Below are positions 1 through 64,000 of a stretch of 64,000 nucleotides of DNA, in pieces. The notes below the pieces were generated by a model, which searched no databases, was not told the DNA's origin, and saw only the letters and a program-made list of their open reading frames with translations. Within the stretch, counting starts at the first letter, position 1. The number at the start of each line of letters is the position of its first letter. The DNA comes from a virus. The DNA is taken from the IMG/VR virus record IMGVR_UViG_3300021962_000036, positions 1 to 64,000 of that record, one strand, 5' to 3'. Position numbers and translations under genes: made by a program.

Positions 1-106
1 CCATACGTTGGCATTCAAGTTCATAGTCACATGGATTTGTGTCATCGTCTGAAAATCCACTTAAAAAGTCTCCTACAGGATACTTGTACTTTGATTCTTT
101 TATCAT
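1..106 (-). CDS. hypothetical protein, 5' part only (runs off window start)
   Basis: ATG at 106 after an A-rich leader; open frame MIKESKYKYPVGDFLSGF... to the window edge. Confidence 0.5.
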   Translation of the reverse strand, partial: MIKESKYKYPVGDFLSGFSDDDTNPCDYELECQRM

Positions 107-125
107 TGTTCTTGTTGTTTAAAGG

Positions 126-365
126 TTAGTAGTAAATAAATCCTAATTGAAATTGAGCAAGTTTTGTGTCATCCTCATCACTAGATAAACCAAGCGAGAT
201 ACTTTGACCACTACATGTACATGTAGGATTGCCTTCTTTATTTAATCCAAAGTGAATAAAACCTGCACTAATTGGATTCATGTGTTTAAAATCACTGTGT
301 AACATGATTTCACCAAAAACAATAATTTCTTTGTCTTTAGTCTTAATGTACTTTGCTTTTGCCAT
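126..365 (-). CDS. hypothetical protein
   Basis: Track ORF 126..416 trimmed to ATG at 365 (MAKAKYIK), which has an A-rich leader; the extension overlaps a tRNA-like RNA. Confidence 0.7.
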   Translation of the reverse strand: MAKAKYIKTKDKEIIVFGEIMLHSDFKHMNPISAGFIHFGLNKEGNPTCTCSGQSISLGLSSDEDDTKLAQFQLGFIYY

Positions 366-385
366 TTGTTTGTTTTTAAAATTAG

Positions 386-526
386 AAGTCAGGACAGGAT
401 TCGAACCTGTACGCACACATTAAGGTGGTGCTTTGATATGTTTTCTAGTGTCCACTACATGTTCCCTTAACTTTGTAGCAACTGCTGTCATCTCACATAG
501 CGTCTAACCAATTCCGCCACCTGACT
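386..526 (-). ncRNA. tRNA-like RNA (class II, Leu-type arms) with a greatly expanded anticodon arm
   Basis: Acceptor AGTCAGG/CCTGACT, D arm TGGCGGAATTGGTTAGACGC, T arm ACAGG-TTCGAAT-CCTGT; 141 nt, no clear 7-nt anticodon loop. Confidence 0.75.
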
Positions 527-531
527 GTGTT

Positions 532-602
532 GCTTGTCTTTCCAAGCTGTCACGATTTTGCTAGTGTCAGACAATTGTTTTGCCTCTCATTACCTCACTA
601 GT
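532..602 (-). ncRNA. small structured RNA motif immediately 5' of the tRNA-like RNA
   Basis: Hairpin CTAGTG/CACTAG plus AGGTAAT/ATTGTCT, followed by GTGACA-GCTTG-GAAAGA-CAAGC. Confidence 0.4.
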
Positions 603-846
603 TTTGGGGAGCGTCTACCTGATTACCCGCATCCATTCCTCCTTGCAGGGGAAAATTTCTTTGTTTCATCTCTTCATCTAGAGATTGATCTGGACTATAG
701 ATTTTGTTACAGTTGCCACAAATGTGAAACTCTCCATCATCTGTCCATTTATTGACAAATTCACCTTCTTTTATGTGAGGTGAGCATGTTTTACAATTAC
801 ATGCGTTTGCTGTACCACAATGTGGACAATGAAAGGCTCCCATCAT
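598..846 (-). CDS. small Cys-rich, putative Zn-binding protein
   Basis: CPHC, CNCKTC and CGNC motifs; coupled to the upstream ORF. Confidence 0.7.
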   Translation of the reverse strand: MMGAFHCPHCGTANACNCKTCSPHIKEGEFVNKWTDDGEFHICGNCNKIYSPDQSLDEEMKQRNFPLQGGMDAGNQVDAPQN

Positions 847-1025
847 ATTAGTGTAGTTTTATTGTACTTTAACAAAAGAATTTTTTGAGATCTACCAAAC
901 TGAACTTTAATGGCTTCTCCAGGAATAACATTAATTACTTGCCCTGTACCAAACTTTGTGTGTTTTACAATTTGACCAATTGTATACTCACTTTCAATGG
1001 GTTCTTCTTTTTTAGCCTTTGCCAT
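843..1025 (-). CDS. stand-alone Tudor/SH3-like protein resembling the PcrA/UvrD C-terminal domain
   Basis: GQIVKHTKFGTGQVINV...IKVQFG..QKILLLKY matches the pattern GxxVxHxxFGxGxV...F...KxL. Confidence 0.6.
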   Translation of the reverse strand: MAKAKKEEPIESEYTIGQIVKHTKFGTGQVINVIPGEAIKVQFGRSQKILLLKYNKTTLI

Positions 1026-1031
1026 GATTTG

Positions 1032-1517
1032 TTATTTTTTAGGTATCTTGATATTTAATTCTTCATGAGTTACTGGTTTGTAATCAGTGTTCTCACAAGA
1101 CACGCAATAATATTTTGGTTCATTAATGATATTTTCATGGACATGCCCATGTATGTTTCCATAAACTCTTTCAAGTTCAAAAGGATGTACTGGACAGTGT
1201 GTTAACCAAAAACCTTTGTGTTTAATCATTCCTGATACACTGTGAACATGTTTCAATAGCTCTGCTACATCTTGGTGTCTATCATGATTACCCAGAACCA
1301 CATGCTTCACGCCATTAAGACGTGAGAGCAAGTGATAAGGGCTTTTCTTTTCCATGGATACATCTCCAAGAATATAAGTAACATCACGTTTTGAAACAGT
1401 ATTATTCCAACGTTGGATTATGAATTCATCATGCTCTTCAGCACATGAAAATCCACGTTTAATGGCCATATTTGTATGACCAAAGTGAAGATCTGCAATA
1501 AAACGAATTGTGCTCAT
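1032..1517 (-). CDS. calcineurin-like metallophosphoesterase
   Basis: Motifs DLHFGH, LGD, GNHD, THCP, HGHVH. Confidence 0.9.
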   Translation of the reverse strand: MSTIRFIADLHFGHTNMAIKRGFSCAEEHDEFIIQRWNNTVSKRDVTYILGDVSMEKKSPYHLLSRLNGVKHVVLGNHDRHQDVAELLKHVHSVSGMIKHKGFWLTHCPVHPFELERVYGNIHGHVHENIINEPKYYCVSCENTDYKPVTHEELNIKIPKK

Positions 1518-1520
1518 ACT

Positions 1521-3404
1521 TTAGATTGTTATTTTCTCTTTGATAAGTTTGTCAACTTTCTTAGACATGTAATTTACTAAATCTTTTGGAAGATTTTTGA
1601 TATCTGTCATCTGAATAAAGTAGTCAAACATTTCTTTAGAAGGAACATGTTCTTCAATAGCAATCTGAATAACTTGGAAACCTAGTAACTGAGCACGCGT
1701 AACTTTCTTACGTGTATCATCAATTGCACTACGTCCTCCATATCCAGATGCACTTGGAGCACCATCTGATAATACAATAAGTAAACCTTGATTTTCTGTT
1801 TGACCACGCATACGTCTAGCTGCAGCAAATATAGCATCACCGTCTCTATTGTTTGCATGTGCTTCAACAGAACCAAGAGAAAAAGAATCTGTTATATATC
1901 CTTTTTCACGATATACTGTCATGTCAACAGAATCTCTACCATTTGTATCAGCAGTGTGACCATAGATAAACAATTCTACATCAGGCATTTTCTTGAAAAC
2001 TTCATTAATAAAAATTGCAGCTTCTCTTGCTTTTTGAATTTTAGAACCTCCCATAGATCCAGACTCATCAATAAGAACACCAACGCAAACTTTGCTTGTT
2101 GTTACTTGACCAAATCTTTCATAAATAGTAGGAACTTGTTGAGCAGCTTCTGCAATCTTATTAGTATCCAAACGTCCTGAACGCATAGATTTCATGCTAA
2201 ACTCATAGTTTTTACTCTTGCGAGAAAACAACTTTTGTAACACAGCAGCTTTTGTTGTGTCAATTTTAGTTATAGCATCTCTATATTTATCTTTAGAACG
2301 TGTGTTTACTTCAGCTTTTTTCCAGTAAACATTTCCTTGAGAAGTTTCACCTTCATCATCCCAATTGAAATCTGACTTTGGTGGACTTGGAGCAGTTTCA
2401 GACATATCATCTACGAAATCTTCAAACTCACCACTAAAATCTTCACCACCAGGAGAGCCTTCTTCAGGATTAATCAATGCAGCCATCATTTCTTTGGCAA
2501 AGTCATTTAGTTCAGACTTATCCATTTCAGGTTTTGGCTTGCTTGGACTTGGCGTACCAGTTCCTTCAGAGTCATCTTCATCAGATTCATCTTCACCAGA
2601 TCCACCACCTCCAGGAGGTTCTTCTTCTTTTTCAGTATATTTGTATACAATGTTTGATAAACTTGTTGCCATACTAGCACAACTATCATAATCATTTGGT
2701 ATACCACCATGCTTCTTAAGAATACGTTCCATTGCTTTCAAAGGTTCAGCAAAATCTTCCATGTCTTCTTCAGAAATATTAGCTGGATAGCGTAACATTT
2801 TTACCACAAGATCAAGTAAACGTTTTTGCTTTGGTTCTTCTACACCAGGTCCTTCATAGTTTTCAAATCTATGTTCTTTGTATTTTTGTACAAACTTTAA
2901 ATAACCAGGAAGACGGTCTGCAAGTTTCTTGTCAATACGTTCTGTGTTTAATACACTTGTAATCAAGTCTTTAACACTAACTCCTTTTGAAGTGTCACGC
3001 AATAACATTGTCTTGTTATATTCTTGTGTTGTCTGCATTGTTGCAAGAGCAGCATTTTGAATAGCAGCGCCATAAAAAGCATCTAATAACTTTTCATCTC
3101 TGTCAAGGTACTTACCATCTTCATCTCTAAGCATGCTTAAAGGTACTTGAACTTTGGCATCTGTATAACCTCTTTTAGATGTTTGGATATCATTAGAATA
3201 CTTAAATGTTTTAGGTACACCAATAACTCTAAACATAGAGCCAATCATTTTAGAAGCTTCCTTCAGTGAGTTGTCATTTCTGATAAAGTATGAAGAGTAT
3301 GAACTCCTATCTTTATCCCAGTTGAAGAAACGCTTTGATTCATCATTGAATGTATACGCGTCTTCAGCTCTTCTGTTAAACCAGTCTTTTACTAATTTGC
3401 TCAT
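1521..3404 (-). CDS. vWA-domain protein (CobT-like MoxR partner)
   Basis: SGRLD, MIDAS motif IDESGSM, NRDG, VLSDGAP; acidic Gly-rich linker; adjacent to a MoxR ATPase. Confidence 0.88.
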   Translation of the reverse strand: MSKLVKDWFNRRAEDAYTFNDESKRFFNWDKDRSSYSSYFIRNDNSLKEASKMIGSMFRVIGVPKTFKYSNDIQTSKRGYTDAKVQVPLSMLRDEDGKYLDRDEKLLDAFYGAAIQNAALATMQTTQEYNKTMLLRDTSKGVSVKDLITSVLNTERIDKKLADRLPGYLKFVQKYKEHRFENYEGPGVEEPKQKRLLDLVVKMLRYPANISEEDMEDFAEPLKAMERILKKHGGIPNDYDSCASMATSLSNIVYKYTEKEEEPPGGGGSGEDESDEDDSEGTGTPSPSKPKPEMDKSELNDFAKEMMAALINPEEGSPGGEDFSGEFEDFVDDMSETAPSPPKSDFNWDDEGETSQGNVYWKKAEVNTRSKDKYRDAITKIDTTKAAVLQKLFSRKSKNYEFSMKSMRSGRLDTNKIAEAAQQVPTIYERFGQVTTSKVCVGVLIDESGSMGGSKIQKAREAAIFINEVFKKMPDVELFIYGHTADTNGRDSVDMTVYREKGYITDSFSLGSVEAHANNRDGDAIFAAARRMRGQTENQGLLIVLSDGAPSASGYGGRSAIDDTRKKVTRAQLLGFQVIQIAIEEHVPSKEMFDYFIQMTDIKNLPKDLVNYMSKKVDKLIKEKITI

Positions 3405-3416
3405 ATGAATGTATTT

Positions 3417-3446
3417 AAAAAAAGAGGGAGTATTTCATCCCTCTTT
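3417..3446 (-). terminator. intrinsic terminator between the ATPase and vWA genes
   Basis: Stem AAAGAGGGA/TCCCTCTTT with a U-run on the minus strand. Confidence 0.6.
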
Positions 3447-3461
3447 ATAATTTTGGTATGC

Positions 3462-4748
3462 TTAAAAAGCAGAAACAATAGAAAGTACTTTGCTACGCTC
3501 AGATACACCAATACCATCTTCAAACAAAGGCATGATTGTAGCAAGCAATGCTTTATCTACATCAAAACCATCTGCAATAAGACTTGCAGCTTGAAGTGTA
3601 TGACGAACAGAAACAGCTGTTGAAAGTTCTTGCTCTTTGTACTGCTTGCGTATCTCATTAGATACACGTACAATTGCAGTTGCAAACTTTTCATCAATTC
3701 CTGTACGTAACTTAAGAATGTTTACCTCATCTTTTTCAATTGGGTAATCAAGTTCTATAGGAAAAAATCTGTCCAACAATGCACGGTCAATTGAATGAGT
3801 ACCTGAATACTCAGAACCAAGGTTAGCAGTTGCAAAGAACACAGTGTTCTCATTAACAGCAATCCTACGATCACAATCTTCACATGCAATATCTACTGGT
3901 AAGTAACGTCTTTTATCCAAACATGGAAACAAGATATTATTTGCAGCAAGAGGTGAACGATTCAACTCATCTAACAACATAATACCACCAGCTTGAATGT
4001 TATTAACAAAAGGAGCAAACTCAAATGATGAGTGACCTTCATTGTTCAAACGGTGAACGCCAAGTAATGCTGATTGAGCATCTTGAACAGTACCCATGTC
4101 TTGGATGTACATGTTTCTTTCCATTGCAAGTGCAAGGTGAGATACAATTTCTGTTTTACCAGAACCTGTTGGCCCTATAAGCAAAGTGTTTTCCCCTCTC
4201 AATACATTTCTCACAAGCAAGAACCACATGTCTGGATCAATGTGGAAACCACAGTCATCAACAGAAGGTACAGGGTAATTTGCTGCAATAGTACGTTTAA
4301 GGTTTGTTCCTGAAGGAATTTCACCTGCAACAGTTGGTTTTGGAGCTATCATTGCGTCCCAGTCATATTCATAACCATAAGATGCAAATTGCTCTGCCAT
4401 TGCTTTTGCTTTTTCAATGCCATATAACTCACTGTCAATCATGTAATTAACAGTAAATTCAGCCATTTCTTGTAAACGAGCTTTTTCAAGATGTGCTAAT
4501 GGAAAAACTGTGCTATCATAAAACATAGCAACTACATTCTCTTTGCGAATGTGTAAATGGTCATCTTCTGGAAAATCATATCCATCTGTAATGAATATTG
4601 TTCCCAATGGATACTTTGCAAACTCAGCAATTGGAGATGTAATTTTCATGTCATCCATGTGACGTGTCAAAGTTTTCTCAAAAGATTGTTTAGGTAGAGT
4701 CTTAACTTGGTAGCTTGTGCCGCTGATAATTGATTGTAATAAAATCAT
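3462..4748 (-). CDS. MoxR/CobS-like AAA+ ATPase
   Basis: Walker A GPTGSGKT, Walker B LLDELNR, sensor ATAN, DRALLDRF, SVR. Confidence 0.92.
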   Translation of the reverse strand: MILLQSIISGTSYQVKTLPKQSFEKTLTRHMDDMKITSPIAEFAKYPLGTIFITDGYDFPEDDHLHIRKENVVAMFYDSTVFPLAHLEKARLQEMAEFTVNYMIDSELYGIEKAKAMAEQFASYGYEYDWDAMIAPKPTVAGEIPSGTNLKRTIAANYPVPSVDDCGFHIDPDMWFLLVRNVLRGENTLLIGPTGSGKTEIVSHLALAMERNMYIQDMGTVQDAQSALLGVHRLNNEGHSSFEFAPFVNNIQAGGIMLLDELNRSPLAANNILFPCLDKRRYLPVDIACEDCDRRIAVNENTVFFATANLGSEYSGTHSIDRALLDRFFPIELDYPIEKDEVNILKLRTGIDEKFATAIVRVSNEIRKQYKEQELSTAVSVRHTLQAASLIADGFDVDKALLATIMPLFEDGIGVSERSKVLSIVSAF

Positions 4749-4771
4749 TTCTTTTTAGTATTTATTGTGAG

Positions 4772-5347
4772 TTAGTAAATTTCAAAACCATTACAGTTTT
4801 CTAAGAAGAGAGCAAACTCTTCAATGTTGTCAATATTTGTTGCATGAGATGGAGTATAGAGTACACCATCTAGTTCAGCTTGTTCAAAGAAAATGCCTGG
4901 ATACTTTGCGTCTAATGCTTCTTTTAATGATAAGCTTTTTACAGAAGGCTCATTTGAGTCTTTGATATTCCACCAACCTGTATTTAAATAGACAATCTTA
5001 TTGTCATTTAATTTCATGTCAGCAGCAAAATCTCTAAAGCATTTAGCCAATTGTTCACAAAGACCTTTGTCTTTGACTCCTCCACCACCATTTTCACCTA
5101 ATTGCTTTAGGGTTTCTTCTGGTAAATGAAGTTCATAGGCACTGTTAAATACTGAAATCAACATTTGTAATGGACGCCAATGCCACCAGTTGTTTCTAAA
5201 GTAAAAACCTGGGTTTGATTGTTCCCATTCATCACGCATTTTCCAATAAGCTTGAACCTGATCTTCAGATAAATCTTGATAATTATCTGGTAATTCTGGT
5301 GCAGTTTCAGTCAACTTTGGACTGATTCCATAAATGTGTACTCCCAT
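4772..5347 (-). CDS. hypothetical protein
   Basis: 191-aa ORF in operon orientation; aromatic motif YFRNNWWHWRPL. Confidence 0.8.
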   Translation of the reverse strand: MGVHIYGISPKLTETAPELPDNYQDLSEDQVQAYWKMRDEWEQSNPGFYFRNNWWHWRPLQMLISVFNSAYELHLPEETLKQLGENGGGGVKDKGLCEQLAKCFRDFAADMKLNDNKIVYLNTGWWNIKDSNEPSVKSLSLKEALDAKYPGIFFEQAELDGVLYTPSHATNIDNIEEFALFLENCNGFEIY

Positions 5348-5389
5348 GATTGTAAAGTGTTAATTTTAAAGGCTTTTTTTGAGTAAAGG

Positions 5390-5490
5390 TATTCACTGGT
5401 GACACTTGATGGTATTCACCAGTGAATAGTAAGTAAAGAGAAGAATATAAAGAGAAAGCGAAGAAATTTCATGGGTGTCACCCATGACAC
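5390..5490. promoter_or_regulatory. three palindromic TCA-N4-TGA sites (operator or iteron candidates)
   Basis: TATTCA-CTGG-TGACAC (5390), TATTCA-CCAG-TGAATA (5413), GTGTCA-CCCA-TGACAC (5475). Confidence 0.55.
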
Positions 5491-5500
5491 TCGTCACTCT

Positions 5501-5944
5501 TTAAAATCCTCCTTTAAAGTCATTAATGTTGAAACCATCTGGATCTGAGCTGTCATCTTCATCATCTGATATTCCAAGTTCATTTTTAACTCTATTTTTA
5601 AGTTCCTCTAATTTAGAAACATCTCCGTTTTTTAAAGCTTCACGTGCGTCTTCTTCAAACTTTCTGATTTTCTCAACAATGTGACTTGGCATACCATTTA
5701 ATGCACGAGATGCATTTTCAACAGTTTCAAACTTCTCATGAATAGACTCACGAGCCTCTTCAAGTTTTCTAATTGCAAGATCTAACATTCCAAGTGTTTG
5801 GAAAGGTGTACCTTTTACTTTTACAGCACTTCCAACAGGAATGCCATTGTCATCAGCTTCAATGCATATTAATACATGGTCATTGAACTCTAATTCTTTG
5901 TTTTCAATTTCTTGAATTTGTGCTAAAAATGATTTTTTTGACAT
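5501..5944 (-). CDS. hypothetical protein, coiled coil with acidic tail
   Basis: 147-aa ORF with A-rich leader. Confidence 0.8.
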   Translation of the reverse strand: MSKKSFLAQIQEIENKELEFNDHVLICIEADDNGIPVGSAVKVKGTPFQTLGMLDLAIRKLEEARESIHEKFETVENASRALNGMPSHIVEKIRKFEEDAREALKNGDVSKLEELKNRVKNELGISDDEDDSSDPDGFNINDFKGGF

Positions 5945-5955
5945 GATTTTTGAAT

Positions 5956-6231
5956 TTAAGATTTTTTACTTTTATCCATCAAGTTGTAGGTGATGGTTTT
6001 CCTTTGAGATGGGTCATACAATCTTTGTATAACGCCTGTTTGAATTAATTCTTTAAGAAGTCTCTGTATAGTAGATTTACTTTTACCAGACATCTTACAT
6101 AAAGTTGAAATTGCAGGATAACAGTAATCTTTGTTACCACATAAAGAACAAACAATAGCGTAGAGCCCTTTTGCTTCTAAAGAAATTAACTCAGAATAGG
6201 ACACCACATTGTTTACTCTACCGTAGTTCAT
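5956..6231 (-). CDS. winged helix-turn-helix protein (replication-initiator N-terminal type)
   Basis: AKGLYAIVCSLCG...CYPAISTLCKMSGKSKSTIQRLLKELIQTGVI; start moved to ATG 6231. Confidence 0.8.
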   Translation of the reverse strand: MNYGRVNNVVSYSELISLEAKGLYAIVCSLCGNKDYCYPAISTLCKMSGKSKSTIQRLLKELIQTGVIQRLYDPSQRKTITYNLMDKSKKS

Positions 6232-6541
6232 TTGATAACTGTTTAAAAGTGTCATCACAGCTTTCTAACAGTTCAACAATTGGTCCTAGCTTAGCTACAA
6301 CAGATTTTGCCAGAATATAATATTCTGTGGCTTTAAACTTTGATATATGCTCATCAGAAACTTGCATAATTGCCACACCATCACCCATTGGAGTTTTAAC
6401 TGTCTTTGTGATTTGATTTTTACTTAGATTTTCATCAAGTTTGTCTACATACTTTTTAAAACGATAGTAAACAAGCATGATTTCAGAGTTAGAGAGTCCA
6501 CCATATTTGATGGACTCGTCTGTTTGAGTTGTTTTAGCCAT
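6218..6541 (-). CDS. hypothetical protein
   Basis: 107-aa ORF overlapping its neighbours in the operon. Confidence 0.75.
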   Translation of the reverse strand: MAKTTQTDESIKYGGLSNSEIMLVYYRFKKYVDKLDENLSKNQITKTVKTPMGDGVAIMQVSDEHISKFKATEYYILAKSVVAKLGPIVELLESCDDTFKQLSNELR

Positions 6542-7064
6542 TTAGAGAGACATTTTGGATTGTGATGTTAAAGAAGTTTTTAGGAAGTAACTTGCGTTTT
6601 ACAAACTCTTCAATTACTTCTTTTGTAGAGATGCCAAGACTTCTTAAAGTTACAGTCTTTGGTAATTCTAAAAACCAATCATGATCTTTTGAACCCAAGT
6701 TAAATGTTGGAAAAATAGCATTCATTAGCTTTGTTTCAGCATAATAATACTTTTTAGCCTTCATAATGTGTAAAGCTCTTTTAGCTTTTTTGTAGTCTTC
6801 AACAATCTTGCTGATTGCAGAAGGAGATAATGTGGCCATTTGCTCTGGCGTGTACTCTTTCAATCCATACATCAGACGTCTGAACATTTGGCGTTGTACC
6901 ATGTTCAAATGAATCTTTTCTAAATCTGTGCTAGTTTGCGCAATGTGCTTTGGCTTGTAGTCTGATTTTGATTGAAAATTTTGAGTATAACGCTCTAGTT
7001 GAGGTTTACCGTTTTTGTCATAGGTCAATAGACCTTGGGCTGTGGCTGTAATTTGATTCTTCAT
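6534..7064 (-). CDS. hypothetical basic protein
   Basis: 176-aa ORF with A-rich leader. Confidence 0.8.
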   Translation of the reverse strand: MKNQITATAQGLLTYDKNGKPQLERYTQNFQSKSDYKPKHIAQTSTDLEKIHLNMVQRQMFRRLMYGLKEYTPEQMATLSPSAISKIVEDYKKAKRALHIMKAKKYYYAETKLMNAIFPTFNLGSKDHDWFLELPKTVTLRSLGISTKEVIEEFVKRKLLPKNFFNITIQNVSLNG

Positions 7065-7124
7065 TTTTTGTCAATTTTAGAGTAAATAATGGATACCATC
7101 ACTAAATAGTGATATAATTGTCAT

Positions 7125-7155
7125 AAAAAAGGACCTGTATTTCTACAAGTCCTTT
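7125..7155 (-). terminator. intrinsic terminator
   Basis: AAAGGACTTGTA/TACAGGTCC stem followed by TTTTTT on the minus strand. Confidence 0.6.
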
Positions 7156-7158
7156 AAA

Positions 7159-7359
7159 TTAAAGTTTAATAAGTGGTTGATCTATATCTACAAATTGAGA
7201 TAGTAGTTGAACCATTAGAATAGGCATAACACAGAATGGTGATAAGATCAACATTAAGATATCTGCAACACTTAACATACGTGCTTCTGATAAGGTCATA
7301 ATGCTGAAAATTGTTCCTCCTATGTAGGATAATACTAGATAAATTTGCAATACTAACAT
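7159..7359 (-). CDS. small membrane protein
   Basis: Two hydrophobic segments; coupled to the upstream ORF and followed by a terminator. Confidence 0.6.
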   Translation of the reverse strand: MLVLQIYLVLSYIGGTIFSIMTLSEARMLSVADILMLILSPFCVMPILMVQLLSQFVDIDQPLIKL

Positions 7360-7532
7360 TGTTCTTTTTGATTTTGTTGTACAGATTCTTGTACATCTTC
7401 ATGTACAACAGGTTGACTATTCATTTCTTGTTCTTCAAGGTATCTTTGATACCAATAAGCATCATCAAGATGCTCATTTTCAATTGCTTCTTGCTCACGC
7501 TTGAGCATAAAGACTTCTTTCATTCTTCCCAT
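7353..7532 (-). CDS. small acidic protein, 59 aa (not in ORF track)
   Basis: Manual translation MGRMKEVFMLKREQEAIENEHLDDAYWYQRYLEEQE...; fills the operon gap. Confidence 0.65.
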   Translation of the reverse strand: MGRMKEVFMLKREQEAIENEHLDDAYWYQRYLEEQEMNSQPVVHEDVQESVQQNQKEQC

Positions 7533-7812
7533 GTGTATCTAATTTATTTAGTTTAATACATTTTTGTTCTGGGGTACAGGTGTTGATAAGAAAATATTCA
7601 TTTTCTGTGTCAAATAAGTACTGAGGATGAACAGAAGACATAGCTTCTTTCATCTCAAAGAATCTTTCTCTTTTGCAATTGCGAGATTGTTTGTTCAATA
7701 CAAGAATTTCATATCTTGTTTGTGGTGGATTATCAATTTCTTTAATAGATTTGATAAACTCTGACACACCATCTTTAAAAGTTCTGAGAGAGTTCTCTAA
7801 CTTTTGCGACAT
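7495..7812 (-). CDS. hypothetical protein
   Basis: Track ORF; probable start at ATG 7812 (MSQKLEN). Confidence 0.65.
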   Translation of the reverse strand: MSQKLENSLRTFKDGVSEFIKSIKEIDNPPQTRYEILVLNKQSRNCKRERFFEMKEAMSSVHPQYLFDTENEYFLINTCTPEQKCIKLNKLDTHGKNERSLYAQA

Positions 7813-8326
7813 AATTTGGAGCTTCTGCATAATTTTCTTTTAAGTATTGATAATAACCTTCTTCAGTTTTGATACTTGTTAAGAAGGCACATTGAAATAA
7901 AGCATAATCAACAACGCTTTCACGCCAGTGACCATACATAGCATGACCTAATTCACTTCCAAGATTTGTAGTTGCACGTACACGTGCCTGTTTCATACCA
8001 AATAAGTTATGGTTTGCAGTAAAAATCTTTGAATTAAAGTTACCTGTTTCAAGTACTGCTTGAGCGTATACTATATGAGGAAACTTAATGTTAAGTTGTA
8101 AGAGATACTCTTTTAACTTTTCTTTTGAGAACTTGTCATTCTCCTGAATAACAATCATACGTTCTTCTGGACTAACAACAGCATATTTATAATCATAATA
8201 ACCTTTGTAATGTCCAACGACATAAGAGGTTAATGATGCAAACACAATTGCAAGAATAACAAAAAGACTTGTTTTTAGAAACACGCCTTCATATTTCAGT
8301 GATGTTTTGTTGAATTTGTAAATCAT
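7775..8326 (-). CDS. glucosaminidase-family (GH73/FlgJ-like) peptidoglycan hydrolase with N-terminal membrane anchor
   Basis: AQAVLETG, HNLFGMK, YAEAPNY; hydrophobic N-terminal helix; start at ATG 8326. Confidence 0.8.
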   Translation of the reverse strand: MIYKFNKTSLKYEGVFLKTSLFVILAIVFASLTSYVVGHYKGYYDYKYAVVSPEERMIVIQENDKFSKEKLKEYLLQLNIKFPHIVYAQAVLETGNFNSKIFTANHNLFGMKQARVRATTNLGSELGHAMYGHWRESVVDYALFQCAFLTSIKTEEGYYQYLKENYAEAPNYVAKVRELSQNF

Positions 8327-8595
8327 TTTCTGAGAATTTATGTGAAACAATATGTAAAGTATAATTACAGGGACCTTCAAAATAACGGTTTATCTATCCT
8401 GTCAGAACCTGATTAGGGTTTGCTTTGTTCCCAAGAGAGCTTTTCATTATCTGAAACAAAGTCTTTTTGTAACCATATTGGCCTCACTCCTTGCTACTAA
8501 CCAGAGCAAATGTGTGTGAATTTAAAAGAAAGCAGCTCACTCTAATAAACTGCTTATGCTTACCAATAGGATTACTCCTTCAGCACAAAAATGCA

Positions 8596-8904
8596 TTATT
8601 CAGATTCAGGACCATATTGAATAGTCCTTCCATCAGGGTATATTTCAAAAAGATCTTTGATAAAACCATCATTACCTAAAAGGTAGACGTTGTCATAGTC
8701 TTTATGTTTAATTGTAAGGTATATGACACTATCAGTTTTCATGATCATGTGCTTTTTACCACCGTCCATCTTAAGGACATTGTTAACAAACAGACTATCA
8801 TCTGCTGTTAAGTTTCTAAACGTTGGATGTACCACTAGCTCCTCACTATTTGAGCAAGAAACTAGGGTCATCACAACTATGAACAAACCAATTATATTTT
8901 TCAT
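8596..8904 (-). CDS. putative lipoprotein
   Basis: MKNIIGLFIVVMTLVSC: signal peptide with lipobox LVSC. Confidence 0.7.
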   Translation of the reverse strand: MKNIIGLFIVVMTLVSCSNSEELVVHPTFRNLTADDSLFVNNVLKMDGGKKHMIMKTDSVIYLTIKHKDYDNVYLLGNDGFIKDLFEIYPDGRTIQYGPESE

Positions 8905-9080
8905 TGTGCTACTTTGAAGGGTTTAAACAATTTATACATTGAGCGGTTGTTCTGATAATGAGACATCTTTGTATAAAGAAGCTCAATAGCATGCCACTTG
9001 GTGCAAGCATAAACAGATTGTCTGTATACTTGACCATCAGGTAGTGTAACCTGAACAGGAAAGTTCTTCATTGATTCCAT
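8901..9080 (-). CDS. small protein, 59 aa (not in ORF track)
   Basis: Manual translation MESMKNFPVQVTLPDGQVYRQSVYACTKWHAIELLY...; stop overlaps the next start (ATGA). Confidence 0.6.
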   Translation of the reverse strand: MESMKNFPVQVTLPDGQVYRQSVYACTKWHAIELLYTKMSHYQNNRSMYKLFKPFKVAQ

Positions 9081-9090
9081 GATAGATACA

Positions 9091-9531
9091 TTAATAGGTT
9101 TCTAAAAAAGATATATCAAGAGTATAGTTCTTTGAAGAACGTTCTCTCCATATTGCAAAGGATTCATTAAGATATTCTATGGCTTGTTCGTTTGTCATAC
9201 CATTAACCTTCTTAAGTTGGTTAATAACAATATTGAGCTTACCATTCATTTGGGCAAGACCTGGATGTTTTGTAGTATGGCAATGAGGACAAAGACCTAT
9301 GATACCTGTAAGACTTTGAGTTAAGACTTCATCATCATAAGCCCATATTTCATGAGCTTCTAATTTATGTCTATAACCTTGATTGGTTCCAACGTCACCA
9401 CAGACTTCACAAACGTTGTTAGCGTTGTCATAGCACTTGTGACGTATATGATCCCACTCAGAGGTAGTAACATTAGATCTAACATTACTATACCAAGAAG
9501 TTTTAGGCACAAGTTCTATAGTAAGTTTCAT
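9091..9531 (-). CDS. HNH-like nuclease / Zn-finger protein
   Basis: CEVCG...AHEIW...LCPHCHTTKH. Confidence 0.75.
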   Translation of the reverse strand: MKLTIELVPKTSWYSNVRSNVTTSEWDHIRHKCYDNANNVCEVCGDVGTNQGYRHKLEAHEIWAYDDEVLTQSLTGIIGLCPHCHTTKHPGLAQMNGKLNIVINQLKKVNGMTNEQAIEYLNESFAIWRERSSKNYTLDISFLETY

Positions 9532-9532
9532 A

Positions 9533-9661
9533 TTACTTGGATGCTAAATCTTGAGAAGAATGTTGTACTTGAGAATATGCATCACATTCAATCATCTTTG
9601 GAGAACTACAAGAGGAAAGAACTATTGCAACTAGAATTGTAGGGATAATAAACTTTTTCAT
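9533..9661 (-). CDS. 42-aa putative lipoprotein (not in ORF track)
   Basis: MKKFIIPTILVAIVLSSCSSPKMIECDAY...; lipobox LSSC. Confidence 0.65.
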   Translation of the reverse strand: MKKFIIPTILVAIVLSSCSSPKMIECDAYSQVQHSSQDLASK

Positions 9662-9764
9662 AATCAATTGATTTGAGGGTTTTTAAAGAAAGCGGATGCT
9701 CTTATACTATAGGAAGAGATAAAGAAACATATAGAGAGAGTAATAAAGAAACAACTCTCTTCAT

Positions 9765-9887
9765 TTAGAATCCATCATAAGGATATCTTGCAATACCAAT
9801 TGTCATAATGTTATATATAACAAGTGTGAGTATTGTACCAAAGAATACTGATAGGATTAACAGGTTTATTTTGTCTTGCTTTTTCAT
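9765..9887 (-). CDS. 40-aa single-pass membrane peptide (not in ORF track)
   Basis: MKKQDKINLLILSVFFGTILTLVIYNIMTIGIARYPYDGF. Confidence 0.55.
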   Translation of the reverse strand: MKKQDKINLLILSVFFGTILTLVIYNIMTIGIARYPYDGF

Positions 9888-10086
9888 AACTTGTTATTTA
9901 TAGCTATTTATTATACAATGTAACCCTCTTTTGAGAGGATTTTTTTTGACTAATATATGTGGGAGAGTAGATCTGTCACCTACTCTCACGCACACAAATT
10001 ATTATTAATCAATGAGTTAACAAAGAAGTTTTGTTTGTCTTTGTAAGTTTGTCATTCAACACCTAAGTTTTCTTGTGGTTAATCAG

Positions 10087-10133
10087 AAAAAACTGCAGCA
10101 AGTACAGGGCATTATACCCTATACTTACCACAA
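10087..10133 (-). terminator. intrinsic terminator after paralog A
   Basis: AAGTATAGGG/CCCTGTACTT stem followed by CAGTTTTTT. Confidence 0.55.
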
Positions 10134-10144
10134 TTATATACTAA

Positions 10145-10636
10145 TTAACCTAACATTGCAGCGCTTGCAGATTGTACTTTACTCTCTGACACAGCAACTG
10201 TGTTGTCATGTGCTACTTTAACGTCTGTATCAGAACCGTTAGCATCATAACTTGTGAAGCGTAGAATTCTTTCTCCACCTAATGTTAACTCAACACCATC
10301 TGCACCTGCGCGTTTTACGTAAGGAGCGATAGCATCTTCATAAGCTAACTCTTTGTTGAAGAACTTTTCAGCAATAGCTTGAGGTACTTCAGACTCAAGG
10401 TATTCTTTTACTACAATTGCACCTGGCAATTGAAGACTTTTGTAAGCGGCAACAAACTTGGTTAACAAGTCCATCTTTGCGCGCAATAGAGTAGAGCGTT
10501 TGCTCTCTCTTACCCAACCACCATCAACGGTGATTGCAGTTTGTTGAAGCTGAACATAACCAAATTCAGCGTTGTTTTTGTAGGCAGTGATCACACTACC
10601 TGTCTTTGAGTTAGGAACGATTTGTACTTGAGACAT
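10145..10636 (-). CDS. early protein, paralog A of a tandem pair
   Basis: 163 aa; shares VDGGWVR, APYVKRAG, ELTLGGERILRFT and AHDN with 10839..11330. Confidence 0.88.
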   Translation of the reverse strand: MSQVQIVPNSKTGSVITAYKNNAEFGYVQLQQTAITVDGGWVRESKRSTLLRAKMDLLTKFVAAYKSLQLPGAIVVKEYLESEVPQAIAEKFFNKELAYEDAIAPYVKRAGADGVELTLGGERILRFTSYDANGSDTDVKVAHDNTVAVSESKVQSASAAMLG

Positions 10637-10789
10637 AATTCTAATTTTTAATTGTTAATACTAAAGTGATTTGGGGGTTTAGGTGTTGTTGTAGTCAAGG
10701 GCAATTTAGGTGTTGAGTAAGGGTTGAGAAAAAACTGTTCTGTTGTTTTTGTCTTACAGATCATCAACCACCCCAACATTTTTATTTGG

Positions 10790-10829
10790 AAAAAACTGAG
10801 GCTGAGGAGTTTATCCCCAGCCAGCAGTT
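10790..10829 (-). terminator. intrinsic terminator after paralog B
   Basis: CTGCTGGCTGGGGA/TCCTCAGCCTCAG stem followed by TTTTTT. Confidence 0.6.
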
Positions 10830-10838
10830 CTTCTAAAG

Positions 10839-11330
10839 TTAAGCAGGTAACGCAGCGCTGTTAACGTTCACATTACGTGAAGCAGATACAGCAGAGTTGT
10901 TATCATGTGCTATGCGTACATCTTGGTCAGCACCAGATGCATCATAGTCAGTGAAACGTAAGATACGCTCACCACCAAGAGTCAATTCAATACCGTCTTT
11001 ACCAGCACGTTTAACATAAGGAGCAATAGACTCTTCATAGTCTAAGTTCTTGTTAAGACGTGACATGTAGTTCTCAGGTAATTGAGACTCAGTGAATTCT
11101 TTTACAACAATGCGTCCTGGTATATTACCAGACTTACCAAATGCATTAACAAACTTTTCTAATAAGCTTGTCTCAGCTCTAAGTAACGCAGTGCGTACAG
11201 AGTTTCTTACCCAGCCACCGTCAACACTCATCTCTTCAGATTGTAGTGTGATGTAACCGTAAGCAGGATTGTTCTTGTAGGTGCTAACTAATGCACCAGT
11301 TTCAGTTGGTTTAATTTGTACTTTGTTCAT
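10839..11330 (-). CDS. early protein, paralog B of a tandem pair
   Basis: 163 aa; clear similarity to 10145..10636. Confidence 0.88.
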   Translation of the reverse strand: MNKVQIKPTETGALVSTYKNNPAYGYITLQSEEMSVDGGWVRNSVRTALLRAETSLLEKFVNAFGKSGNIPGRIVVKEFTESQLPENYMSRLNKNLDYEESIAPYVKRAGKDGIELTLGGERILRFTDYDASGADQDVRIAHDNNSAVSASRNVNVNSAALPA

Positions 11331-11395
11331 GATTGTTTAATTTAAATTGTTATTGATTTATTAAAGGATTTAAGTTGTTGTAAGGATGTGGGAGA

Positions 11396-11623
11396 TTATT
11401 TCTCATCCCACATCCAAGAGCCTACACTAATGAATGAACCAATTCCTACAAGGAAGTTGAATACCCACATTGGAGTAGCAGTTGTAACCTCTGAGAAAGT
11501 TACAGGCGTTAATAGCGAAATGCACGTAGCAAATACAGCTGTGATAATTGTAATCATAATCATTGGCAATGTGAATAGCGCAATGATTTGTACAGGCAAT
11601 ACCATTCTTTTAAGATGTCTCAT
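11396..11623 (-). CDS. small membrane protein
   Basis: Two hydrophobic helices; preceded by the early motif. Confidence 0.65.
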   Translation of the reverse strand: MRHLKRMVLPVQIIALFTLPMIMITIITAVFATCISLLTPVTFSEVTTATPMWVFNFLVGIGSFISVGSWMWDEK

Positions 11624-11760
11624 TTGATTGTTTATTTAGAGTGATTAATAAATACTGATTAGTTAAGGGGTTTAGCTGTTGGTAATAGTCTTATATATAA
11701 TAAACACAGAGACACTCGTGTAGAATATCTCTGTGTTGGGTCTGCTCTGGTGACACTTGT

Positions 11761-11862
11761 TCAGTGTCTGTCTTCTCTGCAGTACTCCATGAAGTATTTG
11801 TATGCTTCACGTAGAGACTTAGCAAGGATTTGATGTCCAGAAATTAAATACCAATGATACAT
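11761..11862 (-). CDS. 33-aa peptide, first gene of the leftward unit (not in ORF track)
   Basis: MYHWYLISGHQILAKSLREAYKYFMEYCREDRH; early motif 30 nt upstream. Confidence 0.5.
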   Translation of the reverse strand: MYHWYLISGHQILAKSLREAYKYFMEYCREDRH

Positions 11863-12080
11863 AAGATTAAATTTAATGTGCTGGATCACATGGGGGTATA
11901 GGTGTTGGCGTGTGAGGCGGGGGGCTGTTGTGGTAGGGGGTACTCACTCTCTACTACACACATGGGGGCTAGTTCCAGTAGACATAGTTATAGCTCAAGG
12001 GCAAACTGTTTATAGCTCAGATTGTCACAAATTTGATCTACATTTGTTACATATGTGAGCGATAAAGTCAGCAGAATTTC

Positions 12081-12097
12081 CTATATTATATATGTAA
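12081..12097 (+). promoter_or_regulatory. putative late promoter variant
   Basis: CTATATTATATATGTAA resembles the motif at 23371, 30056, 36696 and 48136. Confidence 0.4.
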
Positions 12098-12125
12098 GAT
12101 TGTTCAACATTAAAAAATATATACT

Positions 12126-12527
12126 ATGGCAAATTATTATGCATTTACAAAAAATGGTAAACCTGTACTAGGAAGTCCTTTACAAGGTAAGAAGCCACGT
12201 GGTGGTAAAAGTGTTCCTGTTTACTTAGGAGGTGAATCTTCTATTACATGTGAATTTGGCTTCATAAATGGAGCACAGTCTATTGAAGATACAGACAGCT
12301 ATCAAGTGTTTATCACTGCTATGTCAGAAACTGGTCGTCAGGTCCCTTACCAAATTGGATGGGTATACACTGGTTCACGCTTGACAATTAAAAAGTTTAT
12401 CAAAAGCATCAACACAGAACTTAATGGCATCCTTGAGTTTACAGCTGATAGCGTTGGTAATATTTTTATAGTAAGAAGTCAGATTGGTACAATCATGAAC
12501 TGCGGTATCAACTTTGTACTTGACTAA
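12126..12527 (+). CDS. hypothetical protein, possibly virion-associated
   Basis: 133-aa monocistronic ORF between a late-type motif and a terminator. Confidence 0.7.
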   Translation: MANYYAFTKNGKPVLGSPLQGKKPRGGKSVPVYLGGESSITCEFGFINGAQSIEDTDSYQVFITAMSETGRQVPYQIGWVYTGSRLTIKKFIKSINTELNGILEFTADSVGNIFIVRSQIGTIMNCGINFVLD

Positions 12528-12547
12528 AAGAAAAATTAGCCTAAAAT

Positions 12548-12581
12548 AAAGAACCCAGGTCAATAGCCTGGGTTTCTTTTT
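12548..12581. terminator. bidirectional intrinsic terminator
   Basis: AAAGAACCCAGG-N7-CCTGGGTTTCTTTT between convergent genes. Confidence 0.75.
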
Positions 12582-12783
12582 AATTGGAAGTTTTAAGGAG
12601 GATGTCTAGTGTATCTGACATTTCAATCTCATAGTGCCAGTCAACTTCCGTTCCCTGACTACATTTATAAATCAACCCACCATCAGCACATATCTGAATG
12701 CCTATGATTATACGAGGTAATTGTTCTACTTCAGTCTTGAGATAAACAATCTCTCCTAGCTCAAATTGATTATTTATATGCAT
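12580..12783 (-). CDS. hypothetical protein
   Basis: 67-aa ORF ending a four-gene minus-strand operon. Confidence 0.7.
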   Translation of the reverse strand: MHINNQFELGEIVYLKTEVEQLPRIIIGIQICADGGLIYKCSQGTEVDWHYEIEMSDTLDILLKTSN

Positions 12784-12784
12784 G

Positions 12785-13054
12785 CTATAAGTTGCTAAAG
12801 AAGTTCATCAGGAAATGACTTGTATATAAACCCAGCAAGCTACCAATTGTTGCTCCTGTAGAATAAAAGATTCTGTCAGAAAGTGTTCCAAACACAATCT
12901 TCTTTATGTTATAGGACCATACCATGGAAATGGCAAATGCTGCAAACATAACCCCAAGATATATGTCTTTGGCTAGGAAGCATGTGTTTATGGCTACAAA
13001 GTAAACTTGAATAATACCTGTTGCTGTTAGTTTAATCTTGGAAAGGTTCATCAT
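12785..13054 (-). CDS. small membrane protein
   Basis: Three hydrophobic segments. Confidence 0.7.
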   Translation of the reverse strand: MMNLSKIKLTATGIIQVYFVAINTCFLAKDIYLGVMFAAFAISMVWSYNIKKIVFGTLSDRIFYSTGATIGSLLGLYTSHFLMNFFSNL

Positions 13055-13502
13055 CGTAATCTAGTTTAGAGGGTTTGACTTTAATTTTGTTTAATATATA
13101 GGTTGAATTTTTAGTCTTGAAACGTAGCTCATTTGCAGATATTCTTTCAAAACTTTGAACCTGAGTAGTTAACCATGTATAAGAAGCACCATACTCAGAG
13201 TCTACTATACAGGAAAACCCAACCTGGGGTCGTCTATAAAGTTTTTCAGCTCTTCCATCTTCTTTCCATTTAACCCATCTTATAGATTTTCCTGTAATAA
13301 ATTTACCATCTTCCACTCTCATTAAAGAATATTTGATGCCAAATCTACACACAATGCATTCTTGAGCAACCATCTCCTGTTTGCCTAACATTGCGTCTTT
13401 TTCAAACTGTGACATAGTAGCACCAGTTTTAATAATTCCTCTACACTTGGAACATAATAATGCTCCTTGGCCTCCGTTGAATTTAAAGATTGCTTTCTCC
13501 AT
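13032..13502 (-). CDS. hypothetical protein with N-terminal CxxC pair
   Basis: FKFNGGQGALLCSKC...CIVC. Confidence 0.7.
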   Translation of the reverse strand: MEKAIFKFNGGQGALLCSKCRGIIKTGATMSQFEKDAMLGKQEMVAQECIVCRFGIKYSLMRVEDGKFITGKSIRWVKWKEDGRAEKLYRRPQVGFSCIVDSEYGASYTWLTTQVQSFERISANELRFKTKNSTYILNKIKVKPSKLDYDDEPFQD

Positions 13503-13896
13503 TGTTATTATATTTATTTCTTGTTCTATCTCCTATAGGAAGTGGGTCACCTGCCTCATCTATTCTGACAAATCTCATGTTTGTGTGTAAGATCACAGAT
13601 TGTGATCCTGAATACACATTGTGAGCGCGTGCTTCCATGTACAATGTTACAGAAGTATTACCTATGAGCAAGACTTTACCGTATATCTTAACAAGTTGTC
13701 CTTCCCTTGCAGGTTTCTTGAAGACGCACTTGTCTATCAGAACCGTAACCATGCGTGGTGTGTCACATACTTCCATGGCAAATCCAGCTGCCGCTGCATC
13801 CATCCATGCTAATAATTTACCACCAAAAAGATTACCATGAAATCCTAGATCTGACTTCTTTATAGGGTGGGTTGTAATCAGTTGCATTCCTTCCAT
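13483..13896 (-). CDS. acyl-CoA thioesterase, hotdog fold (YciA-like)
   Basis: DLGFHGNLFGGKLLAWMD, VTV.ID...FKKPAREG, GNTSV, FVRIDEAGDP. Confidence 0.88.
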   Translation of the reverse strand: MEGMQLITTHPIKKSDLGFHGNLFGGKLLAWMDAAAAGFAMEVCDTPRMVTVLIDKCVFKKPAREGQLVKIYGKVLLIGNTSVTLYMEARAHNVYSGSQSVILHTNMRFVRIDEAGDPLPIGDRTRNKYNNNGESNL

Positions 13897-13900
13897 TCAA

Positions 13901-13948
13901 CAAAAATACAAAAAAATTTGTAAAAGTTAAACTTTTGAAGTATATTTG
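13901..13948. promoter_or_regulatory. divergent Bacteroidota-type housekeeping promoters
   Basis: Plus strand TTTG (13917) then 20 nt then TATATTTG (13941); minus strand TATTTTTG (13908-13901), matching -33 TTTG / -7 TAnnTTTG. Confidence 0.65.
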
Positions 13949-13988
13949 TATTGAGGTTACTATTAAACTAAACTTTAAAAATTAAAAA

Positions 13989-14219
13989 ATGGCAACAGAA
14001 GAAACCAAAGAACCAACTAGAGAAGAGGTTATTGCCTGGTATAACAGCCAGATTGAACTTGCTTCTCTACGCGCACAGCTTGCTGAGCTACAAGCTAAGG
14101 CTGTAACTGAAGAAGCTAAGCGTATTCAAGCTACAATTATGATAGCTAACATGACTGCTCCTGAAAATGGAGAGCCAACTGACGGACCAGGTGGAGCTGA
14201 ACCTTCAGAAAAAAACTAA
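13989..14219 (+). CDS. small coiled-coil protein
   Basis: 76 aa with A-rich leader, downstream of the promoter. Confidence 0.75.
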   Translation: MATEETKEPTREEVIAWYNSQIELASLRAQLAELQAKAVTEEAKRIQATIMIANMTAPENGEPTDGPGGAEPSEKN

Positions 14220-14247
14220 ACCTTGTAAGTTTAAACTGACTTACATT

Positions 14248-14258
14248 GTTCTTTGACA
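14248..14258 (+). promoter_or_regulatory. boxA-like antitermination element
   Basis: GTTCTTTGACA versus rrn boxA GCTCTTTAACA; preceded by hairpin TGTAAGT/ACTTACA and upstream of stable-RNA genes. Confidence 0.5.
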
Positions 14259-14259
14259 T

Positions 14260-14560
14260 TTGATTTGTGTTTGTGGCAGAATAAACTCTTGAGAGGGGTT
14301 AATGTGGTTTTTCCAATTCTGAAAAGTTTTGAGAGAAACGCTGTCAAGCACGTGAGTTAAAACCACTCATCTTAAAGGTAGCGTAACTAATAAGCTCTGA
14401 GGTCCTGTGAAGATATACATAACTGATCTCCGCAGCAGGTGCTGGTAGTCAATCCAGCTAGTTAATAACAAGTGAACTGATCATTTGCTTGGACTATGGG
14501 TGAAAAGGGGCGTGTGTTGGACTTGTGGGTAGTCAGGATTCCCATCAAATAACAAATCAA
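14260..14560 (+). ncRNA. ~300-nt structured ncRNA of unknown class
   Basis: No ORF; closing helix TTGATTTGT-GTTTG / CAAAT-A-ACAAATCAA; several internal hairpins; abuts tRNA-Thr. Confidence 0.65.
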
Positions 14561-14565
14561 TGAAT

Positions 14566-14638
14566 GCCTTCTTAGCTCAATTGGTAGAGCAGCTGATTTG
14601 TACTCAGCAGGTTGTGGGTTCAACTCCTACAGAAGGCT
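14566..14638 (+). tRNA. tRNA-Thr(UGU)
   Basis: Cloverleaf GCCTTCT/AGAAGGC, anticodon arm GCTGA-TTTGTAC-TCAGC, T loop TTCAACT; CCA not encoded. Confidence 0.92.
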
Positions 14639-14670
14639 CAAATTTTTAATAACTAACAAACAAAAAAAGA

Positions 14671-14958
14671 ATGGAACAATTTAGAACATTGGTAGGAACC
14701 AGAGTGTTGCTTACAAAACCACAAAAGCCAGAATCTAAAATTATGTTAGATCCTGCTGCTGAAGCCCAAATGGAAGCAGAGATGATGCTGAAATGGACAG
14801 CATTAGAAGTATATGCTGTAGGAAATGAAGTAACAACTGTCCAACCAGGAGATAAAGTTTTTGTTGAAACTTATTCTTTGCAGAATGCAGGAGTTGTTTC
14901 AATTGGAGATGACTTAAAACTTATGATTGCAGAAAGAGATATTGCAATTATCTGGTAA
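14671..14958 (+). CDS. GroES-like co-chaperonin
   Basis: LVGTRVLL...VYAVGNEV..VQPGDKVFV...LMIAERDIAIIW. Confidence 0.7.
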   Translation: MEQFRTLVGTRVLLTKPQKPESKIMLDPAAEAQMEAEMMLKWTALEVYAVGNEVTTVQPGDKVFVETYSLQNAGVVSIGDDLKLMIAERDIAIIW

Positions 14959-14976
14959 CCTTTAAAACTTATCATT

Positions 14977-15231
14977 ATGTTAAAAACCATCATTAACAAA
15001 CTAACAGGTACTTCAGCGTCTTCTTTTTTATTTCAAGAAAGAAAAGATGCAATTCTTGCAGGATTTACAAGTACATTATCAAACTTGCAATCTTTGAGAG
15101 CAGAGCAAGAAAAACACATTGACAACATCAATGAGAAAGTCAACACATTAATGGATGAGTCAGAACGTACAAAGAAAATATTATCTAGTACTGATAAGAC
15201 AATTTCAAAGATCCAAAGTATTTTGGATTAA
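14977..15231 (+). CDS. small coiled-coil protein
   Basis: 84-aa ORF. Confidence 0.7.
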   Translation: MLKTIINKLTGTSASSFLFQERKDAILAGFTSTLSNLQSLRAEQEKHIDNINEKVNTLMDESERTKKILSSTDKTISKIQSILD

Positions 15232-15237
15232 AGGTAT

Positions 15238-15312
15238 GGCGGGGTAGACTGGAGTTGGTCCCAGCTTGGTCTCATAAGCCAAACAACGTAGGTTCAAATC
15301 CTACCCCCGCAA
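15238..15312 (+). tRNA. tRNA-Met(CAU), initiator-like
   Basis: GCGGGG/CCCCGC acceptor with 1:72 mismatch, loop CTCATAA, T loop TTCAAAT. Confidence 0.85.
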
Positions 15313-15376
15313 CAAAAGGTGCATGCCATGCAGGAGTCGCCAGTACCGCACTGATGTAAGTGTAAAAAAAGCATAC

Positions 15377-15461
15377 CCATTCTGTTTGGTGGAACAGATC
15401 AAAAGAGACTCACAAGTCTGGACTGAGAGGGTTGTTCAGGTGAAAATCCTGAGTGAATGGT
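15377..15461 (+). ncRNA. degenerate tRNA-like element
   Basis: CCATTC/GAATGG ends, T-arm-like TCAGG-TGAAAAT-CCTGA, hairpins TCTGTT/AACAGA and AGACT/AGTCT. Confidence 0.45.
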
Positions 15462-15487
15462 ACAAAAAAATTAAAATATTAAAAACC

Positions 15488-15883
15488 ATGGAAGTAAACA
15501 GAGTTCAAAAAAAGATTAGAGTAAGCTCTTATGAACTGGTTAAATATCAGATTATTACAGAATTGATTTTCTTTAAGAAAGAACATTTGATTCCATCTGA
15601 TATTGAACTATTAACACTACTTGCATTATGGGGGCCTATTGAACTAGGTAAATTCTGTAATGCTGCTGCCAAAAGATTGTACAAGAACATTGAAATGGAA
15701 GAGTTTTCTGTACGTGCACAAAACGTACGTAACAGAATGGCTAAGCTAGAAAAACGTGGCATTGTGCAAAAAATTAATGATGGAAAAAGACAAATTCAGT
15801 TATCCCCAACATTAAACATTTATGGCAAAGGAAATGTATTGTTAGACTATAATATATTAGCACTTGAATCCAATAAAGCGTAA
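15488..15883 (+). CDS. putative winged-helix DNA-binding protein
   Basis: Start moved to ATG 15488 (MEVNRVQKK); QNVRNRMAKLEKRGIVQK is wHTH-like. Confidence 0.7.
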   Translation: MEVNRVQKKIRVSSYELVKYQIITELIFFKKEHLIPSDIELLTLLALWGPIELGKFCNAAAKRLYKNIEMEEFSVRAQNVRNRMAKLEKRGIVQKINDGKRQIQLSPTLNIYGKGNVLLDYNILALESNKA

Positions 15884-16247
15884 GGAAATAACCAAGAAGA
15901 CCGCAGAGTCTTTAGGTTTAGATCATCTTATTGTGGATGATGTGGTAGCATTCTTTTATAGAACTACACAAAAGAAATTAAGTTCAATGAATGCTCCTTC
16001 TATCAATGTTCCTAATATGGGAACTTTTGTGCTTATGAGGAAGCGTGTTGAGAAGAAGCTTGAAAAGTACACCGCTTTTCTAAATAAAATAGATCCTTCT
16101 GAATCTATTAGAATGTATGAAACATCACTGCAAGTAAAGAATGATGTTGAAAATTATACAGCAATTTTAGAGAAAATGGATCTAGAGCAACAAAGAAGAA
16201 AAGAAGTAAACAAACTAAAAGAAAACTATTTAGACAATGTTGAATAA
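15864..16247 (+). CDS. HU/IHF-like DNA-binding protein
   Basis: KEITKKTAESLG...VDDVV..F...SINVPNMGTF pattern. Confidence 0.6.
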   Translation: MNPIKRKEITKKTAESLGLDHLIVDDVVAFFYRTTQKKLSSMNAPSINVPNMGTFVLMRKRVEKKLEKYTAFLNKIDPSESIRMYETSLQVKNDVENYTAILEKMDLEQQRRKEVNKLKENYLDNVE

Positions 16248-16554
16248 TACAATTAAAATCTGGAAAGAACGTAACAAGATTTTTGAAGGTGTTAGAAATA
16301 ACATATTTAAAAAGGAACACATTGAAGAGATTGCTTTCTCTAGAAATGAAGTTTGCGTAAAGTGTCCTCACATAGATGTTAAAGGAGACAATTGTGCTGT
16401 CATTGGTACACAACCATGTTGTTCTGAATGTGGATGTTCATTAAAACTAAAGACAAGATCTTTGTCTTCAGAATGTCCAAAAGGATTCTGGCAAGCTGTA
16501 ACAACACAACAAGAAGAAGACTTGATTAGACAGAGTATTAACAAAAGAAACTAA
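16237..16554 (+). CDS. Zn-binding hypothetical protein
   Basis: R..VCVKCP...CSECGC.L..K......CPKGFW. Confidence 0.8.
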   Translation: MLNNTIKIWKERNKIFEGVRNNIFKKEHIEEIAFSRNEVCVKCPHIDVKGDNCAVIGTQPCCSECGCSLKLKTRSLSSECPKGFWQAVTTQQEEDLIRQSINKRN

Positions 16555-16556
16555 GT

Positions 16557-17402
16557 ATGAGTTTAGTATTTGAACCAAAAACCCACAGTTACACATCAGT
16601 AGATCCTTCTGATAAAACACGATGGATTAGTGTAACAACCTTAATTGGCGCTTTAAAACAACCCTTTGATTCAACAAACATTGCAAAGAAATCATCTACA
16701 AGTAAAAAAAGTAAATGGTTTGGAATGACAGTTGACCAGATACAAGAAGTGTGGAGAAAAGAGTCTGATAGGGCATGTACACTAGGAAACTGGTATCATG
16801 ACCAAAGAGAACAAGACATCACAAATTGTGATACCATAGTTCGCTATGAGAAAGTATTGCCAGTAATAAAGCCAATGCAAGATGAGCATGGGTTGAAAGT
16901 GGCACCTTCTCAGAAACTTATGGATGGTATATATCCAGAACATATGGTCTATATGCGATCAGCAGGTATTTGTGGTCAAAGTGATTTAGTAGAAGTAGCT
17001 GATGGGTATGTTCATATCACAGATTACAAAACAAACAAAGAAATCAAAACAGAATCCTTTAGGAATTGGGAAGGTGTTTCTCAAAGAATGAATGCACCTG
17101 TGTCACATCTTGATGATTGTAACTTGAATCATTACAATTTACAGTTGTCAATTTACATGTACATGATTCTTAAACATAATCCAAACTTAAAAGCTGGTAA
17201 ACTAATTATACATCATATTTCTTTTGAAGAAGAAGATGAAAAGGATGATTTTGGTTATCCTATTTCTAAGCTAAACGCAGATGGAGAACCTATCATAAAA
17301 GAAATTGTACCTTATGAACTACCTTATTTAAAGGATGAGGTACTTGCAATTATGACATGGTATAAGAACAATGCAGATAAAGTAATTAAAAAGAAACACT
17401 AA
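16557..17402 (+). CDS. PD-(D/E)XK family nuclease
   Basis: SVTT, GQSDLV, ITDYKTNK, YNLQLSIY. Confidence 0.85.
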   Translation: MSLVFEPKTHSYTSVDPSDKTRWISVTTLIGALKQPFDSTNIAKKSSTSKKSKWFGMTVDQIQEVWRKESDRACTLGNWYHDQREQDITNCDTIVRYEKVLPVIKPMQDEHGLKVAPSQKLMDGIYPEHMVYMRSAGICGQSDLVEVADGYVHITDYKTNKEIKTESFRNWEGVSQRMNAPVSHLDDCNLNHYNLQLSIYMYMILKHNPNLKAGKLIIHHISFEEEDEKDDFGYPISKLNADGEPIIKEIVPYELPYLKDEVLAIMTWYKNNADKVIKKKH

Positions 17403-17917
17403 TGGTAAAATTATTTGACTTAGAAAATGGTGTGCTTGTTCCAACAGAACATTGTCACACATTAGCATACTTAAAAAGAATCATGGTAGAGTATCCTGAT
17501 AGTTATATGAATGTGTATTCTTATCTGTTCTACATGACCTGCCCTAACCCTGATTTAAATCCCTTTTTTGATACACCAGAAAATGAAAAAGAAGAAATTA
17601 TACTTACACAGATTAATGCAGATTTTTCTACAGAAGATGACGCAATTGTCGCAGCTGTTGAACTATGCAAAAAACTTTATGAAACGCCTACATACAGGGC
17701 TTTTATGGGTATTAAACACATGCTTGATGGCTTGGCAAAATACATGGAGACGACTACAATTGAGCATGGTAGGGATGGCAACATCAATTCTTTGGTTAAT
17801 GCTGCAGCAAAGTTTGAGCAGATACGTATATCGTTCAAAGGGGCGTATAAAGATCTCATGGAAGAGCAGAAGAGCCAGGTACGTGGAGGCCAACACCTTG
17901 CGTACGATCAAAGCTAA
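17402..17917 (+). CDS. hypothetical protein, terminase small subunit candidate
   Basis: Helical 171-aa ORF just upstream of terL ending SQVRGG; function inferred from position only. Confidence 0.55.
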   Translation: MVKLFDLENGVLVPTEHCHTLAYLKRIMVEYPDSYMNVYSYLFYMTCPNPDLNPFFDTPENEKEEIILTQINADFSTEDDAIVAAVELCKKLYETPTYRAFMGIKHMLDGLAKYMETTTIEHGRDGNINSLVNAAAKFEQIRISFKGAYKDLMEEQKSQVRGGQHLAYDQS

Positions 17918-17939
17918 ACAAAAACAACAAAAATTACAT

Positions 17940-18161
17940 ATGGACTTGACAACCTACAATTGGATTTTTCATTACAATGCACACACATCTACCTGGGCAG
18001 GATTTCATAGAGATGATTATCATGCCTATTGGAATGGTGGTGAATCAACCTTTGCAATCATAAAATCAAGCAAGATTGAAACTGTGCAAGAAATTATTAA
18101 AAAAACAGAAGGTAACAAAACACTACTCAATGAGCTTACACGAAGAACTGGAGAAAAATAA
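17940..18161 (+). CDS. hypothetical protein
   Basis: Start moved to ATG 17940 (MDLTTYNWIFHYN) after an A-rich leader. Confidence 0.7.
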   Translation: MDLTTYNWIFHYNAHTSTWAGFHRDDYHAYWNGGESTFAIIKSSKIETVQEIIKKTEGNKTLLNELTRRTGEK

Positions 18162-18345
18162 AACTACAAGAGTAGAAGTACATCATGTATCTGATGGATA
18201 CTTGACAACAAGAGTTGTAAAAAATACACCAGCAAAAGGTGATTGGATATCTATTGGTGGAGATACTTATGTTGTCAAACAAAGAATCTGGAACTATAGT
18301 GATGGAAGCACTCTTAAGTTGATAGTAGAAGAACCTAAAGATTAA
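18130..18345 (+). CDS. hypothetical protein
   Basis: Probable start ATG 18130 (MSLHEELEK); ends 2 nt before terL. Confidence 0.65.
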   Translation: MSLHEELEKNKTTRVEVHHVSDGYLTTRVVKNTPAKGDWISIGGDTYVVKQRIWNYSDGSTLKLIVEEPKD

Positions 18346-18347
18346 AT

Positions 18348-20546
18348 ATGTACTTAAGTATACCAACATATGATGCTAAAACTGAATCATGGTCTTATAC
18401 TGACTTTGAGACAAGAGAGTCATACACTGAATTTTTATGGTCTGTTTTCAAAGAACCTGGAAAATATGAGTTTGATGAAACATCATTATTGTTTAACAAA
18501 GAAGCTAGAAAGTTTAACAAGTATAAATTATTTTGTACAGCTCCTATAAGAACAAAAGACTACATACAATATTGGGATGACCAAAAAGAAAAATGTAGAA
18601 AAGGAGTAATTTTTAAAGGCAAGAAAAGCACATGGTTTTTAGCAAGAGACTATTACATGTGGATAAACTTCTTACCTATTTACAATAAGGAAGTAGCAAA
18701 GTTTACTTTTGCAGATGTAAGGGACGCCCAATACCATATGGCATTATATGAGGAGATTGCAAAGCATTCTTCTAAACATGCAGCCATTCTAAAGAAACGT
18801 CAGATTGCATCCTCTTATTTTCACGCAGGAAAAATGATTAACCTATTTTACTTTGAGGAAGGTGCTATAAACAAAATGGCTGGTTCCCTGAAGGATTATA
18901 TTAATGAAAAAGGTACTTGGCGTTTTCTAGAAGAATATAGAAACTTCTTGAACACACATACTGCATGGTATAGACCTTGTAATCCAGATAAAGTATTAAA
19001 CTGGGAACAGAAAATTGAAGTTAATCAAGGAGGAAAAAAACGTGATGTTGGATTAAAGTCTGTAATATTTGGACTTGCACTTGAAAAAGATCCAACAAAT
19101 GGTGTAGGGGGTCCTTGTACACTGTTTTATCATGAGGAGGCAGGTATTGCCCCAAAGATGAATGAAACAGTTGAGTACTTGTTACCTGCTATGAAATCAG
19201 GTATGACATACACAGGTATGTTTGTAGCTGCAGGATCTGTGGGAGATTTGGAACAATGTGAGCCATTGAAAGAAATGATCATGAATCCTATCTCTAAAGA
19301 CGTATTAGCAGTAGAAACAAATCTTGTTAATGCTGAAGGTCAGATTGCAGAGTGTGGTTTATTTATTCCTGAGCAGTGGTCAATGCTACCATGCATTGAT
19401 GAATTTGGTAACTCACTGGTAGAGAAGGCATTAGAAATGATTGTTGAAGAAAGGTTAGAATGGAAGAAAAATCTTAAACCTGAAGATTACCAATTACGTA
19501 TTTCTCAGAAACCAGTTAACATTGAGGAAGCTTTTGCTTATAGAAAAGTATCTAAATTCCCACTACATCTTCTAACTAAACAGATTAGAAGAATAGAAGA
19601 TCAAGAATATTTCAGAGAGTTTGTAGAGTTATCTAGAGATGAACATGGTAAAATTGTTTCTAAAGAATCGCGCAAACTTCCTATATCAGAATTTCCCATA
19701 TCACCTAAAACAGTTGATAAAGAAGGAGTTATAGTAGTCTATGAAAAACCAGCAAAGGATCCACAGTTTGGAGCATATTATGCTTCTATTGACCCTGTGT
19801 CTGAAGGAAAAACAACAACGTCAGATTCATTGTGTTCTATCTTTGTTTATAAAACAGCACAAGAAGTTACAAAGCATAAGGCTGACGGTACAATAGAACA
19901 GCACATTGAAAGGGATAAAATAGTTGCAGCATGGTGTGGACGTTTTGATGACTTGAATAAGACGCATGAACGTCTTGAAATGATTATAGAATGGTACAAT
20001 GCTTGGACAATTGTAGAGAATAACATAAGTTTGTTTATTCAATATATGATATCCAGAAGAAAGCAAAGATATCTGGTTCCAAAAAGCCAGATCTTGTTTC
20101 TCAAAGAATTGTCTAGTAATACAAATGTCTTTCAAGAATATGGTTGGAGAAACGTTGGTACACTTTTTAAAACCAATCTTATATCATACGCCATACAGTT
20201 TTTAGAAGAAGAATTAGACCAAGAAACAATGGCAGATGGAACCATTGTAAAACAAACATATGGTATAGAAAGAATACCTGATATCATGCTGTTAAAAGAA
20301 ATGGCAGCATACAGAGAAGGACTGAACGTGGATAGACTTGTAGCATTCTGTGCTTTAGTTGCATTTGCCAAAGTTCAAGAATCAAATAGAGGATACTCAA
20401 AACGTGTTGAAAGAGATGACGCTAATTTGGATAAATCAAATAAAAATGCTAAATTAAGAGTGAGCCCTTTTCGCCATATGGGGAATGAGAACTCATCATC
20501 TACAGCGTTGAGAAAGCCTAGAAATCCTTTCAAAAACATTAGATAA
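18348..20546 (+). CDS. terL: terminase large subunit
   Basis: ATPase motifs ILKKRQIASSY and LFYHEEAG; RNase H-like YYASIDPV, IVENN, NVDRL; upstream of the portal. Confidence 0.92.
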   Translation: MYLSIPTYDAKTESWSYTDFETRESYTEFLWSVFKEPGKYEFDETSLLFNKEARKFNKYKLFCTAPIRTKDYIQYWDDQKEKCRKGVIFKGKKSTWFLARDYYMWINFLPIYNKEVAKFTFADVRDAQYHMALYEEIAKHSSKHAAILKKRQIASSYFHAGKMINLFYFEEGAINKMAGSLKDYINEKGTWRFLEEYRNFLNTHTAWYRPCNPDKVLNWEQKIEVNQGGKKRDVGLKSVIFGLALEKDPTNGVGGPCTLFYHEEAGIAPKMNETVEYLLPAMKSGMTYTGMFVAAGSVGDLEQCEPLKEMIMNPISKDVLAVETNLVNAEGQIAECGLFIPEQWSMLPCIDEFGNSLVEKALEMIVEERLEWKKNLKPEDYQLRISQKPVNIEEAFAYRKVSKFPLHLLTKQIRRIEDQEYFREFVELSRDEHGKIVSKESRKLPISEFPISPKTVDKEGVIVVYEKPAKDPQFGAYYASIDPVSEGKTTTSDSLCSIFVYKTAQEVTKHKADGTIEQHIERDKIVAAWCGRFDDLNKTHERLEMIIEWYNAWTIVENNISLFIQYMISRRKQRYLVPKSQILFLKELSSNTNVFQEYGWRNVGTLFKTNLISYAIQFLEEELDQETMADGTIVKQTYGIERIPDIMLLKEMAAYREGLNVDRLVAFCALVAFAKVQESNRGYSKRVERDDANLDKSNKNAKLRVSPFRHMGNENSSSTALRKPRNPFKNIR

Positions 20547-20568
20547 ACAAAAGTAAATACATAAGGTT

Positions 20569-23298
20569 ATGCCAACAGTAGTTAACGCAATGCAGCTTAA
20601 GAATGGAGCTAAGGTAGAGAACAATAAAATGGGTACTCTAACTCAGCCTATTCAATTTCTGCGTAGAAAAGAAAAAGATGAATCTTGGGGAGCATGGAAC
20701 CTGGACTGGTTTGAAATGCAAGGTCTCAAGCAAATACGTAGAAATGCAAGAAGGTTGTTGAAAAACTACAAGCTTGCAAATGGTATTATTGATAAAACAG
20801 ACTATATTGTTGAAGAAGACAATGAAGTTGCAGAGCTTATTGATGTTCTGACAAAAGAAGATCAGAGTGCTTTTGAATTAAAGTTCTTTCCTATTGTTCC
20901 AAACGTTATCAATGTTTTGACAGGAGAGTTTGCAAAAAGAAATGATAAAATTACATATCGCGCAGTTGATGATCTTTCATATAATGAAATGATTGAGGCT
21001 AAACGTGCTATGGTAGAAGAAGTACTTGTTTCAAGAGCTGAGCAGAAAATGCAAGAGACCATAGAAAAGATGGGTCTAAATCTTGAAGATGAAAAACAAG
21101 CAGCTCAAGCACAACAAATGATGGCTCCTGAAACTCTTAAATCTTTACCTGAGATTGAAGGATTCTTTAAAAAGGATTATAGATCTCTTGTAGAAGAATG
21201 GGCAACTCATCAACATAATGTAGATGAAGAAAGATTCTCTATGAAAGAATTAGAGAATATGGCATTCAGAGATATGCTTATTACAGATAGAGAATTCTGG
21301 CACTTTAAAATGGGAGAAGATGACTATGAGATTGAATTATGGAATCCTTTATTGACATTCTATCACAAATCTCCAGAGGCAAGATATATCTCACAATCTA
21401 ACTGGGTTGGTAGAATAGACTTGCTTACTCTTGCAGATGTAATTGATAAGTATGGTTACATGATGGATGAAGATCAGATTCATAGTCTTGAGGCAATCTA
21501 TCCTGTAAAATCTGCTGGTTATAACATCCAAGGCGTACAGAATGATGGTTCATTCTACGATGCTACAAGATCACATGACTGGAATACAAATGGCCCTTCT
21601 TTAGGAATGCGCCAGTTCTTAAGTGCAAGTGAAATGCACATGAATACTGGTGATGATATTATCTTCCAAATTCTAAATGAGTCAGAAGACTTACAGGAAT
21701 TTAAAGATATGGGCATGTTGCGCGTTACTACAGTATACTGGAAGTCACAACGTATGATTGGACACTTATCAAGAATAGATGAGAAAGGTATGCTTGTAGA
21801 TATGATTGTAGATGAAAGTTATAAAGTTACAGATAAACCTGTTTATGACACTACAGTTGTAAAAAATAAAAATAGAGAAACATTAGTTTATGGAGAACAC
21901 ATTGATTGGATATGGATTAATGAAACTTGGGGTGGTGTCAAGATTGGTCCTAATAGACCAGCTTACTATGGCAACCATGATATCTTTGGATTTGCTCCAA
22001 TGTATCTTGATGTAAAACCTATACGTTTCCAATTTAAAGGAGATTTTACACTATATGGCTGTAAACTTCCAGTTGAAGGAGCTGTATTCTCTGATAGAAA
22101 TACAAAATCAATGTCTCTTGTAGACAAAATGAAACCTTATCAAGTAGGTTACAACTTGGTAAATAACCAGATAGCTGACATTCTTGTAGATGAATTAGGA
22201 ACAGTTATTATGTTGGATCAGAATGCATTACCACGTCACTCAATGGGTGAAGACTGGGGACATAACAATTTCTCTAAGGCGTACGTGGCAATGAAGAATT
22301 TCCAAATGTTACCTTTAGATACTTCTATAACAAATACAGAAAACGCAACAAACTTTAATCATTATCAAGTATTAAACCTTGAGCAGACTAATCGTTTGAT
22401 GTCACGTATTCAGTTATCTAACTATTTTAAGAATCAGTGCTTTGAAGCAATTGGTCTATCACCTCAGCGTATGGGTGCTGTTAATGCCCAAGAAACTGCA
22501 CAAGGTATAGAGCAAGCAATAAACATGAGTTACTCTCAAACTGAGCCTTATTTTACACAACACTCTGAGTACCTAATGCCACGCGTACATCAAATGCGTA
22601 CAGACTTATCACAGTACTATCATTCAAATAAACCAAGTTTGAGACTACAATACTTGACTACTATGGATGAAAAGGTTAACTTTGAAATTAATGGTACTGA
22701 ATTATTGGCTAGAGACTTGAACATTTTTATCTCAACAAAGGTTAATCAAAGACAGGTTATTGAGCAGATACGTTCTCTTGCAATTTCAAATAATACATCA
22801 GGTGCTTCTATTTATGATTTAGGTAACATTATTAAAGCTGACTCTATGGCTGAGATTACACATGTTATGAAGTCTATTGAAGAGAAAACATCTGCATCTA
22901 AACAACAAGAAATGCAAGCAATGCAAGAAACTGAGAAGATGAAACAAGAAGGTGAAACTAAACGTCTTGAGGCTCAACTTAAGTTTAATGCAGAACAGAA
23001 AGCTCTAGATAGAGAGTCTGATGTTAAGGTTGCTGAAATTCGCTCTGCAGGTTATACTGCAATGCAGGATAGAGATGCAAATGCTCAGAATGATTATATT
23101 GATACTCTTGAGTATCTTGATAAGAAGAACGCAAAACAAGCAGATCAGTCTTTATCAAGAGAAAGAGAAATAAACAAACAAACATCTGAGCAAGCAAAAC
23201 TTGAGTTGAAACGTCAGGAATTACTTTCAAAAGAAAGAATTGCTCAAAAAGAATTACAAGTAGCACAAACAAATAAAAATAAATATGATAAAAAATAA
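20569..23298 (+). CDS. portal protein
   Basis: 909 aa after terL; FFPIVPNVINVLTGEF, SLVDKMKPYQ..YN, GLSPQRMG; coiled-coil C-terminus. Confidence 0.88.
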   Translation: MPTVVNAMQLKNGAKVENNKMGTLTQPIQFLRRKEKDESWGAWNLDWFEMQGLKQIRRNARRLLKNYKLANGIIDKTDYIVEEDNEVAELIDVLTKEDQSAFELKFFPIVPNVINVLTGEFAKRNDKITYRAVDDLSYNEMIEAKRAMVEEVLVSRAEQKMQETIEKMGLNLEDEKQAAQAQQMMAPETLKSLPEIEGFFKKDYRSLVEEWATHQHNVDEERFSMKELENMAFRDMLITDREFWHFKMGEDDYEIELWNPLLTFYHKSPEARYISQSNWVGRIDLLTLADVIDKYGYMMDEDQIHSLEAIYPVKSAGYNIQGVQNDGSFYDATRSHDWNTNGPSLGMRQFLSASEMHMNTGDDIIFQILNESEDLQEFKDMGMLRVTTVYWKSQRMIGHLSRIDEKGMLVDMIVDESYKVTDKPVYDTTVVKNKNRETLVYGEHIDWIWINETWGGVKIGPNRPAYYGNHDIFGFAPMYLDVKPIRFQFKGDFTLYGCKLPVEGAVFSDRNTKSMSLVDKMKPYQVGYNLVNNQIADILVDELGTVIMLDQNALPRHSMGEDWGHNNFSKAYVAMKNFQMLPLDTSITNTENATNFNHYQVLNLEQTNRLMSRIQLSNYFKNQCFEAIGLSPQRMGAVNAQETAQGIEQAINMSYSQTEPYFTQHSEYLMPRVHQMRTDLSQYYHSNKPSLRLQYLTTMDEKVNFEINGTELLARDLNIFISTKVNQRQVIEQIRSLAISNNTSGASIYDLGNIIKADSMAEITHVMKSIEEKTSASKQQEMQAMQETEKMKQEGETKRLEAQLKFNAEQKALDRESDVKVAEIRSAGYTAMQDRDANAQNDYIDTLEYLDKKNAKQADQSLSREREINKQTSEQAKLELKRQELLSKERIAQKELQVAQTNKNKYDKK

Positions 23299-23370
23299 CT
23301 GTCATAGCTATATAATACAAAAAATGTGCAACCAATACACTTTGAGGGTGTAAATCTTCAAAGTTTATTT

Positions 23371-23387
23371 GTAGATTATATATGAAG
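23371..23387 (+). promoter_or_regulatory. putative late promoter
   Basis: GTAGATTATATATGAAG upstream of the scaffold/capsid operon. Confidence 0.5.
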
Positions 23388-23426
23388 AAGAACAAGAAAT
23401 AATACCAACTAAACAGAAAAAAAAGT

Positions 23427-24680
23427 ATGAGTACAACAGACAACAACCAACAAACATCTGTTAGTAATGTAACAATTGAAAGTATTGACGACTTTCTACC
23501 AATGCCAGGAGCTGAAAGCATTGTTACATCTGATGAAGATCAAGGTGAGGAGAAACCTACAATATTCTCAACAGGAAAACCTGTAGATATGTCATTCTTA
23601 GAGGATGATGCTGCAGATGATCCAAATAAAAAGAAAGTAGTAACGTCTACTGAAACTAATGAAGCAATTGCTGAGTTAGATGCTGACTTGGAAGATACAG
23701 AAGGTCTAGAGGACGCTGATAAAAAACAAGGACGCAAAAAGATTGACAAAAGTGGAATGGTAGAAACATTCTCAAAATTAATTGAGGAAGGTCTATTAGT
23801 TCCTTTTGAAGATGAAAAACCAATGGAGGAATACTCTATCAAGGATTGGAAAGATTTAATTCAAGCCAACTTTGATGAGAAGGAAAAAGCTTTAAGAGAG
23901 CAAACTCCAAAAGAGTTCTTTGAATCACTTCCATCAGAACTACAATATGCAGCAGAATATGTTGCAAAAGGTGGCACTGACATAAAAGGATTATTTCGTG
24001 CACTATCTCAAACTGAAGAGGTAAAGTCATTGGATCCAACAAATGCTGAGCATCAGGAAATGATTGCTCGTCAATACCTACAAGCTACAAACTTTGGTAA
24101 TGGAGACAATGAACTTTTAGAAGATCAGTTACAAGAATGGGTTGAATCTGGTACAATTGCAAAAAAAGCACAACAGTTCAAACCAAAATTGGATCAGATG
24201 CAAGAAGAAGTAGTTCAATCAAAAATTGCACAGCAGGAACAATTCCGCGCTGATCAGCAAAAGAAAAAAGAAGAGTATATGGATAACATATACAACACTT
24301 TGAAACCTGCTGAACTAAATGGTGTAAAGATTGATGGTAAACGTCAGAAGTTCTTATGGGATGAATTGACAACTGTTAAGTATGAAAGTATGACAGGACG
24401 TCCTACAAACTTGCTTGGTAAACTTTTAGAAGACCATCAGTTTGGAAAAGCTCCACGTTATGACTTGATTGCTGAAACATTATGGTTGCTATCTGATCCT
24501 GAAGATTATAAGGAAAATATCAGAAAGCAAGCAAAAAATGAGGTAACACAGGATACAGTTAGAAAACTCAAAACAGAAGAAGCACGTAAGATTGCATCAA
24601 CTGTAAAAGATGAGGAAGATGACAAACCTGCAACTAGAAAAATACCTCGCCAGGCTGCTAATATTTTTAAAAGACAATAA
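23427..24680 (+). CDS. acidic scaffold-like head protein
   Basis: Very acidic N-terminus and helical remainder; lies between portal and major capsid gene. Confidence 0.7.
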   Translation: MSTTDNNQQTSVSNVTIESIDDFLPMPGAESIVTSDEDQGEEKPTIFSTGKPVDMSFLEDDAADDPNKKKVVTSTETNEAIAELDADLEDTEGLEDADKKQGRKKIDKSGMVETFSKLIEEGLLVPFEDEKPMEEYSIKDWKDLIQANFDEKEKALREQTPKEFFESLPSELQYAAEYVAKGGTDIKGLFRALSQTEEVKSLDPTNAEHQEMIARQYLQATNFGNGDNELLEDQLQEWVESGTIAKKAQQFKPKLDQMQEEVVQSKIAQQEQFRADQQKKKEEYMDNIYNTLKPAELNGVKIDGKRQKFLWDELTTVKYESMTGRPTNLLGKLLEDHQFGKAPRYDLIAETLWLLSDPEDYKENIRKQAKNEVTQDTVRKLKTEEARKIASTVKDEEDDKPATRKIPRQAANIFKRQ

Positions 24681-24717
24681 CAATAATTTATAACTTTAAA
24701 CTTTAATTTAAAACACA

Positions 24718-26367
24718 ATGAGTACACCCGTATTAAACAATGGACTGTTCTTACGCGACACTAACTACAAAGTTGGTTCTCACGTAGATTCTTACCATTT
24801 GGTGAACATGCTTAAGAGTACTGACCCTATGGATTTAGGACCAGTTGACTTATGGGCACAGACCCAAAAGGTAGAAATGCCTCTTTATCAGATGGCTTCT
24901 TTTGGTGGTAAAAACACTATTCTTGTAGACAACCCTCGTGGTGAGTACAAATGGCAAACTCCTATCGTACAGGATCTTCCTTACGTTGTAGAAGATGTTG
25001 AGCCAGGCGTAGCTGTTCTAGGTCAAGATGGTACTACCTTCAAAATCAAAATTAACAAGCGTGTATTTGGACATGGTGATATCATCACTTATGACAAATA
25101 TAAAGGAGCTGAACTTTACATCACTGCAGAAGATATTCTTCCTTCAGGTGATGGTTTTGTGTACACTGTTCAATTAGTGAACAATGACAACACTAAGGCT
25201 CTTGACAAAAAATACTTGAAACCAGGTACTAAATTCTTCAGAAAAGGTTCTGCTCGTGGTGAGTATGGTGAGCGTTTCTCTGACATTGGAGAATTGAGCG
25301 CAGGTTTCCGTGAGTACTACAACTATGTTGGTGGTGCTGAAGCTCACGTACACTATTCAGTTTCTTCTCGCGCAGAAATGATGATGAAAGGTGGAATGAA
25401 TGCAGATGGTACAGTTCCTGTAACTGAGATCTGGAAATCATTTGACGCTAACATCGCAAAAGATCCATCTTTGACTAACATTGATGCAATGGTAGCTAAA
25501 ATGGGTAAAGACTACATCAAGAAAGCTTATGACAATGGTACATTGACTCGTTCATTTGTAACTAAAATGGAATCTGCACACTTGAGCAAAATTGCTAATG
25601 ACATTGAGACCTACTTAATGTGGGGACAAGGTGGACGTATTAAGCAAGATGGTCCAGATGATATCAGATTGTCTACTGGTCTTTGGGCACAGTTGGATAA
25701 CTCTTTCAAACGTATCTACAACAAAGGTTCATTCAATTTAGAGTTGTTCCGTTCTGAGATCTTCAACTTCTACAATGGTAAAGTTGACTTCAAAGGACCA
25801 GATCCAAATCGTCAAATCATTGTTCAAACTGGTATGGCTGGTATGAAGATGGTGAATGAGGCAATCAAGAAAGAAGCATTCAGCACTGCTGGATCTGGTA
25901 CTTCTTTATTTGCTGACATGAGCAAGTCTGGTTTAGGTGCTATCTCTGGTAACAACGCAATGGATTTGAATTTTGGATTTGCTTTCACTAGCTACACTAT
26001 TCCTTTCTTAGCTAACGTTAAGTTTGTGTTGAACCCAGCATTTGACAACGTACACACTAATGACATTGAAAACCCAATCATTGATGGTTTCCCATTGTCT
26101 TCTTATAACTTCATCGTGTTTGACATCACTGACAACACCAATGACAACATTTACTTGTTGAAATTGAAGTGGGATAGTGAAATGAAATGGTTCTACCAAA
26201 ATGGAACTATGGATTACATGGGAAGAACTCAAGGTTTTGCATCTTCAGGTAATTTCAATGGTTATAGAGTATTTATGACTCAGACTATGCCTTCTATCTG
26301 GGTTAAAGACCCTACTAAAGTTCTCAAAATTGTTATGAGAAATCCTATCACTGGAGGATCATTCTAA
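24718..26367 (+). CDS. major capsid protein
   Basis: 549 aa with high-expression codon bias; follows portal and scaffold; YLMWGQGG, STGLWAQLD, SIWVKDPTK resemble crAss-like MCPs. Confidence 0.85.
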   Translation: MSTPVLNNGLFLRDTNYKVGSHVDSYHLVNMLKSTDPMDLGPVDLWAQTQKVEMPLYQMASFGGKNTILVDNPRGEYKWQTPIVQDLPYVVEDVEPGVAVLGQDGTTFKIKINKRVFGHGDIITYDKYKGAELYITAEDILPSGDGFVYTVQLVNNDNTKALDKKYLKPGTKFFRKGSARGEYGERFSDIGELSAGFREYYNYVGGAEAHVHYSVSSRAEMMMKGGMNADGTVPVTEIWKSFDANIAKDPSLTNIDAMVAKMGKDYIKKAYDNGTLTRSFVTKMESAHLSKIANDIETYLMWGQGGRIKQDGPDDIRLSTGLWAQLDNSFKRIYNKGSFNLELFRSEIFNFYNGKVDFKGPDPNRQIIVQTGMAGMKMVNEAIKKEAFSTAGSGTSLFADMSKSGLGAISGNNAMDLNFGFAFTSYTIPFLANVKFVLNPAFDNVHTNDIENPIIDGFPLSSYNFIVFDITDNTNDNIYLLKLKWDSEMKWFYQNGTMDYMGRTQGFASSGNFNGYRVFMTQTMPSIWVKDPTKVLKIVMRNPITGGSF

Positions 26368-26390
26368 GGATCCTTGAAGGCACTAAGCAA

Positions 26391-26551
26391 ACCTGGGGGA
26401 ACGCAAACCCCCAGGTCCCTGCTTTTAAAGCAAGACTCCACCTCCTCACGTCAGGGTTAAACTTGACAAATACTTGCCTGGGTTAATTCCCAGGTTCTCC
26501 TGAGAAGCAACTACCTTGACGTGGTTCAGGAGCTTTAAACTAGAAGTTGCT
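26391..26551 (+). ncRNA. structured intergenic RNA ending in an HDV-like double pseudoknot
   Basis: Hairpins ACCTGGGG/CCCCAGGT and CCTGGG/CCCAGG; nested P1, P2 and P3 helices at 26497-26551. Confidence 0.6.
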
Positions 26552-26599
26552 AAAAACAGAAAGAAAAAGAAGAAAATAATTAACCAACAAAAACAAATT

Positions 26600-27616
26600 A
26601 TGGAAGTAACAATGATTGAAAAACATCAGACCTTTAAAAGGTCAAGTACTCTAGCAGTACGTCCGTTCATTGACACAATGAATTCTAACATGGGTCTTGA
26701 AAAGTATGAAATGGTACTTTTTGAAGGAGTGTTCCATGAGGAACAGTTAGCATGTTTAGAAAACAATGGTATCAAAAGATACGTAACAGGATTGAATGAA
26801 TTTGCTCCTGAGATCAAACAATTAGATGAAGATGAAAGAGAAGCAGCAATTAAGCAGATTCGCATGACTGTTGCTCAACTTGAAAAAGAACTTGCATCTA
26901 ATGTGTTAGATCCAACTGATGAACATTTCTGGAACAAAGTAAAATTACTTAGACCAGACAATGATGAGTTTTGGAGTAAAATCATTATGAGATTTGGTAA
27001 TGAACCAATCTATTTAGATCCTGCAAATGATCCTTATGACTTGATTAAGCTAAAAGCTATTGAAGCTGGTGGTTTTTCTGCTGTCGTAAAGAATCTTGAA
27101 GTAGCAAGAACATCTCCTGTACCTCCTAAGTTTTACTTGGATAAGTATGAAGAAACTGCTTCTGTAAGAACTGAAGTTAAAAAATTACGTAATAAGGCAT
27201 TGTCTGAATTACAAAAGTTATTTGATAAGAACACAAACAAGTTGTTCTATGTATGTAAAGTAGTAGATGGTAACTCAACGCAGTACAAAAAGTCTACACC
27301 ACTTGACATACTTTATGACAACATGGATAAATACATTAATGGTGAAACTGTAGATAAAGACAAACGTAAAACTGCAGAAAGATTCCTAGATGTATGTTTA
27401 ATGGATATGGAAACATTGAAATTAAGATCTCTTGTTAAGGATGCAAACTTCTATAAGATTATTGCTACCAGAGCTGATGGATTTATCTATCACATGAAGA
27501 GCAGTAGCTTATTGGGTAAAAACTCTTCTGATGTTGTAGAACATTTGAAGAATCCTTTAAACGAAGAAACATTGGTAGATATTACAAAAAATGTAGAGAA
27601 ATACTGGAATAACTAA
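26600..27616 (+). CDS. conserved post-capsid head-module protein
   Basis: Start moved to ATG 26600 (MEVTMIEK); position after the MCP. Confidence 0.75.
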   Translation: MEVTMIEKHQTFKRSSTLAVRPFIDTMNSNMGLEKYEMVLFEGVFHEEQLACLENNGIKRYVTGLNEFAPEIKQLDEDEREAAIKQIRMTVAQLEKELASNVLDPTDEHFWNKVKLLRPDNDEFWSKIIMRFGNEPIYLDPANDPYDLIKLKAIEAGGFSAVVKNLEVARTSPVPPKFYLDKYEETASVRTEVKKLRNKALSELQKLFDKNTNKLFYVCKVVDGNSTQYKKSTPLDILYDNMDKYINGETVDKDKRKTAERFLDVCLMDMETLKLRSLVKDANFYKIIATRADGFIYHMKSSSLLGKNSSDVVEHLKNPLNEETLVDITKNVEKYWNN

Positions 27617-28314
27617 TGAACAATAACCTACTACAAATTAAAGTTAAAGAGAGATTGAATAAACTTTCTTCTCAGGACTATGACAACATTGAGTGTTGGC
27701 AGATTGTTGAGGCTTTCAACAAAGCTCAACTTGAATGGGTACGTAGGCAAGTTCACGGTCATAACCAAGGAAAAGAAGGTAGTGAGCAAACAATCATGAA
27801 CATTGATGATTTGCAAATACTTCTTGTAGAGCAAAATTTAACTGCTACACAATTTCCTTTGTATTATGAAACAGCTGTTATTCCTGCAAACTACATGTTT
27901 TATAAAAGAATATCTGTAAATGCTATAACTGAATGTTGTCCTGAAAGACCATTGATTGTTTACTTAGCACAGGTTGCGGATGTTGATTCTTTGTTATCTG
28001 ATGATTTTAGATCACCAAGTGCTAAATGGGGTGAAACATTTTCAACAATTCAAAGTAATAAATTCAGAATTTATACAAATGGTGAATTTAATCTTTCAAC
28101 GCCAAAACTGGTTTACTACAGAAAACCAAGAAATATTTCTTTCTTGGGATGTATTAACCCTTCAACAGGAACAGCTGATGTTGATGTTGAATGTGAATTA
28201 AAAGATGATATTGTAGAAATGGTTATTGATGAAGCATGTTCTATTATAGCAGGAGATATTGAATTATTTAACCAATACTCAAGAACAAAACAACAAGCAA
28301 CAATAAACAATTAA
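27616..28314 (+). CDS. head-tail adaptor / ring protein candidate
   Basis: LNKLSSQD...FNKAQ...YYRKP...CELKDDIVEMVID; position in the structural block. Confidence 0.6.
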   Translation: MNNNLLQIKVKERLNKLSSQDYDNIECWQIVEAFNKAQLEWVRRQVHGHNQGKEGSEQTIMNIDDLQILLVEQNLTATQFPLYYETAVIPANYMFYKRISVNAITECCPERPLIVYLAQVADVDSLLSDDFRSPSAKWGETFSTIQSNKFRIYTNGEFNLSTPKLVYYRKPRNISFLGCINPSTGTADVDVECELKDDIVEMVIDEACSIIAGDIELFNQYSRTKQQATINN

Positions 28315-28318
28315 TAAT

Positions 28319-28762
28319 ATGGACTTTGCTGGACAATATAAAACCTTGAAAAGAACATCAACAGGATATCCTGCTGCAACGTCATGTGAAGCTCAAACTG
28401 CAGCATGTGTTACTGAATTAATGAACGCCTCTGTTAGCTTTCACAAATTACATTTGAAAGTTACAGGACTTGGTTCATTTTCTGCACATAAAGCATTGAA
28501 TGAGTTATATGATTCTTTGCCAGGTCATGCTGACGCTGTAGCTGAAGGATTTCAAGGAGCATCAGAAAAATTGCTAAATTATGAAGATTCTGCTCCAAGA
28601 ATTTTGAATTCTGTAGAAGAAGCGTTATCTTATTTAAGAGAGATGAAAGAGATGGTATCTGGATTACAAACAATAACACCATATAGTGAAGTTGTAAATG
28701 ACTTAGATAACATTAAAAGTACTATCAACTCTATTAAGTATAAATTGTTATTCTTAAAGTAA
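28319..28762 (+). CDS. ferritin/Dps-like four-helix-bundle protein
   Basis: HKLHL...HKALNELYD......DAVAEGFQG...KYKLLFLK. Confidence 0.7.
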   Translation: MDFAGQYKTLKRTSTGYPAATSCEAQTAACVTELMNASVSFHKLHLKVTGLGSFSAHKALNELYDSLPGHADAVAEGFQGASEKLLNYEDSAPRILNSVEEALSYLREMKEMVSGLQTITPYSEVVNDLDNIKSTINSIKYKLLFLK

Positions 28763-28812
28763 AAACAAAACAAAAAAATAAATTCTTTTAACCTTTAAAT
28801 ATTTTAAAAATT

Positions 28813-29967
28813 ATGGCTTACTTTCCACACGCCTTCCAAAAACTCTTAGTAGGAACTGATGGTTTCTCTACTAAAGACGGGCAAAACACATTAGCATTGG
28901 TTGCTGGTGAAATTGGTGTTGTATCTGCACAAGATAACATCATCCAAGACTTAACTGTTGCACCTACATATGCTGCGACACCATTAATTTATCTTGCTCA
29001 AGGTAGCTTCCACGCTAATGACAAGATTGGTCCTTTCCACGGTGGATACAAAGAGACTGTAAAGTCAAAAGGTATCAACCCTAAGTACGTTAGTGCATTC
29101 TACGTAACTGAACCAGCAAATGCTGTAAATCATGTAATCACTGTTGGTGCTGCTGCTCCTTGTGATGTTACATGTAACACAACTTACCGTCTACGTGTAG
29201 ATGTTAAAGGTTCTGCTGCTTTGCGTTTCTTAACTCACAACGCTTACAAAACTGTTGATGCTTTCACAGGATGTTGCGAAGGTGATGTTGCTGGAACTTT
29301 AGTTGATTCAGCTATCGTTTATGAGGCATGGGCTGCTGCAATTGCTGCTGATCCAATCATTGGTAAATTCATTGCTGCTTCATTGTTATACACAGACAAT
29401 TCTGGTGCATCTCCTGTAGTTACTACTACAAAGCCTGCTAACTGGAACACAATTGCTTTGGGTGACAAATGGGTACAATTGAAATTGACTGGTGCTTATG
29501 TAGACACTAAATTTGGTAACTGTTCTTTTGATCCTAAAGATCATTTTGAAATTGAGCCTGTTTATATCTATGCATCTGCTGTTGATTCAACTGGTGATCC
29601 TTGTTCTGAGTCTTGTTTCTTCGTTGCTGAAGTAACTCAAGCTTACCAAGGAAAAGGTTATGGTGAAACTTTAGTTAGAGAATTGATCTTAGCTAAAAGA
29701 TACCAACAAGAGCCTTGGACTCAAGACGTACGTTTACGTGAAGTTTTAGATGATACTACTCTTACTGAGTTGTCTCGTAACTCTAAGTACTTTGCTTACC
29801 ACATCTTACACAGTGTTCCTCGTAAGAGCAACCCAACTGGTATGATGGATGCTGATCAATACTTGGTGAAAATTGTTGTAGACGCTCGTGATGCAGCTTT
29901 TGAATCATATCTTGACACATTATTGTTGAGTTCTGGTAATCATGTACAACTTCAAGTTCAGTTGTAA
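28813..29967 (+). CDS. abundant structural protein (auxiliary capsid candidate)
   Basis: 384 aa, beta-rich, high-expression codons, followed by a terminator. Confidence 0.6.
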   Translation: MAYFPHAFQKLLVGTDGFSTKDGQNTLALVAGEIGVVSAQDNIIQDLTVAPTYAATPLIYLAQGSFHANDKIGPFHGGYKETVKSKGINPKYVSAFYVTEPANAVNHVITVGAAAPCDVTCNTTYRLRVDVKGSAALRFLTHNAYKTVDAFTGCCEGDVAGTLVDSAIVYEAWAAAIAADPIIGKFIAASLLYTDNSGASPVVTTTKPANWNTIALGDKWVQLKLTGAYVDTKFGNCSFDPKDHFEIEPVYIYASAVDSTGDPCSESCFFVAEVTQAYQGKGYGETLVRELILAKRYQQEPWTQDVRLREVLDDTTLTELSRNSKYFAYHILHSVPRKSNPTGMMDADQYLVKIVVDARDAAFESYLDTLLLSSGNHVQLQVQL

Positions 29968-29994
29968 TAACTGATCTTGCTTTCCATACATTGC

Positions 29995-30035
29995 AAAGAA
30001 GGAGGAGAAGGGTGCAACTCTTCCCTCCTTTTTTT
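29995..30035 (+). terminator. intrinsic terminator
   Basis: GGAGGAGAAGGG-TGCAA-CTCTTCCCTCC followed by T7. Confidence 0.8.
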
Positions 30036-30055
30036 GTTTTTGTTAGATATTTTTT

Positions 30056-30072
30056 GTAAATTCTAAGTGTAG
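30056..30072 (+). promoter_or_regulatory. putative late promoter
   Basis: GTAAATTCTAAGTGTAG, near-identical to 36696 and 48136. Confidence 0.65.
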
Positions 30073-30098
30073 AGATTCTATTATAATAAATTCAAACC

Positions 30099-30707
30099 AT
30101 GGCAATAAAACATATTCTGGCATTAGATATTCCAGACACAGCATGTGATACTATTCTAAAAATTTGGGATAGTTCTAGTTATGCTGAGACGTTACCTGTA
30201 GACTGTCCTAGGTTAGACATATTCTTTCCTGGATTTGCAGAACCCTTATATATTACAGAACCAAAGATTGCTCCAGGTTTTGCCCTTAATTTGAATGCTA
30301 AAGACTTTAGTTTACAACATCCTCAAGCAGAGCATTTGATTTCTTTGCCTGATGGTTTATATACAATCAAATACAGTGTTTCTCCTAATGATAAAGTATT
30401 TGTTGAATATTATCATTTGAGAACAACAACAATAATGAATGCGTATTACAAGGAACTTTGTAAAGTACAATTAGCACCTTGTGAACCTTCACCAGAGCAA
30501 CATCAAAAACTACATGATTTACGTTATATAAAAATGTACATTGATGCTGCAAAAGCTAAGACAGAATATTGTCATTCACCTAAGCAAGGTGTTGAAATGT
30601 TAGCATATGCTGACAAATTGCTTAAAAAATATATGACTGGCTGTTGCGTTAGTTGCAGTGGATCACACGGAGGTTATACTCATGGATCACATGGTCATCA
30701 TCACTAA
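30099..30707 (+). CDS. structural protein with Cys/His-rich tail
   Basis: LPDGLYTIKYSVSPN; C-terminus GCCVSCSGSHGGYTHGSHGHHH. Confidence 0.75.
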   Translation: MAIKHILALDIPDTACDTILKIWDSSSYAETLPVDCPRLDIFFPGFAEPLYITEPKIAPGFALNLNAKDFSLQHPQAEHLISLPDGLYTIKYSVSPNDKVFVEYYHLRTTTIMNAYYKELCKVQLAPCEPSPEQHQKLHDLRYIKMYIDAAKAKTEYCHSPKQGVEMLAYADKLLKKYMTGCCVSCSGSHGGYTHGSHGHHH

Positions 30708-30734
30708 GACAAATTATTTAAAACCAATTATAAG

Positions 30735-30923
30735 ATGAACTGTCAAAACTGTGGATCAAAATTATCATGTGGATGTCAAAAAAGAATTGCATCAGATGGT
30801 AAAGAAGTATGTGGCACATGTGCTGCAAACTATGAGAATCAACTTAGATTGAAAGCACTAACTGATAATCAAGTGGCTAAATACCCTTTGATTACAGATG
30901 TAAATAAAACAAACAACACATAG
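30735..30923 (+). CDS. small Cys-rich protein
   Basis: CQNCG...CGCQ...CGTC. Confidence 0.7.
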   Translation: MNCQNCGSKLSCGCQKRIASDGKEVCGTCAANYENQLRLKALTDNQVAKYPLITDVNKTNNT

Positions 30924-30924
30924 T

Positions 30925-31149
30925 ATGGATCCAATAGAACGCATAAGTGAAGTATTTGCTGATTCAGTATTTGTTTCCTACAAGAAAACACGTTATGGTT
31001 TAAAATCTTGTAAGATGACAATTGACGCAGAATACGCAAATGATTTGAGAGAACTTTATTTAAGAACTCTTGAAATGAACACTTGTGGGTTAACTTTTGG
31101 TGGTGGTTGTTCAAAAATTAGTATTGAAGAAAAAATCAAGACAATATAA
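30925..31149 (+). CDS. hypothetical protein
   Basis: 74 aa, coupled to its neighbours. Confidence 0.65.
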   Translation: MDPIERISEVFADSVFVSYKKTRYGLKSCKMTIDAEYANDLRELYLRTLEMNTCGLTFGGGCSKISIEEKIKTI

Positions 31150-32711
31150 TGAAACCTATAAACAGCAACTTAAGATTAAAACCTGAAGATGGATGCACAA
31201 AAGTATCATCTTCATGCGTTATCTGGCAAGGTCCAGATATTCCTTGTATTGAATTATGCAAAGGAGACTCAATTACAGATGTTGTTTATGAGTTAGCAAT
31301 GAAGTTGTGTGAAATAACTTCTGGAGTTATTGATCTTAGTACACTAGATTTTAAATGCTTAGTGCCAACAGGTATTCCTGAACCAACTACAATTATTCAA
31401 GCATTACAGTTGCTTATTGATAAGCAATGTTTTTTTGAAGAAAATTGTTGTGATGATGGACCTGGTGGTAGTACAGTACCTATTCCTATTTCATTACCTC
31501 CATGTTTATATTTTACAGAAGATGGAGATGAAATAACATCTTTACTTCCAACTGATTACAGTTCTTATTTAGCAAGTAAAATTTGTGAAATTATAGATGA
31601 TATTACAAGTATCAATTCTACCATTGCAACATTGCAAAATAGAGTCACTACATTAGAAGCAAGTTCTGGTGGAGGTGGTGGTACTGGAGCAACAATATCT
31701 GTTGTTGCACAGTGTGCTAGTAATCCTATACCTGGAACAGTTGTTCCTATTGGCCAAGCATTTTCTGCATTTGAAAGTAAGTTTTGCCAATTAACAACAA
31801 TTCTTGGAAGCAATGCTGCGTTATCAACTGCGATTGGTACAGAATGTGCAGGATTAGACTCAGCTCCACAACTAGTCAATGGTGATAATACAATGTCAGA
31901 AATTGCAGGTTGGGTTGCTTCTCCATCAACTTTGTCAGAAACCATAGTAAACATGTGGTTGACAATATGTGATATGAGATCTGCAATTGTAAATAGTTTG
32001 AACACTACAATACCATGTATTCCAATTCCTGTATCTAATATTCAAATAACAGATGTAACAAGCACAGGTTCTAAAATAACTTGGTCTGCTCCAAATAATG
32101 GAACTGTGTCAGAATCACCTTTACAATATTTACTAAAAGTATATGAGTGGAATGGTTCATCAACAGTAGGTTCACCTATTGTTAGTGTTATCAAACCTTT
32201 TGGAACAAATTTTCATGACATAACACTTGTTCCTGATCCAGCAAAAGATTATCAAATACAAATTACAGCTGAATATTCTTGTGATCTGTCTACTGTTGCA
32301 ACTACCATTGGTAAAATTGCTTTGACAACTGTCCTATATTGTGTAGCTGTAACAGATGTTGCATATGATGAAATCAATCAATTATGTGATGGTAATTCAT
32401 ATGTTACAAAAAGAAGAAAAACAACCCTTACACTAAAAGATATAGTTTCAGGTAATCCTGTAGCAAATACTTTAGCACCATTTACTGCTGTAATTAATTA
32501 TGACATAGATGGAGATTGTGCTTTAATTACTTCAGAATCAATTACAAAAACATTTGCAACAGGTGTTTCTAGTGTAGATCATATTTATGAAATGGAAAAA
32601 TATGTTCAATGTGCATCAGATCCATGTGCTCCTAAGATTAAATCCTACAATTGTATTGGAAGTATCTCAAGCACAAGAGCTGTAGCATGTAGTGGTGAGG
32701 TAACTTGTTAA
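31149..32711 (+). CDS. Cys-rich fibre/decoration protein with coiled coil and FN3-like domain
   Basis: N-terminal CVIWQGPDIPC module; coiled coil ITSINSTIATLQNRVTTLE; FN3-like PVSNIQITDVTSTGSKITWSAP. Confidence 0.75.
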   Translation: MKPINSNLRLKPEDGCTKVSSSCVIWQGPDIPCIELCKGDSITDVVYELAMKLCEITSGVIDLSTLDFKCLVPTGIPEPTTIIQALQLLIDKQCFFEENCCDDGPGGSTVPIPISLPPCLYFTEDGDEITSLLPTDYSSYLASKICEIIDDITSINSTIATLQNRVTTLEASSGGGGGTGATISVVAQCASNPIPGTVVPIGQAFSAFESKFCQLTTILGSNAALSTAIGTECAGLDSAPQLVNGDNTMSEIAGWVASPSTLSETIVNMWLTICDMRSAIVNSLNTTIPCIPIPVSNIQITDVTSTGSKITWSAPNNGTVSESPLQYLLKVYEWNGSSTVGSPIVSVIKPFGTNFHDITLVPDPAKDYQIQITAEYSCDLSTVATTIGKIALTTVLYCVAVTDVAYDEINQLCDGNSYVTKRRKTTLTLKDIVSGNPVANTLAPFTAVINYDIDGDCALITSESITKTFATGVSSVDHIYEMEKYVQCASDPCAPKIKSYNCIGSISSTRAVACSGEVTC

Positions 32712-32740
32712 TTAAATAGAAACAAATAAAATATAATATA

Positions 32741-34342
32741 ATGTATCCTAATCAATATTGTCATCCTTGCACAGAGCCAACACCATGTGTTCCAGCTCCA
32801 CCACCACCAGATTGTATAGGTGAACCATGTGAAGAAATTGTTCTAGACACATGTGTAAGATATACAGGACCTGCAATTCCATGTCTTGGAATTACTACAG
32901 GTGCAGATCTTAGTCAAGTACTACAAATTATTGCAGCAAGACTTTGTGATTGTTGTGATGGAACACCTCCAGTTGTAAATTGCGTAGTTTCTGCATGGTC
33001 AGAATGGTCAGAATGTATAGATGGTGTTCAGACAAGAACTAGAACAGTAATTCAAGCTCCACAAAATGGCGGTACTGCTTGTCCTCCATTAATAGAAACA
33101 AGATCATGTTGTGAGCCTGTTGACTGTGTAGTATCTGCATGGAGTGATTGGTCAATTTGTGATGGGGATGTTAGAACAAGAACAAGAACTGTTGTTACGC
33201 CAGCATCATGTGGTGGAGTAGCTTGTCCTGTTTTAATTGAAACAGAATCTTGTAACTTACCATTGCCATGTCAACCAATAACAAATATTCTTGGTAGATC
33301 ATTAGATTGTGAAACAATTGAAGTATCATTTTCAGATGGAGCTACAGGTCCAGCAACAAGTTTAGTTGCAGAATTAGTTAGTACAAGTGCACCTTCTGTT
33401 GTTTTACAGTCATTTACTTTCACAACAACTGGCGCTGCTGCATCATATTCTCATACATTTACAGCTGTTGCTCCTGGTTCATACCTTATAAAAGTTTATA
33501 AAACTAGTGCAGCAGGAACTTGTGATGTTGTTACAACTTCTGCTGTAACAGTTGAAGTTTGCGCAACATGTGTGCCATTAACAGACATAGATGTTTTATC
33601 TGACAATTGTGAAACTTTACAAATTTCATTAACTGATGATGGAAACGCTACTGTTTTGTATGCTGAATTATTTAACAATAATGCACCAACTATAGTTGTA
33701 TCTACCAAAACATGGACTCCATTAGGATCAGCTACTGTTTATAGTCATACTTTCACAGGATTAACTCCAGGAAATTATTTTGTAAAAATTTACAAAGATG
33801 CTGGTACTGTAAAATGTGATACAGTTGTAACAAGTGCTGTTTTAGTACAAGGATGTCCTGTAGATTGTGTTGTTTCAGATTGGTCTGCATGGTCTGAATG
33901 TATTGAAGGTGAACAAACTAGAACAAGAACAATAGTTACACCTGCATCAAATGGTGGAACTCCATGTCCTGTATTGACAGAAACACAACCTTGTGAAATA
34001 CCATGTGTCCCTTTAACAAACTTTACAGCAATATCTGATAATTGTGAAACGTTAACCGTTTCAGCAGTAGATAATGGAGAAGCAACAGATTTACATGTAA
34101 CATTGTATAATGCATCTAACCCAACAGTGCCTTTATTTACTCATGATTGGATTCCTACTGGAAATCCTGGATCATACACACATACATTTACAGGTCTTTC
34201 AGGAGGAACTTATATTGCAATAATTTACAAATTGTCAGATCGTTCAACTTGTGATCCAATATCATCAGCAAATGTTGTTGTTGAAACATGTAAATCAGCA
34301 TGTCCTGCACCAACAGGAGTATCAGCTACAGTAACAGCTTAA
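32741..34342 (+). CDS. adhesin-like protein with three thrombospondin type-1 repeats and three Ig/SprB-like repeats
   Basis: 3x CVVSxWSxWSxC...TRTRT...GGxxCPxLxETxxC; 3x CET...YxHTFTxxxxGxYxxxxYK...CD. Confidence 0.85.
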   Translation: MYPNQYCHPCTEPTPCVPAPPPPDCIGEPCEEIVLDTCVRYTGPAIPCLGITTGADLSQVLQIIAARLCDCCDGTPPVVNCVVSAWSEWSECIDGVQTRTRTVIQAPQNGGTACPPLIETRSCCEPVDCVVSAWSDWSICDGDVRTRTRTVVTPASCGGVACPVLIETESCNLPLPCQPITNILGRSLDCETIEVSFSDGATGPATSLVAELVSTSAPSVVLQSFTFTTTGAAASYSHTFTAVAPGSYLIKVYKTSAAGTCDVVTTSAVTVEVCATCVPLTDIDVLSDNCETLQISLTDDGNATVLYAELFNNNAPTIVVSTKTWTPLGSATVYSHTFTGLTPGNYFVKIYKDAGTVKCDTVVTSAVLVQGCPVDCVVSDWSAWSECIEGEQTRTRTIVTPASNGGTPCPVLTETQPCEIPCVPLTNFTAISDNCETLTVSAVDNGEATDLHVTLYNASNPTVPLFTHDWIPTGNPGSYTHTFTGLSGGTYIAIIYKLSDRSTCDPISSANVVVETCKSACPAPTGVSATVTA

Positions 34343-34366
34343 CAAAAAAATAAAAAAAATAAACAA

Positions 34367-35149
34367 ATGGCAACATTAACTATAAATTTTACACCAGTAT
34401 CAGGAATATCAAGTTATGAAATTTGTTATAGACCTGTAGGTGCAACAACTCCTTTTATTTGTATAGAAGATTCCGCATCACCTGTTGTTATAACTTCAGG
34501 GATTGAATGTGGTGTTGCATATGATGTGACAGTAAGAACAAACTGCCCTCCAGGAGAATATTTATCAGACCAAAGTACATCTGCTGTTGCAGTAGCTACA
34601 GCACTAGAATGTCCTCCTGAAATAGTATGTGTATCTTACACAATATCAACATCATCAGCTCAAGGACAAACTTCAGCTTATATTGATTGCATGGATCAAA
34701 TTCAACAAGTAACTGTAGGAGGTGTTAGTGGATATGACGCAACTACATTCTGTGCAAAAGAAGGTAGCGTTGTAATAGCTGGTGAATGTAATCTAACAAT
34801 TAATGGCCCATGTGGTGACCCAGTAGGTCCAATTACAGTAACTGGTGCGTATGGTTCAATGGAACCATGTATTGGCGGTACAATTGATGATTATATGAGT
34901 GCTAGTGTTAGTTTAGATGCTCCAGTTTCTGTAGACACAAATTTTAACGTAAATGTTTTATGGACTCAGTTAAATGGTGGCAGTTGTGCCAGTCCTAATA
35001 CTCAATCATTTACAGTTCTTGTACTAGCTGGGCAAGTATCTGGTCAATTAAATGCATGTAATCAAGGAGCTTATTTTGCACAAGGAGCATCTATTTGTGC
35101 AGCTCAAGTAATGGGTCATGACAACACAGTTGACATAATTAATTACTAA
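34367..35149 (+). CDS. Cys-rich beta protein starting with an FN3 domain that lacks its first strand
   Basis: ATLTINFTPVSGISSYEICYRPVG...YDVTVRTNC. Confidence 0.75.
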   Translation: MATLTINFTPVSGISSYEICYRPVGATTPFICIEDSASPVVITSGIECGVAYDVTVRTNCPPGEYLSDQSTSAVAVATALECPPEIVCVSYTISTSSAQGQTSAYIDCMDQIQQVTVGGVSGYDATTFCAKEGSVVIAGECNLTINGPCGDPVGPITVTGAYGSMEPCIGGTIDDYMSASVSLDAPVSVDTNFNVNVLWTQLNGGSCASPNTQSFTVLVLAGQVSGQLNACNQGAYFAQGASICAAQVMGHDNTVDIINY

Positions 35150-35203
35150 TAAAGATAATAGTCATGCATTAGGTTTGTTGGTTTTCCTACTGTTTTGATG
35201 GAA

Positions 35204-35235
35204 GTGCCCCTGGCGAAAGCTGGGGGTATCTTTTT
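35204..35235 (+). terminator. intrinsic terminator
   Basis: GTGCCCCTGGC-GAAA-GCTGGGGGTAT followed by CTTTTT. Confidence 0.8.
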
Positions 35236-35274
35236 AAAAACCAATTGTTTATAAGAAATTATAAATTAATTTCC

Positions 35275-35282
35275 TATTTTTG
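35275..35282 (+). promoter_or_regulatory. Bacteroidota-type -7 box
   Basis: TATTTTTG 28 nt upstream of the ATG at 35311. Confidence 0.45.
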
Positions 35283-35310
35283 CTAAAGTTTAACCATATT
35301 AAAATAACCT

Positions 35311-36657
35311 ATGAATATTATTTCAGCAGTATACCATAGTTTAAAAAGAAAGAAGTCAGCAGAAGCTGAGTCTCAAAGACTAGGTATTTCAGTATCTTAT
35401 TATCAAAAGATAAAAGAAGAAGTCATTAAAGTTTTAAATGAAGCAGGTTCAAGAATAGATTCTGTTGTCATTCAAATGGTAGAAGCAAATTTAACAAAAA
35501 AATCTGAGTCAGTTTCAAATGAAGAAATTTTATTTGAACTAGAACAACAACTTGGCATTGATGCTAAAGACAGATTCTACAACAAAGAGGAAGATTCTAA
35601 AAGAATTGAAATTCATGAAGATCTAGAATCAGGAACCAGTAAGATCACTGGCCTGTCTGCAACAGAGCCACGTAGTGCAGAAGAAATTATTGCATTATTA
35701 AAGATAGACACAAAGAAATGGAAACTATCTCAATATTGGAATAAAGAGAAAGGCACAAAATGGTTAGTATCTGCTTTAGTTAGTAGAGTACCACAAGAAG
35801 AAAAAATACAAAGTACATTCTTAGAGTTACTTGAAACATATCAAGTTCCACAAATAACACCACTAGACCCTGCAGCTTTTTGGCAGAACACAAGTTCTCA
35901 AGAAAAAGTTTGCGGGGTTCTTTCATTACAAGACTTGCATTTTGGTAAAGTTGGAAATGAAAACATGAAAGAGATCTTAAATGACTCTGTAAGCTACTTA
36001 ATTGACAAAGCTAATAGAAACTACGTCTTGGAGAAGATAGTGTTTGTAATAGGCCCAGATACGCTCAACATGGATACATTTGGTGGTACAACCACTAAAG
36101 GAACTCCAGTAGAGAACTCTGAGATGGCAACAGAGGCTTACATAAAAGCTTTTGATGGTATATGTCAAGCAATAGGTACAGCTAAACAGTTTTGTGAGAA
36201 GCTGGAAGTATTGTTTATACCTGGTAATCATGATAGGTTAAGTTCCTTTCATTTGTTACACGCTGTTTCTCAAGCATTTAAGACATGGGATGATATTAAT
36301 TTTAACGTAGCCTATGCTGAGAGAAAAGTTGTAACTTATGGCTTGAACATGCTTTGTTTTGAGCATGGTGACGTGACTGCCAAAAATAATCCTTTGGTTT
36401 ATGCAGTTGAGTTTCCTAATGAATGGGGAGTTTCTAAGTATAGAATGCTTTATACAGGACACTACCATGGACGCAAGACAACTCAGTTTGTGACTGAAAA
36501 TGAACAAAATGGTTTTGTTACAAGAATAATTCCAGCATTGACTTCATCTGATTATTACCACTATCATAATAAATATGTGGGAAATACGCGTTCTGCTATA
36601 ATGCATATTCATGATTCTTCTAAAGGATTGATCAGTGAATTTACATATACTGTCTAA
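35311..36657 (+). CDS. calcineurin-like metallophosphoesterase (DNA-repair exonuclease-like)
   Basis: DLHFGK, GPD, PGNHD, EHGD, TGHYH. Confidence 0.88.
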   Translation: MNIISAVYHSLKRKKSAEAESQRLGISVSYYQKIKEEVIKVLNEAGSRIDSVVIQMVEANLTKKSESVSNEEILFELEQQLGIDAKDRFYNKEEDSKRIEIHEDLESGTSKITGLSATEPRSAEEIIALLKIDTKKWKLSQYWNKEKGTKWLVSALVSRVPQEEKIQSTFLELLETYQVPQITPLDPAAFWQNTSSQEKVCGVLSLQDLHFGKVGNENMKEILNDSVSYLIDKANRNYVLEKIVFVIGPDTLNMDTFGGTTTKGTPVENSEMATEAYIKAFDGICQAIGTAKQFCEKLEVLFIPGNHDRLSSFHLLHAVSQAFKTWDDINFNVAYAERKVVTYGLNMLCFEHGDVTAKNNPLVYAVEFPNEWGVSKYRMLYTGHYHGRKTTQFVTENEQNGFVTRIIPALTSSDYYHYHNKYVGNTRSAIMHIHDSSKGLISEFTYTV

Positions 36658-36695
36658 TTAATCAAGGAAGTTCTTTATAATGTCCCAAAAATTTA

Positions 36696-36712
36696 GTAAA
36701 TTCTTATTGTAG
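36696..36712 (+). promoter_or_regulatory. putative late promoter
   Basis: GTAAATTCTTATTGTAG, 7 nt upstream of ATG 36720. Confidence 0.6.
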
Positions 36713-36719
36713 GTATCAT

Positions 36720-37298
36720 ATGAAAGATGCAAGAAAACCAAATCTTAATGCGCCTCGTTTCAGACCCAGTGCTGAAGGAACTTTAAACTCAGAATTTATT
36801 GAGTTACTTAAACAAAAAGTCCCTTCTGCAAAAGACTTAAGTGCTGCTGATGTGAAGAAAATAATTCACACATTCAACACAAACCTTTGGTCTACTGTGA
36901 TTGAAAATAGAGATGGTGTTGAGATTCCAGAACAAATTGGACATCTTTTTATAGGAACTTGTCAACCAAGGCGTAGTCCAAATGTTGACTACAAGACTAG
37001 TGCTGAATATATGAAAGTCATAGAATTTCGCAACTGGGAAAGTGATCAACATTTGGCAAAGATTTTTTATACAACCTATGGTACAAAGTATAGGTTTAAG
37101 AATCATGAACTTTGGGGATTTAAACCTACAAGAGCATTTAAAAGAATGGTCAGTAAAACATATCCTGAAAAATGGAAACAATATGTGGAGATTGATCCTG
37201 CAATAAAAATATCAAGTATGTTCAGAACTAAAGGTTATGAATCTTTTAAAGAACAGATTGAACCAGACATAACAATGTATAACGAATTTGAATTATAA
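36720..37298 (+). CDS. IHF-like protein heading the tail module
   Basis: VKKIIHTFN...GVEIPEQIGHLFI...FKPTRAFKRMV; same position as the IHF-like gene of crAss-like phages. Confidence 0.6.
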   Translation: MKDARKPNLNAPRFRPSAEGTLNSEFIELLKQKVPSAKDLSAADVKKIIHTFNTNLWSTVIENRDGVEIPEQIGHLFIGTCQPRRSPNVDYKTSAEYMKVIEFRNWESDQHLAKIFYTTYGTKYRFKNHELWGFKPTRAFKRMVSKTYPEKWKQYVEIDPAIKISSMFRTKGYESFKEQIEPDITMYNEFEL

Positions 37299-37301
37299 CA
37301 A

Positions 37302-37973
37302 ATGATTACAATAGGTGAAGTATTATCAAGGCTGCGTAACCAAGTAAAAGCTGTTAAGCAGGATGCTTTCCTGACTGACCGTTTCTTGTATTCTCTTGTT
37401 AATAAACATGCAAAACTAATGATGCGTAGACAAGACAACTTGAATCGCATTATGAAATATCAATCAGTGTTTCAAACTCTAGATTTTATAGAGTTAATTG
37501 AAGTAGATAGAGCACAAGCTCAATGTCATGGTATTGAAACAGGTTGTTACTTTAAAAGAACAAAAGATAAATTACCTGAATTGTATGATGGATACTGGGG
37601 ACCATTGATTAGAGCTGTTACGTCATTAGATTTATCAGAAGACTTAACAAGCACATATCCTACTACTTACCAACAAATGGAAAGACAAAAAACATTTAAG
37701 TACAATAAGAAAAAGTATTATTGGTATTTAGATGGTCATTTGTACTTTCCTAATTTAGAATGGGACGCTGTTAGAATTGAAGGTGTGTTTGAAGGTGATA
37801 TTTCTAAATACAATTGTGATCCTGCGGATGACTGTCAATATGTTCAAGATAGTCCATTTAATGTTCCTGAACACTTGTTCCCTGAAATAGAACAACTTGC
37901 TATGAGAGATTTAGGATTAATGATGCAGGTTCCACAAGATGCTGCACAGGATCTTAAACACACTGCTAGATAA
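37302..37973 (+). CDS. tail ring / tubular protein candidate
   Basis: Position in the tail block; KKYYWYLDGHLY...VRIEGVFE. Confidence 0.6.
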   Translation: MITIGEVLSRLRNQVKAVKQDAFLTDRFLYSLVNKHAKLMMRRQDNLNRIMKYQSVFQTLDFIELIEVDRAQAQCHGIETGCYFKRTKDKLPELYDGYWGPLIRAVTSLDLSEDLTSTYPTTYQQMERQKTFKYNKKKYYWYLDGHLYFPNLEWDAVRIEGVFEGDISKYNCDPADDCQYVQDSPFNVPEHLFPEIEQLAMRDLGLMMQVPQDAAQDLKHTAR

Positions 37974-37990
37974 TTTTAATATAAAACACT

Positions 37991-39091
37991 ATGTTGACTG
38001 AAGTACAATATAAAGAATTTGATGAACTACTTGAGAGTGTCAAGATAGATATGAGAACTTATGACTTAGAAAGTTCAATAGATCCTCAGCAACTAATTAA
38101 AGTTGCCATGAAGGTTAACTATGAGCTAGGTCTTAAAGTAAACCCATCACGTTCAAAAGCTATAGAAATTCATAAAGGTAAAGGTAAGTTACCTCAAGAC
38201 TTTTATGTGTTAAACTTTGCACTTGTATGTGAAGGTCATAATTCATACTACCTACAAGAAAGAGCAAAAACTTATACAGAAGGAATGCTAGAGGGAGTCC
38301 TGCTTGCTCAAAAAATGTTTAAACTTACAGGTGGTAGTAATGTAAGACAATATAGTGTTATAAGAAATATTCTACCAGGAATCAATGTTATAAATCACAA
38401 CATTGGTACTGCAAATATTTTAGTTCAAGCTTTGAGCATTGATGGCAATCTGCTTTCATTTGAAATTCATCATTTAGATAATAATAGTTTTGAATTAATA
38501 TCAGAATCTAGTGAAATTATCACAGAAGTAAGATTGGTTGTAATGGGTGGTAACACAATTGCAACTACAAGTGGTGGAACAAGTGCTGAAATTGTTAGTG
38601 ATTCACAAGGTAAAAAAGTTGTAGCATATAACTTAAATGGTAGAAGATATGAGCATTCTCATTTGATACCATTAAGAATTGAAAAAAGCAAATCAGTATC
38701 AGCTGATTGTTTTAATTTAAACAGTCATGATCCTAATGTAGCGTATATAAAGAATGGATTTCTAGTAACAAACTTTGATGAGGGTGTTGTTTACATTAAC
38801 TACCAAAGTTTAATGGAAGACGACAAAGGAAACTTATTGGTAATGGAACATCCATTGGTAAATGAATACTATGAGTATGCTTTGAAACAGAGAATATATG
38901 AAAACTTGTATATGTCTGGAGAGAATGTACTTAACTATTTACAGTTAGTAGAACAAAAACTTAGAGCATCAAGAAACAATGCTTTGTCTTTTGTGAATAC
39001 ACCTGACTTTAGAGAATTAAAGCAGACATGGGAAATGAATAGAAAAGCACAGTATCACAATTACTATAACATGTTTAAGAGTAGAATCTAA
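37991..39091 (+). CDS. tail tubular protein candidate (P22 gp4-like role)
   Basis: KGKLPQDF...TNFDEGVVYINY...DDKGNLLV; directly upstream of the large tail gene. Confidence 0.6.
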   Translation: MLTEVQYKEFDELLESVKIDMRTYDLESSIDPQQLIKVAMKVNYELGLKVNPSRSKAIEIHKGKGKLPQDFYVLNFALVCEGHNSYYLQERAKTYTEGMLEGVLLAQKMFKLTGGSNVRQYSVIRNILPGINVINHNIGTANILVQALSIDGNLLSFEIHHLDNNSFELISESSEIITEVRLVVMGGNTIATTSGGTSAEIVSDSQGKKVVAYNLNGRRYEHSHLIPLRIEKSKSVSADCFNLNSHDPNVAYIKNGFLVTNFDEGVVYINYQSLMEDDKGNLLVMEHPLVNEYYEYALKQRIYENLYMSGENVLNYLQLVEQKLRASRNNALSFVNTPDFRELKQTWEMNRKAQYHNYYNMFKSRI

Positions 39092-39462
39092 TGGCTGCTA
39101 AAATATTTAAAAAAAAAATAAATCTTGCTATCTATGAAGCTGTAGTAAACTTACGCGTTGTAGAAAGTATGCAAGACATGCAAGAGTATCTTGACAAAAA
39201 AACTAAATCTTTAGTAGATGTTACAGATAGTTATGGATGTGTTTTTGATTTACCTGGTGCAAAAGGATTGGAATATTATATTGTTTATGAAAAAGATAAA
39301 CTTACTATAAATTTAATCTCTCATGAGGTATATCATTTAGCTATTAGAATTTTAACAAACATAAACATAACAGATGAGGAATCAACTGCATGGTTAGTAG
39401 GTTACTTGACAGAAACAATATATAAAGTATTACGTCAGAAAAATTACAACATCAAAGACTAA
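39091..39462 (+). CDS. small zincin-like metallopeptidase
   Basis: HExxH motif ISHEVYH plus downstream DEESTAWLVGY. Confidence 0.65.
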   Translation: MAAKIFKKKINLAIYEAVVNLRVVESMQDMQEYLDKKTKSLVDVTDSYGCVFDLPGAKGLEYYIVYEKDKLTINLISHEVYHLAIRILTNINITDEESTAWLVGYLTETIYKVLRQKNYNIKD

Positions 39463-42400
39463 TGAGCGAAAATTTTACAAATACAAGTGCTGCCAAAACT
39501 AATGCCTTCAACAAAGGTATGGTTAAAGACTATACTGATATTTACATTTCAGAAGGTCTTTGGACTAATGCAGTAAATGCTATAAACAATGCTCACTATG
39601 GTGAGACAGGCTCTATTGGCAATGAGCCATCTAATAAGTTTTGTGCAAACGCAACTTATGATGTTATTGGTATTTCTCACAAAACTAAAACTTCTTGGGT
39701 TGTATTTTCTACAGATGATGTTTCTTCTGAGATTGGTATTTTTGATGAAAGAGATTGCTCATATACAGTAATTGTAAATGATCCATGCCTTGGTTTTAAG
39801 AAAACAAACTTGATCACAGCAGTTACAAAAGAAAACTATGACTGCACACATTCAACATATTTTCAGGATAACTTAAATCCTGATAGAGTTTTAAACTTAG
39901 ACAGAGTTCCTTATAAAACAACAGGAAACAACTTGTCTCAGGATCCAGATTGTTTTATTCCTGAATACACAACTGACTTAGATTGTGATGCACTAAGATT
40001 ACATCCTCTTGTAACACAACCATGTGTAAATGTAAAAAAAGCACAAGGAGCTGGCCAATTAAATAATGGTAGTTATATGGCAGTTGTAGCTTATTCTGAA
40101 AACGGAATAAGACTTACAGATTACTCACTACCTAGTCAACCACAAGCATTGTGGGATCATACTGGAATTGGTGGATCTTTGGATATTACTATTGACAATC
40201 TAGACAAAGACTATGATGAGTATGAACTTGTTGTTATTGCTGTAATTAATCAACAAACTATAGCAAAAAAGGTTGGTTATTATTCAACTAGGCAAACATC
40301 AGTACATCTTGACTTGTACAATCAAAGTTTAGAAACTGTTGAACTTGCAGTAATACCTTTAAAATCAATAGTTTATGAAAAGAGTGAAAAAATGCACTCT
40401 GTAAATAACTATCTTATCAGAACAGGAGTTACTACACAACCATACTTTAATTATCAAAAACAAGCAAATGATATAAAAGTGCAGTGGGTTGCTGCACAAT
40501 ATCCTACAGATTATTACCATAATGGAGGTAATGTTACAGGATACATGCGTGATGAGGTGTATGCCTTTTTCATTAGATGGGTTTATAAAACAGGAGCAAG
40601 AAGTGCTTCTTTTCATATTCCTGGTAGGTTGTCTACAGGAGTTGACACAAACCCTGTATCAACACCTGACGTTATTTATCCTACAGAAACTAAAGTGTGG
40701 CAAGTATATGATACTGCAACAAAATATTTAGCATCTGGTACTACCAAAGATGGTGGTGTTATCATTGCTAAAGGAGACATGGCATACTGGGAATCAACAG
40801 AAAAATATCCTGATGACAAACCAGATGTTTGGGGTACACTATGTGGTAAACCAATTAGACATCACAAAATGCCTTCAAATGAAACTATACATATCCATAG
40901 TCAAGGAGGAGATTATATTTATAATTTAGGTGTTGAGTTTTCAAATATTCAACATCCTGTAGATGAGACACTTACTCCAATTAAAGATATTGTAGGATAT
41001 GAGATATTAAGAGGATCTAGAGAAGGAAACAGAACTATTGTTGCGAAAGGTTTATTTAACAACATGTTTGAGTTTAATATTCAAGGAAGTACTGGAAGAA
41101 AAGGTTTGTTCCAGAATTATCCTTACAATGATATTAGACCAGATAACTTCTTAACAAACGATTTTTCAGTTCTTGATTCTGGTAGAGGAAGTCAATCTGG
41201 TGTTGAGTCAGCATCTAAACTTGACACTCACAAAAGAAACTATTTATCTTTTCATGCTGTAGAAACAAATTTTGTTAAACCATATATTGGTTCTAACTAC
41301 GTAAAAGTATATACAGAAGAAAGAGGAACTGTAACAGGTAAGTATGAGTTTCCACATAAACATCCTAAACATGTAATTTTAACTGATGGTGCGTTTGTAA
41401 CAGCAGGTATTGTTGGTTTAGGAATTGCACTTGTACAAGCTGTTGGTAAAACAACATTGACATCAGAAGTTGCTCCATGGGCTTTAGCTTTAGGTACTGG
41501 ATTTTATTATGGTGGAACACAAGTAAGTAAAGAATCAGCACCAGCATCTATTATTGGTGATTTAACAACATATGGTATTACATCAGGTCTTTCAGGATTT
41601 GGTGCAGGAAATGCCGCAGCTGCTATTGCATCTGTTGCAGTAATGATTGTTAGTGGTACTTATTATTGGGGACAAGCTACTGATCAAGTTTTGGATATAT
41701 TTAGAAAACTTGGTAAGGATAGACAATACATGCTTCAATACAATAGTCATGGATTCTATCATTCATATTCAGGCGTATCTAACTCTGCAGTACCTTCAGG
41801 ATTACCAAAAGCATTTAGAAGAAAGATTGCTGATTCAGGAGCAAAATATATTGGTTCTGGGATTCATGATTTAGATGCTACATATAGAATTAACAATCTT
41901 AATAGAAACAAATATGTAGCTATTAAATTAACTTCTGATTTACCAGATGTATCATCAACAATAGATAATACAAAACATAGAATTCAAGATGGTGGAATAG
42001 ATCGTTCTAATCCTACAAAAGAATCAATTAGTACAACAACAGTTGCATATTATGGTGCATTAAAAGTAGATTTTGAAAATCAGTATGGTCAATTAACATC
42101 AGTTGTTCAATTACCTACAGATTCTTGCATATACGCAACTGAACCACAACTTACAACTCTTTATACTACATCAACAATATTTGGTGGAGACATCTATATT
42201 AATAGATACACTGAAAAGAATCCATACATGTTCTTTAACACATGGATGTATGATATGCCAACTGGTACAGAATATGATTACAAAAATTATGTAAATGGTC
42301 CTGTTCCAAGATATTGGATAAACTTTGATAAATTTGATGTCACAGATTTTGATGTTAATATAAGTTTGTCAAATGGTGTAAGTTTTACAACGCCTAGTGA

Positions 42401-45077
42401 CTTCCATAGAATGGATAGAGCAGGTAGTACTGGTACATGGACTTTGAGAAACTGCTTTGCATATCTTTTCCATAACGGTATTAGAGACTTTTATACAGAA
42501 TCTGAACTTAACATGGCGTTTAGAGACTATGGTGAAGAAGATTTTCAAAAGTTCTATGATGTATATGGTAACTCATTTAATGATGAGGCTACTATGTTTA
42601 GATCAGATTTGATAACTAAACCAATATATAACAAATATGACTTATCACTTAGCACATCCAAGTTGTTTAACAACTTCGCGACATGGGGACAAATTCTCCC
42701 TAGGGACTATGACCCAGCCATATACAACACATGCTTTGAGTACTACCCTAAACGTGGAGTGTACTCTCTCCAACAGCAGTCAGGTCTTAAACGCGATAAC
42801 TGGAGAAACTTCTTACCTCTTAACTATAAAGATTTTGGAGGAAAAATCAACACAATAAAGTCACTGAATGGAACAGGTGCTATAATACTTTTTGAAGATG
42901 CTGAACCTACACAATTTGTAGGTGTTGATCAATTGCAGACTAAAGGTGGTGTAAAAATCACAATTGGTGATGGAGGATTGTTTCAACAAAACATGCAAAG
43001 TCTTGTAAATGCAGATGATGCGTTGGAGTATGGAGCATGCATTTCTTCAAGATCTGCAGTAAATACACCACATGGTTTATTTTATGCTTCTCAGAAGTCA
43101 GGTAAAATTATGCATTATTCTGGTGGCATTGATGAGATATCAAGAAATGGATTGAAGTTTTGGTTTGCTGAAAATTTACCTTCAGAACTATTACGTCAAT
43201 ATCCAGACTATCCATTATATGATAATCCAGTAGCAGGTATTGGAGTACAAGCAATTTATGATCCTCAATATGAATTAGTATACTTTACAAAGAAAGACTA
43301 TATTCCTTTGAGATCAGATTTACACTTTGATGACCCTTCTGGTGTACCATATTATATTTGTGGAACTACTGGTGATATTGACATACCATCTGAAATAGTC
43401 TCAACAAGTATGTTGGAAACTCCAACAACACTTGCTGAAGATCCAGATGCACCATGTAAAGCACCATTAGATTTAGTTTTTGTTATTGACATTACAGGAA
43501 GTATGGGAACTGTTTTAAATAACATTAAAACAAGTGTTGCTAATATTGCTACTGATGCTGTGACAAAATCAAATAATGATTATAGATTTGGATTAATAAC
43601 TGTGAATCAATCTGGTAGTGTTCTTAACGTTGTAAGAGAAGTAATGTCTGCAAATAATGTTGCAACATTTAACACTGCATTACAAGTTGTTACATTGGGA
43701 AGTGGTGGCGGTGAACCAGAACCTACAGACATAGGTGTTAAGATGGTATTAGATGGACAAGCAGGAGTTTTCAGATCAAATGCTATCAAAATGATTATTA
43801 TGGTTACAGATGCTAGACCATCTGGTACTGATGATGCTTATGTTGTAGGTGTTGATGATGTAAATGTTCAAAATGTTTCAAATCAAGCATTAGCTCAGGA
43901 TGTTTTAATATTCCCTATTGCAACAGGTTATGGAGTTAGTGGTCAATATGCATCTACTATTTTACCATTGCATGACATTTATGCAAATACTACAGGAGGT
44001 GTTGCAAGTCAATCACTTACTGGAATTGTAGCAGATATAATTGGTGATTCTATTTTAAATGTACCATGTCCAGAAGTACCATTAGAATGTACTTTTGAAT
44101 CTAATCCATATACTATAAATTTAGGACAATCAATAACGTTGACATGGTCTGTACTTGGTACACCAGAATCTGTAGTATTAATGCCAAATAATGTTGTGGT
44201 AAACGCAACAGGTTCATTGACAGTATCACCAGTTGTAAACACTATTTATCAATTGATAAGTACTAAAGGTGATGTAACAAATATTTGTGAATTAGAAGTT
44301 ATTGTAGTTCAACCAGAAATAATTCAGTGTCCATGCGCATATGATGATCCTAAATGTTTTACTCCATGTGGTTGGACAATCAGTTATGATCCAAAGCAAA
44401 AATTATGGATAAGTTTTCATGATTGGAAACCTAGTTTATTAATGCCTTCACATGAGCACTTCTTTACAATTAAAGGCAGAGGATTTTGGAAACACAATGA
44501 TAGATGGGATAGTTTTGCAAATTACTATGGAGTAGATTATCCATGGGAAGTAGAATATCCTGTGACAACACCTAATAGCGTAACAACTCTTAGAAGTATA
44601 GAATATACACTAGATGTATATAAGTTCTTCAATGATGGTAAAGATTTCAATCATGTACTTGATGAAAACTTTGACAGAGCTATTATACATAACTCAGAGC
44701 AAATGTCTGGTTTGTTGAAACTTAAAATTAAAGGTAAAAACAATCCTTTAGAATTGGTCAATTACCCACAAGCAACAGCTAATGGTATTGACATACTATT
44801 CTCTAAAGAAGAAAACAAATTTAGATTTAATCAATTTTGGGATATTACAAAAGATAGAGGTGAGTTTACAGGTAATGATACACCAATGTGGATTACAAAA
44901 TGTTCAGGTTATGAAAGATCAATTAATCCTAATTATGTAAACTACTTTAAGACACCAACTGAACATAAAAAATTCAGACACTATGGAAACAAAGTGATCT
45001 TACGCAAAAATGTAAGTGGTGACAAGAAAATGATTTTAAAACTAACAAATTCAAAACATCTTAATAGTTCAAGATAA
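39462..45077 (+). CDS. tail stabilization / muzzle protein with inserted vWA and Ig-like domains
   Basis: 1871 aa; FNKGM..D start, GYMRDEVYAF, WTISY...WISFHDW; position before the cargo genes as in crAss-like phages. Confidence 0.75.
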   Translation: MSENFTNTSAAKTNAFNKGMVKDYTDIYISEGLWTNAVNAINNAHYGETGSIGNEPSNKFCANATYDVIGISHKTKTSWVVFSTDDVSSEIGIFDERDCSYTVIVNDPCLGFKKTNLITAVTKENYDCTHSTYFQDNLNPDRVLNLDRVPYKTTGNNLSQDPDCFIPEYTTDLDCDALRLHPLVTQPCVNVKKAQGAGQLNNGSYMAVVAYSENGIRLTDYSLPSQPQALWDHTGIGGSLDITIDNLDKDYDEYELVVIAVINQQTIAKKVGYYSTRQTSVHLDLYNQSLETVELAVIPLKSIVYEKSEKMHSVNNYLIRTGVTTQPYFNYQKQANDIKVQWVAAQYPTDYYHNGGNVTGYMRDEVYAFFIRWVYKTGARSASFHIPGRLSTGVDTNPVSTPDVIYPTETKVWQVYDTATKYLASGTTKDGGVIIAKGDMAYWESTEKYPDDKPDVWGTLCGKPIRHHKMPSNETIHIHSQGGDYIYNLGVEFSNIQHPVDETLTPIKDIVGYEILRGSREGNRTIVAKGLFNNMFEFNIQGSTGRKGLFQNYPYNDIRPDNFLTNDFSVLDSGRGSQSGVESASKLDTHKRNYLSFHAVETNFVKPYIGSNYVKVYTEERGTVTGKYEFPHKHPKHVILTDGAFVTAGIVGLGIALVQAVGKTTLTSEVAPWALALGTGFYYGGTQVSKESAPASIIGDLTTYGITSGLSGFGAGNAAAAIASVAVMIVSGTYYWGQATDQVLDIFRKLGKDRQYMLQYNSHGFYHSYSGVSNSAVPSGLPKAFRRKIADSGAKYIGSGIHDLDATYRINNLNRNKYVAIKLTSDLPDVSSTIDNTKHRIQDGGIDRSNPTKESISTTTVAYYGALKVDFENQYGQLTSVVQLPTDSCIYATEPQLTTLYTTSTIFGGDIYINRYTEKNPYMFFNTWMYDMPTGTEYDYKNYVNGPVPRYWINFDKFDVTDFDVNISLSNGVSFTTPSDFHRMDRAGSTGTWTLRNCFAYLFHNGIRDFYTESELNMAFRDYGEEDFQKFYDVYGNSFNDEATMFRSDLITKPIYNKYDLSLSTSKLFNNFATWGQILPRDYDPAIYNTCFEYYPKRGVYSLQQQSGLKRDNWRNFLPLNYKDFGGKINTIKSLNGTGAIILFEDAEPTQFVGVDQLQTKGGVKITIGDGGLFQQNMQSLVNADDALEYGACISSRSAVNTPHGLFYASQKSGKIMHYSGGIDEISRNGLKFWFAENLPSELLRQYPDYPLYDNPVAGIGVQAIYDPQYELVYFTKKDYIPLRSDLHFDDPSGVPYYICGTTGDIDIPSEIVSTSMLETPTTLAEDPDAPCKAPLDLVFVIDITGSMGTVLNNIKTSVANIATDAVTKSNNDYRFGLITVNQSGSVLNVVREVMSANNVATFNTALQVVTLGSGGGEPEPTDIGVKMVLDGQAGVFRSNAIKMIIMVTDARPSGTDDAYVVGVDDVNVQNVSNQALAQDVLIFPIATGYGVSGQYASTILPLHDIYANTTGGVASQSLTGIVADIIGDSILNVPCPEVPLECTFESNPYTINLGQSITLTWSVLGTPESVVLMPNNVVVNATGSLTVSPVVNTIYQLISTKGDVTNICELEVIVVQPEIIQCPCAYDDPKCFTPCGWTISYDPKQKLWISFHDWKPSLLMPSHEHFFTIKGRGFWKHNDRWDSFANYYGVDYPWEVEYPVTTPNSVTTLRSIEYTLDVYKFFNDGKDFNHVLDENFDRAIIHNSEQMSGLLKLKIKGKNNPLELVNYPQATANGIDILFSKEENKFRFNQFWDITKDRGEFTGNDTPMWITKCSGYERSINPNYVNYFKTPTEHKKFRHYGNKVILRKNVSGDKKMILKLTNSKHLNSSR

Positions 45078-48000
45078 TGAAGGATACAAATAATGTATTG
45101 ATGAAATTTATTAGCACACAGGGTTACAAAAATAGTAGCCCTGATGTTAACAATCCTATTAATGTAATTCCTTCAAATAGAATTACAATGAAGGATGTAG
45201 ATTTTCCAGTACAAGGAATTGATAATTTAGGCAACTCACAATTAATGATGCCAGGTGGTGAATATCTATTTGGTGGCGATTATGTTATTGAAACACCAAT
45301 GAAAAAACAAGGTGGTGAAAAAGATGCAGATATTAAATGTGGCAATTGTGGTTGGTCTTGGAAAGTTTCTAATGGAGGATCAGATCCTTACACATGTCAT
45401 AAATGTGGAGCTGAAAATGCAGAGGTTCAAATGAAAAATGGTGGCCAACATGGTGGTTTAGATAGATGGTTTGCTGAGAAATGGGTTGATGTCAAAACTG
45501 GCAAACCATGTGGTAGACAGAAAGGTGAAAAGCGTGATGGTTATCCTGCATGTAGACCTTCTAAAAGAATTAGTAGTGAAACACCAAAAACAGCTTCTGA
45601 ACTTAGTCAGTCTGAAAAAGATAAATTTAAAAGATCAAAAACATCAAGCAAACGCATTGATTACAATCACAAAAAAAATGAGTTTGGTGGACAAAACATA
45701 TTTGAAAAAAACTTTACAATGGAAGATTATAACAAATTAGAAATGATGGCAAAAGGAGGCAACGTTCCTACTAATCCTGCTTTATGGTCAAGAGCTAAGG
45801 CAGCAGCAAAAGCTAAGTATGACGTTTATCCATCAGCATACGCAAATGGTTTTGCATCAAAATGGTATAAGTCAAAAGGTGGTGGTTGGAGAAAAGCTGA
45901 ATTTGGTATGGAAGTAATGGGTGATGGCGGCACACCAAACAATGCTGGATTTAATGCTTTACCTGATTATGTTCAACAAAAAATAATGAACAATATGGCA
46001 GAAGGTGGTGAAAAAATGCCAGCTGATATTGCACGCGCACGTTTTGCTGCAGCAGGTAATCTTGATCAAATGGATGAATATGGATACGCCTTTGGAGGTT
46101 TCGTACCTGAAATGATGTATGGGGGTGATTATGAAATGAAGAATGGAGGATGTATGGAATGTGGCGGTCAAATGCAAGAAGGAGGAGAACAACCTCAACA
46201 AGAACAAGGATCAAACATTAATGATGCATTAGGTGAAATATCAATGATGTTGGAAAATGGAACAAATCCTAATGACATTTTACAAATGTTAATTGAGCAA
46301 GGTGTTTCAGAAGAGCAAGGTATGGAGATTATTCAGTCAGCTCAAAATGACGTTGTAGAATCTGATTTAGAAGAAGAAGATGTGCCAGTAGATACAGAAG
46401 ATATTGAAGATGATTCTGAAGAATTGTTATCATCTGATGATGAGATGAAGTATGGTGGTATTAAACTTGACCCTAAAAAGAAAGGAACATTTAAAGCACA
46501 AGCTACTAAGATGGGCATGTCTGTACAAGAAGCAGCAGAACACATTTTAGATAATAAAGAAGAATATTCACCAGAGATGGTAAAAAAAGCTAACTTTGCT
46601 AGGAACTTTGCTAAAGAACTTGGAGGACAAATGTATGAAATGGCATCAGGTGGAACAGTTCCTGATCGTTATAAGAATATGGGTTTCTCAAAGGTGGGTG
46701 TTAAAAAACAATCTACGCGTCCTGGAAAAAAATGGATGGTGCTTGCAAAAAAAGGTGATCAATATAAAGTAGTACATGGTGGATGGAAAGGAATGAAAGA
46801 CTTTACACAACATGGTTCTGAAAAACGCAAAGATAGATTTTGGGATAGAATGGGTGGTAGAGATTCTGCAAAAGCAAAAGATCCTTTTTCACCTTTGTAT
46901 TGGCATAAGCGTTTTGGTACTTGGCAAGATGGTGGAGAATCTACTTCAATGTATGACTATGAAAACTATAAAGTTGGAGATCAAAGAACAAACAAGACTG
47001 AATCAAATACAATAAGTTCATTAGAAAATAATGCTTGGAATAGAGGATTAGCTACAGCTAATACATTAGGAGATCCTAGATCAATGATTTGGGCACTACC
47101 TAATAAGGGAATACTTGGAACAGTAAAAGGCATTGCTGGTGCAGCTGCTGGTTTATCTGGTGCTATTTTAGGATATGAAAAATTGTTTAGTAAACCAAAG
47201 ACAACTGAGTATGTTGTAAACAATGATACAAAAGAATCTGGAAAATTATCTGACGTACTTGCAAAAAGAAAAGAAGATCAAGATAAGCTAATGAAACAAT
47301 ACTCTCAACCTAGCATGTACCAAGAAGCTCCTAAAGATGAAATGAATAGAAAACAAAATATGTTACCAGCTGACCCAATGATGCAACCATGGATGAATGA
47401 TGGTACAATACCAAATAATCCTAATGTTGGAATGATGGCTAAGTACGGTGGTGCAATGCAAGAATATCAAGTTGGCGGTCAAAGCAAACCTTTAACATAT
47501 GATGAGTGGCTTGCTGAAAATAATAGAGGTTTAATGGGTGAAGAAGGTAGAGATATGAATGATTATCAACAATACCTTTCATCATTTCAACCTGCTGTAG
47601 CAACAAGTGTTGGAGGTACTGAAGTAGCTCAAACTCCTGGTGGTGCTGCACAACCTACTGACAAATCAGATGTGGCAAAACAATCAACTCAAACTTTTAA
47701 AGGTGATAACGTTGGTGTTATTGCAGCAAACAATGCACTTGCTGGATTAGGAATGGTTAATGAAGTACTTGGTGCAGGTGATTATGAAAAAGAATATAAT
47801 CAACGTTTGAGAGAAATGGGTAATACTATGAATAGATATAATCCTCAGAACGCTGTCAATCCATTTGGTAACTATACATTGAACGCAGGTCCTGCATCAA
47901 ATTTTGCACTTGTTGCAAATACACCAATACAAGACTTTGGTACTAAAATGTCATCAGCTAAATATGGAGGATTAATTCCTTTTATTCCTGCCACAAGACA

Positions 48001-48088
48001 ATATGAAGAAGGCGGTGAGTTTTATGCTGATGAAGATGAGATCAAACGCATTCTTGCAATGGGTGGAGAGATAGAATATCTTGACTAA
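45077..48088 (+). CDS. modular virion cargo polyprotein with repeated xxxGG linkers
   Basis: About 19 [M/Y/F/W/A]xxGG-type motifs separating short Zn-ribbon, basic and acidic modules. Confidence 0.75.
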   Translation: MKDTNNVLMKFISTQGYKNSSPDVNNPINVIPSNRITMKDVDFPVQGIDNLGNSQLMMPGGEYLFGGDYVIETPMKKQGGEKDADIKCGNCGWSWKVSNGGSDPYTCHKCGAENAEVQMKNGGQHGGLDRWFAEKWVDVKTGKPCGRQKGEKRDGYPACRPSKRISSETPKTASELSQSEKDKFKRSKTSSKRIDYNHKKNEFGGQNIFEKNFTMEDYNKLEMMAKGGNVPTNPALWSRAKAAAKAKYDVYPSAYANGFASKWYKSKGGGWRKAEFGMEVMGDGGTPNNAGFNALPDYVQQKIMNNMAEGGEKMPADIARARFAAAGNLDQMDEYGYAFGGFVPEMMYGGDYEMKNGGCMECGGQMQEGGEQPQQEQGSNINDALGEISMMLENGTNPNDILQMLIEQGVSEEQGMEIIQSAQNDVVESDLEEEDVPVDTEDIEDDSEELLSSDDEMKYGGIKLDPKKKGTFKAQATKMGMSVQEAAEHILDNKEEYSPEMVKKANFARNFAKELGGQMYEMASGGTVPDRYKNMGFSKVGVKKQSTRPGKKWMVLAKKGDQYKVVHGGWKGMKDFTQHGSEKRKDRFWDRMGGRDSAKAKDPFSPLYWHKRFGTWQDGGESTSMYDYENYKVGDQRTNKTESNTISSLENNAWNRGLATANTLGDPRSMIWALPNKGILGTVKGIAGAAAGLSGAILGYEKLFSKPKTTEYVVNNDTKESGKLSDVLAKRKEDQDKLMKQYSQPSMYQEAPKDEMNRKQNMLPADPMMQPWMNDGTIPNNPNVGMMAKYGGAMQEYQVGGQSKPLTYDEWLAENNRGLMGEEGRDMNDYQQYLSSFQPAVATSVGGTEVAQTPGGAAQPTDKSDVAKQSTQTFKGDNVGVIAANNALAGLGMVNEVLGAGDYEKEYNQRLREMGNTMNRYNPQNAVNPFGNYTLNAGPASNFALVANTPIQDFGTKMSSAKYGGLIPFIPATRQYEEGGEFYADEDEIKRILAMGGEIEYLD

Positions 48089-48135
48089 AAAATGTAGAAA
48101 AAGCCTTCTAAAATTGGAAAAATCAAATTAAATTT

Positions 48136-48152
48136 GTAAATTCTAAATGTAG
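48136..48152 (+). promoter_or_regulatory. putative late promoter
   Basis: GTAAATTCTAAATGTAG. Confidence 0.65.
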
Positions 48153-48194
48153 GAGGTTTATAATATAATAAAGTTTAAACTTCATAAGTTTATT

Positions 48195-51100
48195 ATGCAA
48201 AAGATTAGAATCAAAAAAGCACCAAAACCTGGAGACCAACAAGACTATAGTTTAGTTGGTAGAAATGTTAGTTTTACTGACACTGGTAAAAGCACAAGTA
48301 ATGTTAAAAATACTATGGGTGCTGTTCCTGAAGAAGAAGCTAACATTGAAGTAGAGGGTGGTGAAACAGTAGTTGGTGATATCAACAAAGATGGTTTCTT
48401 AGAACAATTTACTTTTGTAGGTAAACGTCACTCTAAGGGTGGCATGCCTGTAAATATACCTGAAGGTTCATTTATATTTTCTGACACAAAGAAATTAAAG
48501 ATTAAGGACAAAGAAGTTCTTGAATCTATCTTTGGTTTAAAAGAAAAGAAAGGTGGTTATACTCCTGCAGAAATTGCAAAGAAATATCAAATCAATCAGT
48601 TTGTTCAAGACTTAAAAAGTGAAGATACTGATGCTATTCAAAAACGTTCTTCTGCTGAGATGCTTAAAAAGAATACTCAAAAGTTGGGTATGCTTGCATT
48701 GGTACAAGAATCTATGAAAGGATTTCCTGATGGAATTCCTGCTATTGCAGAATCTGTAATGGCTGGATTAGGTGGAACACAAATACCTGGAATGGAAAAA
48801 GGTGAAAGTGTTCAGGAAGAAGTAATGGAAGGACAGGAAGAAGGAATGAAGTATGGTGGTTCAATGAATAGAAAATTCCAAGATGGAGGTTTTCAATTGA
48901 GTTACACACCTAACATGGTTATATACTTAAATGGTGAACCATTTAAATACAAAACACATGAAGATGCTTTTGGTTGGGGAACTGGTGATATTATTACATT
49001 CCAAGGACCTAATGGTAGAACATATAAGACAAACTCTGAAGACTTAATGGAAAGAGTTGACTCTGGTAAATATGTTGACACAGGATTTGATGGTACAAAA
49101 GCTAAAAGATTTTATGTTGAAAGTAAACCAGGTGGTAGAAATTATTACGCGTCAAACTCAAACACAATTGGTAAAACCACATTAAAGCAAGGGCAGCAAT
49201 TTTATATTGGCAATGAGCAATATGAAGTAGCTAATGCTTATGCTAAAACAACACAGACTGGATATACTGCAGGGTATCAAGGTACAGGTATGGCTAATGC
49301 TGGCTCATCATACAAACAAGATGTTAATACTGTATCTGTTTATAAAATTGATCCAAACACAGGAAAAAGAGTTGGTAATGCTTTTGCTATTGACCCAAGT
49401 AAAATTGAGCAAGGCGTAAGAAATAATACATTTGCTTATGTTAAAGGAACAGCACAAGCTGCTCCAGTATCTGTACCAGTTAATGGTGCATACAATAGCT
49501 ATGACAGTGGTGTTACTGAAAAAACAAAACCTGCAGGACAAGAATATAAGATTGCTGGTAGAGATAAGTATACTTATTACAAAGATGCTAATTCTTCAAC
49601 AGGTTGGACTTATGTAGATACTGATGGTAATAGAGGAAATGTTACAAACAACGAAAGTGTAGCAACCTTGAATAAACAAGTATCAGGCATGCAAACTAAA
49701 GCACCAGCTAAAACAACAAGTACACAACAAACACCTGTTAAATCTGCTCCAAGACCTACAGGCAAACCTAAGACAGCTCAAGAAGCATTAAACTATTTTG
49801 CGTCAGGTGGTTCAGTTTTTGGTTATTATCAAGAAGCAGGTACTGTTACACCTGGTCCTGGTGATCCTCCAAATAATGGTACTTTAAATACTACAGTTGC
49901 TACTAAACAAGATGCACAAGCATCAGGAAACAAACGTGTAGATCCTAATCAAGAAATATTTGCAGGTAACATTACATTAGAAGATGGTACTGTATTAAAA
50001 GCTTATTACAAAGGAAACCAAAAATATTTAAAAGATGCTAGTGGTGCAATTGTAGCACAAGCAACTAGAACAGACGTTCAGAATGAACAATATGGTTCTC
50101 AAAACATTAATCAGATTTTATCTAAAGCTGAGAATGTTAAATATACAAACACAAACTTTGGTACATTTAAAAATCAGCCAAACGTAAAAGGTACTGGTAT
50201 TTATCTTTCTTCAGGAAATGCAGCTGCTAGAACAAGTGGTGATTTATCACCTGAAGAATGGGCTGACTTTCAAGATAGACATGGTGACTGGATTGATAAA
50301 CAATACACAGGAGGATTTGCTCAATACAAAAAAGATTTACAAACTAGTAAAGCAACAGGTGATAAAGCAGCTGCTTGGTTTCAAGATGCTGTAAATGAGA
50401 AATCAATGAAGCAATTTGGTGTACCTTATTTTGCACCATTAGGTTCTAATAAGGAAACCAATCCATATTTTAGAGATTCTAAGTTTGGACAGGTTACATA
50501 CTCTGTACCTAGATTTTTTGATGCTCCTGTTAAAACAGAACCAGGACAAGAAGTTGCATATTTCTGTGTTGAATACACAGATGGTTCTAAAAACGTTGTT
50601 TCTGTTTCTCATAAAACTGGTGAACAACCACTTGCTCCTTCTGGAACAACTATTAAAGCAGTTGGTGCAGCTTCAAAAGATAAAGGAGTTGTTGATGGTC
50701 AATGTATTGGCGTTCCAGGAAAAACTTTTGAGAAAAAACCTAAGAAAGAAGGACCATGGTGGTTACAAGACATTGTCAACTTTGTAGGAACTGCAACAGA
50801 TCAAGTTAATCGTTATGAACCTACACAAGGTAAGATTGACTTAGTTACACCAGGTTATGACTTATTAGACCCTACAAGAAAGCTTGCTGCTAATCAAGAG
50901 CAAATGGCAAGATACCAAAATCAAGTACAAAATACTGCTGATGGTAACGTAGGATTAGCAACAACTCTTGGTGCATCTGGTGAAGGATTTGCTAATGCAG
51001 CAAATGTATTAGATACAACAGAAGCTGCAAATATTGGAATTGTTAATCAAGCATATAATACAAATGCTCAAATTCAAAACCAAGAAATACTTGGTAATGA

Positions 51101-51632
51101 AAATGCACGTCAAAAATATGTTGAAGATATGGCAACATTGAATCAACAGTATGACAATTCATTACAACAAAAGAAATGGAGAGAGATTGCAGCATTTAAT
51201 AATGGTACAACTAACTGGTTTAGAAAAAAACAAATGGAGAATGTTTTATTCCCACAAGTTTATATAGATCCTATTTTAGGAGATGTAGATTTTTCTGGTC
51301 AAGGTAGAGAGATACTTGGTGATGAAGGAACTGGAATGGCTCCTGATGTATACCAAAATCCATATGGAGGTGGTGCAAGAGGTGGTGTTGGTACTGGTTA
51401 TGATCCTTCAGCAATGACTCAAACTGCAAATGCAGCATGGAAAAAAGCTTATGATGAATCAGTAGGTACAAGAGGAGAAGAAGAAGCACGTAAATATGCA
51501 ACTCAAGTATCTAATATGTATTTACAAACTGCTAAGCAGTCTCCTACATGGAAGAATAATTTTCAACAAGCATATATGAGTGGCATGACTACTCCTGCTC
51601 AAGCTAATATGACTCCTTGGGAAGATCAATAA
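48195..51632 (+). CDS. virion cargo/ejection protein candidate
   Basis: 1145 aa; ANIEVEGGET...GKRHSKGG N-domain; MKYGG, FQDGG and FASGG linkers; Q/N-rich C-terminus. Confidence 0.7.
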   Translation: MQKIRIKKAPKPGDQQDYSLVGRNVSFTDTGKSTSNVKNTMGAVPEEEANIEVEGGETVVGDINKDGFLEQFTFVGKRHSKGGMPVNIPEGSFIFSDTKKLKIKDKEVLESIFGLKEKKGGYTPAEIAKKYQINQFVQDLKSEDTDAIQKRSSAEMLKKNTQKLGMLALVQESMKGFPDGIPAIAESVMAGLGGTQIPGMEKGESVQEEVMEGQEEGMKYGGSMNRKFQDGGFQLSYTPNMVIYLNGEPFKYKTHEDAFGWGTGDIITFQGPNGRTYKTNSEDLMERVDSGKYVDTGFDGTKAKRFYVESKPGGRNYYASNSNTIGKTTLKQGQQFYIGNEQYEVANAYAKTTQTGYTAGYQGTGMANAGSSYKQDVNTVSVYKIDPNTGKRVGNAFAIDPSKIEQGVRNNTFAYVKGTAQAAPVSVPVNGAYNSYDSGVTEKTKPAGQEYKIAGRDKYTYYKDANSSTGWTYVDTDGNRGNVTNNESVATLNKQVSGMQTKAPAKTTSTQQTPVKSAPRPTGKPKTAQEALNYFASGGSVFGYYQEAGTVTPGPGDPPNNGTLNTTVATKQDAQASGNKRVDPNQEIFAGNITLEDGTVLKAYYKGNQKYLKDASGAIVAQATRTDVQNEQYGSQNINQILSKAENVKYTNTNFGTFKNQPNVKGTGIYLSSGNAAARTSGDLSPEEWADFQDRHGDWIDKQYTGGFAQYKKDLQTSKATGDKAAAWFQDAVNEKSMKQFGVPYFAPLGSNKETNPYFRDSKFGQVTYSVPRFFDAPVKTEPGQEVAYFCVEYTDGSKNVVSVSHKTGEQPLAPSGTTIKAVGAASKDKGVVDGQCIGVPGKTFEKKPKKEGPWWLQDIVNFVGTATDQVNRYEPTQGKIDLVTPGYDLLDPTRKLAANQEQMARYQNQVQNTADGNVGLATTLGASGEGFANAANVLDTTEAANIGIVNQAYNTNAQIQNQEILGNENARQKYVEDMATLNQQYDNSLQQKKWREIAAFNNGTTNWFRKKQMENVLFPQVYIDPILGDVDFSGQGREILGDEGTGMAPDVYQNPYGGGARGGVGTGYDPSAMTQTANAAWKKAYDESVGTRGEEEARKYATQVSNMYLQTAKQSPTWKNNFQQAYMSGMTTPAQANMTPWEDQ

Positions 51633-51660
51633 TTTAATAAAAGTAAAGTAGAAATAAAAC

Positions 51661-54285
51661 ATGGCAACATTTATAAAAGGACTTACTGATCAATTTGGTC
51701 CAATGCAATTGTACAAACCTGACTATCAGTTTCTGACTCAGGTGTATGGTACAAGACAGGCTGAATATGATCGTGGTTTTAGCATGGTCAAAAATCTTTA
51801 CAACTCTGTGCTAAACAGTGCATTGACAAATTCTGACAATGAAAGTTTTAGACAGGAGGCTTTTAAAAAGCTACAAGGAGCATTGAAAAGTGTTTCTAAT
51901 GTTGACCTTTCAAATCCTACTAATATCATGCGTGCACAAAGTTTGATTGATCCTATTTCTCAGGATCAAGATATGGCGTATGATATGGCTGTAACAAGAT
52001 TTCATCAAGCACAAAAGCAAAAGATGGAGCAGTACAAAAATAGTTCTGATCCTAAGATGCGTGCAATGTATAGTGATTACAGTAAAATGGATATTGCTTT
52101 TGCAGAAGAAGATTTAAGAGGTGCTAAAAGAGGAGATGGATCTGTACAAAAAGTACAGCCACGTGAGTTTGTTCCATTTGAAGATACAATGGAATATCTT
52201 AGAAAAGCAGCTAAAGAACAAGGATTAGAAATTACACAGTCTGGTCCAGATGGTAATGGTTATATTATTAAACGTGTGAATGGTGCAGGTGTAGCTCCTA
52301 TTTTTACTGAGTGGGCAAAGGCCACAATGGGAACTAGATTTGACAGACAGTTTCAGGTTATGGGACGTGTTGCTGCTGAATCTTCTATCAGAAATGAAAT
52401 GTCAACAAATGGCATAAAAAGAGAAGAAGCAATACAAAAAATCTCACAAAAATTATTACCTGTTTTAAATGAAAAAACTTCTACAGAAGGTGTAACAGCT
52501 GATAAAGAACTTAAAAAAATAGATGATGAAATTTCTCTTTATGAGAAAAAATATCCTAATGGATTCCCTCCAACATTACCACATGTAAAAGAAGACTATC
52601 AAGAACTTTTGAAAAAAAGAGATGATTACAAAAATACACTTGATGGTTCTAAATCTGAAGTTGCTAAAATGCAGCAAGAAGGGCCTCAATATGTAGCATC
52701 TAATCTTTACTCATTATATACAAAAGAGGCAAGAGAAAATGCTGCTCAAACTTTTGGTGGTACGCTTGCTACAGCAAAACAATCTATTGAATATAGACCA
52801 GATACTACGTGGGCAACAAAAGCACACATTGCTTCTAGCGAAAGAATTGCTGGTGCAAGACTTGCAATGGATCAACAAAAACTTAATTGGGATAAAGAGA
52901 AGTTTGGTATTACTACTGAACTTAAGATGATGGAATTAAAAGGTAAAGGATATGTGCCATCAGAAGAATACTTAGGTTCAGGTTTAGGTGCTGCACAAAG
53001 TGGAGCTGAACTTGTTTCTAAAGGTATGAACATCAATAGAGAAAAAGCATTTTCTACAGCATTTAATGCTGAGAATGGTTTAGCTTTACTTGTATTGAAT
53101 GAAGACGCAAAACAGTATTCAGATGTTTACAATACTGTAAATAAGATTAAACAAATGGGTGCTGGTCAGAGAGTTACATTAACAGCTCAAGACAAGGCTA
53201 CATTAAAAATGTATGGTGACAAGTTAGGTATTAATATTACAGCTCCAGGAAATGCTGCACAAGCAACTGGATTAGTTGATGCACTAGCAGGATATACATA
53301 CAAAGCTGCTACAGATAAATTACCAGCTTATTCAAGATTACACAAAACAGGTGACGCAGCAAAATTTGTTCAAAGTTTTAGAGGAGCATCTAATGCATTT
53401 AAAACATTAGAATCAGAAAGAACAAACCTTAATCAAAACATGTTGAGACTTTCTCAAGAAGTTGTTGGTGCTAACGGAAGAGTTAAAGATGCTTATAAAG
53501 GTGCGGTAATTAGAGGAAGACTTGCAAATGGAGCATATGATTTGGACTTATCAAACACAAGTGCTGCTGCAAAACAAAGACTAGGTACTTTAGTGACATC
53601 TGAGTATGCTGCTAGAACAAGACCTGTAACATCTAATTACAAATTCAGTAAGTTAAACGCTGCTGAGATAGAAGTTCTTGTTAAGAATCCATATGCTGTA
53701 AAGTCAATCACTTCATCAGATGGATCTGCTATTGATATGAGTGTGTTAAAGAATATGAATGCATCTGACTTAGCTGAGTTGTTTGGTGATCAAGCAACAG
53801 TTAATTATGATGGTAACAATGCAAATATTCAAGTTAACATTTCTCAGAAATCTGATATAGGTAAAAAGATAGGAATTAAAAATCCTGGTACATTAACATT
53901 TGTATTACCTTATGAGTCTGCTAGAGCAAACAGTGCTTTAGGAAGAATTAACAAGTACGCTACTGTTAACTCAGTGTCATCACAATCACTTGGTGTATTA
54001 GATGATTTCTTAACTAACCCTGGTGCTTCTGTTAAAGGTGAGCAATCTTATAAAGGTTTTGATTTTGATTACAATTTGCAAGGATCTCAAGATGCATCTG
54101 GTAATCCTGTGTTAATTTATAACATTGATTTTTACAATCCTCAAACTAAAAAACGTGAAAATAAAACTTCATATATTCCTTTTAGACCAGGTGATGTAAA
54201 TAGTTTGCTAAAAGCAAATGAAACTATTAACTCTACGTTTGATAATTACATCAATCAGAGAATTCAACATGAATTAGGACAATAA
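51661..54285 (+). CDS. virion cargo/ejection protein candidate
   Basis: 874-aa helical protein in the giant-gene block. Confidence 0.65.
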   Translation: MATFIKGLTDQFGPMQLYKPDYQFLTQVYGTRQAEYDRGFSMVKNLYNSVLNSALTNSDNESFRQEAFKKLQGALKSVSNVDLSNPTNIMRAQSLIDPISQDQDMAYDMAVTRFHQAQKQKMEQYKNSSDPKMRAMYSDYSKMDIAFAEEDLRGAKRGDGSVQKVQPREFVPFEDTMEYLRKAAKEQGLEITQSGPDGNGYIIKRVNGAGVAPIFTEWAKATMGTRFDRQFQVMGRVAAESSIRNEMSTNGIKREEAIQKISQKLLPVLNEKTSTEGVTADKELKKIDDEISLYEKKYPNGFPPTLPHVKEDYQELLKKRDDYKNTLDGSKSEVAKMQQEGPQYVASNLYSLYTKEARENAAQTFGGTLATAKQSIEYRPDTTWATKAHIASSERIAGARLAMDQQKLNWDKEKFGITTELKMMELKGKGYVPSEEYLGSGLGAAQSGAELVSKGMNINREKAFSTAFNAENGLALLVLNEDAKQYSDVYNTVNKIKQMGAGQRVTLTAQDKATLKMYGDKLGINITAPGNAAQATGLVDALAGYTYKAATDKLPAYSRLHKTGDAAKFVQSFRGASNAFKTLESERTNLNQNMLRLSQEVVGANGRVKDAYKGAVIRGRLANGAYDLDLSNTSAAAKQRLGTLVTSEYAARTRPVTSNYKFSKLNAAEIEVLVKNPYAVKSITSSDGSAIDMSVLKNMNASDLAELFGDQATVNYDGNNANIQVNISQKSDIGKKIGIKNPGTLTFVLPYESARANSALGRINKYATVNSVSSQSLGVLDDFLTNPGASVKGEQSYKGFDFDYNLQGSQDASGNPVLIYNIDFYNPQTKKRENKTSYIPFRPGDVNSLLKANETINSTFDNYINQRIQHELGQ

Positions 54286-54302
54286 AGAAATAAACCATTT
54301 AC

Positions 54303-57300
54303 ATGGCAGAGAATATAACATTTGATTTTAATCAAGGTATACCTGATCAAGGCTTGATTGGTGAAACAACTTCACCATTAGAAACTCCTATTGATCCACC
54401 TAAAAAAGGCAAAGGTAGTTTTAGTAGTAGTTTTGATTCTCTTAATACTCAGAGTGTTAAAGATATATACTACAGCGACCAACCTAAAAGTATCTTAGAT
54501 AAATTAAACAGACCTGTTGGACCTAGCGGTGTTGCTTATGCACCAGAGTCTTTGACAGATCAATATATGTATCAAGAAGGATTTGAAGCAAAACACTTTA
54601 ATCCATTTGATACTACAAACTATCAAAAATTTGCTGATAAAGAAACATGGGGTTCTGCATTAGATAAAGGTTTTGATTCATTTGGTTATAAGTTTGGTAA
54701 TACTTTTTCAGATTACTGGAAAGGTTATGGACGTATGGCTGAAGCATTGTTTACTCTTGACTGGGACAAAATGAAACCAGATGAGACCACAATGATGGAA
54801 ACATACTATCAAGACCAGTTAGACATGAAGAAAAACTTTGTGTTTGAACAACCTCAAAATGAGGATAGTATCTTTGGTAAAAGAACAATGTCTGAGTTTA
54901 TTGGTAATGCTGGTTTTGCATTAGGAACATTTGCAGGACTTGGTATTGAAATTGCAGCTGATATTGCTATTACTGCTTTAACAGGAGGTGCAGGTGCTGA
55001 AACATTTGCATTAACTGCTGCTAATCAGGCTGCAAGAACTGCTGCAAGACAAGCTACAAAAGGAGGACTTAGAACTTTTGGTAGAGATGTATTACAAGGT
55101 TTTGGTAAACTTGGTGCTAAAAGTGTAGACGAACTTGCTGTATTAAACAAAATAGATGAAGCTGCAACAATAGCTGGAGCATCAGCATCACCATTAAGAA
55201 GTACAGTTGCACAAACATTTGAAGCATTTAATTATAGTTGGCTTAAAACTTTAAAGTCTAAATCATTTAGTGAATTTGGAGAAAACCTTTTAAAAGGTAC
55301 TCCATTACTTGGTACAGGAATTAGATATGGAGAAAGAGTTGCTGCAGCTGCCAAAGGTGGTGCATCAGCTGGTCAACTAGTTGGACTAGGTTTACAGGGA
55401 GTAAGACGTGTTGGTCAAGAAATGAACATGGCAGCTACTGAAGCAAGTTTTGAAGCAGTAACATCTTATGGTGATACTCTTGACAAAATGGTTCAGCAGT
55501 ACAAGATTGATAATGAAGGTGGTGTTCCAACAGCAGAAGAATTTGAAAAAATGAGAGGACTTGCAATGAAAGCAAGTTCATCTAACTTTAATACTAACAT
55601 GGCAGTATTACTTGCAACAAACCAATTACAATTTGGTACATTGTTTAGTAAATTCTTGCCAGCAAACATGTTAGCTAATGACGTTGCTGAGCAAATTCTA
55701 AGAGTAGAAGGAAAAGCAGCAGCTGCTAAACTTTACAAAAAAGGATTTACTGGAACTTATGGTGTATTAGGTCAAGTTGCAAAAGACTTTGGTAAAAAAG
55801 AAGCAGCATATCAATTTGGAAAAGCATTCTTTAAAGATGCCCTAAAGTTTGAAATTGCAGAAGGTCTTCAAGAAAACGTACAAGAAACAACTGCTGCAGG
55901 ATGGAGAGACTACTATGCTGGTCAAATGAATGGTACAAAGTATTCTTTATCACAAGCATTTGGAAAAGGAGCAGAAGAACAATTTACAAAACAAGGTTTA
56001 AAGACATTCTTAATGGGTGCTTTAACAGGTTCTGTAATCAGACTCCCAACAGCTGTTGCATCACGTTCTTTAGATGCTGCAAATAAAGCTGTTATCAGTA
56101 ATCAATATAAAAATGATCCAACGTCAAATCCTATTGTAAAAGCTGAAAAGCAATTAGATGAGGACTTGGCACAAATGAACTCATTGTTTAAACAAGCTCA
56201 TGAGGGTAAGTTTGAACAAAAAGTATTTAACTTTAATGCACAAATGAATGCTGCTCAAGAAGTAGCAGAAGGCGCAGCGCAGGGTTCAAGATATGATTTT
56301 GAAAATGGTAAAGATAACTCATTGTTATCTGCTGTAGCAAGTGCAAAACGTACACACTCAATTGACATGCTTTACAAAGCTGTAAAGGATATGGGTGTAG
56401 AAATGACTGCTGAAGATTTTGAAAAATCATTTGGTTACAAATTAGAAAACACAAAATATGCTACAGCTCAAGACTTTTCTGAATCTGTAGCTAGAGATAT
56501 TAAAAAGTATTCTGATACTATTGATAATGTAACAAGTCACGTTAAGAATAAATTAGCCAATCCAATGGCTTATTCTGCAGGTAGTAGAGGTAAATTTGTT
56601 ACAAGTTTAACAAGACAAGCACAAGAAGATGCTATTCAGGTAATTGCATTGAATAGTGTTAAAGGTGAAATGGCTGCAAATCGTGCTAAACAAGTTGCAA
56701 GTGAAATACTAGCTATGCCTAACATGGGCATTTCTGCAGATTTTGCATTAAGAACTTTGACAAATGCAGGATCAGTTGACGCTGAAGTAGGTAATATTGT
56801 TGCAGAACTTAAGATTTTAAATACAAACATGCAGGCAGAAGGTCTTGAACCTGACGCAAAGAAAGCATTGGCTGAACAGATTGCAAATAAACAAGAAGAA
56901 CTTGCATTAGTTAACAAATGGAAAACATTCTGGGACACTAGAAAAAATGTAATAGGGAAAGACTCTGAAGGCAATGATATTGCAGAAGATGAATCTGACT
57001 TGTTTGTAGGCCAAAAGTATAGAGGAAAACTTGAAACTCAAGATGAAAATGGTGACTTTATTTTATCAGAAGAGGAACAGGACTTATTTAGTATAGACCA
57101 TCCTGAAGTTATAAACACATTCAGAAAGTTAATGTCTATTAAAAATAAACAAGCTGGTAACAATACTGAAATATCTGAACAAACACTAAGAGATTCTTTT
57201 GAAAAGGTTTATGACTACATGAGATTAGACCAAGACACTAAAGACTATATGAGGTCTGTAGATGTGTTAATGAATCCTGAAAATTTCCAAAGAGCATTAG

Positions 57301-58739
57301 CTAGAATGGCTGATGGTAAGTTTAAACATAAGTTAATCAATTATGTAGATACAGTATCAGCGCGTTATTCAGTCGCTGCTATGTCTGCTGCAGTAGAACT
57401 TGGATTAAATCAACAAGAGTACATAAATCTATTAGCTGATATTGGAACTGCTGTAACGTCAAGTGAAGCATACAATAACATTCTTACTTTGGCAGTAGAT
57501 CCAAATGTTGGTATTGAAAACGCAGAGTATGCTCAAAAATTATCAGAGCAGATAAATGAAACCATTAAAACTGCAGTTAAAGAAGGTATTGCAAAATACA
57601 AGTCTGATGGCATATCTGATTTGTCAGTAGAAGAATTAGATGAAATTATTGCAGCTGGTACAATAGATGATGCAAGTGTTAGAAAGTTAGTTATTCTTGA
57701 CAAGTTAGTAAAGAATCAACCTTTACTTCCTAATGAACAAAAGGTTTATGATTTGTTTAAAGAAGATTTTGACAAAGAAGCAGAAGCACAGAAAGCTGCA
57801 CAACCTGTTGCGCAAGAACCTATTATTCCTGTAAATCAAGAAGAGTTGCCTGAAATTGGCCCTGATGGTGAGTTAGTTGATAGAGTTCCTGTAAATGGTG
57901 GTGATCAAGTAGAGGAAGAAGCACCTGTTACATTTGTAGATGAAAATGGTGAAGTTGCAGAAGAACCTGCACCTATTGAAACAGAAGTAGAAACTTTAAC
58001 TCCAGTAGAACCAGCTCAAACACAAACAACAACTGAGGAGGGTGTTGAAGGTGTTGGTGCTCAAGATGCGTCTAGCATGCTTGCTGGACTACTTGGTATT
58101 GAACCTGTAGAGAATGAAGAACCATTTGTTGTTGAAGGTACTACAGAGTCAGGATTTGATGTTGTAGACAAAAGCAATACTCCAGTAACAAATGAGAAGT
58201 TTGAAACAGAAGATAAAGCTCAAGAACTTTCTGACAGTTTAAATGCTACAAGATTGAACTTAGAGTTTGCTAAACAATTTATATCTCCAATGTTAGAAGA
58301 TCTTTCTGACAATGGTAAAATTGTAGAGATGCATGATCGTGCGATGAAATCAATGAAAAGATTTAACAGCATGAACAAGACAAACTTTGAAACTCTTGAA
58401 GAATATTACAAGACTCCAAAAGGTAAAGAGTTGTTAAATGGTATTAGAGATTCTGTCATTTCAGGTCAACCTGTTAAGTATGGTAAACCTAAAGCAATTG
58501 TTGTTACAACAAATGATGAGAATCAACCAACATTATTTGATACAACAACATCACCAGCAACTTCTGCAAGTTTAACTCTTGAAAGTTTACAAGCATTACA
58601 CAGTAAAATCCAAGGTTCAATTTCTACACCAGAAGTACAACAAATATCAGAAAAAAATAGTAAATTTGTAGAGGGAGGAATTGTCACAGAAGAATCAATT
58701 TTAGATGAGTTGAGGAAGATAACTGACTGTTTCTCTTAA
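54303..58739 (+). CDS. large virion cargo/ejection protein with Gly/Ala-rich hydrophobic segments
   Basis: 1478 aa; FIGNAGFALGTFAGLGIEIAADIAITALTGGAG; EGLQENVQ motif. Confidence 0.7.
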   Translation: MAENITFDFNQGIPDQGLIGETTSPLETPIDPPKKGKGSFSSSFDSLNTQSVKDIYYSDQPKSILDKLNRPVGPSGVAYAPESLTDQYMYQEGFEAKHFNPFDTTNYQKFADKETWGSALDKGFDSFGYKFGNTFSDYWKGYGRMAEALFTLDWDKMKPDETTMMETYYQDQLDMKKNFVFEQPQNEDSIFGKRTMSEFIGNAGFALGTFAGLGIEIAADIAITALTGGAGAETFALTAANQAARTAARQATKGGLRTFGRDVLQGFGKLGAKSVDELAVLNKIDEAATIAGASASPLRSTVAQTFEAFNYSWLKTLKSKSFSEFGENLLKGTPLLGTGIRYGERVAAAAKGGASAGQLVGLGLQGVRRVGQEMNMAATEASFEAVTSYGDTLDKMVQQYKIDNEGGVPTAEEFEKMRGLAMKASSSNFNTNMAVLLATNQLQFGTLFSKFLPANMLANDVAEQILRVEGKAAAAKLYKKGFTGTYGVLGQVAKDFGKKEAAYQFGKAFFKDALKFEIAEGLQENVQETTAAGWRDYYAGQMNGTKYSLSQAFGKGAEEQFTKQGLKTFLMGALTGSVIRLPTAVASRSLDAANKAVISNQYKNDPTSNPIVKAEKQLDEDLAQMNSLFKQAHEGKFEQKVFNFNAQMNAAQEVAEGAAQGSRYDFENGKDNSLLSAVASAKRTHSIDMLYKAVKDMGVEMTAEDFEKSFGYKLENTKYATAQDFSESVARDIKKYSDTIDNVTSHVKNKLANPMAYSAGSRGKFVTSLTRQAQEDAIQVIALNSVKGEMAANRAKQVASEILAMPNMGISADFALRTLTNAGSVDAEVGNIVAELKILNTNMQAEGLEPDAKKALAEQIANKQEELALVNKWKTFWDTRKNVIGKDSEGNDIAEDESDLFVGQKYRGKLETQDENGDFILSEEEQDLFSIDHPEVINTFRKLMSIKNKQAGNNTEISEQTLRDSFEKVYDYMRLDQDTKDYMRSVDVLMNPENFQRALARMADGKFKHKLINYVDTVSARYSVAAMSAAVELGLNQQEYINLLADIGTAVTSSEAYNNILTLAVDPNVGIENAEYAQKLSEQINETIKTAVKEGIAKYKSDGISDLSVEELDEIIAAGTIDDASVRKLVILDKLVKNQPLLPNEQKVYDLFKEDFDKEAEAQKAAQPVAQEPIIPVNQEELPEIGPDGELVDRVPVNGGDQVEEEAPVTFVDENGEVAEEPAPIETEVETLTPVEPAQTQTTTEEGVEGVGAQDASSMLAGLLGIEPVENEEPFVVEGTTESGFDVVDKSNTPVTNEKFETEDKAQELSDSLNATRLNLEFAKQFISPMLEDLSDNGKIVEMHDRAMKSMKRFNSMNKTNFETLEEYYKTPKGKELLNGIRDSVISGQPVKYGKPKAIVVTTNDENQPTLFDTTTSPATSASLTLESLQALHSKIQGSISTPEVQQISEKNSKFVEGGIVTEESILDELRKITDCFS

Positions 58740-58767
58740 TCTTCGTAAAATCAAAGAATATAAAGGT

Positions 58768-61700
58768 ATGGCATGTCAAATACAAACTGACAAGTACACT
58801 TCAGTTGTACTTAACTTAATTAAATTAGACCCTTCAGTATATAGTAATTTTGATAACGCTTCAAAGTTTATACTTGGCAGTGCATTGACACCTGAGCAAA
58901 AGATGATGTCATTGCATAACATGGCATATATCTACAAGGGCCTGGCTGGTATTGATAATAAATTTTACAATGCTGGAAATGCTGAAGGTATCATTAGTGC
59001 TGTTGTATTAATGGATGATCCATCAAAGTATGTGTCAAGTGTTAGTGAAATATTAGGTGTCAAGAAACCTTCAGCTTTAAAAGTTGAGAGTATTTCTAAA
59101 GCAATTGATAAGCTATCTTCTAAGAAGAACATCACACGTCAAGATTTAATTTCTTCTGAAGGTATACTTACATCTGTAAAAAACTATTTCAGTGTTACAG
59201 TATTTCCTACTAACGAAGAAAGAGAGCAATTACTAAATGAATTTTCTACTGCAATTAAAACTGCAATTACAGAACATGATTCACCTCAAGCTCACAAAGA
59301 CTTCTTAATCAAGCAAGTAGATGAAGCAATAAATTCTTTAAGAAAATCTTCTAGTTTTATTCCATTGTCAGATATTGCTAATCTAGCAGATTTGAACAAT
59401 GTATTGATTACTTTGACAAATGGTCAAATGGTTGAGGGCGTTAGACAAGATGAGCAATTTAAAATTATTACAAGTGATGGTTCATTACAAACAGTAGAAG
59501 CATCACAGATTCTTACAGCAAAAGATGCACGTGTTGCAGATAACTCAAGAAGTAATGCTGGAGAACAAGTATTTCAAGAACACACTTTACTTTCTAGTTT
59601 TTCAATTAAAGCTGTTGATTCAGCGGATCAATTTGAATTAGAAAAGAAATTGGCTAACATGAAAAATCCACAAGCTGGTATTAAAATTCATGCAGTCAAG
59701 TTAAGCGATGTAGCAGATAGAAGAGTAGAACGTATACAAGAAGCTGCAAAACAAAATCCTAAGTATTCATCTCTAGAGAATAGAGAACATGAGACTTTTG
59801 AAAATGCTACACAAATAAAAGCATTACAATCATCTTCTTCTAAGAAGATTATGACTGTGTCTAGACCTAAAGCAAGTGAACAACAGTTTGTTCTTGTTGG
59901 TGAGATTATTGGAAGTGGTGAGAAATTTTATATGTATTCTTCTGACAACTTTGTTTTTGTTAGTAGTGATAACACAACAGAAAGAGTTGACTTTACAAAT
60001 CCAGAACATATGGAATTGGTTAAGTCTCTTGCTGTAAAGAACACAAAAGAAGGAAACAAATCATTGTCTGATACAGATATCATTGCAATGTCTGAGTCTA
60101 ATAAATTATTCCAAGGTTTTAAAGCAAGTCTTTCTGACAAGGTTGCAAGTTTATCTGATAACTCACTTGATGTTACTAGTGAATTTTTTAATGCTTATGA
60201 AGCTAGTTCAAAAAGAACAGACATAAACAAAAAACAATTATTAAAGAATGAGATTGAAGTAGATACTACTTTATCTAAACCTTTGACAGTTGTTACAATG
60301 GTAGATGGAGTTATTGCTAATACAGAAGTAGTTAGTGTACCATTCATTTATACAAAAGTAAAAAATGACCCATACATCTTAAAACCATTCTTGGCAAAAG
60401 GGCAACTTATTCAATTAGAAAATGGTGCTACTGTTTCTCAAGAAGTATACGCAAGTGATGTGTTAGGTATTAATCCTTCTGAGATACAAGGTAAAATTGT
60501 AAAACCAGAGCATGGTAATCAACTAAACATATTGTTACGTTTCAACAATGATGGTACAATTGGATATAGAAGTATTGCTCCTGTATTACAAATGTCTCAG
60601 CAAGTAGAGTTTGCAAAATTCATTGTATCATTGGCTAATATTCTTCAGACATCTGCAAACAGAACTGGTGATATTAGAAACTTTGATAGAAACTCATATG
60701 GTTTTAAGTTTTACAATAAAGCAAAACAAGGACCTAATGATGACAATAGAGCACCATTGCGTGTAAACTTTGCAACATCAAAAGCAGGACAGTTACAAAT
60801 AGAAATAAGACCAATGGACAAACAAGGTCCTTATGGTTTTATTGCTGAAACAGAAAACAAGAATCAATTTAACTTTCCAGTTAATGAAGCTATTATAACA
60901 AACTTAGCTAAAGCATTACTAGGAAAGGGTAATTTAGTTAATCAAGTAAAAGAAGCATATCCTGCTTTGAAGACTTTGGATTTAACAAATACAAAAGACT
61001 TAGTTACATTCTATGAGCAGGTAAACAAATTAAGTAATTCAGAAACTGCACTTCCTGTTTTAAAACAGTTAAGTGATAGTATTGAGAAAGCTCAAAAAGA
61101 ATTTGCTGAATACTTGGTTAATAATATTATAAACAAACTTGCTGAAAGAACAACAATGTTCCCAGAGTTTGTAGAACAATTAAAGAAAGACTTTACATTC
61201 AATGGTGTGTACAGACCAGAATTGTTAGTGGCTGACACTGATGAATCAGGTGTATTATATCCTAGAATAGAATATGCACAACCTGCAGAACGCAAAGAGT
61301 ATCGTGAAGATCTTGCAAACTTTAAAATATTACAAGCAAACAGTAAGAAGTTTACAGTAGTACCAAAAGCTGCAACTCCACAAGTTACAAAATCACAAGA
61401 AGTATTAACTCCAATTGTAGAAAGTGAAAAGATTCACAAACAAGAACCTTTAAATACAATTGAAGATGACACTACAGATATTCCTGATATTGAAGTATTC
61501 TCTTTAGTTGGGGATGAGAATGTTATTGTAGAGACAGATGAACAAAGATTAGCAGCATCTGAGTGGTTGTCACAATCTTTACCACAATTTGAAATTGATA
61601 ATGGTTCTCTAGCAGACATTATTGATCTTACTAAATTAGACGGTACTGTTCTTGGTGCATTTAAAGATAGAGTTATCTATTTAAATAATGCATTAAAAGG

Positions 61701-63999
61701 ACAAGGTGTAATTTATCATGAAGCTTTCCACGGTGTATTCAGATTCTTAATGAGTTCTGAAGAAAGACAAAATCTTATCAATGCTGTTTCTGATAATAAA
61801 AAGCATGCTGGTAAGTTCACAGAAAGCGCTCTAAAGGAGTTTGCACGTCAACGCAACTATGTGTATAACAAAGAAGAAATGACGCGCTTACAGGCAGAAG
61901 AAATTCTAGCTGATGGATTCCAAAACTACATGTTAAAGAATACTAAACCAAAAGGTATTCTTGGTCAGTTTATGGCAATGCTTAAAAAGTTATTGGCAAT
62001 GTTTGCTTCTAAAGGAGCTTACATTGATAACGTGTATGGTAAAATCAAAAACGGTCAATATAGAAATGAGGTAATCTCTTCTGGTATACATGAAGGTCAA
62101 ATAGCTTATGAATTAATACCAGGACTTAAGCAGGTAGTATCAACCCCAGCAGGTGTTGGGCAAAGAACAAGTGTCTTGTCTAAAGCAGATCAAGATCAAC
62201 TTGTAAACATGCTTGCAGGATATGTAATTGAAGATGGTCAAAAAGAAGCATTCTCTACAAAATTTGATAGAATTGCTCAGTTAGTATTAGACTATGAATA
62301 TAACATGGATGTTTTGTTAAGAACAAACTCTGAGTTATTTAAGTCTAACCCTGGCCTTAAGGAAAAAGTAATCAAAACAATGGGACCTTTGTATGCTAAC
62401 TACAGATTTATGTTGGGAGCTAGAGCAAAAGGTGAAGCATTGTATGATTTAAATACAACAGATAATCCATCTTATGACAACAGGTTTAACAAAAACAATT
62501 CTGTTAAAGTATATGGTGAAGAAGAAGCACAGGATAATCACTTGGGTCAAGTGTCATATGAGATGCTTAAAAAACAAGTTAAAGAGCAAGTTGATAAAGT
62601 AAACTCTATTCTTGATGGTACTGAAAAGACTTCTGATAAAGATGTTGTTGAAAAAGAAATAGCTGGTGCAAATGAAAATACAATTGCAAATGATGATGCA
62701 GAAGACGAACAAGAAGTTTCAGAATCATCTGATTTTGATGCTTCATTCAATGAGATAAATGCATTAGAGTCTTTGCCAAGACAAATTAGAAAGTTCTTAG
62801 CAGTAGTAAGATATGACCAAGTTCACCCAACATTAGGAATTAAAGTTCCAAGAATGATTGCAGGTGAACAATTGTTTGGTTCACTTATTAAAGTATCTGC
62901 AGAGATGGACCCAAGAAATATTATTGAGCACATCAAGATTGTTGCAGAACAACAAATTGAAGATGGGTACTTTAATTCTGGAAATGACCTAATGGCTGTT
63001 TATGACAAGTTAAGTCGTTACACCAAAATGGATGAGTCAGGAACACCTCAATCTAATAAGCAATTATATAACATGATAGTTGATGTCTTACATAAGACTG
63101 AGATTGATTATGTAATGATTGATGTAAAAACATCACAAACTTTCTTGGAAGGGGATGAGGTTCTTACAGATACAAGAAACTTTACACTTGTTGATAAAGT
63201 ACATTCACAAGATGTAAATAATAAGAAAAGAAATTTAGTTACATCTGTTATTGAGATGTACAAAGAAAATAAAAATAATCCTGAGTACTTAGCTGCAGTA
63301 AATAAATTGTTGCAATTGTCACGTACAATTAAGACAAGCAGTTTTATTTTAAGTGATGTTACATCTCAAAATGCAAAATTAGAAAGTATTACTACTGAAC
63401 TACAAAAAGCATTTGAAGATGTAGGCATGAAGTTTCCTAAGTCTTTGATTAGAATGTCTGTTATGGCAATTGATCAAGTTGATAATAAAGCAACTTTAAA
63501 TATTACAGGAACTCCATTAACACATTATAATAATCACTCTAAATTTATTTCTGAGAAGAAGTATTTAGAAAAAGATTTCTTTACAGATGTGATTAATATA
63601 TTTGAAAAGATAAGTGTAAACAAAATCTCTTCAAATGACTTTGCAGTATTGCTTGATGAAAAGAATAGCAAAAGTGATACAGTTAATCGTTTTAACTCAA
63701 TCATTAAAAAAGCTGCAGAATATATTGTTAAGTATGATCCTAATGAATTACCAAGTACTGTGCGTAACGCAGAGGGTAAACCAATTTACAGATACGTAAG
63801 TTATACTCCTGCAACTATTATTGCTCAGTCTATACGTACAAAAGGTTTACTTGAAACTTTAAAAGAAGATCCTTTCTATGCAGATTTCTTAGAATCTTTC
63901 TATGCTGATAATGCAATGTTAGGTGACTTACTTAAAGGATTAGATACACAAAAAGCAAGAGAAATGAAATTGTTTATGGACAACTTCAAAGTATCATTG
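58768..63999 (+). CDS. giant polyvalent cargo protein with zincin metallopeptidase domain, 3' truncated (not in ORF track)
   Basis: ATG 58768 (MACQIQTDKY); in-frame and open at every point checked up to the window end; IYHEAFHGVF at about 61711-61740 and downstream EEILAD. Confidence 0.85.
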   Translation, partial: MACQIQTDKYTSVVLNLIKLDPSVYSNFDNASKFILGSALTPEQKMMSLHNMAYIYKGLAGIDNKFYNAGNAEGIISAVVLMDDPSKYVSSVSEILGVKKPSALKVESISKAIDKLSSKKNITRQDLISSEGILTSVKNYFSVTVFPTNEEREQLLNEFSTAIKTAITEHDSPQAHKDFLIKQVDEAINSLRKSSSFIPLSDIANLADLNNVLITLTNGQMVEGVRQDEQFKIITSDGSLQTVEASQILTAKDARVADNSRSNAGEQVFQEHTLLSSFSIKAVDSADQFELEKKLANMKNPQAGIKIHAVKLSDVADRRVERIQEAAKQNPKYSSLENREHETFENATQIKALQSSSSKKIMTVSRPKASEQQFVLVGEIIGSGEKFYMYSSDNFVFVSSDNTTERVDFTNPEHMELVKSLAVKNTKEGNKSLSDTDIIAMSESNKLFQGFKASLSDKVASLSDNSLDVTSEFFNAYEASSKRTDINKKQLLKNEIEVDTTLSKPLTVVTMVDGVIANTEVVSVPFIYTKVKNDPYILKPFLAKGQLIQLENGATVSQEVYASDVLGINPSEIQGKIVKPEHGNQLNILLRFNNDGTIGYRSIAPVLQMSQQVEFAKFIVSLANILQTSANRTGDIRNFDRNSYGFKFYNKAKQGPNDDNRAPLRVNFATSKAGQLQIEIRPMDKQGPYGFIAETENKNQFNFPVNEAIITNLAKALLGKGNLVNQVKEAYPALKTLDLTNTKDLVTFYEQVNKLSNSETALPVLKQLSDSIEKAQKEFAEYLVNNIINKLAERTTMFPEFVEQLKKDFTFNGVYRPELLVADTDESGVLYPRIEYAQPAERKEYREDLANFKILQANSKKFTVVPKAATPQVTKSQEVLTPIVESEKIHKQEPLNTIEDDTTDIPDIEVFSLVGDENVIVETDEQRLAASEWLSQSLPQFEIDNGSLADIIDLTKLDGTVLGAFKDRVIYLNNALKGQGVIYHEAFHGVFRFLMSSEERQNLINAVSDNKKHAGKFTESALKEFARQRNYVYNKEEMTRLQAEEILADGFQNYMLKNTKPKGILGQFMAMLKKLLAMFASKGAYIDNVYGKIKNGQYRNEVISSGIHEGQIAYELIPGLKQVVSTPAGVGQRTSVLSKADQDQLVNMLAGYVIEDGQKEAFSTKFDRIAQLVLDYEYNMDVLLRTNSELFKSNPGLKEKVIKTMGPLYANYRFMLGARAKGEALYDLNTTDNPSYDNRFNKNNSVKVYGEEEAQDNHLGQVSYEMLKKQVKEQVDKVNSILDGTEKTSDKDVVEKEIAGANENTIANDDAEDEQEVSESSDFDASFNEINALESLPRQIRKFLAVVRYDQVHPTLGIKVPRMIAGEQLFGSLIKVSAEMDPRNIIEHIKIVAEQQIEDGYFNSGNDLMAVYDKLSRYTKMDESGTPQSNKQLYNMIVDVLHKTEIDYVMIDVKTSQTFLEGDEVLTDTRNFTLVDKVHSQDVNNKKRNLVTSVIEMYKENKNNPEYLAAVNKLLQLSRTIKTSSFILSDVTSQNAKLESITTELQKAFEDVGMKFPKSLIRMSVMAIDQVDNKATLNITGTPLTHYNNHSKFISEKKYLEKDFFTDVINIFEKISVNKISSNDFAVLLDEKNSKSDTVNRFNSIIKKAAEYIVKYDPNELPSTVRNAEGKPIYRYVSYTPATIIAQSIRTKGLLETLKEDPFYADFLESFYADNAMLGDLLKGLDTQKAREMKLFMDNFKVSL

Positions 64000-64000
64000 T

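Follow-up and report, generated by a model that had tools for sequence, protein, structure and literature searches.

A Candidate HDV-like Ribozyme with a Flipped Core behind the Capsid Gene of crAss-like Phages

Theta ribozymes are minimal HDV-like ribozymes of the Caudoviricetes (Kienbeck et al. 2024, PMC10879173), and the part of that work on which we draw describes a set that comes mostly from gut phages and in which, for 58% of occurrences, the cleavage site is no more than 5 nt away from the 3' end of a tRNA. The rows given there follow a common plan of P1, a joining segment, P2, ACC or GCC, T, NC, NCGY, GGT or GGC, P1', a dinucleotide GG, GA or GC, 5-8 nt, a segment of the CTAA or CCAA kind and P2', and every one of the ~130 rows in part 1 of the 60 parts of Supplementary Data 2 starts with G. 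This G1 is counted among approximately six invariant bases in the sections of a review (PMC8495972) that are cited here, in which the G.U wobble at the cleavage site is called essential in HDV-like ribozymes. An HDV-like ribozyme of an Ackermannviridae phage cleaves fast, according to the cited excerpt of PMC13635239, with a P1.1 that consists of U:A plus U:U, so a P1.1 with a single Watson-Crick pair is workable, and RNA viruses with self-cleaving ribozymes in their 5' UTRs are described in the cited excerpt of PMC13725137. In the literature on phage HDV-like ribozymes, theta ribozymes and ribozymes of crAss-like phages or Crassvirales, we found no description of the flipped-core form presented below, in which the pair at the cleavage site begins with C (a C1 form in the theta descriptor is possible), and among the Crassvirales papers checked for ribozymes, introns were the sole mention.

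The stretch of DNA analysed here, called the window, is the first 64 kb of a virus record of 119,946 bases that is rated 99% complete. In Table 1, we have listed the features of the locus and of the element that lies between the major capsid gene and the next gene. The capsid gene is recognized by Pfam Crass_capsid at E 5e-33 and its PHROG is that of a major head protein, while PHROG and Pfam searches with the protein of the downstream gene returned no family. The frame of this second gene is open from a TTG at 26516, and its relatives show a conserved start, ATGGAAGTAACAATG. The spacer between the two genes measures 232 bases and is strongly structured, with an MFE of -72.2 kcal/mol and a z-score of -4.06, and 0 of 200 shuffles gave as low a fold. 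A hairpin at the place of H1 is present in nearly all of the capsid relatives, and the same motif as CTCCACCTCC, or a similar one, stands upstream of the element in many relatives and also in L268 and L323. By eye, the relatives have a hairpin of other sequence at the place of H2, and a stable helix ending 0-3 nt before P1 was seen in nearly all inspected members (also by eye, with no tally); in the window, H3 ends 2 nt before the predicted cut. From the end of the element to the ATG at 26600 there are 48 nt. A scan limited to sigma-70-type promoters found no separate promoter for the spacer module in the window. The two tRNA genes of the window (14566-14638 and 15238-15312, both on the + strand, at 69.8 and 41.4 bits) lie far from the element, which is not within 5 nt of a tRNA 3' end, and no HDV-like element adjoins either of them.

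Table 1. Features of the capsid-to-next-gene region and of the HDV-type element (window coordinates)
Feature	Position	Strand	Basis
Major capsid protein gene, 549 aa, crAss type	24718..26367	+	ORF; Pfam PF23898 Crass_capsid, PHROG 11589
Hairpin H1, terminator-like, 9-pair stem then CCCTGCTTTT	26391..26416	+	terminator scan; paired in MFE fold
Pyrimidine-rich motif CTCCACCTCC, conserved	26436..26445	+	read from sequence; recurs in relatives
Hairpin H2, GTCAGG / CTTGAC	26450..26467	+	read from sequence
Hairpin H3, CCTGGG / CCCAGG	26477..26494	+	sequence, MFE fold
Predicted cut, T26496 / C26497, at the 5' edge of P1	26496..26497	+	inferred from HDV-like architecture
P1 5' strand CTCCTGA, C26497 = +1	26497..26503	+	pairs with 26526-26532
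P2 5' strand AGCAACT	26506..26512	+	pairs with 26545-26551
P3 ACC/GGT (26513-26515 / 26523-26525) with L3 TTGACGT (26516-26522)	26513..26525	+	sequence
P1 3' strand TCAGGAG	26526..26532	+	G26532 pairs with C26497
J1/4 CT	26533..26534	+	C26533 = P1.1 partner of G26518
J4/2 CTAGA, C26540 = candidate catalytic cytosine	26540..26544	+	position and motif as in theta rows
P2 3' strand AGTTGCT	26545..26551	+	sequence, covariation
A-rich leader, unstructured, without Shine-Dalgarno	26552..26599	+	read from sequence; relatives similar
Downstream structural-module gene, 338 aa from ATG 26600	26600..27616	+	ORF

The element (26497-26551, 55 bases, + strand) has the order of a nested double pseudoknot of the HDV type, P1-P2-P3-L3-P3'-P1'-P1.1-(P4)-J4/2-P2', and is read as CTCCTGA, GA, AGCAACT, ACC, T, TG, ACGT, GGT, TCAGGAG, CT, TTAAA, CTAGA and AGTTGCT. 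An earlier note on this DNA had placed the three helices, L3, the CT after P1' and C26540 on this strand and had seen no P4, and all of these are where it put them, to the base. Positions 1 and 6 of L3 are U and G, and P1.1 consists of one Watson-Crick pair, G26518-C26533, plus U26517 opposite U26534. The features of the minimal theta form (absence of P4, short J1/2, P3 and J4/2) can be recognized in the window, but position 3 of L3 is G and not C. The window also has C1 in place of the G1 of theta elements, and CT as the P1.1 partner where theta elements have a G with G, A or C after it. HDV-like ribozymes have a purine at +1 in a G.U or G-C pair, and the window has C26497 paired with G26532; because this defining feature of the family fails, the element is not filed as a member of it. 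The J4/2 segment, which the earlier note had taken to be one base too long, is not deviant, as its 5 nt lie within the published theta range (CTAAC, CTAAT). The L3 of CPEB3 resembles that of the window apart from the swapped base.

Several other ways of reading the same bases were considered. The MFE fold of the window prefers to pair 26448-26458 with 26513-26523, which excludes P3 and L3 and with which H2 competes. This alternative helix has 11 pairs (CACGTCAGGGT with ACCTTGACGTG), and because the complement that it needs was seen, by eye, only in the closest relatives, it is at most a local off-state. A register in which T-A would stand at +1 and the P1.1 partner would be GC was dropped by eye, since L3 offers no bases complementary to it. 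The AGGAG within P1' was rejected as a Shine-Dalgarno sequence because these bases covary with their P1 partners and the start codon is 68 nt away. A resemblance to a pistol ribozyme sequence was likewise considered and abandoned, as pistol is absent from the Rfam matches at E<=10 and the helices follow one another in the HDV order. The pyrimidine-rich motif, CTCCACCT(CC) (window 26436-26445), stands ~50-60 nt upstream of the predicted cut and is followed by two hairpins; it occurs in L268, L323 and many capsid relatives and does not change in step with P1', and a pairing of CTCCACCTCC with P1' was rejected by eye, the motif remaining constant while P1' changes. CTCCACCT(CC) resembles the 3' end of 16S rRNA.

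Taken alone, the window is weak evidence for the element, and the match is mildly unlikely. A descriptor with a 7-bp P1, a 6-7-bp P2, a 3-bp P3, a 7-nt L3 and one P1.1 pair found exactly one site on both strands of the 64 kb, namely 26497-26551; over 25 dinucleotide shuffles it found 0.04 sites per shuffle with Watson-Crick pairs only (one shuffle of 25 with a match) and 1.88 with G-U pairs allowed. It is therefore the covariation in relatives that has to carry the case. The search with HDV-like models that the earlier note proposed was run with Rfam and returned no ribozyme family for 26300-26700 even at E<=10, nor any for the whole window at E<=0.05 or at the gathering threshold. A blastn search of the region against deposited phages gave no match, and the theta core pattern RCCTBCNCGYGGY had 0 matches in the window. 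Model R3, which was made from 38 canonical theta elements (a narrow seed set with one L3 sequence), aligned with the window element at 26498-26531 in the right register, with the first pair dropped and a score of only 11.9 bits (E 3.8). Rfam and the canonical-theta model miss the element because the G1 rule fails in it, as part of a coupled flip. By comparison, a model built on the element itself (R1) has a single occurrence in the 119,946-base genome, at 86.4 bits; a second R1 match in the window, at 60473 with E 0.55, was taken as chance.

The viral contig collection holds at least 596 capsid relatives, from which 80 loci were kept. R1 is a model of P2 and P3 that forced P4-bearing forms into a wrong 3' alignment, and it was used for detection alone; it found the element in 27 of the 80 loci, which are the closer relatives. 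Capsid identity is 82-100% in the element-bearing loci versus 74-80% in L029-L080, and within the latter range only L033, at 92% capsid identity, carries the element. Motif scans with the P1 strands free, whose patterns put no constraint on the P1 5' strand, P2 or P4, led to further copies in the same phage group and in unrelated phages, and two copies in bacterial MAG contigs were among 19 pattern matches (one genome per species); a loose pattern scan gave mostly chance matches. Eleven of the 56 parsed candidates were left out by eye as chance or opposite-strand matches, the criteria being an odd L3, the lack of CT or AT after P1' and a coding-like or GC-rich context. These were the second window site, the second L026 site, L054, L062, L063, L117, L125, L141, L167, L313 and L319, the last being the least certain. 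Three MAFFT alignments in which P4-less and P4-bearing forms were mixed (A1, A3 and A4) misplaced P1 or P4 and were excluded from the counts.

In the alignment A2, which contains 21 P4-less elements aligned without structural guidance, 94.4% of the cells pair as compared to 86.1% in shuffles (0 of 500 reach the observed value) and to 31-47% with slid partners, it being understood that the covariation sets were picked by requiring P1, P2 and P3 to pair and that many of their rows are close kin. Changes on both sides were found in 9 of the 18 pairs of A2 (P1 2/7, P2 7/7), and its further pair types are not above those of shuffles (284/500). The larger alignment A6 has 45 elements (42 distinct rows) from several phage groups and was fitted to a model of P1 and P3, so that P1.1 and P2 stand outside the model; its row L268 is misaligned. 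In it, 99.8% of the cells pair versus 86.3% in shuffles, and both sides have changed in 7 of 11 pairs, comprising five of seven in P1, one of three in P3 and the P1.1 pair. At the first P3 pair, 37 rows have A-U and 5 have G-C, the P1.1 pair is G-C in 41 rows and U-A in one, and a script parse found positions 2-6 of P2 to be paired in 42-44 of the 45 elements. P4 hairpins are present in some lineages and absent in others, vary in sequence and often have GNRA loops. The covariation check that the earlier note had called for gave changes on both sides in P1 (A2 and A6), P2 (A2) and P3 (A6). The HDV-type fold is real and conserved, and it is the relatives that settle the matter.

We consider it probable, at approximately 0.6, that the element is a minimal, P4-less HDV-like self-cleaving ribozyme that separates the capsid message, and that it belongs to a previously unrecognised sister group of the theta ribozymes with a flipped core. 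In the sequences compared, the C-G first pair is a family-wide trait of this group that is coupled with the P1.1 flip. All 42 distinct A6 rows have C-G as their first P1 pair, while P1 positions 2-6 vary freely in them. In a tally of 56 elements that was blind to the first pair, 52 have CT or AT after P1' (J1/4 is CT in 50 and AT in two) and all 52 have C-G; the other four have unpaired first positions and odd loops and were taken as chance. The scan pattern had left the last P1' base free, and in 13 stretches without P1 this base, read by eye, is G in 3, C in 5, T in 3 and A in 2. The presence of an invariant first pair beside P1 pairs that covary freely argues for a constraint at the would-be cut site. 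The C-G pair noticed in the earlier note is consequently genuine but is no quirk of this copy, and the swapped P1.1 pair is likewise real and family-wide.

The flip involves three stacked positions, with C1-G37 in place of G1.U37, G22-C38 in place of C22-G38 and U.U in place of the second P1.1 pair, and pattern scans, one of which looked for C1-G37 beside the canonical CC/GG P1.1, found no mixed forms. Of 104 distinct canonical stretches from the same collection, 95 have a P1, and their +1 base is G in 84 and A in 11; among 18 stretches that match a pattern ending in GGG, the 13 that have a P1 complement fit a canonical 6-nt P1' followed by GG. The sequence C-Y-A-R precedes P2' in 44 of 45 distinct members of the flipped-core group, the exception being L278. 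At L278:282-345, TATGAG replaces the TCTAAG of the close relatives L267 and L282 in an otherwise intact element, which thereby lacks the junction cytosine; this copy may have decayed. L3 reads T/G-T-G-A-C-G-T, and in 7 of the 56 tallied elements its position 1, where one would expect the U of a U.G reverse wobble, is G (GTGACGT). The base at -1 is A in 31, T in 19 and C in 6 of the 56 elements and is never G, the base that is ranked poorest before the cut in the cited part of PMC1874588. We regard it as slightly better than an even chance that these elements are an active, distinct HDV-like class in which the cleavage-site pair and P1.1 are both inverted (C1-G37, G22-C38, U.U), that G1.U37 is accordingly one of two workable solutions and that phages carry the whole as a portable cutting cassette.

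The genomic contexts of the members are diverse. In the crAss-like group, ~45-60 nt always separate the element from the conserved start of the structural gene that follows it. The earlier note described it as lying right after the capsid gene, which is true of the window but does not extend to L014, L025, L027 and L028, where a stretch beginning with ATG intervenes and the distance from the capsid stop is 370-520 nt. L312 has an array of six tRNAs, and the element takes up the 59 nt that separate tRNA-Asn from tRNA-Thr, with its P1 beginning 1 nt past the CCA encoded in tRNA-Asn, which is the theta context. A location beside tRNAs, which the earlier note had ascribed to theta ribozymes, applies to the 58% of their occurrences mentioned above (PMC10879173, in the part cited) and to this one flipped-core member. 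A viral contig of 617 kb has seven copies (L361-L364, L368, L369 and L371), each 6-10 nt before a repeated gene start, ATGAAACC...; the copies are of two sequence types and the repeated start is ATGAAACCAATACC.... In L332 the element starts right after an intrinsic terminator with a T-run. G001 is a 171-kb phage without a relative of the window capsid, and its element (L262:1501-1560) lies in an ORF-poor stretch of ~940 nt; on the same strand, ~550 nt upstream, there is a twister-P1 match (L262:884-953) at 61.8 bits and E 7e-13, the gathering score being 67.2. A weaker twister-P1 match occurs downstream in G001 on the same strand (L262:2934-2989; 39 bits, E 2.6e-6). Cleavage is favoured by such contexts, in particular the tRNA spacer in L312, the twister neighbour in G001 and the seven copies in the 617-kb contig.

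A second group of loci (L262, L267, L268, L278, L282, L323, L329 and L342) has a layout of its own, in which a conserved GGTTGAAATTCC hairpin, which is T-arm-like, comes first, 30-90 nt before the cut, and is followed by a variable hairpin and then by AAAAT abutting the cut site. Such a layout suggests that an RNA lies upstream and that the element would generate its 3' end. Upstream of the element in L329 (L329:403-544, minus strand) there is a weak match to BTnc231, a Bacteroides sRNA (33.3 bits, E 7e-4, gathering score 80.4). Distant capsid relatives (L037:4202-4260 and ten further loci, alignment A7) have a different conserved RNA in the same slot, a three-way junction with 17 predicted pairs, of which 6 have changes on both sides, and with a TGATCA loop; another loop of it, CTTGCAA, may pair with an upstream GCAA as a pseudoknot. 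Six loci that carry the A7 RNA gave no Rfam match at E<=0.1.

If the element of the window cleaves, the course of events may be envisaged as follows. A late transcript would traverse the capsid gene, read past H1, which is weak and terminator-like, and reach the element, which would fold into the nested double pseudoknot that the covariation shows. C26540, acting as general acid, would protonate the leaving group, and the chain would be cut between U26496 and C26497. The upstream product would be a capsid message ending in H3 plus UU with a 2',3'-cyclic phosphate, and the downstream product would have a 5'-OH, followed by the compact ribozyme fold, the A-rich leader and the next structural gene. 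The likely benefit would be that the capsid message, which is very abundant, no longer shares its stability and translation with the genes that follow, and elsewhere the same cassette would trim a tRNA 3' end or head repeated genes. The element of the window is in this sense probably a new variant that cuts the capsid message from the next one. The earlier note's reading as a variant ribozyme is supported by the HDV fold, the theta layout and the family-wide swaps, and its activity is predicted from sequence.

A part of this evidence can be turned to a different use. The same double pseudoknot could serve in the 5' leader of the downstream gene as a structural element that does not cleave, catalysis having been lost or never acquired, and could act, for example, as a ribonuclease barrier, as an insulator of folding or as a binding site through which translation is tuned. 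No member has the G1 purine or the cleavage-site wobble that are held to be required, none of the catalogued ribozyme models matches (the canonical-theta model reaches the 11.9 bits given above), and the downstream start codon is always close, as in the 48 nt of the window and the 6-10 nt of the 617-kb contig, all of which suits a purely structural role. Such a role leaves unexplained, however, why the J4/2 cytosine motif is so strict (44/45), why the L3 bases are shared with active theta ribozymes, why G is avoided at -1 and why the element should be placed exactly at a tRNA 3' end in a tight array, and the contrast of an invariant first pair with a covarying P1 points instead to a constraint at a cut site. 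We consider a structural job without cleavage to be unlikely.

Still less probable, in our estimate, is that the element cleaves so that a small non-coding RNA module, composed of the pyrimidine-rich motif and the two hairpins (26436-26496), receives its 3' end, a reading that overlaps with the separation of messages. The recurrence of CTCCACCT(CC) and two hairpins ahead of the element in L268, L323 and the crAss-like group is consistent with such a module, as are the arrangement of GGTTGAAATTCC, variable hairpin and AAAAT before the cut in ORF-poor DNA of the second group and the near-threshold twister match ~550 nt upstream on the same strand in G001. Against this, the module of the window directly follows the capsid stop with no separate sigma-70-type promoter found, the upstream motifs differ between groups, the 5' end of such an RNA is undefined, and Rfam searches of the flanks at E<=0.1 gave nothing but the weak BTnc231 match in L329. 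As for chance complementary words or an ordinary terminator or hairpin region, which could be expected from the frequency of G-U-allowing descriptor matches in shuffled windows (1.88 each) and from the ordinary hairpins that the spacer also holds, this explanation is refuted by the covariation counts, with compensatory changes in P1, P2, P3 and P1.1 over 45 elements in unrelated phages and contexts, and faces the single 86.4-bit occurrence of R1 in the 119,946-base genome as well.

Should the flipped-core elements prove to cleave, the textbook rule of an invariant cut-site G and wobble pair would change, and a natural double-swap variant would become available for mechanistic work on metal binding in the active site. 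Search descriptors for HDV-like ribozymes, which currently fix G1, would be widened, every descriptor search that fixes G1 having in that case overlooked the flipped-core class. There would also be a concrete role for a ribozyme in phage late-gene expression, that of freeing the capsid message from the next. If they do not cleave, they would provide a clear case of a ribozyme fold retained for a structural job.

Among known systems, CPEB3 and the genomic and antigenomic HDV ribozymes share with the element the nested double pseudoknot, the cytosine that starts J4/2 and cleavage at the 5' edge of P1 (predicted in our case), but they have P4 and the G1.U37 wobble, and their Rfam models give no match here at E<=10. 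Synthetic ribozyme insulators serve as message separators or leaders. The likeness to such separators is that a self-cleaving RNA just upstream of an ORF would provide a defined 5' end that is independent of the upstream sequence; the difference is that no phage HDV-like element is known to have this role. The natural examples, in the cited excerpt of PMC13725137, are hammerhead, twister or deltavirus motifs in RNA viruses of eukaryotes, and the others are engineered constructs. The Ackermannviridae ribozyme, as presented in the excerpt of PMC13635239, differs in having P4 and in that its Watson-Crick P1.1 pair is U:A, and resembles the element of the window in that one such pair is stacked on U:U. 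From the theta ribozymes, the flipped-core elements differ in having C at +1 paired with G, where theta elements have G (or A) with U or C; in the G at L3 position 3 that pairs with C, where theta has C with G; in a second P1.1 position of U opposite U; and in that most of them are not beside tRNAs. The two groups are alike in the following: the order and sizes of the regions match those of the window element, which lacks P4, P3 is ACC/GGT or GCC/GGC, L3 has 7 nt in the frame T-NN-ACGT and ends in ACGT, 5-6 nt lead from P1.1 to the cytosine, J4/2 is CTAA or CCAA (+N), and both are borne by phages, usually in non-coding DNA and on the sense strand, with one flipped-core member at a tRNA 3' end.

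Follow-up and report, generated by a model that had tools for sequence, protein, structure and literature searches.

Thrombospondin type 1 repeats (TSRs) are treated in print as an adhesion domain of the animal lineage that was later passed to apicomplexans (available text of PMC3417536), and the gene at 32741..34342 (+) raises the question of what three of them do in a phage. The gene lies in positions 1 to 64,000 of the virus record IMGVR_UViG_3300021962_000036, a 64,000-nucleotide stretch that we refer to as the window. Our literature search found no paper describing TSRs in phage virion proteins; a thrombospondin mention in a jumbo-phage paper turned out to be a reference title only. A preliminary description had seen the repeats as eukaryote-type modules by which the virion might adhere to sulfated glycans or eukaryotic surfaces. 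To us they look like stiff spacer rods common to many uncultured phages and some bacteria, not like a sugar-binding device borrowed from animals.

A cysteine-rich modular gene in a structural block

The genome is that of a crAss-like phage of 119,946 bp (~120 kb) and is ~99% complete. The ORFs flanking the TSR gene encode the crAss capsid, portal, terminase and ring proteins 1 and 2, and the gene stands within this structural block, with capsid genes on one side and tail-ring genes on the other. It is part of a six-gene unit with terminator-like hairpins at both borders, one upstream (30007..30023, +) and one of 11 pairs, 6 of them GC, located 3' of a 260-aa ORF (35204..35229, +). Three small ORFs of 202, 62 and 74 aa (30099..31149, +) in the same putative transcription unit have no family match in Pfam, PHROGs or NCBIfam; the first, 200-202 aa long, is also kept in L004 and L005. 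They are followed by a paralogous, anchor-bearing, fibre-like ORF of 520 aa (31149..32711, +) with 4.8% cysteine and a weak fn3 match (19 bits, sub-threshold in Pfam). Cysteine makes up 4.8-6.9% of the three fibre-like genes, compared with 0-0.2% in capsid and portal. The synteny of the TSR gene is kept on independent contigs, so the chimeric assembly that had been named beforehand as a possible undoing of the locus is excluded.

Elsewhere in the neighbourhood, a 448-aa ORF considered as a tail-hub protein was rejected and is a generic phage metallophosphoesterase. We looked for similarity between the 192-aa ORF and PhicrAss001 gp38 and between the 384-aa ORF and gp36, and found none. A search for phage-encoded disulfide machinery gave no Erv1/Alr or thioredoxin match. 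An apparently ORF-free 5 kb at the window end proved to be one giant open-ended ORF, which has no Rfam match.

The TSR gene encodes 533 aa with 37 cysteines (6.9%) and a pI of 4.24. PHROGs and NCBIfam searches of the protein gave no match, and we found no relatives among deposited phages. Its modules run in the order Cys-rich N-terminal anchor, TSR1, TSR2, beta-module 1, beta-module 2, TSR3, beta-module 3 and a 13-residue tail. Pfam TSP1_spondin (PF19028) matches the whole protein in three stretches (E 2.8e-36, 124 bits against a cut-off of 41), and TSP_1 (PF00090) reaches 50.4 bits against a cut-off of 21.6. Scored on the DNA, each unit alone also passes the TSP1_spondin cut-off of 41: TSR1 (aa 81-123; 32981..33109, +) with 54.9 bits, TSR2 (aa 129-171; 33125..33253, +) with 43.9 bits and TSR3 (aa 376-418; 33866..33994, +) with 52.7 bits. 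These are the only TSP1_spondin matches in the 119,946-bp genome, against 0 of 14 control genomes with any, and they are far beyond chance. The preliminary description had placed the three repeats at 32975-33995, nearly the position found here (32981-33994), and had called them interleaved with three Ig-like repeats; three repeats of ~96 residues are indeed present, but "interleaved" is only loosely right, because the order is TSR-TSR-B-B-TSR-B.

In the unit alignment, C1, S4, W6, W9, C12, T18, R19, R21, T22, G31, C34, P35 and C43 are invariant in 9 of 9 units. The tryptophan layers of the WxxW motif are represented by W6 and W9, with Val at the first position, and the RxR arginine layers by R19 and R21 inside TRxRT. 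The canonical six cysteines and three bonds are reduced to four cysteines per phage unit: a 4-residue deletion takes out the second Cys of CSxxCG and its partner, and with them the O-fucose site, and the remaining cysteines stand at the positions of the group-2 A/C-strand and AB-loop/C-terminus cysteines. The register of the units agrees with the solved TSRs of complement C8alpha, C7, C9, UNC5 and MIC2, and the best match of the unit profile among sequences of solved structures is complement C8alpha (E 2e-9). Judged by sequence and register, the three units are true TSP1/spondin-type repeats.

They resemble group-2 (F-spondin/TRAP-type) TSRs in matching PF19028 and PF00090 well above cut-off and in having a Cys where strand A begins, the RxR ladder in strand B and cysteines at both ends of strand C; strand A carries WxxW with the first Trp missing, as Tan et al. 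2002 describe for TRAP (available text of PMC2173040). They differ from group-2 TSRs in keeping four of the six cysteines, lacking the O-fucose site, being net acidic and carrying, in tandem units, a covarying extra Cys pair, and they would be made in the bacterial cytoplasm and built into a phage particle. A reduced cysteine set also occurs in the C-terminal TSRs of complement C6-C9, which lack the third disulfide according to the same source and give the best sequence matches among solved structures; there, however, a different pair is missing, and the context is that of secreted animal pore-forming complexes.

Extra cysteines covary between tandem units. We compared 87 distinct phage units of 43 residues, leaving out 4 of other length: position 29 is a Cys in all 15 units preceded by "CC" and in none of the 72 others; the counts are drawn from related sequences, and a Fisher p-value overstates their independence. 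This covariation fits an inter-repeat staple, in which the extra Cys after one unit would probably be bonded to the extra Cys in the next, here Cys124 directly after TSR1 and Cys157 at position 29 of TSR2. Bonds of this type would staple the rods together, and the disulfides of the fibre would presumably form outside the reducing cytoplasm, after release.

Beta-module 1 (aa 172-274; 33254..33562, +; repeat alignment A5), beta-module 2 (aa 275-372; 33563..33856, +; YSHTFTGLTPGNY) and beta-module 3 (aa 419-520; 33995..34300, +; YTHTFTGLSGGTY) are beta-rich repeats of ~96 residues with four cysteines each, 45-47% identical to one another; two copies contain Y(S/T)HTFTGLxxGxY and the third YSHTFTAVAPGSY. 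The best Pfam profile on them, GBD_IRG7_N, scores 27 bits on beta-module 2, exactly at its cut-off, Y_Y_Y, SdrD_B and fn3_3 score under theirs, and the best match of a module profile among solved structures has an E of 1.9. The modules may be Ig-like. A resemblance to Bacteroidota SprB repeats, proposed earlier, finds no echo in the profile searches: PF13573 has no match in the whole phage genome at E <= 1 and is likewise absent from the protein's Pfam matches at that E. Against three Bacteroidota genomes, the beta-module profile gave one weak match (E 0.005). A recent duplication was considered and rejected, the DNA repeats being only 20-24 nt long and imperfect.

Proposed anchor, stalk and distal end

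The N-terminal anchor or adaptor domain (aa 1-80, 10 Cys; 32741..32980, +) has no Pfam family. Its profile found 348 representative proteins, nearly all matched at their own residue 1, and a partial second copy of the anchor is present in the neighbouring 520-aa ORF (BLASTP E 2e-4; profile E 1.4e-7 at 31194-31328). In a scan of 77 anchor-family proteins, TSP1_spondin matched 23 at E <= 1e-5 (17 over cut-off), in a position directly following the anchor. Where the head is a DUF5122 beta-propeller, as in 12 of the scanned proteins, a TSR always lies between anchor and head; other heads of the family (Fib_succ_major, LRR, PKD, Ig_7, K1-lyase_C) come without a TSR. The number of TSRs in group A ranges from 1 to 5. 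Minimal forms are P0126 (92 aa), which is anchor plus tail, and P0121 and L048/L051/L055 (288-294 aa), which consist of anchor, four TSRs and tail, and nothing more. Group B phage proteins carry their TSR arrays near the C-terminus, followed by only 12-171 residues. TSR position and architecture in group A point to a probable spacer role; the C-terminal arrays of group B would also suit a distal, binding role.

Conservation along the protein is graded. All 18 homologues keep the anchor, at 77-100% identity, and TSR1/TSR2, at 57-97%; the beta-modules are missing from some homologues and reach 14-81% identity in the rest. Beta-module 3 changes fastest, with 90% identity to the 97% homologue P0001 compared with 95-100% in the other segments. 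Every segment is under purifying selection (dN/dS 0.11-0.45). The gradient fits what would be a proximal stalk and a variable distal end.

The protein ends in a 13-residue tail, CPAPTGVSATVTA (34301..34339, +), which contains a lone invariant Cys521 and reads like an fn3-type strand A. The next ORF (260 aa; 34367..35149, +) starts MATLTINFTPV and appears to comprise an fn3-like "acceptor" without strand A and a Cys-rich C-terminal tip domain; fn3-type profiles on it are sub-threshold, begin at profile position 13-18 and do not span the stop. All 9 loci whose TSR ORF ends in C[PT]xPTxL have an ORF starting MAxxTxN[FW]TP at a distance of 15-32 nt downstream; none of the 5 TSR loci with other endings has one. 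The acceptor domain is the only one in the genome, which leaves one donor and one acceptor, and P0005 fuses the TSR protein to the tip domain (50% identity, E 1e-49). We read the TSR ORF and the 260-aa ORF as probable parts of the same fibre, in which the 13-residue tail probably inserts into the next protein and supplies the first strand lacking from that protein's fn3-like domain. A cysteine parity argument for a disulfide-locked joint between tail and acceptor is not clean: the acceptor ORF has 14 cysteines here and 13 in 4 of 5 orthologues. Alignment of the acceptor domain with the intact fn3 of the neighbouring ORF revealed no similarity (hhalign probability 0.1%), and the tip domain has no Pfam, NCBIfam or Atlas match.

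Read-through of the in-frame TAA at 34340 by recoding was considered and rejected. TAA is the stop of 45 of the 50 genes; here it is followed by an A-rich 24-nt spacer and then an ATG. At related loci the TSR ORF and the next ORF are in different frames, and with TAA read as Q the fn3 profiles still begin only at the first residues of the next ORF.

The best explanation of the whole, to which we assign a probability of roughly 0.6, is that the TSRs are rigid, length-setting stalk modules of a disulfide-rich virion fibre. The product of ORF 32741-34342 would be the proximal subunit of this fibre on the surface of the crAss-like particle, with the conserved 80-residue N-terminal domain anchoring it to the virion. 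The trimmed four-cysteine, phage-typical TSRs would mainly serve as short, rigid rods on which the stalk's length and stiffness depend, and the variable beta-sandwich modules together with the Cys-rich tip of the separate 260-aa protein would form the distal, probably ligand-binding end. More tentatively, and at something under even odds, we propose a pilus-like fibre of plug-and-socket construction: a universal Cys-rich anchor, stapled four-cysteine TSR rods whose variable number determines the fibre's length, and a tail that completes, and perhaps disulfide-locks, the fn3-like domain of an exchangeable tip, with the TSR serving as a general ruler. If the tail-into-fn3 joint is real, it would resemble Bacteroidota type V pili (FimA/Mfa1) and other donor-strand-complemented fibres such as chaperone-usher pili, in which one subunit supplies the next one's missing beta-strand; the exchange in type V pili is protease-mediated and homopolymeric (available text of PMC13655056), whereas the putative joint here is between different proteins, used once each.

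The site of the proposed fibre and possible binding by its stalk

With the TSRs still forming the stalk, the fibre may be a tail-associated side or accessory receptor-binding fibre on the tail collar, like PhicrAss001 gp22, and not a head fibre; we regard this as a serious alternative that falls a little short of an even chance. The TSR gene lies immediately upstream of the ring-protein genes, and heads in the anchor family are of tailspike or receptor type (K1-lyase C-terminal domain, Fib_succ_major, LRR, beta-propellers). In the part of the PhicrAss001 study available (PMC10172136), the tail fibre is docked by a short stretch at its N-terminus, and disulfides stabilise the hubs. A place on the tail is harder to square with a classical long tail-fibre module that the genome carries separately at ~76-88 kb (1,861 and 876 aa, Peptidase_S74, tail-fibre PHROGs), from which it follows that the TSR cassette is neither the only nor the main receptor-binding fibre. 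Moreover, no hub-protein homologue is detectable adjoining the TSR gene, and the two adjacent paralogous anchors recall the two head-fibre types of PhicrAss001 (same source, in part). The likeness to PhicrAss001 gp21, gp29 and gp22, as far as the available text of Bayfield et al. 2023 (PMC10172136) describes them, extends to a crAss-type virion, a short N-terminal fibre anchor, distal beta-sandwich domains, a different fibre type at each of two sites and parts stabilised by disulfides. PhicrAss001's own fibres, however, are much shorter, lack TSRs and have another gene position, and our anchor shows no similarity to its head-fibre proteins (hhalign probability 0.04% for gp29 and 1.2% for gp21).

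We think it unlikely that the TSRs are themselves adhesive, keeping the phage near its host by attaching to glycans or proteins of the host cell, of algal or animal surfaces, or of mucus. Animals and apicomplexans use TSRs for adhesion (Tan et al. 2002; Aravind et al. 2012; both in part), modular Ig-like adhesins with affinity for epithelium occur in gut phages, crAss-like ones among them (available text of PMC13370021), and PhicrAss001 head fibres have been proposed to bind host or gut surfaces (PMC10172136, in part). Adhesion would also agree with the C-terminal TSR arrays of group B and with the nature of the bacterial TSR proteins, which are secreted to the cell surface and bear T9SS or PEP-CTERM signals. 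The ladder tryptophans and arginines of TSRs can bind ligands even without net positive charge, and Ig-like capsid decorations bind mucus. The charge of the phage units runs the other way. A net charge of +2 or more is reached by none of 75 units (0/33 in group A, 0/42 in group B), the mean net charge per unit is -1.73 in group A and -1.21 in group B, and the 2.8-2.9 K+R per unit make up the structural ladder only. High-affinity GAG binding is tied to extra basic residues around the TSR front face (Tan et al. 2002, available text of PMC2173040), and the positively charged front face of GAG- or heparin-binding TSRs is absent from the phage units. The phage repeats would not be polyanion binders, and the proposed adhesion of the virion to sulfated glycans is not supported; it runs against the chemistry of net acidic units in so acidic a protein.

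The architecture, too, speaks against an adhesive role. In group A the TSRs adjoin the anchor, not the tip, and are the most conserved part, not the variable one, and some family members are merely anchor, TSRs and connector tail. The O-fucose site is deleted, and bacteria are not known to have eukaryotic-type TSR glycosylation. The Hoc/BAM model and the gut-phage Ig-like adhesins (PMC13370021, in part) share with the proposed fibre modular beta-sandwich domains on virions and a possible weak surface adhesion, but those use Ig-like domains, whereas the distinctive element here is the TSR, which looks structural. We have tempered the eukaryotic-surface story because nothing in the analysis ties the phage to such surfaces.

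Very improbable, in our view, is a TSR protein that is not part of the virion at all, for example an intracellular or host-surface protein from the late region. The protein's lack of a PHROG match would allow this, but the gene lies within the structural block, the N-terminus read from the translation has no evident signal peptide, and the architecture is modular and fibre-like, with an N-terminal adaptor common to proteins with tailspike-type heads. In addition, cultured representatives of another TSR-bearing family, phrog_14478, occur in Cellulophaga phages, where they are annotated "structural protein". As the preliminary description had supposed, the TSRs very probably belong to a structural gene of the phage, and ORF 32741-34342 is very probably a virion (fibre) gene.

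Distribution and origin of the four-cysteine repeats

The trimmed four-cysteine unit occurs in 39 viral loci and in at least three phage protein contexts, with 36 of 41 units in group A, 62 of 62 in group B and 3 of 3 in group C having this form. Its carriers are uncultured phages, either crAss-like or related to phages of Flavobacteriia, and the TSR search matched none of 50,697 deposited phage genomes. Among bacterial units, 66 of 78 have the canonical six-cysteine form, in secreted proteins of which some bear T9SS sorting domains or PEP-CTERM signals, and Bacteroidota T9SS substrates are among the TSR proteins that bacteria have of their own. Phage units are 65-77% identical to the best bacterial units and 55-65% identical to units of the three named eukaryote proteins sampled. 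One Saprospiraceae MAG protein (L007) combines 4 TSRs, 7 FG-GAP repeats and a T9SS Por_Secre_tail and is 63% identical to a phage unit (hhalign probability 99.6%); its TSRs, too, are modules of an extracellular multi-domain protein. The bacterial TSR proteins differ in their canonical six-cysteine units and in being secreted by cells, not built into virions. crAss-like phages infect the phylum to which these Saprospiraceae belong, and TSR proteins are very rare there: 1 of 401 genomes was over cut-off, and this was the seed genome itself.

The phage units cluster (8 label changes compared with 40.8 when shuffled), and a single phage clade is allowed (p-AU 0.37). The unit trees are poorly resolved, with 6 of 219 and 2 of 123 branches well supported, and therefore no donor can be named. 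"Eukaryote-type" does not stand as a sign of a eukaryotic link, given a four-cysteine subfamily that is typical of phages and bacterial units that are at least as close as the sampled eukaryotic ones. That the TSRs came recently and directly from a eukaryote or giant virus, or that the ORF is an assembly chimera, can be set aside as extremely improbable. In favour of such an origin, the first search had oomycete proteins as its closest named matches beyond the phage clade, the nearest Atlas clusters are eukaryotic (score 0.90), and GC3 is lower in the three cassette genes than in any other of the window's 50 genes. Against it, the overall GC of the TSR gene equals that of its flanks, part of the GC3 deficit reflects a trade-off between GC12 and GC3 across the window (r -0.50; cassette residuals z -1.5 to -2.1), a dS of 0.4-1.0 among relatives shows long residence in phages, and the conserved synteny, the clustering and the closeness to bacterial units point the same way.

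A coherent, trimmed four-cysteine TSR subfamily in at least three unrelated virion-protein contexts would widen the known range of the fold, and would provide a compact TSR able to fold in a bacterial setting independently of glycosylation. The locus suggests that phage fibres may be built in modular fashion from anchor, rods, plug and exchangeable tip. If the plug-and-socket construction is true, TSRs would be the "ruler" of uncultured Bacteroidota-type phages, replacing coiled coils or collagen-like repeats, and modular fibre building of this kind bears on the host range and particle adhesion of abundant uncultured phages.

Domain layout and genomic setting of the TSR protein

The 533-aa ORF at 32741-34342 (+), here the TSR ORF, matches the Pfam thrombospondin type-1 repeat (TSR) profiles TSP1_spondin in three stretches (124 bits, cut-off 41; E 2.8e-36) and TSP_1 (50.4 bits, cut-off 21.6). 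Searching the DNA of the 119,946-bp genome with TSP1_spondin gave exactly three matches, all on the + strand and over the cut-off: TSR1 at 32981-33115 (54.9 bits), TSR2 at 33125-33262 (43.9 bits) and TSR3 at 33866-33997 (52.7 bits); the same profile matched 0/14 control genomes. Each unit is 43 residues long, and C1, S4, W6, W9, C12, T18, R19, R21, T22, G31, C34, P35 and C43 are invariant in nine aligned units, drawn from the phage itself and two relatives. Sequence and profile searches of solved structures align the units in register with TSRs of complement C8alpha, C7, C8beta, C9 and C6, UNC5B, MIC2 and R-spondin-2. Because the Pfam, DNA-profile, alignment and solved-structure matches agree, the preliminary description was right to place TSRs at 32975-33995 and in the motifs it read there.

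The protein begins with a Cys-rich anchor (aa 1-80), followed by TSR1 (aa 81-123), TSR2 (aa 129-171), beta-modules 1 (aa 172-274) and 2 (aa 275-372), TSR3 (aa 376-418), beta-module 3 (aa 419-520) and a 13-residue tail (aa 521-533). The beta-modules are genuine repeats, with 45-47% pairwise identity, four Cys apiece and an HTFTG..G.Y motif. They had been described as Ig-like repeats resembling SprB; the three repeats and their motif hold, and the likeness to SprB does not, since its profile has no match at E ≤ 1 in the whole phage genome. Their top Pfam match, GBD_IRG7_N, lies exactly at its cut-off, and the best match of a beta-module profile in the PDB has an E of 1.9. Our statements on fold, rigidity and disulfide pairing are inferences from sequence, from covariation and from the structural work of Tan et al. 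(2002).

The window covers the first 64 kb of the phage's 119,946-bp IMG/VR record (CheckV completeness 99). The phage is crAss-like, with a terminase (phrog_6681, E 1.5e-64), portal (phrog_6547, E 5.3e-85), capsid protein (Crass_capsid PF23898, E 5e-33) and tail rings (CrAss_Ring_2, E 2.5e-21; CrAss_Ring_1, E 4.3e-9). It is far removed from cultured phages: the best of 15 records matching the capsid protein, Leptolyngbya phage Lbo-JY46, has 27% identity. The TSR gene has the capsid block on one side and the ring genes on the other, within six genes (30099-35149) bracketed by terminator-like hairpins at 30007-30023 and 35204-35229. Cys makes up 6.9% of the TSR ORF, 5.4% of the 260-aa ORF that follows (34367-35149, +) and 4.8% of the 520-aa ORF that precedes it (31149-32711, +), against 0.2% of the portal and 0% of the capsid protein. 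With a GC3 of 0.086-0.125 against a mean of 0.242, these three fibre-like genes (31149-35149) rank lowest among the window's 50 genes, and their GC at codon positions 1-2 is the highest. A window-wide trade-off (r -0.50) accounts for part of this, leaving residual z of -1.5 to -2.1. Directly upstream, in the 30099-30923 region, lie a 202-aa ORF with a Cys/His-rich C-terminal tail, CCVSCSGSHGGYTHGSHGHHH, that is conserved in relatives, and a 62-aa ORF with a zinc-ribbon-like CxxC...CxC...CxxC pattern.

Several further features were recorded. The capsid gene block contains a Dps/ferritin-like protein (28319-28762; DUF5856, 53 bits; phrog_858). Immediately 3' of the ring-protein genes is a 1,871-aa virion protein with a VWA domain (39462-45077; phrog_37948), in the place of the crAss 'muzzle' protein. 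At 1521-4748 (-), a CobT-like VWA protein (626 aa) adjoins a MoxR/CbbQ-type AAA ATPase (427 aa), a pair often annotated in phages as cobaltochelatase-like auxiliary genes. Two tRNA genes (Thr-TGT, 14566-14639; Met-CAT, 15238-15313) mark where the leftward gene block turns rightward, and the window holds no suppressor tRNA. A giant ORF of ~3,790 aa occupies 58723-64000 and extends past the window end to L076:6089 in the next segment; it matches nothing in Rfam and gives no hint that stop codons are reassigned. A 1,965-aa ORF with a PD-(D/E)XK domain comes after it.

Relatives and origin of the repeats

Of 7,999 candidates scored in a search of 5.8 billion proteins, 467 matched at E ≤ 0.001. The best ~22 make up a phage clade, with several of them from 120-123 kb contigs; below it are multi-TSR proteins for which oomycetes are the only named sources. 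Among 50,697 deposited phage records, the TSR protein had no match at E ≤ 1e-3 and a two-TSR segment none at E ≤ 1. Related viral loci keep full synteny, and its conservation on independent contigs excludes a chimeric assembly. Anchor, TSR1 and TSR2 are present throughout a 19-sequence alignment, at 77-100%, 72-97% and 57-95% identity to the window protein; downstream of TSR2 the content is shuffled, with 2 to ~7 TSRs, differing beta-module types and other inserts. Every compared segment has a dN/dS of 0.11-0.45.

A pattern scan of viral contigs confirmed 50 of 53 matches, representing 39 distinct loci in four groups: the 'MYPN.YC' anchor family of crAss-like phages (group A); phrog_14478 proteins of 1,482-2,471 aa whose C-terminal arrays contain up to 11 Pfam-confirmed TSRs (group B); ~170-aa single-TSR proteins, one on a Flavobacterium-MAG contig beside a group-B-type protein (group C); and membrane-anchored proteins of giant-virus MAGs (group D). 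Cultured relatives of group B lack TSRs; in phages of Cellulophaga, Flavobacterium, Tenacibaculum and Maribacter they bear the annotation 'structural protein'. Crassvirales with known hosts are described as infecting Bacteroidetes (PMC10136315), and groups B and C are linked to Flavobacteriia phages; we infer a Bacteroidota host, but the cyanobacterial-phage origin of the top capsid match is a contrary hint.

We found no published description of TSRs in phage virion proteins, and TSP1 has been treated as an animal-lineage domain (Aravind et al. 2012, PMC3417536). A pattern-seeded prokaryote scan (one genome per species) confirmed 25 loci from 35 pattern matches, spanning many phyla, with GC of 0.29-0.76 and signal-peptide-like N-termini. 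A closed 4.7-Mb chromosome is among the sequences that carry them, as is a 930-kb scaffold. All 10 proteins tested passed the Pfam cut-off, and several have bacterial sorting signals (Por_Secre_tail in proteins of Saprospiraceae and of Chitinophagales, PEP-CTERM in another). Such TSRs are rare: among 401 genomes of the Flavobacterium MAG's phylum, only the seed genome passed the cut-off. Two Acidimicrobiales MAGs (L014:3257-4156 and L015) show an odd combination, a PqqD-like domain, the peptide-recognition element of RiPP pathways, fused to two canonical C-terminal TSRs.

Among 262 extracted units, a 4-Cys form predominates in phage groups A (36/41), B (62/62) and C (3/3) and a 6-Cys form in bacteria (66/78) and giant viruses (32/45), while three named eukaryote proteins have 11 4-Cys and 12 6-Cys units. 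Aligned with a Saprospiraceae T9SS protein (hhalign probability 99.6%), the phage unit shows 63% identity and a single 4-residue deletion, which takes out the second Cys of CSxxCG. The window units share 65-77% identity with the best bacterial units, 61-77% with giant-virus units and 55-65% with those of the three eukaryote proteins. Phage units cluster in the tree (8 label changes, where shuffling gives 40.8), which is also compatible with their forming one clade (p-AU 0.37), but the trees are poorly resolved and name no source lineage. With bacterial units at least as close as the sampled eukaryotic ones and TSRs in many prokaryote phyla, the earlier label 'eukaryote-type' is narrower than their distribution, and recent import from a eukaryote is not indicated by these comparisons. 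Some TSRs are reported to fold in bacteria without glycosylation (PMC6954052), which makes a bacterially produced TSR plausible.

Role of the repeats in the fibre

Charge, position, minimal forms and stapling point to the TSRs being a structural spacer and not an adhesin. Mean net charge is -1.73 for group A units and -1.21 for group B units, and 0/75 of these reach +2; the ~2.8 K+R per unit are the ladder itself, and the TSR protein has a pI of 4.24. Strong GAG binding has been tied to additional basic residues surrounding the front face (Tan et al. 2002, PMC2173040), and by this measure charge argues against the adhesion to sulfated glycans first proposed. An anchor profile matched 348 representative proteins of 56-2,050 aa (68 at E ≤ 1e-10), nearly always from residue 1. 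Among the best 150 of these, 34 of the 113 of at least 150 aa carry the TSR motif, usually from residue ~80-88; TSP1_spondin was found at E ≤ 1e-5 in 23 of 77 scanned, 17 over the cut-off. Where the head is a DUF5122 propeller, a TSR lies between anchor and propeller in 12/12; TSR-less anchor proteins bear Fib_succ_major, LRR, PKD, Ig_7, fn3 or K1-lyase_C heads. One homologue, P0126 (92 aa), is anchor plus donor-like tail only, and P0121 (288 aa) and the proteins of loci L048, L051 and L055 (288-294 aa) are only anchor, four TSRs and tail. As for stapling, an extra Cys follows TSR1 ('CC') and another occupies unit position 29 of TSR2. Across 87 distinct 43-residue phage units (four of other length left out), Cys29 occurs in 15/15 preceded by CC and 0/72 others, counts that are not independent because the sequences are related; this covariation fits an inter-repeat disulfide. 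The C-terminal group B arrays, with 12-171 residues behind them, speak against a spacer, since in that place a binding role is conceivable.

Virion location and a possible subunit joint

A classical tail-fibre module at ~76.1-87.8 kb of the genome (G000; L076:12152 to L077:3773) encodes two proteins, of 1,861 and 876 aa, that match tail-fibre PHROGs and have Peptidase_S74 chaperone domains, which means that the phage has fibre genes beyond the TSR cassette. The two are followed by a 309-aa ORF in which 7.1% of residues are Cys and which matches no family. This separate module, together with the adjacent anchor paralogues of the TSR and 520-aa ORFs, suggests that the TSR fibre may sit on the head; the tailspike-type heads of other anchor-family members suggest that it may instead belong to the tail. 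Short N-terminal segments are described as fixing both the head fibres (gp21, gp29) and the tail fibre (gp22) of PhicrAss001 (PMC10172136). The anchor showed no similarity to gp29 or gp21, nor the flanking genes to gp36 or gp38, and a 448-aa neighbour proved to be a generic metallophosphoesterase.

The TSR ORF ends in CPAPTGVSATVTA, followed by TAA, 24 A-rich bases and the start of the 260-aa ORF, MATLTINFTPV. Read jointly, the tail and this start resemble strands A and B from a single fn3-type domain. Fn3-type profiles match the 260-aa acceptor below threshold, beginning at profile position 13-18, as if it lacked strand A; they do not cross the stop even with read-through. All nine TSR ORFs with a C[PT]xPTxL tail have 1-3 ORFs beginning MAxxTxN[FW]TP 15-32 nt downstream, and none of five with other endings does (14 loci, some on the same or near-identical contigs). 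The gene boundary appears to fall between fn3-like strands A and B at 34301-34400 in the window and in loci L037, L039, L044, L047, L048 and L057, sometimes with chains of 2-3 ORFs. This genome holds exactly one acceptor ORF. From the Cys counts, each partner may contribute one lone Cys at the joint, though the pattern is not clean. In the homologue P0005, the TSR stalk and the Cys-rich tip domain of the 260-aa ORF form a single polypeptide (50% identity, E 1e-49), so stalk and tip belong to one structure. We found no published description of donor-strand joints in phage fibres. Our hypothesis is that the TSR tail may complement the acceptor's missing strand, forming a plug-and-socket joint between fibre subunits.

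Follow-up and report, generated by a model that had tools for sequence, protein, structure and literature searches.

An FN3 domain divided between two adjacent phage genes as a probable plug-and-socket joint of a virion fibre

Solved analogues already exist for the principle that one protein completes a domain of another. In chaperone-usher pili, an Ig-like sandwich that lacks its C-terminal G strand is made whole by the N-terminal extension of the next subunit, resulting in a bead chain, and the process depends on a periplasmic chaperone and an usher. In phages, programmed frameshifting adds Ig-like domains to structural proteins, the string of domains being carried on in the next reading frame; FN3 and Ig-like domains are known from the ends of phage structural genes. 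In the type V pili of Bacteroidia (FimA/Mfa1), as the published account describes them, a C-terminal donor strand takes the place of an N-terminal strand of the next subunit, and donor strands are reported for stalk and adaptor subunits, with none for tip subunits (PMC13655056). In the solved baseplate tripod of the Lactococcus phage Tuc2009, the C-terminal extension of BppU (residues 296-321) is reported to complete a beta-sheet of BppA domain 2, and the composite beta-sandwich domain to resemble a titin Ig-like domain (PMC4742702). The split nozzle of the Pseudomonas podophage A1002 is described as two separately encoded tail proteins which rebuild one canonical protein, one of them filling strands missing in the domains of the other, with fibre dimers docking by beta-sheet augmentation (PMC13730344). 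Here we describe a phage locus at which an FN3 domain is split between the end of one gene and the start of the next; in the open-access literature (main texts), no paper was found on an FN3 domain split between phage fibre genes.

The locus lies among phage structural and exonuclease genes in a window of 64,000 nucleotides (the whole stretch of DNA that was analysed, positions 1 to 64,000 of IMG/VR record IMGVR_UViG_3300021962_000036). The upstream gene, referred to as the donor (32741..34342, + strand; 533 aa in the ORF list), codes for a protein ending in ...CKSACPAPTGVSATVTA, followed by TAA at 34340-34342. The downstream gene, the acceptor (34367..35149, + strand), codes for a protein of 260 aa which starts with MATLTINFTPVSGISSYEICYRPVG. 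The stop codon and a 24-nt A-rich spacer form the leader of the acceptor gene (34340..34366, + strand), and the spacer (34343-34366) translates as QKNKKNKQ, in frame with both ORFs. A previous sequence-only reading of this DNA had described two in-frame ORFs separated by one TAA and eight sense codons, which the sequence confirms, and had remarked that the spacer looks like a normal leader; gene leaders in this genome are indeed A-rich and devoid of a Shine-Dalgarno motif. TAA is the stop of 41 of the 44 listed genes. The objection that it might be a sequencing error is ruled out, as TAA is kept in the contigs of all four runs that cross 34340-34342. Run X5 represents a near-identical natural variant with an extra A behind 34351, which extends the spacer to 25 nt and breaks the frame. 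Throughout the genome (119,946 bp), the donor motif and the acceptor motif occur once each, and the two are adjacent.

A terminator-like hairpin with a T run (35204..35239, + strand; 11 pairs, 6 of them G-C) is found 3' of the acceptor gene. With two sites of this kind in 3 kb, where 1.5 would be expected, it is no more than a hint at the end of the transcription unit. No terminator-like site was found at the stop codon and spacer (34340..34366). A scan for sigma-70-type promoters was uninformative (16 vs 12.6 expected), and the host may not use promoters of this type. Contigs from an RNA library (X14) span the junction (34242-34393); such libraries may contain DNA, and the contigs carry no transcript ends, so that co-transcription of the pair is not deduced from them. 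Parts of the stretch are devoid of cover in X12 and X14.

The acceptor head (residues 1-82; 34367..34612, + strand) is assigned by profiles and structure models to the FN3 domain, beginning at strand B and devoid of strand A. The head from the window matches PF00041 under the cut-off (E 0.12), with residues 3-60 placed on profile positions 15-70 of 84, and PF00041 has no hit at the junction of the read-through product; both results speak against a divided FN3. Across 18 related acceptor heads, seven are matched at E up to 1 (best 1e-6). Membership in the FN3 family emerges from a profile of the 18 heads, which matches 84 solved FN3 sequences at E <= 0.01 (best 3.6e-12), begins 12-17 residues inside single-domain FN3 chains, and aligns with its positions 4-72 to 1fna_A 13-84 and 1ttf_A 18-89. 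Against 1.84 billion representatives, this profile retrieved 25,061 proteins at E <= 0.001; the top ones have 8-59 repeats, and the top 150 are all giant multi-FN3 proteins, which confirms the family, while the universality of the split is not deducible from them. A match to PF21470 (BppU-like_C), obtained for one of the 18 heads at E 0.15, was dismissed as noise.

Strands A-G are thus not all carried by one polypeptide; what the head lacks is supplied by the tail of the upstream protein, on the other side of a stop codon. In P0050, an intact cellular FN3 which carries PF00041, the stretch that runs from the leading Cys to the Trp of strand B has 21 residues; the 13 residues of the donor tail and the first eight of the acceptor also add up to 21. 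This residue count places the split exactly at the A-B turn and leaves no residue unaccounted for. Together with the head profiles, this supports the proposal in the sequence-only reading that the first FN3 strand is on the upstream ORF and the rest on the downstream one.

The donor protein consists of a near-invariant N-terminal region of about 80 aa, three TSP1 repeats (Pfam TSP1_spondin, E 2.8e-36; TSP_1, E 2.5e-13), three Ig-like sandwiches, and a C-terminal tail; AF2 places strand-rich domains at residues 181-271, 281-369, and 426-499. The tail, assigned as strand A of the FN3 domain from an alignment (A3), AF2, and the complex model, comprises residues 521-533 and starts with Cys521 (34301..34339, + strand). 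In the alignment, two tail residues (C521 and T525) do not vary and two others (P522 and P524) hardly do, and the tail is conserved although the domain preceding it differs and is not homologous among the relatives. In 16 junctions, the tail has 12-23 residues, never fewer than 12, and the donor Cys is present in all 16. Modelled alone, it is disordered (pLDDT <50) next to a well-folded domain (85-92).

When the acceptor head is modelled alone by AF2, residues 1-60 have a pLDDT of 77-86 and residues 61-80, the G-strand region, are weak (54-59). The remainder of the acceptor, which we refer to as the tip part (residues 88-260; 34628..35149, + strand), is modelled as two beta-sandwich domains (pLDDT 79-96) and has no donor tail at its end. 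A Foldseek comparison of the 260-aa model with the PDB gave no match at E <= 0.001, and hence no clue to the ligand of the tip; the best hits were strings of FN3 domains (fibronectin fragments), which are weak (E 2e-3, TM 0.25). PHROGs holds no family for the 520-, 533-, or 260-aa proteins, and neither tblastn with the read-through protein nor megablast with 10 kb of DNA gave a match among INPHARED phages.

Modelling of donor and acceptor as a complex covered one pair, the 533-aa and 260-aa proteins. It resulted in an ipSAE of 0.79, as compared to 0.00 for the best of three controls; the score reflects likeness to a whole FN3 domain, not affinity, and, FN3 being among the best-known folds, the prediction may simply reproduce a learned FN3. 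The same mark is attained by 58 of 80 solved complexes and 2 of 110 mismatched pairs; both counts are approximate, since custom alignments were used. The three runs share at least 98% of their contacts, with a partner pLDDT of at least 88 (89). On the donor side, the interface is restricted to tail residues 518-533. Tail residues 526-531 are modelled antiparallel to acceptor residues 8-3 (pairs 531:4, 530:5, 529:6, 528:7, and 527:8), and acceptor residues 2-11, 50-60, and 63-80 touch the tail. The conserved tail positions [LVI]-x-[AG]-x-[VI] are those which the model turns toward residues 52, 54, 75, and 77.

The head contains an invariant Tyr52 and an invariant Cys60 (codon 34544-34546), and in the complex model Cys521 adjoins Cys60 (pair 521:60). 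A Cys behind strand F is present in 18 of 18 heads. It is the sole Cys of the first 75 residues in eight of these, and a ninth (L015:769) has its only other Cys at residue 75. The head in the window has four cysteines (20, 32, 48, and 60), which could pair among themselves, and this counts against a joint that is closed by an interchain disulfide.

The split point is conserved among relatives. Directly upstream of 16 of the 18 acceptor genes (11 distinct loci) is a donor tail of at least 12 residues, and some of the acceptor heads are only 33-35% identical to that of the window. When 369 ORFs from 13 sources were analysed, an acceptor ORF was found within 60 nt downstream for 13 of 13 donor-tailed ORFs and for 1 of the 356 others (Fisher p 4.6e-23). 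The two acceptors lacking a donor directly upstream are L009:3001, located behind another acceptor gene, and L015:154, where the upstream 153 nt are seemingly non-coding. At four loci (L001, L012, L010, and L009), a cassette of 177-187 aa which has both socket and plug is positioned between stem and tip, and the final genes of these chains have no plug; two donors and three acceptors are present in L009. Where a phage has two joints, its two tails are told apart by a few residues that face outward (Thr vs Ser at the eighth tail residue, for instance). A tail-head specificity code was considered on this basis and set aside, as the pattern breaks in L007 and L013-L016.

Other relatives are fused and have no connector. 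P0056 (636 aa) joins the stem family to tip residues 88-258 (50% identity, E 2e-49), P0024 (346 aa) joins a cassette body to tip residues 86-260 (79% identity), and P0031-33 (346-349 aa) show the same fusion as P0024 when judged by eye. Both halves of the FN3 domain are absent from the fused proteins of either kind. The socket is present at the start of 39 of 49 homologues, before at least four different C-terminal parts. A search for longer homologues with an intact FN3 between stem and tip yielded three hits, all of them 1060-aa cellular proteins, which is weak evidence; no relative with the same FN3 intact between stem and tip was found in it, so that an undivided ancestral state would be hypothetical.

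Compared to the systems introduced above, the locus may resemble Tuc2009: the C-terminal extension of one structural protein is predicted by the model, with support from conservation, to complete the sandwich of another. In the Tuc2009 account, a two-stranded hairpin of 25 residues acts as donor to the C-terminal domain of the partner, whereas here a single strand A of 12-13 residues would take this role, with the N-terminal FN3 of the partner as socket. In further contrast to that account, the cassettes described here bear a plug as well as a socket and can chain, and the cut is located exactly at the gene boundary in many relatives, straddled by a conserved Cys pair. BppU and BppA have no sequence relationship to the pair described here.

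With type V pili as described, the locus shares the logic of stalk, adaptor, and tip (here stem, cassette, and tip) and, in silico, the polarity, since C-terminal residues 526-531 pair with N-terminal residues 3-8. These pili are from the same phylum to which the host of the phage would belong, judging from the terminase relatives. Type V pilins are described as lipoproteins with a two-domain transthyretin-like fold from which a protease removes an anchor strand (PMC13655056), whereas the fold here is FN3 and Pfam detects no pilin family. As the acceptor begins at strand B, the strand is absent by gene structure and no cleavage step is needed. The comparison with chaperone-usher pili holds for the principle only, because the missing strand (here strand A), the polarity (here a C-terminal donor), and the machinery differ; among the ORFs flanking the pair, there is no evident chaperone or usher gene. 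In A1002, the domains are described as a beta-propeller and a platform, and the split, as reported, is not a portable connector or a repeated cassette system. Where Ig-like domains are added by frameshift, the ribosome joins the frames, whereas here there is neither a conserved frame relationship nor an open path.

The frame relationship bears directly on an alternative raised in the sequence-only reading, namely a longer fused fibre made by read-through. Read-through of the TAA, or else a frameshift, would produce an 802-aa fibre with an intact FN3 that has a nine-residue insert in the A-B loop. In the window, this is favoured by the shared frame and by a spacer without further stop. Such a spacer is not the rule: in the relatives, spacers have 5-54 nt, the length is a multiple of 3 in only 4 of 16 junctions, and three of these four in-frame spacers contain extra in-frame stops. 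Because the acceptor frame is closed by a further stop within the spacer in 13 of the 16 junctions, the ORFs cannot be joined there by read-through or by one frameshift. The use of TAA as the common stop, the broken frame in run X5, and the failure of Pfam to detect PF00041 across the junction of the read-through product also speak against it, and so does the 54-nt spacer of L015, in which an inverted repeat rich in G+C was noticed by eye. There is no conserved way to translate across the split, so that translational fusion is contradicted as a conserved mechanism, and we consider it highly improbable overall. The other option of that reading, strand complementation in the way of pilins, fared better: complementation is supported by conservation, by the fusions, and by the models, including the predicted placement of the tail as strand A, while the likeness to pilins is one of principle.

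Two other explanations accept the split itself. FN3 DNA may just be a handy recombination site, with halves that no longer interact, a loose tail, and a tip which is held otherwise or is not attached to this stem. As the socket precedes varied C-terminal parts and cassettes come and go among relatives, recombination at this site is real; that the head alone is modelled fairly confidently over residues 1-60 and that two acceptors have no adjacent donor also fit such a remnant. A useless tail, however, should decay or shorten, while all 16 tails retain their length, the Cys, Pro-Thr, and the alternating inward-facing positions, even when they face the most divergent heads and follow a non-homologous domain. 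The fused relatives have lost both halves together, and the complex model uses nothing of the donor except the tail. We thus regard this explanation as unlikely. Even less likely, in our judgement, is a real plug and socket whose partners are not simply neighbours, so that the tail of the 533-aa protein or the head of the 260-aa protein docks to another virion protein, or several tips compete for one plug. The uneven numbers of donors and acceptors in L009 and the isolated acceptor L015:154 would agree with this, whereas the genome under study has, by the motifs used, exactly one donor and one acceptor, which are adjacent.

We consider it likely that a joint by strand complementation, of plug-and-socket type, links the 533-aa stem and the 260-aa tip of one fibre. 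The two genes would code for consecutive links of a virion fibre, on head or tail, of an uncultured crAss-like phage, with one FN3 domain divided between stem and tip at the A-B turn. Until it contacts the tip, the 13-residue end of the stem would be free and unstructured. It would then take the position of strand A and run antiparallel to strand B of the first tip domain (residues 3-8), with the inward-facing Val527, Ala529, and Val531 sealing the hydrophobic core on the side of strands F and G. Cys521 would come near the invariant Cys60, so that an interchain disulfide may form after the virion has left the cell. A cassette with the socket first and the plug last could be inserted into the chain, and a protein with a socket and without a plug would end it. 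As the joint would be built from insertable plug and socket parts, tips may be exchangeable by recombination at the joint.

According to a virion atlas (PMC10172136), crAss-like phages have flexible distal fibres, which were left unmodelled there; a conserved split-domain joint would be a concrete and testable answer to how the fibre parts are joined. The same source reports that the crAss001 virion is stabilised by disulfides (PMC10172136). More tentatively, and as a possibility rather than an expectation, crAss-like phages might use a portable plug (a tag of 12-13 residues) and socket (an FN3 without strand A), locked by a disulfide, for stringing together stem, cassettes, and alternative tips, with tips being swapped by recombination. 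If this is true, engineered peptide-tag/catcher pairs would have a natural counterpart in this system, which would also open a route to host-range changes. If the Cys pair locks the joint, it would provide a small natural tag-and-socket pair usable for protein assembly. The joint would predict, from gene ends alone, which genes form one fibre and in which order, and a split-domain joint would account for an exchange of tips that leaves the stem undisturbed.

The donor ORF (32741..34342, plus strand) codes for a 533-aa protein, the stem, with a C-terminal 13-residue tail which opens with Cys521 and is followed by a TAA stop codon. An A-rich spacer of 24 nt on the same strand, corresponding to eight sense codons when read in frame, separates this TAA from the acceptor ORF (34367..35149, plus strand), which codes for a 260-aa protein, the tip (N-terminus Met-Ala-Thr-Leu-Thr-Ile-Asn-Phe). 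Both ORFs have a common frame in the window. Upon re-reading of the sequence, this layout proved to be exactly as described in the sequence-only reading, which had proposed that an FN3 domain is divided between the two ORFs and that the parts are joined either by strand complementation, as in pilins, or by stop read-through.

The window makes up the first 64 kb of one contig, 119,946 bp in length. Upstream of the gene pair are the genes for the large terminase (phrog_6681, E 1.5e-64), the portal (phrog_6547, E 5.3e-85), and the major head protein (phrog_11589, E 5e-34); downstream are an exonuclease gene and, one after another, several genes for virion proteins of very large size. At 39462-63999, six very long ORFs (874 to >1744 aa) follow each other, the first of which matches the virion structural families phrog_37948 (E 3.2e-66) and phrog_15100. 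The 202-aa ORF at 30099-30707 has a Gly/Ser/His-rich tail with three His at its very end, and no PHROG family was found for it. The closest named relatives of the terminase are from uncultured crAss-like phages and from phages of Bacteroides, Flavobacterium, and Cellulophaga (just 24-26% identity), which by sequence comparison identifies a distant crAss-like phage, presumably with a Bacteroidota host. The gene leaders, which are A-rich and devoid of a Shine-Dalgarno motif, are consistent with this assignment. There is no terminator-like site between the donor and acceptor genes, and a terminator-like hairpin of 11 pairs with a T run is found at 35204-35239, 55 nt 3' of the tip gene; this fits a single transcription unit, the hairpin being only a consensus match.

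Related loci were drawn from IMG/VR and metagenome contigs. After removal of duplicates (L001 equals L011 over 2 kb; L004, L006, and L008 duplicate the contigs of L001 and L003), 18 acceptor genes in 11 distinct loci remained. Conservation of the split point, one of the checks named in the sequence-only reading, was found for 16 of these 18 genes, which are located directly 3' of an ORF ending with the donor motif Cys-x-x-Pro-Thr-x-[Leu/Val/Ile]-x-[Ala/Gly]-x-[Val/Ile/Pro/Met] plus 1-12 further residues. Counted from the Cys, the donor tails at the 16 junctions have 12-23 residues, none being shorter than 12. The two exceptions are L009:3001, which is positioned behind another acceptor gene rather than a donor, and L015:154, for which the upstream 153 nt are apparently non-coding. 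Among 369 ORFs with a minimum length of 50 aa (both strands, 13 sources), an acceptor ORF occurs within 60 nt 3' of 13/13 donor-tailed ORFs and of 1/356 others (Fisher p 4.6e-23; three of the 16 junctions are omitted, their donor ORFs being truncated at the end of the locus). In the whole genome to which the window belongs, the donor motif and the acceptor motif occur once each, side by side. Because the heads (the N-terminal part of the acceptor, residues 1-82 in the window) of the four loci L013-L016 are only 33-35% identical to that of the window, the split arrangement is judged from sequence divergence to be old.

That the divided domain is FN3 was borne out by profile comparisons. The Pfam fn3 model was matched neither by the 260-aa protein nor by the read-through product, and the isolated head gave a weak match to PF00041, under the cut-off (E 0.12), residues 3-60 aligning to positions 15-70 of the 84 in the profile. 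PF00041 is matched by 7 of the 18 related heads (best E 1e-6). When compared to solved structures, a profile of the 18 heads retrieved 84 FN3 sequences at E <= 0.01 (fibronectin, titin, tenascin, monobodies), and when compared to a library of 1.84 billion proteins, it retrieved 25,061 at E <= 0.001, headed by giant proteins with 8-59 repeats. The head profile begins 12-17 residues inside single-domain FN3 chains (1fna_A 13-84, 1ttf_A 18-89, 4lpw_A 18-89); the N-terminal residues which it skips in solved FN3 domains form strand A. The 1060-aa cellular protein P0050, annotated with PF00041 and a T9SS sorting domain, shows 33-34% identity to the acceptor protein, with an alignment that opens at phage residue 5 or 6. 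Its intact domains have 21 residues from a leading Cys to the Trp of strand B, matched by the 13 residues of the phage tail plus the first eight acceptor residues. Because of these profile starts and this identical spacing, sequence comparison places the cut within the A-B turn, with no residue lost. An intact internal FN3 (residues 294-377, PF00041 E 0.0015) occurs in the 520-aa protein encoded upstream (31149-32711). This protein has a Cys-rich N-terminus with the pattern Cys...Trp-Gln-Gly-Pro-Asp-Ile-Pro-Cys, which is found again N-terminally in a 408-aa donor-tailed protein from L015.

Read-through into a longer fused fibre would require that the acceptor frame is accessible from the donor. 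At 13 of the 16 junctions, the spacer itself contains a stop that closes this frame, and therefore neither read-through nor a single frameshift can join those ORFs. The spacers (24, 32, 25, 15, 25, 31, 38, 31, 28, 32, 23, 32, 11, 54, 5, and 39 nt) are multiples of three in 4/16 cases, which is about chance level and at odds with the expectation of a maintained frame, and three of these four contain further in-frame stops. TAA is the ordinary stop in this genome, as 41 of the 44 listed genes end with it. We thus reject ribosomal crossing of the gap as a conserved feature, and with it the read-through alternative. That the TAA might be a sequencing error was checked in four of the 20 listed public runs with this stretch (DNA runs X4, X5, and X12; RNA library X14): every contig crossing the stop keeps the TAA, so the stop is real. 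In the 34-kb contig from X5, which otherwise shows only two differences in 1 kb, one extra A behind 34351 results in a 25-nt spacer and places the ORFs out of frame; the common frame in the window is thus an accident. The 54-nt spacer of L015 (715-768) carries, by eye, a G+C-rich, hairpin-like inverted repeat.

Structure models argue for strand complementation. Modelled alone (34-row alignment), the 260-aa protein has three strand-rich domains (mean pLDDT 82.4). As regards complete folding of the acceptor on its own, named in the sequence-only reading as a refutation, the head in this model shows strands at residues 4-6, 17-23, 31-35, 40-42, and 52-58; residues 61-80, where strand G is expected, have a pLDDT of 54-59 and no strand. 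The 533-aa protein alone (10-row alignment) has a mean pLDDT of 70.6 and a confident last domain (85-92); its tail is devoid of secondary structure, with pLDDT < 50 at 520-527 and 531-533. The proposed complex of stem 419-533 with tip 1-95 gave an ipSAE of 0.79 (runs 0.80, 0.79, 0.79; at least 98% contact agreement; partner pLDDT at least 88), while controls gave 0.00 as best of three. The ipSAE mark was passed by 58/80 solved complexes and 2/110 mismatched pairs, counts which apply only roughly as own alignments were used. On the stem side, the modelled interface consists solely of residues 518-533. In the closest pairs (531:4, 530:5, 529:6, 528:7, 527:8), the two residue numbers always add up to the same value, indicating antiparallel pairing with strand B. 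Because residues 529 and 531 also contact tip residues 52, 54, 75, and 77, the alternating conserved residues of the tail motif face the core in the model. Tip region 63-80, weak in the solo model, becomes part of the interface. FN3 being a very familiar fold, the pass may reflect likeness to a whole FN3 rather than affinity.

The tail might also be locked covalently. Cys521 and Cys60 are in contact in the complex model (expected error 0.6 A). The donor Cys is present in 16/16 tails and a Cys after strand F in 18/18 heads, where it and Tyr52 are the only invariant columns. It is the sole Cys of the first 75 residues in eight of the 18 heads, and a ninth head (L015:769) has just one more, at residue 75; judged from sequence, it has no partner within its own domain there. 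The intact domains of P0050 have Cys at the same two places. In the crAss001 virion, disulfides are reported to stabilise the tail barrel and fibre hubs (PMC10172136). Against a lock, the head from the window has four cysteines, which could pair among themselves, and we consider an inter-chain Cys521-Cys60 disulfide about as plausible as its absence.

The order of sockets (the heads) and plugs (the tails) varies between loci. The window, L003, and L007 code for a 520-aa protein, a tailed stem (444-533 aa), and a tip (256-260 aa). In L001 and L012, the 520-aa protein (cut by the locus end in L012) and a tailed 487-aa protein are followed by a 177-aa cassette with both socket and tail and by a tip of 256-258 aa; L010 has a tailed 548-aa protein, a 187-aa cassette, and a 263-aa protein. 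L015 codes for a 186-aa cassette, a 303-aa socket protein, the tailed 408-aa protein, whose N-terminus resembles the 520-aa proteins by eye, and a 231-aa socket protein. L009 codes for a tailed 555-aa protein, a 177-aa cassette, and two proteins with a socket only (178 and 255 aa). These tandem socket genes (L009 1888-3768) are located behind a single plug-bearing cassette, giving two plugs for three sockets, and may code for alternative tips competing for one plug. As read from this domain order, two-ended proteins can extend a chain while tail-less proteins end it. Cassettes are headed by a second socket subfamily (just 21-28% identical). The socket is N-terminal in 39/49 homologues of the 260-aa protein and precedes at least four unrelated C-terminal parts, which characterises it as portable.

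Some relatives carry these parts on one chain. P0056 (636 aa, from a 121-kb contig) has a stem-family N-terminus and a TSP1/Ig string, followed directly by a part equivalent to residues 88-258 of the tip (50% identity, E 2e-49); residues 1-87 of the tip have no counterpart. In P0024 (346 aa), a cassette body precedes a part equivalent to residues 86-260 of the tip (79% identity), and P0031-33 (346-349 aa) have the same build by eye. By the classical fusion argument, this suggests that separate stem, cassette, and tip proteins are parts of one assembly. Both fusion types lose the connector, which shows that the split FN3 would be required only where the chain is broken. A relative that has this FN3 uninterrupted between stem and tip was not encountered; the one search directed at such a form yielded three cellular proteins and counts as weak evidence.

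The same principle is known from solved systems. A 25-residue C-terminal hairpin of BppU from phage Tuc2009 completes a sheet of the C-terminal sandwich of BppA, resulting in a titin-like composite (PMC4742702); in Bacteroidia type V pili, a C-terminal donor strand of one pilin takes over the position of the next pilin's N-terminal anchor strand after protease cleavage, and tip pilins have no donor strand (PMC13655056); the nozzle of podophage A1002 is rebuilt from two proteins, each filling the missing strands of the other (PMC13730344). Compared to these systems, the predicted phage joint differs in that the plug is a single strand A of FN3, the socket is an N-terminal domain, cassettes carry both plug and socket, and a conserved Cys pair straddles the cut. 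Also, the gene structure itself leaves out the strand, so that no protease or chaperone would be needed. The pilin comparison holds for the principle only; membership in the chaperone-usher or type V pilin families was rejected, as the features examined (a missing C-terminal G strand with an N-terminal donor extension in the former; a two-domain lipoprotein pilin fold with protease-triggered strand release in the latter) were not found. Searches of the open-access literature brought up no account of an FN3 domain divided between two fibre genes of a phage. The words fibronectin and Ig-like are absent from the crAss001 atlas, in which distal fibres were left unmodelled (PMC10172136).

The stem carries three thrombospondin type 1 repeats (PF19028 E 2.8e-36, PF00090 E 2.5e-13), a repeat best known from animals; such repeats are retained in all relatives, in varying number. 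At its N-terminus, the stem family has ~80 residues (window 32741-32980) which are near-invariant across 10 relatives and were modelled poorly alone (pLDDT 32-46). By analogy with crAss001 head and tail fibres, which are attached via their first 26-58 residues (PMC10172136), this N-terminal segment probably anchors the fibre on the virion, be it a head fibre or one of the tail. The shaft would consist of the TSP1 and Ig-like beads, the stem tail would plug into the tip head so that one FN3 is rebuilt, and the two further sandwiches of the tip would point outward. Based on comparative genomics and models, an inter-protein strand-complementation joint, one of the two alternatives of the sequence-only reading, is the best explanation for the split, and we consider it likely. 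Such a joint would make the fibre architecture of crAss-like phages, and its modular exchange, directly testable.
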